Assembly: GCA_964016885.1 (NCBI GenBank)
Contig: CAXHJY010001042.1
Coordinates: 1-58,975, forward strand
Source of the DNA: Eledone cirrhosa
Lineage: Eukaryota
Length of the DNA: 58,975 bases
Direction: 5' to 3'
Position 1 is the first letter of the stretch, and each line of letters begins with the position of its first letter. Shown piece by piece: positions 1 to 58,975 of this stretch. A program made the position numbers and the translations under genes. The notes beneath the pieces are model-generated. The model saw only the letters and a list, made by a program, of their open reading frames with translations, ran no database searches and was not told where the DNA came from.

Positions 1-378
1 GTAGAGATTCCATCACTGATATTTTCTATATTTCTGTCGACATTCACTGTTTCCGTGCAAGTAGATTCATTAATCTGTTTAGTACAAACATCCTCAATAT
101 ATCTCTTATTTTTATCGCAATGGTTATTCATAGAAATGGAGATATTCCATCAAGAGAATGTTTATTTAGGTTAGCCGTCGAGCTTTTGGACAGAACTGTA
201 TTCTAGGTCTTCCTTTAATCACTCAGCTTCTAGAGTGTCCATTATAACACGTATATTATAAACAACGGACGTATGTATGGATTCATAACTCCATATGGTG
301 TCGTAGGGTCGTCGCAGTGATATACGACAAGTTTTGGGATATTTTAAATTTGGTGGAACTCATCCTACTCAACGTCTT

Positions 379-416
<38 letters not shown>

Positions 417-697
417 GGGTGGCGGGAGGGGGTTTAGGAAAGATATATAGAAGGCTAGAACGTTTTTATGAACCTCGAAAGGATGAAAGTCAAGGTTGAC
501 CTTGGCGAGTTCTGAAGTAAAGACTAAGAGAGCCGGAACACAAAGCATTCCATCTGACGTTTTAACGATTTTGCCAATTCACCGCCTCAACTTAACAAGT
601 CTATATATAGTATGTTAATTAACAGAGAAAGTGTATATAAAATATATTTATCAACATATATGTTGTGTATATATAGTGTATATTATCAACATATCAA

Positions 698-738
<41 letters not shown>

Positions 739-823
739 GTAGGTAAAGTCAATTTTTTAAAATTTAGGTAAAGTCAATTTTTTAAAATTTATTTTGAAAC
801 TTTTTCATTATTTGCTAAACCTT

Positions 824-890
<67 letters not shown>

Positions 891-1808
891 AAGGTTATAT
901 TTAATTTGTTGGAATTCAACAAACTTAAAAGTTTTATAACTGATATAAAGCACTCAACAGTTTAGTGGAGTAAATATTCATTATATTAATAAATGGAAAC
1001 TATATTTATAAAACCATAATTATTTTATTATATATATTTCAAGGGCAACCATATATATACACGCACACATACAAATATATATATAATCTGAGTTTTTCGA
1101 ATATCAATAATAATATTCGATTCGTTTGTAACTATGCAAACAGCTTCTTTGAAACCATGTCAGTAGAATGAGCCCCTCATTTTCCAAAATACACATTGAC
1201 TGATCGGCCTGATTTGCATATTAGCAGACTGGCTGATCAGTCAGATCTGCATATTAGCAGATCCACTGATCAGCCAGATTTGTACATCAGCAGACAAGCT
1301 AGTCAGTTTCCTGTATACGAGTGATTAATGACCGACTTTGCCACATTCAAATAAATAACTACAAAAAAAAAAGAGAATTATCGCTCTACATGGCTGAATA
1401 CAATAAATGTAATCTGAGTTTTTTGAATATTAATAATAATATTCGATCCGTTTGTAATTATGCAAAAAACCTTTTTTTAGCCATGTTAGTAGAATGAGCC
1501 CCTCATTCTTGCTCTAGTGTTGGCATGTAAACAGAACAGCAGACACTAATGTTTCTGGGTATTACCCTTCATCAGTGCAGTTCACTGTTCACTTGCCAAC
1601 TGTCAGAGCTAGTGAAAATATATATTTTCTAAAATATACAGTGACGAATCGAATATTATTATTAATATTCGAAATGCACTGGGTAATTGCTGGCCTTGTG
1701 CCTAAAGTAGAGACAATTATTAATATTCGAAAAACTCAGATTACATTTATCGTATTCAGCCATGTAGAGTGATAAATTTTTTTTTTTTGGGGGGGGGGGT
1801 ATTCATAT

Positions 1809-1894
<86 letters not shown>

Positions 1895-2258
1895 ATATAC
1901 ACACACACACACACACAGATATAGTTTAACTGGAAGCGTGAATATTTCATTGTCTTCTTTATGTACATTATTTTGCCTATTGGAATTGACGGAGAAACAT
2001 AAAACATATTTTGTATTTCCCCAGTGTAACATCTTCTTGTTCGGTAATATTGTATTCTGATACATTATTAAGACTTTCAAAAGCAAAAATAATTTGACGA
2101 ATTTTAAAAGCCTTTAGAGCGTTGGTATTTGATCGTGTGATCTGCGTACAAATAACGTTGAGATCAACTTTGCCTTTCATCCTTTCCAAGTCGATAAATA
2201 AAGCACTAGTTAACTACAGGGGCAGATCCTTCCCCCATTATCCCTCTTTCTCTCCCTC

Positions 2259-2322
<64 letters not shown>

Positions 2323-2338
2323 CCTCTATCTCTCTCTT

Positions 2339-2413
<75 letters not shown>

Positions 2414-2589
2414 CTCTCTCTCTCTCAGGCATCGGTGGTGTTACAACTTGGAGATGAAATACCCAAGACACATATTGTGTCAAGTCGCCGCCCTTAAAAC
2501 CCTTTCATGTGTTAAGGGTACTTATCCTAACCCCAAAGAAGAAATACAGAATTATGTGTGTTTAGATAGGTTTGTATAGATTTATGTAA

Positions 2590-2790
2590 AGGCAAGTGGT
2601 TAGGGTTTCACGATCAAAAGGTAGTGAGTTCGCTTCCTGGCAGCACGTTGTTTCCTTAAGCAGGACACTCCATTTCACGTTGTTCCAGTTCCCCTCCATG
2701 ATCGTCAAAATAAACTACCAGTGAAGTATTGAGGTCGATTTAATCAAATCCCCCCCCCCTCCCAAATACCTGGCTTTGAGGCAAAATTAG
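2590..2790 (+). mobile_element. Decayed SINE of a second family; relative at ~32150-32250
   Basis: A-box-like AAGTGGTTAGG and B-box-like GTTCG(C/A)TTCC, shared GCACGTT..GCA(G/A)GACACT.CAT.TCACG core. Confidence 0.55.
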
Positions 2791-2832
2791 AAATTATTAT
2801 GTATATATTTATATATAAATACCAACAAGGGG

Positions 2833-2919
<87 letters not shown>

Positions 2920-2945
2920 TGTAATAAACAACATAAGACAACTAT

Positions 2946-3016
2946 TCCATTTACCAAAGGTTTTACGAAGACAGATGAGCTCAACAGAGACGTCTGAAAT
3001 CGCTCATCAGAATGAA
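2946..3016 (-). ncRNA. Decayed type I hammerhead (GAAA changed to AAAA), family of 44778
   Basis: TTCATT-CTGATGA-gcga..tcgt-AAAA-cctttgg-TA-AATGGA; downstream tail resembles that after 44835. Confidence 0.6.
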
Positions 3017-3191
3017 AATTTAATATGGACTTAAGATATGAATTTAAAAACAAATGCTATTACAATTGAAAGCGAGGCTGATATATAATAAAATAAAGAC
3101 AAGAAATAAAATAAAATAACGGGAAAATATACACACTGAAGCAGAACGTAAGGTTATGGGGTAAAAATAAATAAATAAATATATATATATG

Positions 3192-3264
<73 letters not shown>

Positions 3265-3337
3265 GGTGTGGGATGCTTAAAGCGTCCGTATGCGGTAGGC
3301 CGTTTGAGCACTCGATGCTTTTAAAGAGCAGAGTATA

Positions 3338-3673
3338 ATATCACATAAGAAACGGAGAATCAGTGGTCCGACTAATAATTTATTAGATATATTACATTCG
3401 TTTCTCTGGCGACCAGCTCAAGGCACGATGGATGCAATGATCGAACCTGACTCTGAAATCGCAAGGTCCTCAGATACGTCTCGATTCTTCGAAGCAGAGT
3501 TTCCAAATTTGGAATCGAGAAGAATCGAGACGTATCTGAGGACCTTGCGATTTCAGAGTCAGGTTCGATCATTGCATCGATCGTGCCTCGAGCGGGTCGC
3601 CAGAGAAACGATTGTAATATGTCTAATACATTTTATTCGTCGCACCACTGATTCTCCGTTTCTTATGTGATAT
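3338..3673. repeat. Imperfect fold-back palindrome carrying a hammerhead on each arm
   Basis: ~150-bp arms with several mismatches; + arm HHR 3529-3623: GACGTAT-CTGAGGA-long stem II-GAAA-CGATTG-TA-ATATGTC. Confidence 0.85.
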
Positions 3674-3741
3674 ATATATATATATTAATTCATGTGCTTG
3701 TTGCCAATTTCTATGTTTAGTCCTAGATTTGTTGCTTCTTT

Positions 3742-3799
<58 letters not shown>

Positions 3800-3803
<4 letters not shown>

Positions 3804-5810
3804 AAAGAAGCAACAATATATATATATATACCTAAAGAACCAACAAATCTAGGACTAAACATAGAAATTGGCAACAAGCACATGAATTAATTGAACAGAA
3901 TACTAATAACTATAGAAGATCTAGAGATAGAAAGTACTTGTGGTTCAATCCAGTCTTTAACTCCTCTATAAAAACAAAACTACCTTATTCTTTCTTCAAA
4001 TTAGTTGACAAACACTTCCCTAAAATTCATAAATATCATAAAATCTTTAATAGCAAATCTATCAAACTGTCATACTCCACTGCCAACAACGTAGAATCGC
4101 AGATACAAAAAATTAACTACAAAAGAATTTATAATACAAGTGGCCCGCAAATAAGTACCATAGCACCAAATACAAAACATAAACATATAACATCATCACA
4201 ACCAAACCCACGTCAGAACACATCACCACAATACGTCAAGAAACCCAATTCTCAGCCCATACATAACAATTTACAAAACCATTTTGAAGAACCGGCACAT
4301 AGGAAAGAATCTAAATGTAATTGTCATCTACCTGACAAATGCCCATTACAAAATAGACGCCTAGAGTCTAATATAGTATACCTATGTATTATAAATTCAG
4401 GCAGCTTAGCATGGCACTACATAGATCTACAGCTGGAGAATTTAAGAAAATGTGGTATGTACACAGACACTCTATGAATAACAGGAAGCTCATAAATACC
4501 ACAACTCTCGCCAATAAAATCTGGCAACTCAGAGATGCAAACATAGAATATAAAATCAGCTAGACGAAGCTATTAACAGCAACGGCCTATCGAATTGGCA
4601 TGTCCCACTGTGGTCTTTGTAATATGGAGCTTTTCCAAATTTTAAAGTACAACAAAATGCTACTTAACAGTAAAATTGAAAGAACTATCTACTGTAGACA
4701 TAAAACGGCGACCAAATTTGAGAACTTTAGACTAGCTTAATTCATCTTATCTATTCCATAACCTAAATTGTACCACTTATATCATTTATAATATCACATC
4801 ATCATCATTATTGTTATAATTGTCACCATCTATCAATGAACCAACATCAAAACCTCTTATATTTACATTCATATTTTATGTATCCCTATCTTTCTATCTC
4901 TATTTCTCTCCCTAAATTTATTTCATCCCTAGTATTGTATCTTGTCACATCATTTTCACTTCTAATATAACATACAACTAATTAATCAAATAATTAATTA
5001 ATTATATAATTAATTTATTAAAATAACCAATACACACATAAATATATTTAACATTATCATATTTATACCTTCGCATCTCTCTATATTTTAACCACTTTCA
5101 ATAATCTTTATATGTTTAAATTTCTTCGCACATTTTTACTTATTTATTTTCATATTTTCATATTTTCATATTTCATATTTTGTATCATTTTGTATCATAC
5201 TCGATATAATTTGTTTATTTATTCATTTATTTATTTATTCACATTTATTCATGTATTAACATTTATTCATTTATTGTTAATATCATTTTTTTCTCTTACA
5301 TCATTTCTCCTCTATCCTTTTCTCTCCTCTTTCTATCCTCCTTTCGCTACATCTTTTTTTCTCTCTATATCTTTCTCTGTTTTCATTTCTTTTTTTCTTT
5401 TTCTTTTTCTTTTTCTTTTTCTTTTTCTTTTTCTTTTTCTTTTTCTTTTTCTTTTTCTTTTTCTTTTTCTTTTTCTTTTTCTTTTTCTTTTTCTTTTCTT
5501 TTTATTTTCCCTTTTTCTTTCTTTCTTTCCTTTATCTATCTCTCTTTCTTTCTTTTGTTGTTTCTCTATCTTTATTACTAATATTATTATTGATGCTGTG
5601 ATTTGAATTTGTAGATTTGCCGGTTATATATTTTTTATAACAGTTTCTGATGACATGATTGAGCTAGCATCGTATTTAAAATTGAGTGGCACTGCTTCTA
5701 ATGTTCAGCAATTTTTAGACAACTCAATCAGAGAAACAATTGTTAGACTGTAAATAAATTCCCCTTTTTTTGTACTGTTGACCATGTTATTCTTCACATT
5801 TTTCCAATTA
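3800..5810 (+). mobile_element. 5'-truncated decayed PLE (thumb end, linker, GIY-YIG, 3' UTR, HHR) with a short inverted 5' arm at 3683-3745
   Basis: WFNPVFNS..KHFP..HKIFN..IKLSYST..N, CNC..CPL, NIVY, CGLC..E, LLN..CRH; frameshifts and stops. Confidence 0.85.
5640..5751 (+). ncRNA. Type I hammerhead with extended stem II
   Basis: ACAGTTT-CTGATGA-..TGATTGAG(~60 nt)CTCAATCA..-GAAA-CAATTG-TT-AGACTGT. Confidence 0.8.
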
Positions 5811-5879
5811 TATATATATATATATATATATAATAACCCTAGGAATAATACTTCGCGTAATGAGCTAATCGGTAATACC

Positions 5880-7525
5880 CGTAAGTGTAATTGTAGAATA
5901 AGTAATAGCTGCCCTTAAAATGGTTACTGCCTCTCTAGAAATATTGTCTATGCATGCGATGTTGGGACTAATTCTTCTTGTAAAACATATATAGGCTCCA
6001 CATCTAATACATTTAAAACGAGATTTAATTCGCATGTATCTAACTTTAAGCACATCAAATTTAAAAACTCAACTTCTCTGGCGCAACATATTTGGGATTT
6101 AAAAGGGACTGGTATACCGTACAGTCTCCATTGGCGTATTGTAGCCCATTCTAACCGCTATTCCACCCACGCTAAATTCTGTAATCTTTGCACTCTAGAG
6201 ACCCATAGTATAATTTTCTCTAAGAACGTATTGCTTAATAGGAAATCGGAAATTTTTTCTTCCTGTCCACATGCTATCTCTAATTCCTTCTTCTATTATA
6301 AACCTAAAAGCTCAGGTAGTTAAATTTTTTGGAATCATACCTTCCTACTCTGGTTTGGACGTCTTATCTAGATATCTTTTATATTTTATATTTTTAATTT
6401 TTATTTTTATTCTTATTTTTATTATTATTATTTTTCTACGGTTTATTGATTTTAGTTTTCTAGTTCTTTTAGCTGTTTTAGCCTATTTATTACCTTGTCC
6501 ATTATTATATTTTTACTCATCCTTTGTCGACTTATATATTTCTATCTTTATATTCATCCTTGGTTGGAGTGTACCTTATTGCCTCCTTGAATAGCTAATA
6601 GTTTAATTTTAGCCTTCTACATCTACGGCTAATGAACCTTATTCTTTCCACACTTAATCTTCGCCTTATTGAATATATATATATATATTATACTTTTATG
6701 TTCCTTCTTGTCCTCCATAGTTTTACTTCTTTCTGTTCCCCTTTGTCTACCATAGTTTTAATTGTAATTTTTACTTTGGATAACGTCAGTCATCGCAACG
6801 GAAATCAATATATCTACGATGATTGCATTAGCTTATTTATTGAAATAACTTAATCTCTAGCGACATTGGTGACTTAAATGTTGTTCCATATGGAGTGCCA
6901 CATAATGTTTATTCAACTACTATACGATTAATTAAATTAATTAGGGTTTCAATTCAATTTTTTGATTTTGAATAGTTGTATCTTTTATTTTCACCTAACA
7001 GTCCGTTGAGCCTACGCGATTTTGTGTTTGTGTTTGTTTTTTGTTTTCGTTTTGTTTTGCTATCTTAGGCTTTGCTTCTGTCTGTCGTTCCTATCTTCTG
7101 TCACTTATGTCCATGAATATATTGTGTAAATATGTCTTTAAAACTTTCTCCCTTGCTATTGTGTGTCTGCTATTGAAATATTAATATGTAATATTATATG
7201 TATTTGAATTATATGTATGTGTCTCGTATTGAAATATTGATATGTAATATTATATGTTTTTGAGTTGCCTATATCTCCGTATATTTATTATCTTTATATT
7301 TATATATATATATATTTTCACCATACTTTATTGTATTGTATGGTATTATTATTGGGACGAAACATTGTCACCAATTAAAGATTTTTGATGTATTAAGGCT
7401 TCTTTGTTAATTTTTATATAAATTTTTTCGGCTCTGTTTGATAGCATTAAGCTATATCTTAGACTGTCATTTCTCTAATATGACGAGTGTGTTTAACTCT
7501 AACGCACTCAAGTATTTTTATCTTA
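5880..7525 (+). mobile_element. PLE 3' fragment (GIY-YIG remnant 5880-6310 plus 3' region)
   Basis: Manual translation KCNCRISNSCP*NGYCLSRNIVY..TYIGSTSNTFKTRFNSH..TSLAQHIWDLK..CNLCTLE..LLNRKSE; 3' boundary inferred. Confidence 0.8.
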
Positions 7526-7539
7526 TATATATATATATG

Positions 7540-7570
<31 letters not shown>

Positions 7571-7584
7571 GTATATATATGTAT

Positions 7585-7641
7585 ATGAGATTCCTGATGA
7601 TTTCTAATGAATGAAACAGTTCTAGTCCTGTAGAATCTCAT
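7585..7641 (+). ncRNA. Type I hammerhead with full stem III in a short TA-embedded insert (7585-7722)
   Basis: ATGAGATTC-CTGATGA-ttc taat gaa-GAAA-CAG ttctagtc CTG-TA-GAATCTCAT; 9-bp stem I. Confidence 0.88.
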
Positions 7642-7730
7642 CTATATTAAAACTGTTATACTCTGCTATGTATTGAGTACCTTACTTACTGTGGTTACCT
7701 CCGATTCAACCCGGAATAACGTATATATAT

Positions 7731-7897
<167 letters not shown>

Positions 7898-8005
7898 GAT
7901 ATATATAAGATAAAAATACTTGAGTGCGTTAGAGTTAAACACTCGTCATATTAGAGAAATGACAGTATAAGATATAGATCAATGCTATCAAACAGAGCCG
8001 AAAAC

Positions 8006-10296
<2,291 letters not shown>

Positions 10297-10380
10297 ATGT
10301 ATGTACGTATTATTTTTTATGTGTGTGTGTGTGTGTATATAAATATTGTGTGTATTTATGTGTGTATATATATGTATGTG

Positions 10381-10414
<34 letters not shown>

Positions 10415-11356
10415 TGTATGTATGTATGTATGTATGTATGTATGTATGTATATATATATATATATATAATATATATATGTACATACATACATACATACAT
10501 ACATATATACACATACATATATATACACACATAAATACCCACAATATATATATATACACATACACACACATAAAAAAATTGATTTTTTTTTTGTGAATGT
10601 TTCCTATCTTGATTGAACTATCTGAATGTTCAAAATATTCTTCTCAAATAAAATGTATAAGTACGTCCTTGTCTTAACTATATATTGAAAATGTAAACAC
10701 AAAATTCTTCGTAACCCCTAACATATATAAAAATATTTAAATTATCTATCTGTGAAAATAACAACATATATACTCACCAAAAATATTTATATAATACTTA
10801 TATAAATAACCCGTTGTAATATAATAAACTAAAATGTACTTACAACCTTAAAATATACTTATAAATATTATCTATAAAACATTATAACTCATGATTTGAA
10901 TAGATCCAATAATTAGTCGTATATCTCAATTTTTTTTTAATTTTAAATTGGTATTCTACCACTTCAACGCATTCTTAACTCATTATATGATTATATAATT
11001 AAATAATTAAATATATCACTCTCTTTACACCATCACTGGTATTATCCATACAATTTTATCTTAATAATAATAGAGTATTTCTAACTATAATTTTTTTCTT
11101 ATAATCATTCCTTATATTTTCTTACACCCTAATATTAATATTAGCTTCTCTTTTTTTTTTCCATTTATAAATTATCCTAATAATTATTTAAATTTACCTA
11201 GCGTCTAAATATAACGATCTTTTTTCAGCCTTACCTTTCAACCTCATTTACATATTCATCCTAAAGATTTGAAATTTTTCTTTCACTATCCAAACTGAAC
11301 CTGAACCGATAAGGTCTGGTTTCTTGGGTATGTCACCATTTATAAAACAAATTTTG

Positions 11357-11417
11357 TATTTTATCTGATGAGTGCGTACCAAAATTTTGGTACTCTTGAA
11401 ATATATTTAATAAAATA
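11357..11417 (+). ncRNA. Type I hammerhead; family copies at 20220-20284, 23220-23284 (inverse 23013-23077), 34234-34296 and a half copy at 887-1050 (-)
   Basis: TATTTT(A/G)T-CTGA(T/A)GA-stem II-GAAA-TATATA-TA-AT(A/G)AAATA; shared downstream tail AAATATGGTTTTATAAATATAGTTTCCATTT. Confidence 0.8.
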
Positions 11418-11458
11418 AATATGGTTTTATAAATATAGTTTCCATTTATTAATATCAT

Positions 11459-11544
<86 letters not shown>

Positions 11545-11630
11545 GTAGGTCCCGGGTTGAGTCGGGGATAACCACAGTAAGTAAGGTACTCAATACATGG
11601 CAGAGTAAAATATATTTATTGTATAGAAGG

Positions 11631-11681
11631 AGCTTCTACAGGACTAGTACTGTTTCATTCAGATAAAATTTTCAGGAAGCT
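11631..11681 (-). ncRNA. Hammerhead of the 7585 family with a G8A core change
   Basis: AGCTTC-CTGAAAA-..-GAAA-CAG tactagtc CTG-TA-GAAGCT; same downstream tail as 7642-7720. Confidence 0.7.
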
Positions 11682-12204
11682 GGGTGTCATATTAAGTTCT
11701 GGTATTTATACATTTAGGTAGTGGTAAGGGAGGGGTGGTGGCTGGGGGGGATTTTTGGGGTAGGATCGTATTTAGATACACAGGGCCACAACATGGCACA
11801 GGCCGTTTTTTCTTTGGGGAGTGGTCAATTAGCCAGAGTGCTTTTGTAAAATAAAAGGAAAAGAAAAAGAAAAAGTAAATAAATAAGTAAATAAATAAAT
11901 AAATAAATGAATAAATAGATAAATGAATAAATAAATAAAAATAAATAAAAATAAATAAAAACCCCAAGAATAGTAATTCAACAGATATATAGTAGGGAAA
12001 TTTTTTTAAGTGGGTTGGTATTAGAAGATAAACAAGACCGAATCATGGTACAGACTGAGGTGAGTGGTCAAGTTAACATACAAGCTACAGGTGGCCAGAC
12101 TGTTTTTGTAGAATGGAAAGAATAAATTATATTTACATACTCACAACCACATACATAAACACTTACACACACATATATATATGCATATCTATACATATAT
12201 ATAT

Positions 12205-12495
12205 GAATAAAAAATGGCGTAGACTTACAACACAACAGGAGGAACAATGAATATAACACCACTGACGATGTTGCAGATGTGCAACGAAAGATCTATGTAA
12301 ATTATGTAAACTATATATATGTGTTTGTGTCTATATTGTATCTGTATTATTTTTGACCGCCGGTCAGTCAATGGCAACATTGAGGACCGAGTAAGTTAGA
12401 TCGCAGATATAAAAGACAGCGAGAAGCGAAAACCAACCAAACAGTGAGTGTGTTCTGTTATTAATTCTGGCAATATTACGCAAATATGACCCTCC

Positions 12496-12497
<2 letters not shown>
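12205..12497 (+). mobile_element. Solo 3' terminal repeat (pLTR) of the 14507-19797 PLE family
   Basis: Closely matches 19443-19740; HHR-like core CTGACGA-GTTGCA gatg TGCAAC-GAAA-GATC-TA at 12262-12295. Confidence 0.88.
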
Positions 12498-12542
<45 letters not shown>

Positions 12543-12886
12543 CATATATATATATATATACACACAAGAAAGAAGCACATACACACAAATATACACACAC
12601 ACACGCATACACATACACACACATATATATGCATACACACACACACATATATATATATATACACACATACATACATATATACACATACACATGTGTATAT
12701 ACACATATATATATACACATACATGTCTGTATGTCTCTCGGTATAAACTATACTATACATACATATACATACATATATATACACACACATACATACATAC
12801 ACATACATACACACACACAAACACATACATACACACATATACATATATATATATACACACATACATACACATACATATATATACAC

Positions 12887-12917
<31 letters not shown>

Positions 12918-13374
12918 CACACATACACACATATATGCACACACGCATACATACACATACACACATACAAATACATACACATAAACACATATACACATAC
13001 ACGCACTCGTTCGCACACATATATGTATTTATAATATATTGGGAAAAAGTAGTGGGACAAATTATAAACTGAGCCTGATAGAAGATTAAAATAATTATTA
13101 TCACTACTAAGTTATTAATATTATCATCAAGTAATTAATTATTATTTATTTATTTATTATTTACCATTCACTATTCATTACCTATCTTTTATCTTTTATC
13201 TATTCATTACTTAATCATTCACTTATTAATAAATAAATAAATGAGTTAACTAACAAACAAACAAACAAACAGATAAACAAATAAACAAATAAATAAATAA
13301 ATAAATAAATAAACAAATAAATAAATAAATAGATAAATAAATAAATAAAATAACTAAATAAATAAATAAATATA

Positions 13375-13409
<35 letters not shown>

Positions 13410-13419
13410 AATAACTAAC

Positions 13420-13458
<39 letters not shown>

Positions 13459-13719
13459 ATATACAAATAAATATATAAATAAATAAATAAATCTCGAACG
13501 TGTGCGTGCAGCAGTTCATAACTGCACGTATGCAAACATGAGCAGATATATACGTGAATTTGTGTGTGCGGCCACGGAACCTTACTCAGAGGCATACAAC
13601 ACAATATATAAGACCTGGAGGGGAGGAAAGAAGGTAATAATGAGAGATGGAGGGACGGAAGTGGGATGGGGGACGGGGGTGGGGTGGTGATATGGGGGGG
13701 GGGGCAGTCGGGGAGCCGG

Positions 13720-14258
13720 GTGGGTCTGTAGTTTTTGTAATTTGCATAGTTCTTGTGCATGCAATTAGGGGAGTGTTCCGAGATCTTGTTGAGGAGAGGG
13801 ACTTTGGCGAATAGAATCTCATAGCTCTCGGAGATACAGAGGTCACAGCAATTATGGCCTCCCGTGTAGGATCGCGCTCTCTGGAGGAGTCTCTATTGGG
13901 TCGTGAAGGGGATGGAGTTCCTTTTAAGGTGCCAGATGTGGGCGGCGAGAGTTGTTTAGTTAGATTTGTCTCGGCGCCGGAACGAATGTGTGTGGGCGTA
14001 CCAGCGAGTCTTAAAACTGTTAGAAGTCATCCCGATGTACGAGTTTCTTTTTTCATCGGGGCCTGAGAGTACATCGCATATATAGACGAGATCTTTTTTT
14101 AGACAGTTGTTGTTGAGGGGGCAGGTAGTCTTATCAGGGCAATTGCAATTGCCATCGGTTGCTGGATGGGCTTCGGAAAAAGTAGACTTATTTAGCTTCT
14201 TGACGTTATTGTTGACTAAGTTCCTAGCTAGATTAGGTGTGGTAGAGTAGGAGAGTTA
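13720..14258 (-). pseudogene. PLE linker and GIY-YIG endonuclease remnant
   Basis: Manual translation LSYSTTPNL..CNCPDKTTCPLNNNCL..LVY..SYIGMTSNSFKTRW..H..TTLAAHIWHLK..CDLCISE..LLNK, two stops. Confidence 0.85.
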
Positions 14259-14328
14259 TATATATATATATGTTGATTTAAAACTGCACTATCCACAAGT
14301 GTTTTTTAGCCTTCATATCATGTTCTCC

Positions 14329-14399
14329 TGTTTTATCTGATGAAAACACAAATATTATTGCATGATGATGTTTGTTTTTGAAATGCGCATAATAAAATA
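14329..14399 (+). ncRNA. Type I hammerhead in a short TA-embedded insert
   Basis: TGTTTTAT-CTGATGA-stem II-GAAA-TGCGCA-TA-ATAAAATA. Confidence 0.82.
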
Positions 14400-14440
14400 C
14401 AAATAAAATACATGGAACTCCTTTAACCATCTTTTGATCT

Positions 14441-14510
<70 letters not shown>

Positions 14511-15657
14511 ATATTTGGGGAGGGTCATATTTGCGTAATATTGCCAGAATTAATAACAGAACACACTCACTGTTTGGTTGGTTTTCGCTTCTCGCTGTCT
14601 TTTATATATATATATCTGCGATCTAACTTACTCGGTCCTCAATGTTGCCATTGACTGACCGGCGGTCAAAAATAATACAGATACAATATAGACAAACACA
14701 TATATATATAGTTTACATAATTTACATAAATCTTTCGTTGCACATCTGCAACATCGTCAGTGGTGTTATATTCATTGTTCCTCCTGTTGTGTTGTATGTC
14801 TACGCCATTTTTTTTGTTCAGTCTGTCTATATATTTATTTATTTATTTGCTTGTTTGTTTATCTTATTTTATTTTGTCTTCTTTGCGCATGCGTTTGCGT
14901 GTGTGTATAGTGTTATGTGTGATGTGTGACTAGTGTGTATAGTGTTGTGTCTGCTGGGTGACTAGTGTGTGTTTATGTGCTTGTGTATGTATTTATTTAT
15001 CTTATTTTATTTTATTTTATTTACTTATTTATTTATACTTCTCTTAGGTCAGTGTTGTTTGTTTGGGTGTTGTTGTTGTTCCACTCATTCTTTCTGTTTA
15101 GCTTTGGTCTTCTAATTTCTATTTCACTGGCCTCTCTGATTTGCCTATCTGCTGGGTCATTCCTATGTTTAGATATTATTCTAATTTCTATGTTGTCTAT
15201 GTTACCGTCATGTTGTTGTCTAGCATGTTCGTATAGTACTGACCCGTTTTTTCGTCCTTTTAGTTCCCCCCAGTTGTCGTGTTTCTGCAAGTACCCTCTG
15301 TACATCTTATGCTATAGACTACGTTTCTAGTTTTACAGTTTATCCGGGGGTTCACCTTACATATGATACATTTCCTATTGGTACAGTGGGTTTTCTTAAA
15401 AGGGTAGGTTTTGCTGATCAGGGATTTTATGGTGGTTCCTGGCTTTTCTACCACCTTTATTTTTAAGTGGGTCTTTCTCAGGGCCTTTCTACACTGGTTA
15501 GCTAATTTCCCTCCAGGGGTGGCGTCCACAAACATGACACTCTGATATCTCTGGTTGTCGTACCATGATGTGGCCTTCCCTATCTTATGTCTAGCCCTAT
15601 CTAAGCTATTCCATGATTTGCTCCTGTATAGTGGGCAAATTCCTTTCATGTCCAGTT

Positions 15658-18600
15658 CTAATTCATCGCCGCTATGGCATTAGCTTGTGCCAAGCTGAAA
15701 GGTTATTGAAAGACACTGTTTTCTGTTATATAAAAACTACAATAACAACAGAACAAATCCGCTTCTTAAAACACTGTGTTTCCTCCAAAACATACACAAC
15801 AAACATATCAAAACAAGTAAATAATTTATTATTGAACAAAACACAAGCTGAACGGCTAAAACACACAATAACAGTTAATATGAAAAGAACAACATACACA
15901 AAAGTCAACGCACTCTACAGACAAAAACGCATCAACGGTAAGGAAATCCGAAATCTCATCACAGCAAACGAGAGAGATGACTTCATGAGCGTCATCCGAC
16001 GCGAAACGAAATATGCTCAAAACGAATGCTGTAGGCATTTCAAGAAGAAATTAGAATGGATGAATAAGAAAAAACTACAAGAAAGGAAAATCGAATATTC
16101 TCAAAAATACCCAGATAACATCGACAACATCCGTATGAGTGATGTAAAACTACCGGAAGAATTTACCAATGACCACACAGTAAATATCTATGGGAACACT
16201 TTAATCAGTGAACAAGAACAACAAATCCTAAAGTTACCACCAAAATTTGCCATCTACAAAAAGATTAACCCTATGGAATGCAAAACGGAGCTGGAAAAGT
16301 GTTTCACAAAAATACGTTGGAATGCAAAGGTAAACAACAACAACAATAATAACGGTAGTAGTAATATAAACAATAACTCTGGGTATAGAAATAACAGCCA
16401 TAACCATAACAATGGCAGGAAAGTGAGAAATAGTGATAATGGTAATAATACTAGCGATAGACAGAACAACAACAACCACAATAATAATAATAATAGAAAC
16501 GTTAACCACAGACACAGCAACAGTGACCACAGTAGTAATAACGGTAACAATACGAACAACAACAACAACAATAACCACAGTGGTAATAATGGAAATAGTA
16601 CATGTAGCAACATCAACAAAAACAAGAAACATAATAATAGTAACAACCACAATGGTAGAAATAGCAGTAACAACAACAACAATAACGGTGAAGTAAACAA
16701 CAATACATCTAGCAATCATAACAATAATAATATTAATGCTAATGATAGAAACAACAACAACCACCATGATAACAATAATAGCAACACACACAACTATGAC
16801 GATAGAAATAACGACAACCCCTTAGAGAAACTATTTTTCAACCCAGCTGACAAAACATATAAGATGGGTAATATCTATCCTACGAGGTTACCCTTTAATA
16901 AAAGAGTTTGCATACCACAGCAAATAGATGACGAGACGGAGGCACAGTTCACCATAGCTAGAAATAAGATTAGACAAGTAGTAGACAGGTACACTATGAG
17001 ACAGAGCAGACCAGAGGCCCAACAACTTGGGATAAAACCTGTAGAAGGCTTGGTTAGCCTCAAGCAGCGCACAAGGGATGGTGAGGTAGTGTGTCTACCC
17101 ACAGATAAGTCCGGTAGGATGTCAATAGATAGCATGCCGAACTACATCGAGGCAATGCAACCCCACATCACCAACACGAGCGAAGTTGCACAACTAACAC
17201 ACGATGGGAGAGAAAAAATCCTCAACGCTCACATGATGATGTGGACTGACATCCTAAAGCCAAGCAGACGCACTGCCAACAACTTCCAGGCGTCTAACAA
17301 TGGCATACCACCCTTGTATGGGCTCCGCAAAGACCACAAGACAGTCGACGACCCGACAACAGGACCACCAACAAGACCCGTATGCGGAGCTAATATAGCT
17401 AGCAACTACAGGATCTCCTACTTCCTCTCGGTGGTTATGCGCCCCATAATCAATATGTCCCCAGATGTATGTGAAAGTACAGAGGACCTCCTCAGCGGAA
17501 TCAGTGAGTGCAACAAAAACAGGAGCCTATCCAACTGCATAATAGGCAGCATGGATGTGGTGTCACTGTACCCATCCATTAACATTGATTTTGCTGTGAA
17601 AAGATGTGTGGAGGTGATCATTGAGAGTGAGGTGGAGTTCTGCGACGTCGACACAGACGAACTGGGCCTCCTACTTAGACTTACCTACGACACTGACTAC
17701 CTAGACAGCCATGACCTTAGATGTTTCTGCCCTAGTAGACCTATAAGAGGTAGACCCCCCACCATAACCTCAATGGCTAAAAAGACTCCCATAGGAAGGT
17801 GGATTGGGTGGACCAAAGCTATACGGACCCCCCAAAACACTGATCAGGTAAGAAAAATGGTCGCACATGCAATAGGAGCTAGTATCAAAACTACCCTAAA
17901 GGGCCACATATTTAAGTTCAATGAGAAAATCTACACCCAATATGAGGGAGCAGCCATCGGCGTCAGCATAGCTGGTGATGTTGCCAACCTTTTCATGGTA
18001 TGGTGGGAAAGGAGACTTAAAGATCTCCTTAATGAAAGCTCCATAGACCTCATCATGTACTCTCGTTATGTAGACGATATCAATATAGTTATAAGAACAC
18101 CCCCACTAGAGAGCACTAACAAGTTTGATTTAGAACGTAGCACGATGGAAAGCATCCAGCAGATAGCTAATTCCATACACCAGAGTATAACTGTAACTAT
18201 AGACTTCCCTTCCAAACACCCTAACAATAGACTACCTGTATTAGACACAGAACTCTGGATTAACACTATAGACGAGAGAGCCCAAATTCTCCACTCACAC
18301 TATGCTAAACCCATGGCCTCCAAATACCTGATACTCAAAAACTCAGCAATGTCCAGTAGTGCTAAGTTTAATATTCTGATCGCAGATTTGGTACGAGTGA
18401 TGAAGAATGTGTTCAGCATGTGCGACCCAACAGAAATGGAAGGACACATCCAACACTTCATCAACCGCATGCAGTTCTCTGGCTACAACCAAAGAGACAG
18501 AGTCAGAGTATACGAAGGAGCCATGGAAAAGTATAAGACCCTCATAGAACTGGACATGAAAGGAATTTGCCCACTATACAGGAGCAAATCATGGAATAGC

Positions 18601-19224
18601 TTAGATAGGGCTAGACATAAGATAGGGAAGGCCACATCATGGTACGACAACCAGAGATATCAGAGTGTCATGTTTGTGGACGCCACCCCTGGAGGGAAAT
18701 TAGCTAACCAGTGTAGAAAGGCCCTGAGAAAGACCCACTTAAAAATAAAGGTGGTAGAAAAGCCAGGAACCACCATAAAATCCCTGATCAGCAAAACCTA
18801 CCCTTTTAAGAAAACCCACTGTACCAATAGGAAATGTATCATATGTAAGGTGAACCCCCGGATAAACTGTAAAACTAGAAACGTAGTCTATAGCATAAGA
18901 TGTACAGAGGGTACTTGCAGAAACACGACAACAACATACATAGGTGAGACAGCTCGTAGCATAGGTGAAAGGATAGACCAACACTGGGGGGAACTAAAAG
19001 GACGAAAAAACGGGTCAGTACTATACGAACATGCTAGACAACAACATGACGGTAACATAGACAACATAGAAATTAGAATAATATCTAAACATAGGAATGA
19101 CCCAGCAGATAGGCAAATCAGAGAGGCCAGTGAAATAGAAATTAGAAGACCAAAGCTAAACAGAAAGAATGAGTGGAACAACAACAACACCCAAACAAAC
19201 AACACTGACCTAAGAGAAGTATAA
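15658..19224 (+). CDS. PLE polyprotein: N-terminal domain, Asn-rich insert, reverse transcriptase, Cys-rich linker, C-terminal GIY-YIG endonuclease (Neptune-like layout). The true N-terminal codons lie at 19729-19797
   Basis: Motifs PTDKSG, LRKDHK, PTRPVC, GSMDVVSLYPSI, GAAIGVSIAGDVANLFM, RYVDD, LPVLD, CTNRKCIIC..C, NVVY..C..C..YIGET.R, E..LN. The ATG at 15613 in the ORF track lies in the inverted arm. Confidence 0.93.
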   Translation, partial: LIHRRYGISLCQAERLLKDTVFCYIKTTITTEQIRFLKHCVSSKTYTTNISKQVNNLLLNKTQAERLKHTITVNMKRTTYTKVNALYRQKRINGKEIRNLITANERDDFMSVIRRETKYAQNECCRHFKKKLEWMNKKKLQERKIEYSQKYPDNIDNIRMSDVKLPEEFTNDHTVNIYGNTLISEQEQQILKLPPKFAIYKKINPMECKTELEKCFTKIRWNAKVNNNNNNNGSSNINNNSGYRNNSHNHNNGRKVRNSDNGNNTSDRQNNNNHNNNNNRNVNHRHSNSDHSSNNGNNTNNNNNNNHSGNNGNSTCSNINKNKKHNNSNNHNGRNSSNNNNNNGEVNNNTSSNHNNNNINANDRNNNNHHDNNNSNTHNYDDRNNDNPLEKLFFNPADKTYKMGNIYPTRLPFNKRVCIPQQIDDETEAQFTIARNKIRQVVDRYTMRQSRPEAQQLGIKPVEGLVSLKQRTRDGEVVCLPTDKSGRMSIDSMPNYIEAMQPHITNTSEVAQLTHDGREKILNAHMMMWTDILKPSRRTANNFQASNNGIPPLYGLRKDHKTVDDPTTGPPTRPVCGANIASNYRISYFLSVVMRPIINMSPDVCESTEDLLSGISECNKNRSLSNCIIGSMDVVSLYPSINIDFAVKRCVEVIIESEVEFCDVDTDELGLLLRLTYDTDYLDSHDLRCFCPSRPIRGRPPTITSMAKKTPIGRWIGWTKAIRTPQNTDQVRKMVAHAIGASIKTTLKGHIFKFNEKIYTQYEGAAIGVSIAGDVANLFMVWWERRLKDLLNESSIDLIMYSRYVDDINIVIRTPPLESTNKFDLERSTMESIQQIANSIHQSITVTIDFPSKHPNNRLPVLDTELWINTIDERAQILHSHYAKPMASKYLILKNSAMSSSAKFNILIADLVRVMKNVFSMCDPTEMEGHIQHFINRMQFSGYNQRDRVRVYEGAMEKYKTLIELDMKGICPLYRSKSWNSLDRARHKIGKATSWYDNQRYQSVMFVDATPGGKLANQCRKALRKTHLKIKVVEKPGTTIKSLISKTYPFKKTHCTNRKCIICKVNPRINCKTRNVVYSIRCTEGTCRNTTTTYIGETARSIGERIDQHWGELKGRKNGSVLYEHARQQHDGNIDNIEIRIISKHRNDPADRQIREASEIEIRRPKLNRKNEWNNNNTQTNNTDLREV

Positions 19225-19494
19225 ATAAATAAGTAAATAAAATAAAATAAAATAAGATAAATAAATACATACACAAGCACATAAACACACACTAGTCACC
19301 CAGCAGACACAACACTATACACACTAGTCACACATCACACATAACACTATACACACACGCAAACGCATGCGCAAAGAAGACAAAATAAAATAAGATAAAC
19401 AAACAAGCAAATAAATAAATAAATATATAGACAGACTGAACAAAAAAAATGGCGTAGACATACAACACAACAGGAGGAACAATGAATATAACAC

Positions 19495-19532
19495 CACTGA
19501 CGATGTTGCAGATGTGCAACGAAAGATTTATG
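19495..19532 (+). ncRNA. Hammerhead-like core in the PLE pLTR (weak stem I); inverse copy near 14725-14762
   Basis: CTGACGA-T-GTTGCA gatg TGCAAC-GAAA-GATT-TA; only 2 clear bp of stem I. Confidence 0.55.
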
Positions 19533-19792
19533 TAAATTATGTAAACTATATATATATGTGTTTGTCTATATTGTATCTGTATTATTTTTGACCGCCGGTC
19601 AGTCAATGGCAACATTGAGGACCGAGTAAGTTAGATCGCAGATATATATATATAAAAGACAGCGAGAAGCGAAAACCAACCAAACAGTGAGTGTGTTCTG
19701 TTATTAATTCTGGCAATATTACGCAAATATGACCCTCCCCAAATATAACAATATCTGTTTCGACACACGATTTCATATAAAAAACCTCGCAA

Positions 19793-19895
<103 letters not shown>

Positions 19896-20415
19896 ATTAG
19901 ATTCATTTTATTTTTTATTATTTATTAGATTTGTTTTTATTCTGATAGCTTCTCATAATTTTTATTAGATTTATTTTTTTTATTCTGATAGCTTCTCATA
20001 ATTTTCAAAAGTTTGTCCTTTCAATGTCTTGATTAAAATATACGTAAGATAAATTTCTATGCTAAATATATTAAACATATTATTTTAACTTGAAATATTC
20101 TATAATATTTTGGGATATTTTAGTATTTTGATGTTTGTAGAATTCGTTTGCCTCCAAAAGCAACGGTCACCTTTTTGAAAGGGTACGTCAATATCTATTT
20201 GTAAAACTGTTATATATTGTATTTTGTCTGATGAAGGCATACCATGATTTAACTTGGTATCCTTGAAATATATATAATGAAATAAATATGGTTTTATAAA
20301 TATAGTTTCCATTTATTAATATTGTATATCTACTCCAAATATTTGTCGAGTTATAATAATATTTGCTTGTTGTATCCCAACAATTTAAATAGAACTTTTG
20401 CATATATATATATAT

Positions 20416-20808
20416 ATATTAATAAGAGGAATTCCAACTTTGTCTGATTTACTCGTTTTATTTACAATCCTTTAAAATATATATAATGGTATTATAATGA
20501 AATAGTATGATAGAATATTAAATTCTAAGTGTTAATTGAACAAGTACTTTCATGCTTTCGCAATCTTCAGGTTCATGATATGTGGTGACAGTCGAGTTTG
20601 CAATTTTCAACAGTTGAAAATTGCAAACTCGACTGTCACCACATATCATGAACCTGAAGATTGCGAAAGCATGAAAGTACTTGTTCAATTAACACTTAGA
20701 ATTTAATATTCTATCATACTATTTCATTATAATACCATTATATATATTTTAAAGGATTGTAAATAAAACGAGTAAATCAGACAAAGTTGGAATTCCTCTT
20801 ATTAATAT
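20416..20808. repeat. Perfect palindrome (1-nt loop at 20612) with a minimal hammerhead on each arm (20649-20687 +, 20537-20575 -)
   Basis: TGAAC-CTGAAGA-T-TGC gaaa GCA-T-GAAA-GTAC-TT-GTTCA. Confidence 0.9.
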
Positions 20809-20883
20809 AATCTTCTATACACAATCATACACACCCGTGTATATTTACCTATCTATATCTATATATATATATATATATATATG

Positions 20884-21076
20884 TAGGAAAAAGTATGACC
20901 CCGACGGCAAAGCTCAAGCCGTTTCGACGGCTATTTCCAGTCCAAAATAGCCGTCGAAACGGCTTGAGCTCTGCCGTCGGGGTCATACTTTTTCCTATTT
21001 CCCACTTTACTACCCTAAGTATTGAGTACTCTGGTGCGTTATGGTCCATTTGGTTCCTTACCACAATTCCTTTGTT
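20884..21076 (+). mobile_element. PLE 3'-end fragment folded back on HHR stem II; family copies at 34399-34545 (+) and 50995-51191 (-)
   Basis: 3' half of an HHR (TAGCCGTC-GAAA-CGGC..GCCG-TC-GGGGTC) mirrored around the stem II loop. Confidence 0.8.
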
Positions 21077-21269
21077 ATATATATATATATACAAGCAAAT
21101 TATAAACGTAAACATGTAAGTATGTTTTTGAAACGGTGCGCGAGTTTGAAATTAGAAATTAGAAATTATAAGCTTTCACCGTATTTTAGACTAAAGAAAT
21201 TTCTAGCCTGATAGTGGGGTTTATAACCCTCGGAGAAATGGAAAAAGATGAGTGTTGCCGTATATATAT

Positions 21270-21456
21270 AATTGTTTCTACTTTAGGCACAAGGCCAGCA
21301 AATACCCAGTGCATTACTGGCACTTTATTTTATCGACCCCGTAAGTATGAAAGGCAAAGTCAACCTCGGCGGGATTTGAACTCAGATCGTAAAGGGAGGT
21401 AACTATGCTGGAAAGCATGGCGTCCGACCCTCTACCGATACTGCCAATCCACCGCC
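21270..21456 (-). mobile_element. tRNA-derived SINE, same family
   Basis: Reverse-complement match to 27019-27205. Confidence 0.88.
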
Positions 21457-21831
21457 CTATATATAATATATAATATATAATTAAATAATTAAATATATAT
21501 ATCAATGATATTAATAATTAAATATATTTAAGAAAAACGTAAAACCACAAGGGAAGTCTATGTTTCGTGTACTATTTGAAATCTATTAGAAAGATAATGA
21601 GCTTGACTGATATTGGAGAAACGTCAGTAGTTTTGCATCTTTCAGTCGGCACACTGTCTGCGAACACGAATAAATGTTTATCTAAATCGTTGCTGACAGC
21701 CAACTTGCAAGGAAAACACCCTATGGAAGTTTAGTTCTTATTTTAGATCTATTTGTTTTGCTCCCAACTCTATTTGCTACTTGCAATCAGAATAAGCATG
21801 GTTCCATGAGAATTCAAGATCACGAAAATAA

Positions 21832-21927
21832 ATTGTATTATGTCTTCCATTAATAACGTCGCACTATAGGGGCAATGAACTCATTGCCCCTATAGTGCGA
21901 CGTTATTAATGGAAGACATAATACAAT
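21832..21927. repeat. Perfect 96-bp palindrome
   Basis: 47-bp arms with a 2-nt loop. Confidence 0.9.
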
Positions 21928-22609
21928 CGTTAAAGCATTTGTTCTAGCGTTTTACCTTCTGATTTCAAATCTCATTAATCCGGATTAAAATGACAAAAAT
22001 CTCACAAATCCTAATTAAAGTGGCAAACCTTTACATCATCCTTTTGGCTAGTTTTACGGGATAATCTTTTACAGGTATGGCGGCGGACTGACAGAGTCGT
22101 TAGAACTTCAGAATGCTGGCTTACTACAGTAAGGGGTAAACTTTGTCTTTCATCCTTCCAGAATCGATAAAATAAAGCACCAGTCAAGTAATGATGTTGA
22201 TCCATCCCACACAAAATTACTGGCCTTGTGTCTGAATTAGAAACCATTAATATTGCACAATATAAGAGCGACTGAATAAGTTGTGGCAAACGAGAAGATT
22301 GTGAAGGAAAAGGCTCTAGTCTTTCCCACATACACGATGACATGGAAGTGTGGTGGTGGTGTTTAGACCTAGGCTAGCCTTCATCGATCAAACCTCTGAT
22401 TCAAAGCATTTTCAGCCAGAACAAATCCGTTTATTCTTTAAAAAAGATGGAGGTTTACAAATGCTTCTTTTCAATTTTCAAGCGATAGTGTGTGATTTGA
22501 GGGAAATACTGCCGTCGTTTCTAGCAGGTCATGTGACCACATAAGGGTTTCCTTTTTGGATTGCTGAAGTGTGATGTAGTAGGTGTATGTACATAAGTGT
22601 GTATATGTG

Positions 22610-22745
<136 letters not shown>

Positions 22746-22966
22746 TGTGCGTACTTATGTGTGTAAGAAGAATGTAGCTTGTATTGATAGTCGCTTGATT
22801 GGGTCATTTAATTTTCAATTTCTTGACTTTTCGTGCACTTATCTTTTACATTGTAGCTAATCTACTGATAAAATTGACTACCAATCTTTTCAAAATTACT
22901 AAAGATATGAAATAATTGGCGACTTCGGAGTCAGAATGTTTAACCGTGTACCTCATATATATATAT

Positions 22967-23417
22967 ATATACGATATTAAATAAATGGAAACTATATTTA
23001 TAAAACCATATTTATTTCATTATACATATTTCAGGGATACCAAATTAAAATATGGCATGCCTTCATCAGACAAAATACAATATATAAACAGTTTTATAAA
23101 TAATTTTGACGTACCCTATTAGATGCAACCATTATTTTTGGAAGCTGTCTAGCTTCCAAAAATAATGGTTGCATCTAATAGGGTACGTCAAAATTATTTA
23201 TAAAACTGTTTATATATTGTATTTTGTCTGATGAAGGCATGCCATATTTTAATTTGGTATCCCTGAAATATGTATAATGAAATAAATATGGTTTTATAAA
23301 TATAGTTTCCATTTATTTAATATCGTATATCTACTCCAAAAACTTGTCGAGTGCTTTATATCAGTTATAAAATATTTACTTTTTGTATCCCAACAATTTT
23401 AAATAGAACTTTTGCAT
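22967..23417. repeat. Perfect palindrome 22967-23330 with an HHR on each arm and a one-sided 3' tail
   Basis: Centre GAAGCT gtct AGCTTC; HHR at 23220-23284. Confidence 0.9.
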
Positions 23418-24459
23418 ATATATATAAATATATATATATATATAATTATTTCTGAAGACAGCATATATATGTGTAGGTATGTATATTCCCTCTGATAGTT
23501 TTTAAAAATTTTACATAGATCTATATGATATACATACCAACACATACATATATATCCTAGAAACGATCGTAAAATGATGAATTTTTTAATATAAAGAACT
23601 GTTTCTTTGTTTTTATTCATTATTTTTATTAATTTATATACATATATATATATGTATATAAATCAGGAAAGAAGGTTGGCATGGTTTGCTATACAAAAAA
23701 GGTTTTTATTTGTTACCCCGTATATATATATATATATATATCGAGAGTCGATCAACAATATCCCAGACCTCATTCGCTTAACGTTTCCGTTGGTCTTTCC
23801 AATTGCTATATATACATATATATATATTCATTTTATTAAGAGTAAATAGTGAGACTTGTTACTCCGGAGTTTCGTCTGCTTATCACAGGGTCATATATAT
23901 ATATGATTAATGACTTTTAGATTTAGAGATAAATCTATTTTAAAATATCGACTGTTCAACGTCTGTTATTGATAATGGAATTATTAAACCAGAAAAGATT
24001 AAAAAGTTGTTGTTGTCGTTGTTTAACCCTAGGTCAGCTCAGCGAGCACATCTTTTATCAAAGGTATTTCAGTCGTGTATATTCCGTTTTTCTATAAGTA
24101 TTTAGGTTAATTTTTTACCCAATTTTTTTCAAGATGGTAAGATATCATTGAAATGATATTTGGGTGCTATTTCTATCAGGTCCAGAAATCATATAGAGGC
24201 TCTGCCGAAACAGATAACTGAAGCAGATACCATAAACATCCTAGACTTCTTTTCTGTCATCTGCGCAATTTTCATGGGTCTGTATTCATAAATCGCCAGG
24301 CTGAGTTTCTCTGACAATAATATTGTATTATATCCTCTCATGAACTTTGCAAAACATAGTATAGATATTGCTTCATAATCATAGGGAACAGAATGACGAA
24401 GCGTTACGCCGGAGGATAGCTTGAGAGATGCGTTGAAATGTCCAAATGTAACGGAGTTT

Positions 24460-25903
24460 ATAAAATGGTTCTTCATAATTTTGTTCCCATGGTATATAAA
24501 ATGGTCCGTTATAATTTTGTTCCCATGGTATATAAAATGCTCCTTCATAATTTTGTTCCCATATTATATAAAAGTTCCTTCACAATTTTGTTCCCTTGGT
24601 ATATAAAAGGTCCTTCACAATTTTGTTCCCTTGGTATATAAAAGTTCCTTCACAATTTTGTTCCCATATTATAGAAAAGATTCTTCACAATTTTGTTCCC
24701 TTGGTATATAAAAGGTCCTTCACAATTTTGTTCCTTTGGTATATAAAATGTCCTTCACAATTTTGTTCCCTTGGTATATAAAAGGTCCTTCACAATTTTG
24801 TTCCCTTGGTATATAAAATGTCCTTCACAATTTTGTTCCCTTGGTATATAAAAGGTCCTTCACAATTTTGTTCCCTTGGTATATAAAAGGTCCTTCACAA
24901 TTTTGTTCCCTTGGTATATAAAAGGTCCTTCACAATTTTGTTCCCTTGGTATATAAAATGTCCTTCACAATTTTGTTCCCTTGGTATATAAAAGGTCCTT
25001 CACAATTTTGTTCCCTTGGTATATAAAAGGTCCTTCACAATTTTGTTCCCTTGGTATATAAAAGTTCCTTCACAATTTTGTTCCCATATTATAGAAAAGA
25101 TTCTTCACAATTTTGTTCCCTTGGTATATAAAAGGTCCTTCACAATTTTGTTCCTTTGGTATATAAAATGTCCTTCACAATTTTGTTCCCTTGGTATATA
25201 AAAGGTCCTTCACAATTTTGTTCCCTTGGTATATAAAAGGTCCTTCACAATTTTGTTCCCTTGGTATATAAAAGGTCCTTCACAATTTTGTTCCCTTGGT
25301 ATATAAAAGGTCCTTCACAATTTTGTTCCCTTGGTATATAAAAGGTCCTTCACAATTTTGTTCCCTTGGTATATAAAAGGTCCTTCACAATTTTGTTCCC
25401 TTGGTATATAAAATGTCCTTCACAATTTTGTTCCCTTGGTATATAAAAGGTCCTTCACAATTTTGTTCCCTTGGTATATAAAAGGTCCTTCACAATTTTG
25501 TTCCCTTGGTATATAAAATGTCCTTCACAATTTTGTTCCCTTGGTATATAAAAGGTCCTTCACAATTTTGTTCCCTTGGTATATAAAAGGTCCTTCACAA
25601 TTTTGTTCCCTTGGTATATAAAATGTCCTTCACAATTTTGTTCCCTTGGTATATAAAAGGTCCTTCACAATTTTGTTCCCTTGGTATATAAAAGGTCCTT
25701 CACAATTTTGTTCCCTTGGTATATAAAATGTCCTTCACAATTTTGTTCCCTTGGTATATAAAAGGTCCTTCACAATTTTGTTCCCTTGGTATATAAAAGG
25801 TCCTTCACAATTTTGTTCCCTTGGTATATAAAATGTCCTTCACAATTTTGTTCCCTTGGTATATAAAAGGTCCTTCACAATTTTGTTCCCTTGGTATATA
25901 AAA
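24460..25903. repeat. 35-bp minisatellite, ~41 units
   Basis: Unit TCCTTCACAATTTTGTTCCCTTGGTATATAAAAGG; variant block recurs at 420-bp spacing. Confidence 0.95.
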
Positions 25904-26103
25904 GAGTCATTGTCTTCTCTGTCAGGAAAAAAAAGATCAAATATCCGAGTGGTTCCATATTTCACTCTTCACGGTATATCTACTCTACGATATTTCTATA
26001 TTTTTATATTTATCTTCTATGAACTTTGTATAGTGTATTATTATTATACAACTGGCAGATTGCCTCAGCTCTGAGTAATTTGATGTCTGTCATGATAGTT
26101 CTA

Positions 26104-26245
26104 CTGTGGGCTACCAGGCTGTACTTCGTCACTGCTTCTAAAGCTAAACTGTGGGCTACCAGGCTGTACTTCGTCACTGCATGTAAAGATAAACTGTGGG
26201 CTACCAGGCTGTACTCTGAAACAATGCTAAAGCTAAACTGTGGAA
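26104..26245. repeat. 45-bp tandem repeat, ~3 copies
   Basis: CTGTGGGCTACCAGGCTGTAC at 26104, 26149 and 26194. Confidence 0.9.
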
Positions 26246-26649
26246 CTGATCTGTAATATAATTAATTACTAGCTCGGTATTGTAAATGTATGCCTAAATA
26301 TTTATATTCATCTATATGTGTACATTTAATCCATACATGTTTATTGGTTTCATATAAACAGCGGTTGCGAACCTCACGGACCACTAAATTCAGAATATTA
26401 AATCCCGCGGAATTAATGGTCAATGGTCGAAACAATACTGAAGCAAATATGTGTCATAGTCGATAGATGATACATATGTGTAAAATTATTTCATGGATGT
26501 TAATTCTTTACTGGGGAGAAACATTTTTAGCGGGGTTATAAAATATATTTTAACAGAATATTATTTTTAATAAAGTACCAGTAATGCACTGGGTAATTGC
26601 TGGCCTTGTGCCAAAAGTAGAAACAATTATTAATAAAACATAGAAATTG

Positions 26650-26930
26650 CAAATAAGCTTTGGTCCGAGCAAACATCCCCTCAATCTTGGACCATCTGGG
26701 TTGTCCAGAAATGATGGGAAAAGACCTGACGGCCTTACCTTGTACCACTGGTCGAGAGGCAGATACCTTGTCTGGGACGTCACAGTTAGTGACTCTTTTG
26801 CTTCTTCCCACATCCTGGATGCTGCGGTTAGGGCGAGAGTCACAGCTTCCGCAGCCGAACGGAACAAAATCCTAAAATACTGTGATCTGTCGGCCAGCTA
26901 CATTTTCCAGCCTGTGGCGTTCGAGACGTT
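26650..26930 (+). pseudogene. Restriction-like endonuclease fragment of a CRE-type non-LTR retrotransposon
   Basis: PSGLSRNDGKRPDGLTL..W..G..LVWDVTV..AE..K..KY..PVAFET. Confidence 0.75.
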
Positions 26931-27018
26931 TCTTTCCTCTTTCTTTTCCTTTCTATTTTTTCTGTTTTCTCTCTTCCTTTCATTTATATTATATTTGTTT
27001 GTGCTTTCGATCTGTAAG

Positions 27019-27205
27019 CATGAATTGGCAGTATCGGTAGAGGGTTGGACGCCATGCTTTCTAGCATAGTTACGTCCCTTTACAGTCTGAGTTCAAATCC
27101 CGCCGAGGTTAACTTTGCCTTTCATCCTTACGGGGTCGATAAAATAAAGTACCAGTAATGTACTGGGTAATTGCTGGCCTTGTGCCTAAAGTAGAAACAA
27201 TTATT
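27019..27205 (+). mobile_element. tRNA-derived SINE
   Basis: A box TGGCAGTATCGG, B box GTTCAAATCC, core GCCTTTCATCCTTACGGGGTCGATAAAATAAAGTACCAG, (ATT) tail; many copies in the window. Confidence 0.88.
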
Positions 27206-27692
27206 ATATCTCTTTTTATACAACAGTGAATAAAACAAAATATAATGTCCACATTTTTTTGTGGACCACCAACATTTTCTCTCGGACCACCGGTTGGCGA
27301 CCGCTGCTGTGGATGAAGGATTTGGTAAGCTATTTTGTGCAGGGTATAAGATGTAAAACAATAAACATGACGACTGATGAAAGACTGGTTGAATGAATGG
27401 GTTTTGTTTAACATTACATCCCATATATATGAGTGAACTTTCTTTAAATCCATGAAATTTTTCATGGATTTGAAGAAGAGTCGTTGTTTTATGAGCCTGG
27501 AGATGCCAGTATATTCCTCATTGAATCCTTGAATGAAGCCGAAGATAACATTTCCTGTTGTGAATCAATGACTCAAATGATGAGTTAACACGTTTTATAT
27601 ATCCCACTATTTTTTCCAGAGACATATCCAAGTCATATTAAGCAAGAAAATAATAAATTGTCCAACAATAACTTCTGCACATATCTATTTAA

Positions 27693-27883
27693 TAATTGTT
27701 TCTACTTTTGGCACAAGGCCAGCAATTATCCCAGTGCATTACTGGTACTTTATTTTATCGACCCCGTAAGGATGAAAGGCAAAATTAACCTCTGTGGGAT
27801 TTGAACTCAAATCATACAGGGAGGTAACTCTATGCTACAAAGCATGGCGTCCGACCCTCTACCGATACTGCCAATCCATCGCC
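27693..27883 (-). mobile_element. tRNA-derived SINE with target-site duplication
   Basis: Full copy flanked by TATTTAATAAT at 27686 and 27884. Confidence 0.9.
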
Positions 27884-28094
27884 TATTTAATAATAACTTC
27901 TCCACATATCTATTTTGTCCCAAACGTGAAATAGAAAGTTAATGCACAATTAATTGACGGGATAGTTTAATAAGTCGCCATTTTTTAAACTGGTAGTGTG
28001 TGAGTGGTGGTGGTGGTGGTAGGGGTAGTGTGTGAGTGGTGGTGGTGGTGGTGGTGGGAGGGTTACCTAATTCTAACCCGAGACGGGTGATATA

Positions 28095-28310
28095 GTTGTT
28101 TCTACTTTAGGCACAAGGCCAGCAATTTGAAGGGGAGGGGAAAGTCGATTAAATCGATCTCAGTGCATTACTGGTACTTTATTTCATCGACCCCGTAAGG
28201 ATGAAAGGAAAAGCTAACCTCGGCGGGATTTGAACTCAGAACGCAAAGGGCCGCAACTCTATGTTACAAAGCAGGGTATCCGGTGCTCAACCGATTTTGC
28301 CATTCCACTG
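28095..28310 (-). mobile_element. tRNA-derived SINE, longer subfamily; decayed relatives near 455-588, 2110-2225, 22075-22250, 29920-30033 and 35095-35212
   Basis: Same head and core plus an extra internal segment. Confidence 0.8.
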
Positions 28311-29554
28311 AATTTTTCAGCTCATCTCGATGCTTTTATAGCAATTTAGCTTTATTAGATGAACTATCACTAGTTCAATTGATTACTTACAATTGATTAC
28401 TTACAATTACTTACAATTCAGTAACATAAACTGGAAAGTGTTGATAATCTGTTCAATAGTAAGTTATCGTTTTGGTATGGCTAGGGAAGATTCAGAAAAT
28501 CTAATTTCCGTATAGTAAGTAATTCAATTGGGCCAAATTAAATGTCAAAGTTAGCTAAATGTTATATAAACATTCCTTCCGAGTTAATTGTTCACTTCAA
28601 TCAACCAGAGCATTTAGTATCTGCAAAGACTAGCAGAATCGTAAAATAAAACCTCAGCTGGTTGTGTTTGATTCAATATCTGTTGACATAAGTGATGGGT
28701 TTGACATTTAGTTCTTTATTTTGTTACCCTTTTCGAGTAAGAAAGAAAATGGCTTTCATTTGAAAAAATTAGTTTCTATTATCCAACATAATCGATGATC
28801 GTCACTAAGACATTTTTTTTATATTAATATTTCAGATGAATACTTAAAATGGAATCTTAAGTAATGCCAATATTTTTCAGTCGAAACTTTTTAACGTCTA
28901 AAGATTAAGAAGGGACCATAAAGATCTATGTTGGTTGTGGAAGTAGATTTAATATACACAGCGATTTTTGTTTTGGTTATTTTCATAATGCATTTGTTCA
29001 AGTATTTACATATTGACCAACTATTTAATCAATCAATTTTCGTTAGAGGCAACTCTAAAGTAATCGAATTTGAAGAGAGCGGGGATGGTTATAAAGTAAC
29101 CATTTACATTATGAGCATCTATTGAAAGGATTCTGCAGAAGTTAAAGTTTGACTGACTTATATAAATTTGAAGGAATACATTTTATGACGGCATAGCAAT
29201 AGAATGTAATTACTCTTGACTTTTGACAGACAAGATAGATTTCGATGTGCTTAAATTACAGAAATAACCAGAAACATAGCAAGATTATTTTGTTTTGACT
29301 TGCTCTTTACGAAAAGGTCGCTACGTTGGAATTGTAATCAAAATATTATATACTTCAGACCAATAATAAAAAAAAACTCGAAAGGACATTTCTTATCCAA
29401 CAAAATTATTTTTTGTGTCATGTTTATTCAAAATTCATAATAAATCGATATCCTATTTTCTGATAGAAATAAAAAGAAACAATAGTCCTCAAATAGTTTA
29501 TTTTATTCTTAGTTCTTTAATCAGATAAGGAAGCCAGATCAGTAATCTGATTGG

Positions 29555-29906
29555 AGCCCTAGTAATTTAGTGAAAGTCCTAGTAATCTGGTGTGAAACCT
29601 AGTAATCTACTGGAGCCCTAGTAATCTACTGGAAGCCCTAGTAATCTGTTGTGAGCCCTAGTAATTTAGTGAAAGTCCTAGTAATCTGGTGTGAAACCTA
29701 GTAATCTACTGGAGCCCTAGTAATCTACTGGAAGCCCTAGTAATCTGTTGTGAGCCCTAGTAATATAGTGAAAGTCCTAGTAATCTGGTGTGAAACCTAG
29801 TAATCTACTGGAGCCCTAGTAATCTACTGGAAGCCCTAGTAATATGTTGTGAGCCCTAGTAATATAGTGAAAGTCCTAGTAATCTGGTGTGGAACCTAGT
29901 AATCTA
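29555..29906. repeat. ~20-bp minisatellite with a 99-bp five-unit higher-order repeat
   Basis: CTAGTAAT every 19-20 nt; five spacer variants cycle ~3.5 times. Confidence 0.92.
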
Positions 29907-30562
29907 GCACCTAAAATAATGATTTCTACTATTGGCACAAGGCCAACAATTTTAGAGGAGGGGAAAATTGATTAAAACGACCCCATTGCATTACTCGTAC
30001 TTTATTTCATCGACCCCGTAAGGATGAAAGGCACAACAGCACCTAAAATAATGCTGGGTGGGTAGAACAATTTCAGTCTCTAAACTACTCCTTTGTATGG
30101 TCATCCTTAAGTACTCTAAAACGGTTTTCTGTTTTAGAGTATAAAAGATGTTATATATATATATATTAATGTATATATATTTATATAATAGACACTCAGC
30201 CTTTTGATAAAGTAGTCGTTGATAGAGATTCCAATGTTTCTATTGTATTATGGTTTTAATGAGCAGCTTTTGAATCTACTTTCAGACTAAAATCGCCACA
30301 GCATAACAATAATGGTACAATTTAACGGTACTATTAACGTTCACATTAATTACATATACATTACTGTTGTTCTTATGATATTGTGTGTACATATCATTTA
30401 TATGAATTTAATGTTCATAAAACTCTACGACAAAAAATTATAGGTTCTTTGAACCAGAAATAAACACAGATAGTATAGACATTTAAATAGATTGGCAACT
30501 TCTAAACAAGTTCTATGAGATAAGGTTTAGAATATTGGAAGTTGAATGATATTTCAAACTGA

Positions 30563-31998
30563 ATACACAACTATATACCACCTTACTAACACACAACTAT
30601 ATACCACCTTACTATTACACAACTATATACCACCTTACTAACACACAATTATATACCATCTTACTATTACACAACTATATACCATCTTACTATTACACAA
30701 CTATATATCACCTTACTATTACATAACTATATACCACCTTACTATTACACAACTATATACCACCTTACTAATACACAACTATATACCATCTTACTAATAC
30801 ACAACTATATACCACCTTACTAATACACAACTATATACCATCTTACTATTACACAACTATATACCACCTTACTATTACACAATTATATACCACCTTACTA
30901 TTACACAACTATATATCACCTTACTATTACATAACTATATACCACCTTACTGTTACACAACTATATACCACCTTACTAATACACAACTATATACCATCTT
31001 ACTAATACACAACTATATACCACCTTACTAATACACAACTATATACCACCTTACTAACACACAACTATATACCACCTTACTAATACACAACTATATACCA
31101 CCTTACTAATACACAACTATATACCACCTTACTAATACACAACTATATACCACCTTACTAATATACAACTATATACCACCTTACTAATACACAACTATAT
31201 ATCACAACTATATATCACCTTACTAACACACAACTATATACCACCTTACTATTACACAACTATATACCATCTTACTAACACACAACTATATACCATCTTA
31301 CTAACACACAACTATATATCATCTTACTATTACACAACTATATATCACAACTATATACCACCTTACTAACACACAACTATATACCATCTTACTAACACAC
31401 AACTATATATCACAACTATATACCACCTTACTAACACACAACTATATACCATCTTACTAATACACAACTATATACCATCTTACTAATACACAACTATATA
31501 CCATCTTACTAACACAACTATATATCACAACTATATACCACCTTACTAATACACAACTATATACCATCTTACTAACACAACTATATATCACAACTCTATA
31601 CCACCTTACTAACACACAACTATATATCACAACTATATACCATCTTACTAACACACAACGATATACCATCTTACTAATACACAACTATATATCACAACTA
31701 TATACCACCTTACTAACACACAACTATATATCACAACTATATATCACCTTACTAATACACAACTATATACCAGCTTACTAACACACAACTATATATTACA
31801 ACTATATATCATCTTACTAACACACAACTATATACCACCTTACTAATACACAACTATATACCACTTTACTAACACACAACTATATATCACAACTATATAC
31901 CACCTTACTAATACACAACTATATACCACCTTACTAACACACAACTATATATCACAACTATATACCACCTTACTAATACACAACTATATACCATCTTA
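30563..31998. repeat. 26-bp minisatellite with 13-bp half-unit variants
   Basis: Unit ACACAACTATATACCACCTTACTAA(C/T). Confidence 0.95.
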
Positions 31999-33480
31999 GG
32001 AATTCACTAGATTTCTTCTTCATATCTAACATTCCAGGTATTTTGTTTATTTCTACAATTTCTGTGTTTTTTGCTGTCTACGGGTTTACAATTTTGAGAC
32101 AATTTGAGTGATTGCTACATTTAAGGTGTCGTTTGAAGTTAAGGTACGTGACTTAATCATTAAGGTGTTAGACTTATGGCCTTTGGTTCGATTCCCGGAC
32201 CGGGTGGCACGTTATATTCTGGAGCAAGACACTTCATCTTCACGCTGCTTTACATAATAGGATTGGAGCCCCTATCATTAAAACACCCCAAAATCCTCCT
32301 ATAAGATGCAACATCGTATGGGATCAGATAAACCGACATAGGCATGGGCTGTAAATCTCCTCCCTTACGTCGTTTGAGATGTATTAATTATTTTTATGTG
32401 AATGTATTAATAATATTCACATTAATATTTTACTATAAATAAGCACATTATTTATTTTCTATAAACACATAATCTTTTATTCATAAAATTTAGACTCTGT
32501 CTTCTTAGGAGTCGACATTTCATTTTTATTTCCAGTCTACATGTTTAATTTATTAATCTTGCAAGCTTAAGGAAAATATTTCTAGTTTCCAAGAATCTAA
32601 CCATATTTTTCTGTCAGTACTAATGTCACCAAAGCGTTAAAACGGGATGTATTGGAGAATGGAAGTAGAGGAAATACATTTATCAGCATTATATATAAAA
32701 ACTGAAGAAGCGAAAAGAAAAAAAAATTAAATTGATTGTAGAAGTCAAGAATAAAAGTATTTCGGTATTAAACAGAAAATATAATATGAAATATTGGTGG
32801 GAATTAAGCAGCTGTTCTCAAGGTTGATTCATGAGCGAAGTGAAGTAGAGAGCTGTGTAGGACCGAGTATTTGCTGATAAAGATCGATGGAAGAAATTCC
32901 CCCTATTTTTCTTTAAATGAATAAAGATTATTAAAAAAAATAGTGAAATCATTCATAATAATCATTTCATTATGAAACTCTGTGTGTGTGTGGGGGGGGG
33001 GGGGTGTAAACCTATTGTTTTTTAGCAATAGGTTTACAATGAAATAAATTGTGAGAATAGGTCTCGGTTCTGATGGCTCTTCCACGTATTCCGTATTATT
33101 GTGCAACAATTTGGGGCGACGGCCATAACTGAACCTTGAAACCTAAGGTAGAACTTTCTTGTTTTGTGTATAAAAATAAATAAATTTATTCTTTAGATTT
33201 CTAACATATTTATTTAGATTTTATATCAGAGAATGAAATTCAAGAAAGCAGAAACTGTTCTATTAACGCTTGCAAATGTTATTAGAAGTACGTGATACAG
33301 TTGCTTTCCATAATCGAAAGTACTTCTTCAAGTACTTCAAGTACTTCTACAATCTCACTGTATCAATGTAGAACCCCTTCAACTCATTGAGCCAACTTCA
33401 TACAACTGTAAGAGCATCCATGAGAAAAGAAAAGTTATTTTCCCTCACATCGGTTCCAATTTACTATGACTGAAGTATCG

Positions 33481-33530
<50 letters not shown>

Positions 33531-33535
<5 letters not shown>

Positions 33536-33924
33536 TAAACGGAATAGAAAATGCTGACAAATTGTTCACAGTTGAAAAATGGTTTAATTAGGAATAAAAG
33601 AGTATTAGTGATTGTATGGGTTAGTATTCAGTTGTGGTTTTAAGTTTTTAAGTTTTTACCGGTTGCGCATTTCTAAATGCTTTTCAAAAATAATTTTGAG
33701 ATAGAGTGTCCGTGCTGTTTGCCCAGATCAGAGCAAACAGCACGGACACTCTATCTCAAAATTATTTTTGAAAAGCATTTAGAAATGCGCAACCGGTAAA
33801 AACTTAAAAACTTAAAACCACAACTGAATACTAACCCATACAATCACTAATACTCTTTTATTCCTAATTAAACCATTTTTCAACTGTGAACAATTTGTCA
33901 GCATTTTCTATTCCGTTTACCAAT
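33531..33924. repeat. Perfect fold-back palindrome with a variant, probably dead hammerhead on each arm
   Basis: 192-bp arms, 10-nt loop; TTGAAAA-GCATTT ag AAATGC-GCAA-CCGG-TA at 33768-33798. Confidence 0.88.
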
Positions 33925-33964
33925 ATATAATAACTTGTGTGTTACACCTCTATTCTTTTAACTA

Positions 33965-33998
<34 letters not shown>

Positions 33999-34335
33999 CA
34001 TATCTAAATCGATACTCTCTCTCTCTCACTATTTTTTCCTTCTTCTCTTCTCTCTTCTCTCTCTCCATAGTCGTTTAAATAAACGGTTGTTTTTCAATTA
34101 ATTATTTACATATTCATTTGCATATTCACCCATAAGTTTGAAAAATCCCTAATACATTTCCACTATCCAGAGAATATCCAACTAATAAGGTATGATTTTC
34201 CTGGGTATGTCTCTATTTATAAAACAAACTATGTATTTTATCTGAAGAAAGCGTACCAAAGTCTGTTGGTACCCTTGAAATATATATAATGAAATAAATA
34301 TGGTTTTATAAATATAGTTTCCATTTATTTAATAT

Positions 34336-34401
<66 letters not shown>

Positions 34402-35759
34402 CTGAGTCCAGAAATAGCCGTCGAAACGGCTTGAGCTCTGCCGTCGGGGTCATACTTTTTCCTATTTCCCACTCTACTACCCTAAGTATTGAGTACTCTG
34501 GTGCGTTATGGTCCATCTGGTTCCTTACCACAATTACTTTGTTATCTATATATATAAAGTGTGTATAGAATCAATATAAATATTTTATTATTAATAGCGA
34601 GTGATTTAAAGAGGCGCTATTAAAAAAACACATTACACACAAACATAAATACAAACACAGAGACACACACACATATTGTGTTACAGAGACACACACACAC
34701 ATATTGTGTTACAGAGAGACACACACACATATTGTGTTACAGAGAGACACACGCACATATTGTGTTAACGTTAACATCAACATTAACAACAAATATCCGT
34801 TGAATTTCAAAATACCGAAATGTCTCTCACTAATGGGAAGTAACTGCAAAGAACTCCACAATTAAATAATTTAGATATAATTTAATTTAGAAGAGAAAGA
34901 GCTTTATGTATAGATGGACACATAACTCCTGGTGGAGTGGTAGGAACGCCGTAGTGACATACAGCGCGTCTTATGCATTTTAAACCTGGCTGAGCCCATC
35001 TCCTCTCCAGGTCTGGACACAGCTAATTTGTATTCCAGAGAGAGAGAGAGAGAGAGAGAGAAATAGTGAGGGAGAGATATAGAGGAAACATCAACCCAGT
35101 ACTAAACTGACACTTTATTTTATCGACTTCGAAAGGCTGAAAGGCAAAGTTAACTGCGGTGGGATTTGAACTCCAAACGTAGTGAGCCGGAACGAATATA
35201 GCAAAGCATTCTAAAGTTCTGGCGACTGTACCAAGAAAGAAAATTCTCCCTTAAAACTAGCCAAAAGTATGATAGAGGGTTGTCATTTTAGTCCGGAAAA
35301 TTTAATTCTTCATTGATAGAAGGTAATGTCAGATGTTGGAGAATTTCTGTCTCATGACTTGGTTAGCTTGCTGTCGGAAGACAAGACTGTTCTATTTACT
35401 GCAACACACAATCATTTCATATGGTTGCATGTATTTTCATCAGACAAGAAATTAAATATGTCAAACTTTCATTCAATAATCTGGCATAAAGCTATTAAAA
35501 GAACCAGCAATATAATACCATAGCCAGTCGAGAAGCTTCTTTGAAAGTTATGTTAGATAATCGAATATGTTGAAAGATGTTTAGCTTCTAAGCAATGGAC
35601 GAGCAGACCTACGATAAAAAACAACAACCCATCTTTTGATAGGTATATAGCACTACAATGAAGGCGCATGCTTAAAATCTCATGGAACATCTCTATCTCT
35701 GTGAAGAAGAAGACCAATGGTCTAAAGGCAATAGCAGAGGAGGTAACAAAATATTTCAG

Positions 35760-38290
35760 TTGAATCTTGTCGGCAAGTAATAGAAGTGATTTCCATACGG
35801 CGGCTTAAGTACCCCCTCATACAAGTCTCTGATATTCAAATGATTAAAAGGTATCAGTAGATGGGTACTCAAGAGTCATAACCTGGATATGTTTTGATCA
35901 CACACATACAAGATTTTTTCTGAATACGTAACTTAAACTTCCCTCGAACCATCTTATGGTCTGTGTAGCATTCTGCACTACGCATGACACGCACATTACA
36001 GACATCATTCAGGTCGCATATCCGGGTTACTATGAAATCTATCATGTGGCTGTCCTTTGATCTTGGGTATATCCAGGTAACTTTATTCTTCTTTTGGCGG
36101 AAGAATGTATTGCAAATTGCTAGGTTGAGTTGCAAACAGAACACAAGCAGCTTCAAACCATTGACATTCATCTTACCGATGCCGTAATAGCCCAGTGCAT
36201 CCCATGTCTCGTGGTCTCTGCCAACTCGGGCATTGAAATCACCAAGAATGATCACTTTTTCTTCGCTGGAGTATATGCAATTGTAGATGCGAAGGGATTT
36301 ATAGAATGTCATAATACTTTCTTCACTGGCCTGGAGATTTGGAGCATAAACTGACAGAATTGTTGCACATCGCCCATGTACAACTTCATTATACGGTCAC
36401 TGATTCCAGAGGGGCACTCTAAATGTTGTACTAGAGTTTCTCACACTGCAAAACCTACACCACCATCTCGCCGTTCTCCTTTTGGTTTCCCTGTCCAGAA
36501 AAGTAAGAAACGTGATGATGCTTCAGCCAGCTGATCACACCCTGATAGACATGTTTCTGACAAGGTTGCAATATCTATATTTACTCTTTGGAGTTTGAAT
36601 AATATTGACTTCGATGGAACGTGGATAAACTTCAGGGATCAATCGTATACAGCAGGAGCAGATTAACTTGGATTCAGGACGAAAAACAACATAAAGACTG
36701 GTTTAATGACAATAATCTAATAAACTATTAAAGAAAAAACATGCTCTTCAGGGAGAATGCCCTACGAATTTAACTTCTATTGAAAAGTCATATAAAGAAT
36801 ATAAAGAATATGAAGCCACGAGCTGAGAAGGCTTAAAAATGGTGGTTGAAGATCTCTGAATATAGTCAAAGTGCTAATAGTGCAAAGGATTCAACAACTT
36901 CGTCCAACAACTTTATGTCCAACAACTTTGTCTATTGTTCCTGTCAGGTCCAAAGATGACACTGCATTCATCAAAGAATCAGAGAAAATCCTTAAGCGTT
37001 GGCAAGAACATTTCACTGATTTATTTGATAATCCATCATCAATTGATCATGATGTGCTAGAAGGCATCCCCCAATGTGTTGTAAATTTTAAAATGGATCG
37101 ATTACCAGATTATAATGAGGTTAAAATGGCCATCAACCAGTTAAACACGGGTAGGCACCTGGATCAGATGGAATCCTTGTGTAATTGTTAAAGGTTGGTA
37201 ATAAGAACATAACACAAACAATACTCCATCTCATCACAGAGTGGTGGACTGGAGCTCCTATACCACAAGATTAGATATATGGTATGTTTTGCAGCTTCTT
37301 GTAATACCTTGGCATGAATATTAATCTAAAAAGGACCAAGGTAATGTTCACTCCTTCACCAGGGTAAGCATATATTGAGCCAAATATAATGGTGCATGGA
37401 ACTAGGTTGGGTGTAGTTGACACTTTTGTTTACCTGGGTAGTGCATTATCAAGAGATGGTTCACTGGATGCAGAAATACACCTGCGCGTTCAGAAGGCCT
37501 CTTTAGCCTTCGCAAAACTGGAAAAGAGAGTGTAGGTGGATCATGGCATCAATATCAAGACCAACACTAGTGTGTACAAGGCCTGCATTCTGAGTGCTCT
37601 GTTGTGCTCTTCAGAAACGTGGACAGTACATCGTAGACACCTTAATTTCCTTGAACACGTTAAGCAAAAGAGGTTAATACGAATCCTAAACAACAAATAG
37701 CAACAAAAAATACCTGACACACATATCCTTATAGATGCTCGTTGCACGAGCATTGAATCTGCCATGCTGGGCGCATGAATGAGGAAAGACTCCCAAAACA
37801 ACTATTTTACGGTCAATTGCTCACTGGGAAACGCCCTCAGCACAAACCAAGAAAAATATATAAGGATTGCATAAAAAAGAACCTTAAAAATCTACAATTT
37901 GAACTTAATAAGAACATAGGGAGCTGGATTTGTGATGGGTGTGGTCGTTTATTGCTCTCTAAATCTGGCTACATCACTCATTTAAAATCACATTAAGCCA
38001 ACTGTATGTAGCTCTATCCCTCCAATGCTAGGTGAGACAAAATGTGTGGTGTGCAAAAAGACCTGCAAATCAATCTCTGGTCTTAAAAGACATATGAGGG
38101 TACATAAGGATGATATCCCACAAAGTGACCCAATAAATCCAATAGAGGGCACATCTTTTGCCTGTCACACTTGCTGCAAACCTTGCAAATCTAATGCTGG
38201 ATTTAAAAGTCACCTAAGGGGTCAGGGACGGACGTTTGGAGTTGGTGATGGTTGATAGGGGTGCATAGAAAGATAGCAATTATCTGCAAA
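35760..38290. mobile_element. Decayed RTE-clade LINE: APE endonuclease on - (35760-36595); partial RT and C2H2 fingers on + (36600-38290)
   Basis: ILGDFNARVG, HMIDFIV, TDH; RWQEHF..LFD, ERLPKQLFYGQL, CxxC..H fingers; many lesions. Confidence 0.85.
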
Positions 38291-38441
38291 GATAAAGCAA
38301 TCACCATATAGATAAACCATATATATATGTATATATGTATATATATGTATATGTATATATGTATATATATATGTATATATGTATATATATATATATGTAC
38401 GTATGTATGCGTATCTGATATGTATGTATAGATATGTATGA

Positions 38442-38487
<46 letters not shown>

Positions 38488-38778
38488 TGAAACAAAATGA
38501 AAACGAAATTTCATTTCTCACTCTTAGTATGGCACTTACATAAATGTAAGTATGCATGTATACGTACATACATATATGTATACAGACGTACAGTAGCATG
38601 CACATATATATATATATATACACATACATATGCATACAGGTACACATACATATATGCACGTATCAGTTTAGCGGCGCTAACGTCGCTTTGTTCGTTTGTA
38701 AACAAACTGAACAGCCTGAATTTATGCCATACGGTGTTAAGGCAACCACGTCACCTTTTTGTTCAACACTGACACAGG

Positions 38779-38823
38779 AACGATGTACTAGTTTCAAGCT
38801 TGTTAGCTATCATCAGCACCGTT
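38779..38823 (-). ncRNA. Same minimal hammerhead on - strand, 8 copies at 38779 + n*460
   Basis: Exact reverse complement of 42182-42226. Confidence 0.92.
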
Positions 38824-41800
38824 TACCCATCTGCCAGATAGTTGAACGTTCGAAAGTATATACTTTCCTTATGAAAATTAACGGCTGAGCAGCCTAATTT
38901 GCATATTGAGTGAGTTAAATCGGTCAGGCATACCGAAAACGATAAATTGAAACAAAATGAAAACGAAATTTCATTTCTCACTCTTAGTATGGCACTTACA
39001 TAAATGTAAGTATGCATGTATACGTACATACACATATGTATACAGACGTACAGTAGCATGCACATATATATATATATATACACATACATATGCATACAGG
39101 TACACATACATATATGCACGTATCAGTTTAGCGGCGCTAACGTCGCTTTGTTCGTTTGTAAACAAACTGAACAGCCTGAATTTATGCCATACGGTGTTAA
39201 GGCAACCACGTCACCTTTTTGTTCAACACTGACACAGGAACGATGTACTAGTTTCAAGCTTGTTAGCTATCATCAGCACCGTTTACCCATCTGCCAGATA
39301 GTTGAACGTTCGAAAGTATATACTTTCCTTATGAAAATTAACGGCTGAGCAGCCTAATTTGCATATTGAGTGAGTTAAATCGGTCAGGCATACCGAAAAC
39401 GATAAATTGAAACAAAATGAAAACGAAATTTCATTTCTCACTCTTAGTATGGCACTTACATAAATGTAAGTATGCATGTATACGTACATACATATATGTA
39501 TACAGACGTACAGTAGCATGCACATATATATATATATATACACATACATATGCATACAGGTACACATACATATATGCACGTATCAGTTTAGCGGCGCTAA
39601 CGTCGCTTTGTTCGTTTGTAAACAAACTGAACAGCCTGAATTTATGCCATACGGTGTTAAGGCAACCACGTCACCTTTTTGTTCAACACTGACACAGGAA
39701 CGATGTACTAGTTTCAAGCTTGTTAGCTATCATCAGCACCGTTTACCCATCTGCCAGATAGTTGAACGTTCGAAAGTATATACTTTCCTTATGAAAATTA
39801 ACGGCTGAGCAGCCTAATTTGCATATTGAGTGAGTTAAATCGGTCAGGCATACCGAAAACGATAAATTGAAACAAAATGAAAACGAAATTTCATTTCTCA
39901 CTCTTAGTATGGCACTTACATAAATGTAAGTATGCATGTATACGTACATACATATATGTATACAGACGTACAGTAGCATGCACATATATATATATATATA
40001 CACATACATATGCATACAGGTACACATACATATATGCACGTATCAGTTTAGCGGCGCTAACGTCGCTTTGTTCGTTTGTAAACAAACTGAACAGCCTGAA
40101 TTTATGCCATACGGTGTTAAGGCAACCACGTCACCTTTTTGTTCAACACTGACACAGGAACGATGTACTAGTTTCAAGCTTGTTAGCTATCATCAGCACC
40201 GTTTACCCATCTGCCAGATAGTTGAACGTTCGAAAGTATATACTTTCCTTATGAAAATTAACGGCTGAGCAGCCTAATTTGCATATTGAGTGAGTTAAAT
40301 CGGTCAGGCATACCGAAAACGATAAATTGAAACAAAATGAAAACGAAATTTCATTTCTCACTCTTAGTATGGCACTTACATAAATGTAAGTATGCATGTA
40401 TACGTACATACATATATGTATACAGACGTACAGTAGCATGCACATATATATATATATATACACATACATATGCATACAGGTACACATACATATATGCACG
40501 TATCAGTTTAGCGGCGCTAACGTCGCTTTGTTCGTTTGTAAACAAACTGAACAGCCTGAATTTATGCCATACGGTGTTAAGGCAACCACGTCACCTTTTT
40601 GTTCAACACTGACACAGGAACGATGTACTAGTTTCAAGCTTGTTAGCTATCATCAGCACCGTTTACCCATCTGCCAGATAGTTGAACGTTCGAAAGTATA
40701 TACTTTCCTTATGAAAATTAACGGCTGAGCAGCCTAATTTGCATATTGAGTGAGTTAAATCGGTCAGGCATACCGAAAACGATAAATTGAAACAAAATGA
40801 AAACGAAATTTCATTTCTCACTCTTAGTATGGCACTTACATAAATGTAAGTATGCATGTATACGTACATACATATATGTATACAGACGTACAGTAGCATG
40901 CACATATATATATATATATACACATACATATGCATACAGGTACACATACATATATGCACGTATCAGTTTAGCGGCGCTAACGTCGCTTTGTTCGTTTGTA
41001 AACAAACTGAACAGCCTGAATTTATGCCATACGGTGTTAAGGCAACCACGTCACCTTTTTGTTCAACACTGACACAGGAACGATGTACTAGTTTCAAGCT
41101 TGTTAGCTATCATCAGCACCGTTTACCCATCTGCCAGATAGTTGAACGTTCGAAAGTATATACTTTCCTTATGAAAATTAACGGCTGAGCAGCCTAATTT
41201 GCATATTGAGTGAGTTAAATCGGTCAGGCATACCGAAAACGATAAATTGAAACAAAATGAAAACGAAATTTCATTTCTCACTCTTAGTATGGCACTTACA
41301 TAAATGTAAGTATGCATGTATACGTACATACATATATGTATACAGACGTACAGTAGCATGCACATATATATATATATATACACATACATATGCATACAGG
41401 TACACATACATATATGCACGTATCAGTTTAGCGGCGCTAACGTCGCTTTGTTCGTTTGTAAACAAACTGAACAGCCTGAATTTATGCCATACGGTGTTAA
41501 GGCAACCACGTCACCTTTTTGTTCAACACTGACACAGGAACGATGTACTAGTTTCAAGCTTGTTAGCTATCATCAGCACCGTTTACCCATCTGCCAGATA
41601 GTTGAACGTTCGAAAGTATATACTTTCCTTATGAAAATTAACGGCTGAGCAGCCTAATTTGCATATTGAGTGAGTTAAATCGGTCAGGCATACCGAAAAC
41701 GATAAATTGAAACAAAATGAAAACGAAATTTCATTTCTCACTCTTAGTATGGCACTTACATAAATGTAAGTATGCATGTATACGTACATACATATATGTA

Positions 41801-42181
41801 TACAGACGTACAGTAGCATGCACATATATATATATATATACACATACATATGCATACAGGTACACATACATATATGCACGTATCAGTTTAGCGGCGCTAA
41901 CGTCGCTTTGTTCGTTTGTAAACAAACTGAACAGCCTGAATTTATGCCATACGGTGTTAAGGCAACCACGTCACCTTTTTGTTCAACACTGACACAGGAA
42001 CGATGTACTAGTTTCAAGCTTGTTAGCTATCATCAGCACCGTTTACCCATCTGCCAGATAGTTGAACGTTCGAAAGTATATACTTTCCTTATGAAAATTA
42101 ACGGCTGAGCAGCCTAATTTGCATATTGAGTGAGTTAAATCGGTCAGGCATACCGAAAACGATAAATTGAAACAAAATGAA

Positions 42182-42226
42182 AACGGTGCTGATGATAGCT
42201 AACAAGCTTGAAACTAGTACATCGTT
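42182..42226 (+). ncRNA. Minimal type I hammerhead ribozyme (also at 42642, 43102, 43562)
   Basis: AACGGTG-CTGATGA-T-AGCT aaca AGCT-T-GAAA-CTAG-TA-CATCGTT: 7-bp stem I, intact core, palindromic stem III, GUA site cut after 42219. Confidence 0.92.
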
Positions 42227-43989
42227 CCTGTGTCAGTGTTGAACAAAAAGGTGACGTGGTTGCCTTAACACCGTATGGCATAAATTCAGGCTGTTCAGTT
42301 TGTTTACAAACGAACAAAGCGACGTTAGCGCCGCTAAACTGATACGTGCATATATGTATGTGTACCTGTATGCATATGTATGTGTATATATATATATATA
42401 TGTGCATGCTACTGTACGTCTGTATACATATATGTATGTACGTATACATGCATACTTACATTTATGTAAGTGCCATACTAAGAGTGAGAAATGAAATTTC
42501 GTTTTCATTTTGTTTCAATTTATCGTTTTCGGTATGCCTGACCGATTTAACTCACTCAATATGCAAATTAGGCTGCTCAGCCGTTAATTTTCATAAGGAA
42601 AGTATATACTTTCGAACGTTCAACTATCTGGCAGATGGGTAAACGGTGCTGATGATAGCTAACAAGCTTGAAACTAGTACATCGTTCCTGTGTCAGTGTT
42701 GAACAAAAAGGTGACGTGGTTGCCTTAACACCGTATGGCATAAATTCAGGCTGTTCAGTTTGTTTACAAACGAACAAAGCGACGTTAGCGCCGCTAAACT
42801 GATACGTGCATATATGTATGTGTACCTGTATGCATATGTATGTGTATATATATATATATATGTGCATGCTACTGTACGTCTGTATACATATATGTATGTA
42901 CGTATACATGCATACTTACATTTATGTAAGTGCCATACTAAGAGTGAGAAATGAAATTTCGTTTTCATTTTGTTTCAATTTATCGTTTTCGGTATGCCTG
43001 ACCGATTTAACTCACTCAATATGCAAATTAGGCTGCTCAGCCGTTAATTTTCATAAGGAAAGTATATACTTTCGAACGTTCAACTATCTGGCAGATGGGT
43101 AAACGGTGCTGATGATAGCTAACAAGCTTGAAACTAGTACATCGTTCCTGTGTCAGTGTTGAACAAAAAGGTGACGTGGTTGCCTTAACACCGTATGGCA
43201 TAAATTCAGGCTGTTCAGTTTGTTTACAAACGAACAAAGCGACGTTAGCGCCGCTAAACTGATACGTGCATATATGTATGTGTACCTGTATGCATATGTA
43301 TGTGTATATATATATATATATGTGCATGCTACTGTACGTCTGTATACATATATGTATGTACGTATACATGCATACTTACATTTATGTAAGTGCCATACTA
43401 AGAGTGAGAAATGAAATTTCGTTTTCATTTTGTTTCAATTTATCGTTTTCGGTATGCCTGACCGATTTAACTCACTCAATATGCAAATTAGGCTGCTCAG
43501 CCGTTAATTTTCATAAGGAAAGTATATACTTTCGAACGTTCAACTATCTGGCAGATGGGTAAACGGTGCTGATGATAGCTAACAAGCTTGAAACTAGTAC
43601 ATCGTTCCTGTGTCAGTGTTGAACAAAAAGGTGACGTGGTTGCCTTAACACCGTATGGCATAAATTCAGGCTGTTCAGTTTGTTTACAAACGAACAAAGC
43701 GACGTTAGCGCCGCTAAACTGATACGTGCATATATGTATGTGTACCTGTATGCATATGTATGTGTATATATATATATATATGTGCATGCTACTGTACGTC
43801 TGTATACATATATGTATGTACGTATACATGCATACTTATATATATATATATAAACGGAAAAAATGAAACGATATTTATAATAAATGTTCGGTGAATCCAT
43901 ACGTGCATATATATATGTGTGCATGTATGTATATATATATATACATACTACTGTACGTCGGTATACATATATATATGTACGTGTACATA

Positions 43990-44048
<59 letters not shown>

Positions 44049-44777
44049 TGGTCGTTTTGGAAGCCTCAACAATGCAGATGGGTAATTCTCCGGGTAACAA
44101 GATCCGGTGGTAAAGAGAGAGATGTAAGTGAATGTAGAATGAGATGTATAGTGTGTAGAGGAACGTAGGAAAGAGCGTAAAAAATTAAAATAATAACACG
44201 AGATAGAGTTACCTTGGGAGAGATTTAATTGTCCCTATATTTCGGATTTCGCATCCATCAACTCGGGGTTTTCCGAGGGGGAAAGTTATCTGTCGGAGAG
44301 GAACGGTACGTGGCCTCTGTTGTCCGCCGTTTGTGTGTAACTGAGATATTCTGTAGAACGCACGTGCGCGCGGAATAGGTGCGGTCAAGCAAAGGTTGCG
44401 GAAGCTCCTCTTTATTGTGGAAGTGGGATGGTGCTAGCTGTACTACCTATATTCAGTCTTTGTTACTGGCAGTCTAGTTGTCTGTCTGGTCGCTTGTTGG
44501 TCGGTGGATAGTGGGGGAACTATACAAATGTATTTTGTCCATGCCTGTAGATACATATACGCCTGTGTGACAAAGTTAAGTCTACGTACTTTTTAAGTAT
44601 ATGCGCGTGGTTGAGTGTGTGTATGTTTATATATTTATTCTTTTTATATATACATATGCATTTTTCTTTTTTCCTTTTTTTCTCTTCTTTTTCTTCGCCC
44701 GTTGTTTCCTCAGCCTCACTTTCATATTTCTTATATTTTGTTTTCAAATCCATATTTAATAAAAACACCATGTTTTA

Positions 44778-44835
44778 TTCATTCTGACGACTGAAAACAG
44801 ATATATCTGCTTTTAAGAAACCACTGGTAAATGAA
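44778..44835 (+). ncRNA. Type I hammerhead
   Basis: TTCATT-CTGACGA-stem II-GAAA-CC act GG-TA-AATGAA. Confidence 0.82.
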
Positions 44836-44927
44836 ATAATTATTTATGTTGTATATTACATAACTAATAAGCTCTGTAGCCTACATAAAGCACTCATTTT
44901 TTCTGTACCTTTCCGACGGAATTACTT

Positions 44928-44987
<60 letters not shown>

Positions 44988-44990
<3 letters not shown>

Positions 44991-45575
44991 TGTTATACTT
45001 TGGGAGGGTCATGTTGCCAATAAGAAACACACGCACCAGTTGCTTTCACTTCAATTTATTATATATTTATAAATTTACAAATTTATAAATTTCTGGTTGG
45101 TTGGTTGGTTCCACAACCAGATAGTTGTTTATATATAGTCATAGTTCTTTCGTCACACACTCTGTGACCTCTTCAGTGACTGGGGATTCCTTTCTTTGTT
45201 TCTGTGCCTCTCCTTTGTTCTGTCCTACGCCATTTTGTTTCTGTGTGTGTGTTGTGTGCTCAGTCTGCGCATGCACCACATCCGGGTGTCTGTGTGTGTT
45301 TATGTTCATTTATCTATTTGTTTATTTACTGAAGAGGTCACAGAGTGTGTGACGAAAGAACTATGACTATATATAAACAACTATCTGGTTGTGGAACCAA
45401 CCAACCAACCAGAAATTTATAAATTTGTAAATTTATAAATATATAATAAATAAGTGAAAGCAACTGGTGCGTGTGTTTCTTATTGGCAACATGACCCTCC
45501 CAAAGTATAACAATATCGGTTTCAACACACGATTTCAGATAAAGAATCTTGCTAAACAAATTCAGAAACGAAATA
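44988..45575. mobile_element. Inverted pLTR pair of a sister family of the intact PLE, HHR on both arms; shorter copies at 57635-57883 and 58332-58383
   Basis: - arm HHR AGTCA-CTGAAGA-G-GTCACA gagtg TGTGAC-GAAA-GAAC-TA-TGACT (45137-45181); terminus ATGACCCTCCCAAAGTATAACAATATC resembles 19729 onward. Confidence 0.88.
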
Positions 45576-45730
45576 TATATATATACGTAATATAATTGAA
45601 TATAAAAAATATTTGGCAATATACCGTATGTTTAATTAAATACATTTTGAAGACCATACGCTATCGGTTTTAAAGTAGTGACTATGTCACTTACTTCTTT
45701 TCGGCGAAAGAAGGGATATATATATATATT

Positions 45731-45808
45731 CAGGGTGTCCCAAAAGTCGCTAGACAATTTTATACAAATATATATATAAAATTGTTTAGTGACTTTGTGG
45801 ACACCCTG
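45731..45808. mobile_element. 78-bp Tc1/mariner-type MITE
   Basis: Imperfect TIRs CAGGGTGTCC..AAAGTC / GACTTT..GGACACCCTG, followed by TA. Confidence 0.7.
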
Positions 45809-45833
45809 TATATCTATCTATCTACCTATCTAT

Positions 45834-45953
<120 letters not shown>

Positions 45954-46141
45954 CATTTTATCCTGAGTTCAGTTTTTTTCGTCGCTATGGTCACTGCGGC
46001 CCGTCTATCGGTCGCTGTCTTCAATTTGCCTAAACGTAATGTTATAACTCTAGTGTAATATACCCTATTGAGTGCTTAGCTGCACACCGAGATTGCATTC
46101 GTTAGCTTGGCTGCAACCAGAGCTTCGATGATGCTGTGCTA

Positions 46142-46182
<41 letters not shown>

Positions 46183-46210
46183 GGAATATATATATATATA
46201 TATAAACGTT

Positions 46211-46500
46211 TGCATTTGTCGCATTCTAATCTGTACTCTAATACAGATTAGAGTGCGACAAATGCAGCAATTTCTACATAGGTAGTACCACCAGACCACT
46301 TCACATAAGAATAAAAGAACACATCAATACTAATGCTTCCTCATTTAAGAATCACCTAGTAAAATGCAAAAACACCGACAAAAACATAACAGTTAGGATA
46401 GAAACCTCGGCAATCTTAGAATTAAAGAAGCACTGATTATAGACAAAACACAACTACCAATCAATAACAGACTAGAACTCAACACCCAATTTTTAACATG
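46211..46500 (+). pseudogene. PLE GIY-YIG fragment with a short 5' snap-back hairpin (46211-46266)
   Basis: YRLECDKCSNFYIGSTTRPLHIRIKEH..H..IKEALII..INNRLE from 46242. Confidence 0.8.
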
Positions 46501-46652
46501 ATGGACCACCTAGCCCCACACTTACACCCCCACGAAAATTAAGGATATTGAAATAAATTTAAGGTAAAAGACTAATTGTCAACAATATCTTTTGCATTTG
46601 TATTTATATTCTATATCCATACATGCATTGTTTTGGCCTTCCAACTCCAAAC

Positions 46653-46685
<33 letters not shown>

Positions 46686-46686
<1 letters not shown>

Positions 46687-48695
46687 GTGGAAAAGTAAGA
46701 AATCGGAGAATAGGCCGTTAAAACATGTTTATTTAAAACAGCACCTACGTACGTTTCGCCCAGTTGGGCTTCTCAGGGGCATAAATAACCAAAAGTGTTC
46801 CTTACATTGCTCGGAAAGAGTTTTTGGGGTTAGGTTCACGTCAAGATTCATTGCCCGCAAAAATAGCGTGTTTTGATTTTGCAGCAGGTCAAGGGAGGTA
46901 ACTCTGGCCGGTGTTAGGGCAGTCTTTCCCGGACGAATTTTTTATCCATTACAAGATGTGGTTACAACCTTACCATTGTCGATACGCACAGTGTCATGTA
47001 ATCAACGCTTATTTCGAGACGTTTGTTTTTCCGTACCTGTTTGCCTGGGTCGTTTGAGGCTAGGTCTGGTATGCATGGTTAGTTTCCTGGGTGTTATTTT
47101 GCAGCGCCTGCCCGCCGGGGTGTTAAAACTTGTTGCAGGAAGATCCGGTACACGGTTTCACTCCTCATCCTTAATCCATCTGAAGAAGGATATTTTTAAG
47201 CGATGTGTTCAACTTATCGCTGTTTCAGCTCTGCTGTTGATGAGCTCGTGGGGTGCAGTTATGATGTGGTAGAGCTCCGTGAGGCAAAGATCGCACTTCC
47301 TCTCGAAGTTGTACGGTGCAGCCCTGCCGACAATATCCCAGTGCGTGGAGAAGCTGATGTTTAAGTCCTTTGATGATGTGATGTAGTCCGCGAGCGAAGT
47401 GGAGTGTCTTAATTTCTTATTTGTGAAAGAGTGGCGATGTGTTCGAAACCTAATTTTGAGCGGGCCGGAGGTAGCCCCTATATAATGTTTAACGCTATTG
47501 TGGCTATTTACAGTGCATCTATATATAACCCTATCAGTCAAGCAGTATCCTCTAAGGGGGCAGCGTCCCCTGTCGCGGCAGTTTCAATTTCTGTCGCGGT
47601 TCCATCCATTTCCCACGGTAAGGCTATCATCATTGCTGCCTACGTTGTTATCTACGCTCCCGCAGCTGTCGTTAGCACCATTACAACTCACAGCGCGCGG
47701 GGTGGTACGATTATTATTCCGCACGTCATGTCTGCATGTTCCCCAGTGATTTCGCGGTCATGCTGGTTGCGTCTGCGGAGGCCGTTGCCAGCACTATTGG
47801 ATGCTGCTAGGGAGTTGTTAAGGCCGATATAGTTATTGTCAGGTGTAGGTGCGTCTGTGTCTTGGTGATCTTACTGTGGTTCGTTGTTCTTATGATGTCT
47901 GCTAAGTTAGGAGTAGTAGAGAAGGATATTTTTATATTGTTGCTATTAAAAATTTTTCTATACCTATGGTTGGGCGGGAAGTTCTTCTCTAAGGCTTCGA
48001 AGAACATCCGGGGTAGGTTGGAGGCCACACTCCGAGAGTAGGGGTGGGCTGGAACCATAGGACGTTACGGTGGCGATTACGTGTCCTTGTACGTTTCCTA
48101 CGAGTGGTTCCATCTAGGTGACCGTTCTTATGTATGTTAATGCGCTGTAGCCCGTTAGGTGCCCCTTTCACTTTATGCTCGGATGCGCTCTTCTTCCTTC
48201 TTCCATTTTTATGTACAGGAATATGTTGGTAGGAAGGCGGTTGGTAGTAGGCCGTCGCCTTTGTTGGTTCTGTAATAGGGGAATAGTTCGAGTAAGCTAC
48301 AGTGGTCACTGTCGCCGAGGTCGTGATCTTTAGTGCGTTATCTATTCTATTATATCCGACTCCAACGAGGTCGCCGCGTGATCGGTTATAGGTATGACTT
48401 ACTATAAGTTTTATGAGGGGGGTGGTTTCTAGAGCTAGCGTTAGGGATGTAGCAAATTCCTCGGTTAAAGCCGGCGCTTATTAAGGCCCTATTGTAGTAA
48501 TCTGCCGCTTGGTTGAAGATATCCTCATTGGCGGATAGCCTCGAGATTCTATGTGAGATACTATAGACTATGGAGTTGAGAGTCTGCTTAGGGTGATTGG
48601 AGGCATAATTAATATAAGAGAGGCACTCTCCAGGCTTATGGTAGTTGAGAGTCTGCTTAGGGTGGTTGGAGGCATAATTAATATAAGAGAGCCAC
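46686..48695 (-). mobile_element. 5'-truncated decayed PLE (RT thumb, linker, GIY-YIG, 3' HHR at 46741-46780)
   Basis: YINYASNHP..RISRLSANEDIF..YNRAL; VLWF..PYS..NFP..KIFN; VIY..HYIGAT..R..CDLCLTE; HHR CTGAGAA-GCCCA ac TGGGC-GAAA-CGTACG-TA. Confidence 0.88.
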
Positions 48696-48696
48696 T

Positions 48697-49439
48697 ATAG
48701 TGAAAAGTTTGGCCAATAAATGTAACAAGATGTGTTGTAACAAGATTGCATGACAACTTGATTGAAGCAAGCATTATATTCGGGGCGTACAATGGTCAAG
48801 CTCTTCTCATTCCAAGGATTCCACTTATACCAAGTGATAGCGAGTTGCCTTTTACATTTAAGAGGCTGCAGTTCTCAGTGAAGTCATGCTTTGCCATGAG
48901 CATCAATAAGAGTCAAGTTCAAACTTTCAAAACTATTGGTATAGATCTGACAAACCCATGTTTCAGTCATGGAATGTTTTATGTGGTTGTTTTCAAGGAC
49001 TGGAACTTCAAAAAATCTCTACATTTTAGCCAATCAAAGAAAGACAAGAAATGTTGTTTACCCTGAAGTTCTTCATTAGAACAAAGTATGAAATATATTT
49101 TTCATGTATTTATTCTGTTAAAAAATAAATAATTTTAACTTTGAATTTCTAATTTGAAAATAATGCTTTACACAAAAATGAAATGATCAAGTTTTGTATT
49201 GATATTTTGAAAAAATAATTACAAGAAACAAAATAAGAATAAGATTTAAAAATGTAATTTTGATTTGATATATTACAAAAAAATAGTGTTTTCCAATTTT
49301 TCATGCATCACATTTTACATTGAGTAATATTGAAATGCAGAGTTTTTTCCATAAATTATATCACTGATTTAAAATCAATCATCATTTTCTTACAAAAGAA
49401 ATGTGTGAAACGCAGCAAGGCGCGGGTAATTCGGATAGT
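48697..49439 (+). mobile_element. Helitron 3' fragment (PIF1-type helicase C-terminus and decayed 3' end)
   Basis: LIPRIPLIPSD..PF.FKRLQF....FAMSINKSQ.QT..C FSHG..YV; decayed GC hairpin 49411-49426 then ATAG-T. Confidence 0.85.
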
Positions 49440-49445
49440 ATATAT

Positions 49446-49578
49446 AGGAACCAAATAAATATATTTAAAAAAAAAAAAGACTCCAGTTGCATTTTCGATT
49501 TCATCTTTTTTCTTTATACTTTCACTCCTGTAGGACACCTCGTTTTTTTCCTTTTGTAAAAAAACCTCACTTTCTAAT
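49446..49578 (+). mobile_element. 3' fragment of the 57963-58301 family, starting at the predicted ribozyme cut
   Basis: Aligns to 58159-58301. Confidence 0.8.
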
Positions 49579-49599
49579 ATATATATATATATATATATT

Positions 49600-49785
49600 A
49601 GAAAGTTGGGAGATTTATGACGTTGATTTAATGATCGGTTGGTCAGTTGACAGCTAATAACAGTGGAGTGGTGTGGGGCTAGTACATTAAAACCTGGGTG
49701 GTTCTGCTTGAATTCCGAGATTGTTGGATCGAATCATGCCGGCTTGAAGTTAGAGAACTTGGTAGCTGCTTTGTGCCTACAGAAA

Positions 49786-49827
<42 letters not shown>

Positions 49828-49861
49828 TTTCTGTATATATATAAAATTTATATATATATAC

Positions 49862-49892
<31 letters not shown>

Positions 49893-50964
49893 AATTTTCT
49901 GTAGGCACAAAGCAGCTACCAAGTTCTCTAACTTCAAACCGGCATGATTCGATCCAACAATCTTGGAATTCAAGCAGAACCATCCAGGTTTTAATGTACT
50001 AGCCCCACACCACTCCACTGTTATTAGCTGTCAACTGACCAACCGATCATTAAATCAACGTCATAAATCTCCCAACTTTTCTTTCACTCTCTCTATAACC
50101 GCATCACCTCCATTAAGATAAAAGTCTGCCAAACCTTAATCACCCATATATCATCACTTCCCCTTTCACTTTTTATTCTCTATCTATCTACTCCTTCCCC
50201 ATCCTTAGTCCGACCACTTATGTCTCATCCTCGAATCCTTATCCTCACTCGCTGTCTCCTGTCCCTTATCTCTTTCTCTCTTACTGGTTATATTTTATTT
50301 TTTATTTTAATCCTCTGAGATTTTATTACACCTCTTGCATTTTTATAAACTCTATATACTACATATCATGTATTTCGTATTTCTTTTCATGTTATTGTTA
50401 TCTTTACCGTCATCACTATTTTACACATCCACTTACTCACCATTATAGTAGTAGTACCACCGCCACTACTACTATTATCAGCAAACGTATTCTGTACTTA
50501 TGTTTTACTTATTTTTTTACATCTTTTTCATTTTCATTTTCACTTCTTTATTATTATCTTTTATTATTGATGTTATTATTTTCATTCACTTGATTCTCCG
50601 ATGTATCTATAAATACCAATGCCATGTGTTACACCCTCCAGTATTCCGATGATTTGATCAGAGACACACACTGTATTTAAGGTCGAGTGACGCAACTTCG
50701 AGTGATTAGCTGCCTTTAGAATTACCTGATCAATAAAACAATTGTTAATACTGTAAATAAAACCATTTTGTACAGCCGACCATGTTATTCTTCACTCTTT
50801 CACTATTATTACTCCAAGAATAACCTGCATGGGAATTCTCGGAAACTCGCCACCTAACTAAGGAAACCTCTTGTTGAGTCAAACAGCGCCGTACGTTAAA
50901 ACTATCCATAGTATAGAGTACTCACAGCCTCTAACTGGATTACCTAAAACGATAATTTGTTATC

Positions 50965-50965
<1 letters not shown>
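49600..50965 (+). mobile_element. PLE 3' end with inverted 5' arm (49600-49790) and decayed HHR (50639-50753)
   Basis: FCRHKAATKFSNFKPA* ORF end; CAGTATT-CCGATGA..AAAA-CAATTG-TT-AATACTG; same family as 5640 and 9234. Confidence 0.8.
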
Positions 50966-50996
<31 letters not shown>

Positions 50997-51186
50997 CGAA
51001 GGAAATGTGGTAAGGAACCAGGTGGACCATAACGCACCAAAGTACTCAATACTTGAGGTAGTAGAGTGGGTAATAGGAACCAGTAAGACCCCGACAGCTG
51101 AGCTCAAGCCGTTTCGACGGCTAATTCTGGACTCCAGAATTAGCCGTCGAAACGGCTTGAGCTCAGCTGTCGGGGTCTTACTGGTT

Positions 51187-51277
<91 letters not shown>

Positions 51278-51336
51278 GATATATCTTGCGAGCATAAGTA
51301 TACTTCTGTATAAATATGTTGGTAGATATACTAATT

Positions 51337-51389
<53 letters not shown>

Positions 51390-51393
<4 letters not shown>

Positions 51394-52385
51394 GGGTAAG
51401 ATTCCCGAGATCCATGGACGAGTTCTCTCCAGCGGTCTCTGTCCCTTATCATCGCTGCCATGTCCTGCGTCTCCAACAGACCAGTGTCTGTCCTTAGGGC
51501 ATCAACATACGTTAACCTTGGTCTTCCTCTTCCAGTGTGTCCATGTAGGGGCTCCCACAAGAGCACTGAGTGTCGGTGAACATGTCCCGCTAACCCGGCA
51601 ATTCTGGATGTCGGTGAACATGTCCCGCTAACCCCAGTCTCCTCTGTGTCACTGTTGAGCTGACTTTTGGGAGGCTCCCATACAGCTCTGAGTTTTTCAT
51701 CCTCAGTGTATACTGATTAACGTTCAGAGCCATCCTCAGCATTCTCGTGTAGCACCCATCCACTATCTGAGTGAGTTTCTTGGTCAGTGTCCAAGTCTCA
51801 GACCCGTACAGCAGCACAGACTCCACTACGGCAATGAAGAGGCGGATTTTCAGGTCTTTACGAAGGTCCGACTTCCACACCGATCTCAAGTTGTGACACG
51901 CCGCTCAGGCTTTGCTCTTCCTCTCAACTACATCATTTTCCGTATTCCCAAACTTTGCTCCCAAATACAGGAAGTCCTCAACCAATTCTAGCGGTTTCCC
52001 GACTACATTAGTGATCCCCTCTCGCTTCTCAACATTCTCTACCAGATATTTTGTTTTAGTCTCAATCATTCTCAGCTCCACACTCATCGACACAGTCTCA
52101 ACCTCCCGCATCAAATCCTCTGCCTCCTTCACTGTATTTGTCACCAAAACTATATCGTCGGCAAATTCAGCATCCGGTATCTTTTTCGCCTTAACTCTCC
52201 TGCTCTGAGCCGGTGCTACAGTGAAGCCAAAGTCCTAGTGTTTCTCCAGTGCAAGGCGCATACAATAGTCCACTACGATGATAAAAAGGTAGGGAGCCAA
52301 TGTATCTCCCTGGAGCACTCCAGTCAGTATCTCAAAGAACTCTGTCATCCCATCAGGTGTAATGACTTGGGCTTGGGTATTGTAT
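51390..52385 (-). mobile_element. 5'-truncated RTE-like LINE (RT C-terminal half)
   Basis: GVLQGDTLAPYLF, FADD, FLYLG, VLLYGSETW, LAGHV.R, GRGRP. Confidence 0.85.
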
Positions 52386-52392
52386 ATATATA

Positions 52393-52578
52393 TAATTGTT
52401 TCTACTTTTGGCACAAGACCAGCAATTAACCAGTGCATTACTGGTACTTTATTTTATCGACCCTGTAAGGATGAAAGGCAAAGTTAACCTCGGCGGGATT
52501 TGAACTCAGAATGGCCAGGACCGTAACTCTATGCGTCAAAGCATGGCGTCCGACCCTCTACCGATACTGCCAATCCAG
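52393..52578 (-). mobile_element. tRNA-derived SINE, same family
   Basis: Match to 27019-27205. Confidence 0.88.
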
Positions 52579-52580
52579 TA

Positions 52581-52589
<9 letters not shown>

Positions 52590-52645
<56 letters not shown>

Positions 52646-55532
52646 TTTGATTTATTGGCCACAAGGGCCGACATGTAGGGGCAATACAAAGACAGGGACA
52701 GTGGGGGGTTTACAATAAGGTGGAGTAAAAGTGCACAATGGCAAGACTAATTTAACAATGAAGATGTACAAATATAAAATAAACTATGTATAAATATAAC
52801 AAAATAAATTCCCCTATAGGGGGTGGACGACTTAGGGGTAACTGAGGTACCCCATCAATCCTGAACCACCCTGCGTTTCTAGGGCACACAGGGAGAGCAC
52901 CCCTCTCCTCAAATTAGCTAGTCTATAGGCGCATGGTCAGAGTAGGCCCATTCACACGGGCCATTCTCGCCACATTCATCCACCTTTTAGCAAATGTACT
53001 GGGGGGCAGGGCAGCACTTCTCTCTCCACCCTCACCTTCCTTTCCAGGTGAAACTTGAAGAAGTTGATGAGGGATTGGCCGAAGAGAAAAGTGTCTGTCT
53101 TCAGTCCTTTCAATCTAGTCCACCATATAACCTCTTTTGCAACGGCCACTAGACAGAGGAAAATTGCCTGCTCTTCCTGACCTAAAGAAGGCGGCGGGTC
53201 GATCTTCACTATGGACTCGGCCGATAGCCGGATCCGTTCTACACGTTACAGTAGCTGTTCGACATAACTGCACAAGTCAGTAATACACGGACATTGGACA
53301 AGTGTCTGCAGAACGGTTTCGTCGCTCTGTGCGCATCTTGGGCAGGTCCGTCTGACAGCACTTCTGTGCCTGTAGAGTTTATCCCGAACCGGCAGTGCCC
53401 CCCGGTAGCACTGCCAAGCGAAGGATTTCCGGAAATTGTCCATCGTCCCCGGCGCGAAAGTGCTCCGGAACAGACTGCGGGAGGGCTCGTCTGATAAACG
53501 GCGACCACACCTGTTCACCGTTTAGGCAGAATATCTGGAGATGTCTCAGCCTCAGCGCATGTCTGCGCATCATTAGTCACGGCATGCCCAGCCCTCCGCG
53601 TAGAGGGTGCTGGCAGCAGATGGACCGCCTCACCAACGGAAATTGTCTTCTCCACAAGAATTTGAAGAGGAGCCGTTCCAACTTGACGAGGCGCGGACGG
53701 GGGCAAGGGACGACGGTCAGGCGGTAGTAGATGACAGACGCGACGTACGCATTCTCCACCTACGTGCGACCCATTTTTGGGTGAGACTGACTACCCTGTT
53801 CGTTACCTCGTCCCAATTCTTATCCACCTGGAGGTCTGGCCCGAACCAAACCCCTAGCAACTTTACCGGTCCGTCCGTCCAGCGCCCAAAGACGCTGTTG
53901 GACGGCATGGACTTGCCTCTCCAGGTGCCGAGTTGCAAGCCCACCGACTTTTCTGGGTTAAGTTTTGCTCCCGTCAACCTTTCATATTCCTCCAATAAGT
54001 TGCCGACCACCTCGATTTCTGAGGTGTCCGACACCATCACGGTGATGTCGTCCGCATAAGCCGACACAGCCCTTCCACGTCCCGGTTCTAGCGGGATGCC
54101 CTGCAACAGCTCCAGCTTCCGCAGTAAAGTCTCGTGAGTCAATACGTACAGAAAGGAAGAGAGAGGGCACCCTTGACGGACCGATCGGGAGAGCCGAAAT
54201 AGTTCCGAGAGGTGGCCATTAACCTTGACCACCGAACATGTGCCGCTCTGCATTGTAGCGATCCAGCTTCTGAAGACAGCCTCCAGATACCGGTGGTCGA
54301 CCCTCGACGACAAGCGCCAATCTCTTTGCTAACACCTTGGCCAAAATCTTAAACTTTGTGTTGAGCAGAGTTATGGGCCTGAAGTTGTCTAACGTATCCC
54401 TCTTGTTCTCGTCTTTCCTTATCAGCATCACCACTCCCCTGCTCACAGAACTGGGAATACTCCGATTCTGCTGCTAGTTACAGTAGAGCGCTTCGAGGAG
54501 ACCGGAGAACAAGTCTGGCATATTTACGTAAAGCTCGTAGGGCAGGCCATCCAACCCGGGTGACTTGCGCCTCATGCAGCCGACAAGGGCGTACTGAATT
54601 TCGACTGAAGTAATCGGCCTTTCGCAGCGCCCAGCGTCGACCGTCGAGATGCGTGACAAGCCGTCAAGGTAGGCACTGAAATCCGCTACTCTCTCTGACC
54701 CGCCACTCTCCCCGAACAACCGATCAAAGTGCTGGCGAAAGGCCTCACACATCCGCTTGGAATCGCTTATCTCGTGTCCGTCTTGGTCCGCCAAAGACCG
54801 AATTGTGGTTTTATTACCACGGTGCGCCTCCGCTACGTGGGCCCATCGAACAGCTTTGGTTCCCTCGTTTCTCAGCGCACGCGCCTTAGCTCTGACAATG
54901 CAACCTTCGTGTTTCGCATTGAAGAAATGGTCTAATGCCATTCTCGCTGCTAGCACATCAGTTGCAATGCCACTACAAATAGCCTCGTCTAACTTATCTA
55001 CCAGCTCCCCCTCCTTTCTATTTTTCTCTAACGCTAGTTCTTTGCTGAACTCTATCGAAGTTACTCTAATCTCTCTTTTGAGAGCCCCCCTCCCACCATC
55101 TGTTGTTGATGACCCCCCCCCCCCCCTTGTCAACTTTTGCTTAACTAAATTGTTGCCTCGGCCCCTGTAAGCCTTACGTGCCGGAAATGACATGTTCAGC
55201 TTCCAGTAACCCCGTCCTAACGCGTTTTATCTAGGTCGACTATACAGATCACAAATTTGTGATCTGAATAGGCGACCGTTTTAAAAAGTGGGAAGCCTAC
55301 ACTATTTCTATCTATTTTCCTAATGAAGATCCTGTCTACATACGATCTAGATGACCGTATGCGGATGGTCCACGTCCACACTGGCACAGTGGGGAAATCT
55401 AGTCGATACCTGTCAGATAGTTGGAACTGGCTGATTAGGTGCTTGAGGCTTTTACACCCCCCCCCCCCTCTCCTATCAGCTACTCCCACATAATCCCAGC
55501 GTGCGTCTAAGATGCCGTTCCAGTCCTCCGGA
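52590..55532 (-). mobile_element. Decayed L1-clade (Tx1-like) LINE ORF2 ending in a (TTA)n tract
   Basis: SDH, KSPGLDGLPYELY, NFRPITLLN..KILAK, VRQGCPLS, AYADD, C-terminal CPRC..ET knuckle; AATAAA before the tail. Confidence 0.9.
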
Positions 55533-55571
55533 TAATAATAATATATATATATAATTATTATATATATATAA

Positions 55572-56511
55572 TCTACTTATATATATAACCAGCAATTTCT
55601 CTGTCTGTCTGTCCGACAGTGGAAACACGTGCATAGAGAGAGAGTGAGAGTGAAAGAAAGAGACAGACTACTAGAGGGGGATAGCGGGAGGGAGAGAGAG
55701 TGAATAGACGCTAAAACACGTGCTACAAAAATATTACCTTCCCCTTCCTTTATAGAAACATTACCTTCCCCTCTCCACTGATTTTGGTCACTGAGGCCGA
55801 GGGAATCGCTGGTTGCTATAGAGACACCTTGCACAAGCCAGAAGTAACCAGTTCGAGGCGGTTCTGACTTGACACCATGCGAAGAAGGTTGCCATTGAAT
55901 TTGTGGTTGTTGCTGCTGATAATAAGGACTATTTGAAGAAGGTTGCTGCTGATGAGGTAATTTATTAATCAGATTGCGCAGTTCCATAACCTACATTTGA
56001 TTTGTTCAATTTTTTTCTTCAATTATTTTGTTGTTATTTTTTATTTCTTATTGAAAAAATATAAATAATAAAATAAGGTTAAAAATTTAGATACAATTAA
56101 ATACGATTTAATTTCCATTTCCAGCAGCCAATGTCCAGTGTTCAATTTCATGAAAAAATTGGAAATAATTCAAAAAATTGAAGTTTAACTTTTGAACATT
56201 TGTTTTGACAATAAAAAAATATTTCCTTATTCACACCTAATGGTATGATTAAAATTTCATAAGAATATTTTTTTTTAACCGCCAGTTATTTATTTTCTCC
56301 TTTTTCGTTTTAACATATATTTATTTCAAAGATTTCACCGTATAGATAACATATATATTTATACATGCATAAAAGACACACCGAGAGACGGTGCCGAAAT
56401 GGGGTGCCGAACATGGGGTGCCGAAAACATTTCTCATCCAAATCTCAATAATATCAGTATATACACTAGATTTGCTAGCAGAAAACCGCCCACTGGGTGG
56501 TTTTCTGCTAG
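55572..56511 (+). mobile_element. Non-autonomous Helitron-like element
   Basis: A|TC start, (CTGT)n near the 5' end, terminal hairpin ending TTCTGCTAG. Confidence 0.55.
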
Positions 56512-56832
56512 TCTATATATATAAAACAGAGGATGTCTGTCTGTGTGTCTGTTTCCCTAAAACTCGAGAAGTACACAACCGTTTTTTTTTTCAAACTTTA
56601 CACATGTAACCCCGGAAGTGTTTTGAGGAAAAAAAATGTTAAATTATTCTGACCTAGGGATCTAATTAGTGAAGTGGCCAATGTCTGTACATAATGAGGT
56701 AGTGAGAGGGGAGAGAATGAAACGGAGAAGCGTTTTGCGATAGAGGGGAGAAATGTGAACGAATTACAGAGAGAAAGAGTGAGAGTGAAAGAAACAGACA
56801 GACTAAAAGAGGGGGATAGCGGGAGAGAGAGA

Positions 56833-56885
<53 letters not shown>

Positions 56886-57605
56886 CAGACGCCGTCTTTT
56901 GAGAGTTGTATGCGTCAAAGATACATGACAATGGAATAACTATTGCGTGTGTGTGAGTTTGTGTGCGTTTGCATGCGTGAGTGTGTTTGTGTGCGTGAGT
57001 GATTATAAACTCTCTCACATGGTCTGATGGAATTAAGAAACAGACAGACTAAAAGAGGGGGATAGCGAGAGAGAGAGACGCTGGAAGAGGGGAAGGAAAG
57101 CTATATCTCTTGCTGTCTGCATTACGATACATATATATATATACACACACTGATCGCGTCATAATGACGTAATGCAGACAGCCAGACATACAGACATATA
57201 TTATAAGGGCGCATCGTTATATCTATGTATCTATCTAAAAAGAAAGACTAAAAATTATAGAGAGAGATCGCTAAATCGCCTAATGCGGTCCCGAGGGCAT
57301 TGAAAATTTGAAATACGTTTTGCTCAAAACACTCGCAGGACCATAAGTATTACATGTGTAAAGTTTGAAAACAATCGGTTGGGTGGTTCTCAAGTTTTAG
57401 TGAGCTGACAGACAGACAGACATTCTCTGTTTTAGATATATAGATATAGATATAATTATATATTCGCGTACAGATATTTTTGCATGCACAATAACAAAAT
57501 ATAAATAAACGTATTTATTTCACGAGGCTCAATAAGGATAAATATATATAAAATATATAAGAACCCTAGAGCAAATCCCGAGTAACGCCGGGGCCATTCT
57601 GCTAG
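56512..57605 (+). mobile_element. Non-autonomous Helitron-like element containing an inverted copy of its own 5' end (57320-57444)
   Basis: TC start, CTGT repeats, CCCG..CGGG hairpin 57577-57592, TTCTGCTAG|T end. Confidence 0.7.
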
Positions 57606-57932
57606 TTATATATATATATAATTATTATATATATATTTCGTTTCTGAATTTGTTTAGCAAGATTCTTTATCTGAAATCGTGTGTTGAAACCGATATTGTT
57701 ATACTTTGGGAGGGTCATGTTGCCAATAAGAAACACACGCACCAGTTGCTTTCACTTCAATTTAATTTATTATATATTTATAAATTTACAAATTTATAAA
57801 TATATAATAAATTAAATTGAAGTGAAAGCAACTGGTGCGTGTGTTTCTTATTGGCAACATGACCCTCCCAAAGTATAACAATATTATATATATAATTATA
57901 TATATATATATAATTATACGTATATATGTAAT

Positions 57933-57962
<30 letters not shown>

Positions 57963-57969
<7 letters not shown>

Positions 57970-58294
57970 AAAAAGGGATGAAATCGAAAATGCAACTGAA
58001 GTCTTATTTTTTTTTTAAATATATATATTTTTATTTGGTTCCTTTACCGGTTTCGCAGTTCTTCTGCTTTTCAAAAGGTGAGTTGAGATGGAGGGTTTGT
58101 GGTTTTTCTCACATCTCAACTCACCTTTTGAAAAGCAGAAGAACTGCGAAACCGGTAAAGGAACCAAATAAAAAAATATATATTTTTAAAAAAAATAAGA
58201 CTTCAGTTGCATTTTCGATTTCATCCCTTTTTCTTTATACTTCCACTCGTGTAGGACACCTCGGTTATTTTTCATTTTATAAAAAAAACCTCAC

Positions 58295-58301
<7 letters not shown>
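57963..58301. mobile_element. Fold-back palindrome (57963-58239) with a U3-A8 variant hammerhead on each arm and a one-sided tail
   Basis: CCTT-TTGAAAA-GCAG aagaa CTGC-GAAA-CCGG-TA-AAGG at 58124-58161. Confidence 0.85.
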
Positions 58302-58338
<37 letters not shown>

Positions 58339-58426
58339 ATACTTTGGGAGGGTCATGTTGCCAATAAGAAACACACGCACCAATTATATATATATATATA
58401 TATATATAATTATATGTATATATAAT

Positions 58427-58516
<90 letters not shown>

Positions 58517-58519
<3 letters not shown>

Positions 58520-58900
58520 CGTCCCGTAGGGAACACCGGAGGGCATTGACAACGTGGGTGGATGTGCAGGTGAAAGAGTGGCGGATACGGAAAGGCCCAT
58601 TAGGGCCTGTGAGAGTGGTGAGGGTGGAAATGAAGGGACAAGTGTTGCAGCGGGGACGAGAACAAGGATGAGAGCTGGGTGGAGTCGTGGTAGAGGACGA
58701 GAAGGAACTGCGCACCAGGAGGTCGCGGAGGTTGCGGGCGCGCTTAAAAGCAGTAATAGGTGGGTTTGGAAAAAAGCGAGAAGTGACGCGGTCAGAAGAG
58801 TGGTGGCTGTGGGGAGGGAGGGGTAGGATGGTGGAGAACACGAGTTGTTGGTAGCCAGGAGTTGAGTCGGAGGATAAAGGGCGGCAAAAAAGGGTATGGA
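58517..58900 (-). pseudogene. Neptune-like PLE fragment (thumb end, Cys linker, start of endonuclease)
   Basis: [38 protein letters not shown]. Confidence 0.85.
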
Positions 58901-58975
58901 TACAGGTACATGAATGGACTTGTTATTTTTATCTTCTAAAGACATTTTTTCAATCTCTCTCTCTCTCTCTCTTTT

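What the first reader, a model, noticed from the sequence alone, without database searches (positions are those of the whole stretch)
38482..43838. Young 460-bp hammerhead (retrozyme-like) concatemer: 12 identical ribozymes in a head-to-head array
Seen: each non-coding monomer carries a perfect minimal type I HHR with a palindromic stem III (ACTAGT). Copies are identical except one substitution, even across internal TA runs. Both arms point their 3' ends outward into (TA)n, the same geometry as the PLE at 14.5-19.8 kb. Known: tandem HHR repeats (newt satellite 2, schistosome SM-alpha, metazoan non-LTR retrozymes) give monomeric and circular RNAs, and minimal HHRs with palindromic stem III cleave as dimers. 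Inferred: a single insertion made by rolling-circle reverse transcription of a 460-nt circular RNA using PLE RT/EN, i.e. a viroid-like parasite of the PLEs.
Basis: partly seen in the sequence, partly recalled or inferred. Interest (0 to 1): 0.92.

Follow-up and report, generated by a model that had tools for sequence, protein, structure and literature searches.

The report
Penelope-mobilised hammerhead retrozyme array
This block of twelve near-identical, ribozyme-carrying 460-base repeats is one insertion of a very abundant jumping RNA in an animal genome, and the shape of its many copies suggests that a Penelope-type reverse transcriptase copies small RNA circles round and round into TA repeats, a route that had been proposed but not shown.

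Summary
In detail: two head-to-head arms (8.05 + 3.6 units of 460 bp), 12 type I hammerhead motifs, one substitution. It is one insertion of a very large family: 10,198 exact ribozyme copies, plus 9,371 in an older sister family. This is a non-LTR retrozyme, a known kind. What is new is the insertion anatomy. Arms meet head-to-head (75 junctions in 92 loci). They end at two fixed sites 65 nt apart in (TA)n, one arm at each: 24-28 of 37, never both at the outer site. That is the Penelope-like 'tail' signature. Units are often clonal across both arms, and some arrays repeat with period 2 or 5 (1.6 turns of a pentamer), as rolling-circle copying of RNA circles predicts. Covariation supports the hammerhead and a folded monomer. 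Not shown: cleavage, any RNA or circle, or which PLE supplies the enzyme; the neighbouring PLE has unrelated ends. Corrections: stem II opens with U-U, and 3' ends are fixed, not permuted. The scan noted a similar ribozyme-less repeat in another genome.

The parts
38482..42185 (-). Left arm: 8.05 units of the 460-bp monomer, 8 hammerheads; its 3' end is the outer start site B (monomer position 343, counting from 42181), running into (TA)n
42181..43838 (+). Right arm: 3.6 units, 4 hammerheads; its 3' end is the inner start site A (monomer position 278), running into (TA)n
42181..42185 (.). Head-to-head junction with a 5-nt microhomology
42182..42226 (+). Type I hammerhead (first of 12): 7-bp stem I, CUGAUGA core, U-U plus 4-bp stem II, GAAA, palindromic stem III; predicted cut after 42219
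   Evidence: sequence; stem I covariation G-U/U-G/A-U
42336..42451 (+). TA/CA-rich segment predicted to form a long hairpin; its length haplotype is array-specific
42459..42523 (+). 65-nt 'tail' between start sites A and B; terminal on one arm of each two-armed insertion only
42465..42465 (+). Array-specific variant (T where the family has A), in all 11 units that cover it, on both arms
42561..42568 (+). Octamer motif ATGCAAAT, kept in 23 of 24 representative units; possible snRNA-type promoter element (motif meaning recalled, untested)
38451..38481 (.). (TA)n target, left flank
43839..43850 (.). (TA)n target, right flank
43851..43993 (.). Small two-armed insertion of the older sister family (B end left, A end right) in the same TA hot spot
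   Evidence: by eye against L109; weak profile hit, E 0.48
14503..19797 (+). Young autonomous Penelope-like element (open frame 15595-19224; own, different hammerhead at 19497+ and 14760-; inverted arm plus tail). Same geometry; candidate, unproven enzyme donor

Best explanation
The array is one recent insertion of a non-autonomous, non-LTR retrozyme mobilised in trans by a Penelope-like RT/GIY-YIG protein. Steps: (1) an existing array is transcribed as a multimer (inferred). (2) Hammerheads, probably as dimers through the palindromic stem III, cut after GUA and release mostly monomers, sometimes dimers or longer (inferred from structure; about 0.8). (3) A host ligase such as RtcB closes circles (from literature on other retrozymes). 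(4) A PLE protein nicks both strands of a (TA)n tract and primes reverse transcription from each, one strand at site A and the other at site B, 65 nt apart (end pattern shown genomically; enzyme inferred; about 0.93). (5) Each RT runs round the circle several times and stops at a random point (about 0.7). (6) The two cDNA ends join by microhomology, giving the head-to-head array with 3' ends outward (pattern shown).
For: Dispersed and abundant: 10,198 exact 39-nt hammerheads and 9,371 in a sister family, controls 0. Polarity: 75 head-to-head junctions in 92 loci against 7 opposite switches, 6 of them across a TA run. Fixed ends: 859 exact site-B ends into TATATA against 4,528 read-throughs. 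Of 37 B-anchored loci the inverted partner ends at A in 24 (strict pattern) or 28 (BLAST) and at B in 0; the same two ends recur in the family that is 82-84% identical. This matches the PLE tail (two RT start sites, both strands extended; PMC11167929) and the inverted 5'-truncated copy (PMC8557442). Clonality: in 10 of 18 arrays with 3 or more units at least 60% of units are identical; in 5 of these the modal unit occurs in no other sampled locus. The window's variant has 32 hits: 11 in the window, 12 in one other array, 3 in a third, 6 single. Period-n arrays: ABAB in L231 (A/B differ by 14-16, B/B by 0) and L235; a pentamer run 1.6 times in L232 (u1=u6, u2=u7, u3 shares its variant with u8), which one tandem duplication cannot make. 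5' junctions do not pile up at the cut site (13 of 123 within 30 nt, p=0.23). RNA-level constraint: 7 pairs with two-sided and 34 with one-sided change among 116; 98.8% of cells paired against 28-44% for slid partners; z=-4.8 without the TA segment.
Against: No RNA evidence of any kind: no run is listed as RNA. No PLE with homologous ends was found among the loci held or in the window. 8 of 18 multi-unit arrays are heterogeneous, which fits ageing or multimeric templates but also long linear transcripts. Purifying selection on the hammerhead is only suggestive (Fisher p=0.088). Ligation scars are not enriched at the cut site: 2 of 16 multi-nucleotide deletions abut it, both with possible microhomology. 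Only 1 of 9 Xenopus retrozyme dimers cleaved in vitro, and in the one reconstituted PLE the hammerhead was dispensable and uncleaved RNA was the main template. The structure used for the covariation count came from the same alignment, which favours it.
Confidence: 0.72

Rival explanations
1. PLE-mobilised, but the template is a long uncleaved linear transcript of an existing array; circles are by-products or absent, and homogeneity comes from young source arrays.
For: Uncleaved RNA was the dominant substrate of the anole PLE in vitro; mosaic arrays such as L070 (17 units, 7 modal); uniform 5' ends fit this too; one 1-nt deletion is fixed in 11 separate arrays (36 of 64 hits), which homogeneous sources would also give.
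Against: It cannot fix a new variant in all units without a one-unit bottleneck, yet 19 array-fixed private substitutions occur outside the hammerhead, and a ribozyme-destroying 7-nt deletion is in all 5 hammerheads of one array and nowhere else. It cannot create a 1.6-fold pentamer repeat.
Confidence: 0.15
2. A short PLE-type insertion that grew afterwards as a satellite by unequal crossover or slippage (the local-amplification model of Li, Clavereau and Pollet 2026).
For: Published model; a block duplicated out of phase with the cut site is seen in L232 (u4/u5), so local duplication does happen.
Against: Both arms would have to expand independently in hundreds of loci; arrays with no divergence between units are already long (10-12 units); the youngest subfamily averages about 5 read-throughs per end; non-integer period-5 repeat.
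Confidence: 0.07
3. The RT jumps between linear cleaved monomers (R2-like template jumping; recalled), building multimers without circles.
For: It would give head-to-tail units joined at the cut site; three independent junctions lie 4 nt after the cut.
Against: Jumps should mix variants and leave varied junction errors; indels at the cut site are rare (42 deletions and 19 insertions in a 34-nt window against about 10,000 intact); no excess of 5' ends at the cut.
Confidence: 0.05
4. Assembly artefact (collapsed or fold-back array on a small unplaced contig).
For: The window is a whole 59-kb unplaced contig; no raw long reads were seen; no second or empty allele in the assembly.
Against: The same two-armed design with different ends on the two arms occurs at dozens of loci on 50-440 Mb scaffolds; a fold-back artefact would give symmetric arms.
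Confidence: 0.01

Closest known systems
Metazoan non-LTR retrozymes (Cervera and de la Pena 2020, PMC7229834; mussel, coral, axolotl; newt satellite 2)
   Same: Non-coding tandem repeats of low GC, one type I hammerhead per unit with weak palindromic stem III, thousands of copies, coexisting with PLEs; U-U at the base of stem II as in axolotl HHR_Amex2.
   Different: Monomer of 420-540 bp, above the 170-400 nt given there. In the sections read, no head-to-head arms, fixed start sites or targets are described; the circle-to-tandem-cDNA step and the PLE partner are hypotheses there. Expression and cleavage were shown there, not here.
Vertebrate non-LTR retrozymes as PLE derivatives (Li, Clavereau and Pollet 2026, 10.64898/2026.07.22.740005)
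   Same: Proposed hijacking of PLE machinery; co-occurrence with PLEs.
   Different: Their evidence is co-distribution and pLTR homology, and they favour local amplification; here no pLTR homology was found, and the evidence is insertion anatomy and periodicity.
EN+ Penelope-like elements (Craig et al. 2021, PMC8557442; Frangieh et al. 2024, PMC11167929)
   Same: Inverted 5'-truncated arm, tail at one end only, two internal RT start sites downstream of a hammerhead, AT/(TA)n targets.
   Different: No ORF; tail 65 nt rather than 30-40; many turns per arm; in vivo the two sites are used one per arm, whereas the in vitro work saw no strand difference.
Non-autonomous Chlamys PLEs such as MRC1 (PMC8557442)
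   Same: [quoted passage not shown]
   Different: The Naiad/Chlamys group is described as lacking canonical hammerheads, and these elements resemble their autonomous partner at the 3' end; no such partner was found here.

Membership tests
Non-LTR retrozyme | Short tandem repeat with one type I hammerhead per unit | tested here: met
   12 of 12 cores intact in the window
Non-LTR retrozyme | No protein-coding capacity, no LTR | tested here: met
   no ORF of 150 aa or more in 38.4-43.9 kb; pure tandem units; PBS/PPT not searched separately
Non-LTR retrozyme | Dispersed, high copy number, mobile | tested here: met
   unrelated flanks
Non-LTR retrozyme | Self-cleavage as monomer or dimer | not testable with these tools
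   structure and covariation only; selection test p=0.088
Non-LTR retrozyme | Expressed as monomer-length circular RNA | tested here: inconclusive
   no RNA holder listed; contigs cannot tell a circle from a tandem repeat
Type I hammerhead ribozyme | Core CUGANGA / GAAA / NUH with stems I, II, III | tested here: met
   sequence; N7 and stem I vary compatibly between families
Type I hammerhead ribozyme | Watson-Crick pair 10.1-11.1 closing stem II; Rfam match | tested here: not met
   U-U in both families; no hammerhead among the 150 listed Rfam hits. A U-U variant that cleaves is published, and a second family here has it too
PLE-mobilised element | Inverted 5'-truncated arm; tail at one end; AT-rich target | tested here: met
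PLE-mobilised element | Sequence homology to the pLTR of an autonomous PLE | tested here: inconclusive
   none among the loci held or the window's PLEs; the genome's PLE families were not surveyed in full
Autonomous PLE | RT plus GIY-YIG ORF | tested here: not met
Viroid-like RNA replicon | RNA-to-RNA replication, often ribozymes in both polarities | tested here: inconclusive
   no antisense hammerhead core in the monomer; other ribozyme classes only through Rfam; no RNA data

The most novel reading that the evidence does not exclude
The genome holds a fossil record of double rolling-circle target-primed reverse transcription: a dimeric PLE protein primes both strands of a (TA)n site on one ribozyme-made RNA circle, one subunit at each of two fixed sites, and both roll. 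Circles of 1, 2 or 5 units explain arrays with those periods, and lineages whose ribozyme dies insert once and leave no daughters. This would name the enzyme class and template for animal retrozymes and explain the PLE tail and inverted arm in one scheme.
Probability: 0.45. Interest if true: 0.78.

Novelty: new member of a known kind. Interest (0 to 1): 0.6.

Why it matters
How animal retrozymes move is open: the 2020 review says the repeats show no motif that points to their partner, and the 2026 preprint says the mechanism remains to be elucidated. This family gives genomic evidence for both missing links, a PLE-type enzyme and a circular template, with exact predictions (cut site, two start sites, target) that the existing in vitro PLE assay can test. 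It also shows strict one-site-per-arm pairing, which bears on how PLEs make their inverted arm and tail, and a way for satellite arrays with higher-order repeats to be born full length. The searches made (open-access library only) listed no paper describing this anatomy for a retrozyme; most subscription papers and all supplements were not seen.

Tried and rejected
DNA search of the own genome with the monomer returned nothing because common words are skipped; patterns were used instead. Rfam gave only sub-threshold miRNA-like hairpins. Pfam found no family in the three PLE-like frames, so the PLE call rests on motifs read by eye (recalled) and on structure; no clade was assigned. Sequencing runs: no RNA holder listed. 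Contigs of 4 of 6 runs were laid: three hold the monomer, two as a single wrap-around contig, which a tandem repeat gives as well as a circle, so no weight is put on it. Ligation-scar test: no enrichment at the cut site. Run-off at the cut site: none. Permuted 3' ends: rejected. Partner search: no pLTR homology; PLE fragments next to copies are separate insertions. Empty allele: none in the assembly. Six of the first nine units of L140 were dropped before the counts because they overlap L070; L138 and L139 were picked for sharing the window's variant, and L231, L232 and L235 for uneven spacing or for carrying the shared 1-nt deletion, so they are not random samples. Twelve further arrays that I wanted to inspect were not fetched. 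Lunse et al. 2017 and Coats et al. 1994 are not held; PMC8490949 passages had no bearing. The host was not identified; a cephalopod was a hunch from recall, used only as a search term.
Full report
Observation. The array is as described. TRF finds period 460 with 8.1 and 3.6 copies. Direct comparison shows the right arm identical to the monomer from 42181 to 43838 and the left arm, on the minus strand from 42185 to 38482, with one substitution at 39033. The arms share a 5-nt microhomology and both run outward into (TA)n. Twelve hammerhead cores are present, with a 7-bp stem I, a palindromic ACUAGU stem III and a predicted cut after 42219. The motif is not canonical: stem II opens with U-U. Rfam lists no hammerhead among the 150 matches shown, and the isolated motif's MFE is another fold. 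A U-U variant that cleaves weakly alone and better as a dimer is described in axolotl (PMC7229834, part 3 of 6 read).

Family. The window is a whole 59-kb contig of a 3.0-Gb genome. An exact 39-nt pattern has 10,198 hits (control 0), and a sister family 82-84% identical has 9,371 more. Between families the variable core position and the stem II loop change, and one stem I pair is G-U, U-G or A-U. An alignment of 24 representative units gives 116 pairs, 7 with two-sided and 34 with one-sided change; 98.8% of cells pair, against 28-44% for slid partners. The structure came from the same alignment, so this is supportive, not proof. The monomer folds at z=-7.5, and at z=-4.8 without its TA-rich segment. 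Substitutions shared between loci avoid the invariant core, while single-unit ones hit it, but the count is not significant (4:37 against 19:63, p=0.088).

Insertion anatomy. In 92 loci there are 75 head-to-head junctions and 7 opposite switches, 6 of those across a TA run. The 3' ends are fixed: site A (monomer position about 278) and site B (about 343), both running into (TA)n. For the youngest subfamily, 859 places end exactly at B and 4,528 read through. Of 37 loci anchored at a B end, the inverted partner ends at A in 24 by a strict pattern or 28 by BLAST; none ends at B, and the rest have no scored partner. The older family uses the same two ends. Inner junctions fall anywhere in the unit, often with 1-6 nt of overlap (39 of 75). 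This is the signature of Penelope-like elements: an inverted 5'-truncated copy and a tail at one end only (PMC8557442, passages), the tail lying between two RT start sites, with both target strands cut and extended (PMC11167929, parts 1-2 of 4). The PLE at 14.5-19.8 kb shows exactly this and belongs to a large young family (17,095 candidates; nearly all 150 scored at 99% identity), but its ends share no detectable sequence with the monomer. The donor is therefore unnamed.

Template. Of 18 arrays with three or more full units, 10 have at least 60% identical units, including the microsatellite haplotype; in 5 the modal unit occurs in no other sampled locus; 8 are heterogeneous. The window's own variant has 32 hits genome-wide: 11 in the window, 12 in one other two-armed array of period 470, 3 in a third array, and 6 single. 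One array carries a 7-nt deletion beside the cut site in all 5 hammerheads and has no relatives, whereas a 1-nt deletion outside the ribozyme has spread to 11 arrays. Deletions are not enriched at the cut (2 of 16), so this is one suggestive case. Among arrays picked for inspection, L231 and L235 alternate ABAB, L231 with a stem I mismatch in every second ribozyme, and L232 runs 1.6 times through five distinct units. A single tandem duplication cannot give the last pattern; rolling round a five-unit circle can. 5' ends do not pile up at the cut site (13 of 123, p=0.23), which argues against linear cleaved monomers as templates but does not separate circles from long uncleaved transcripts.

Mechanism and odds. 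Shown at DNA level: dispersal, polarity, two paired start sites, TA targets, clonality, period-n arrays, RNA-type covariation. Inferred: transcription, cleavage (about 0.8), ligation, a PLE enzyme (about 0.93), a circular template (about 0.7). Against: no RNA data, no partner, only 1 of 9 frog dimers cleaved in vitro, and the anole PLE did not need its ribozyme in vitro.

What is known. Non-LTR retrozymes are an established class, with circles shown in coral, mussel and axolotl, and with PLE mobilisation and tandem cDNA from circles proposed (PMC7229834, passages and parts 3-4 of 6; review PMC7761336, passages). A 2026 preprint links them to PLE pLTRs and suggests local amplification (parts 1-3 of 5 read; its supplements were not seen). 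Opposite-strand pairs of minimal hammerheads were noted for schistosome PLEs (PMC4209133, part 1 of 4), and multicopy non-autonomous PLEs are known in Chlamydomonas. PMC6765202 was seen as passages. PMC2220036 (passages) states that newt satellite 2 has an snRNA-type promoter; the link to the octamer kept in 23 of 24 units here is recalled and untested. Supplementary Figure S9 of PMC7229834, which draws the model, was not seen.

Verdict. A real, young insertion of a new and very abundant non-LTR retrozyme family. The kind is known. The value lies in the genomic evidence for PLE-driven, probably rolling-circle insertion, which makes an open question directly testable. Interest 0.6.

Noticed in passing
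L031:5150-7001: A second, unrelated two-armed hammerhead repeat family (period 310) with the same design: U-U opening a 4-bp stem II, palindromic stem III (ACGCGU), cut after GUA.
   Followed up: partly
window 44990-45570: Two-armed insertion made only of the pLTR (with hammerheads at 45176- and 45329+) of a second PLE family, whose ORF end is seen in L063; it shares an 11-nt word with the monomer.
   Followed up: partly
window 11365, 20228, 23069/23228, 34242: A family of degenerate hammerhead-like motifs in AT-rich elements, one as a head-to-head pair; origin unknown.
   Followed up: no
window 20570/20654: Another head-to-head pair with a hammerhead-like core inside a perfect inverted repeat.
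   Followed up: no
window 15595-19224: PLE open frame with a long Asn-rich insert; no Pfam hit; many intact 1217-aa frames genome-wide, in tandem (about 4.1 kb period) and head-to-head.
   Followed up: partly
window 3836-4477 and 58410-58922: Fragments of two further PLE-like families (motifs read by eye).
   Followed up: no
window 35869-38310 and 53717-55226: Broken LINE-like elements; the first ends in the TA tract that holds the array.
   Followed up: no
window 24459-25904, 29541-29906, 30562-31998: Minisatellites of period 35, 99/20 and 26.
   Followed up: no
L235: In this dimer-periodic array the A start and the B start appear to lie in different units of the dimer.
   Followed up: no
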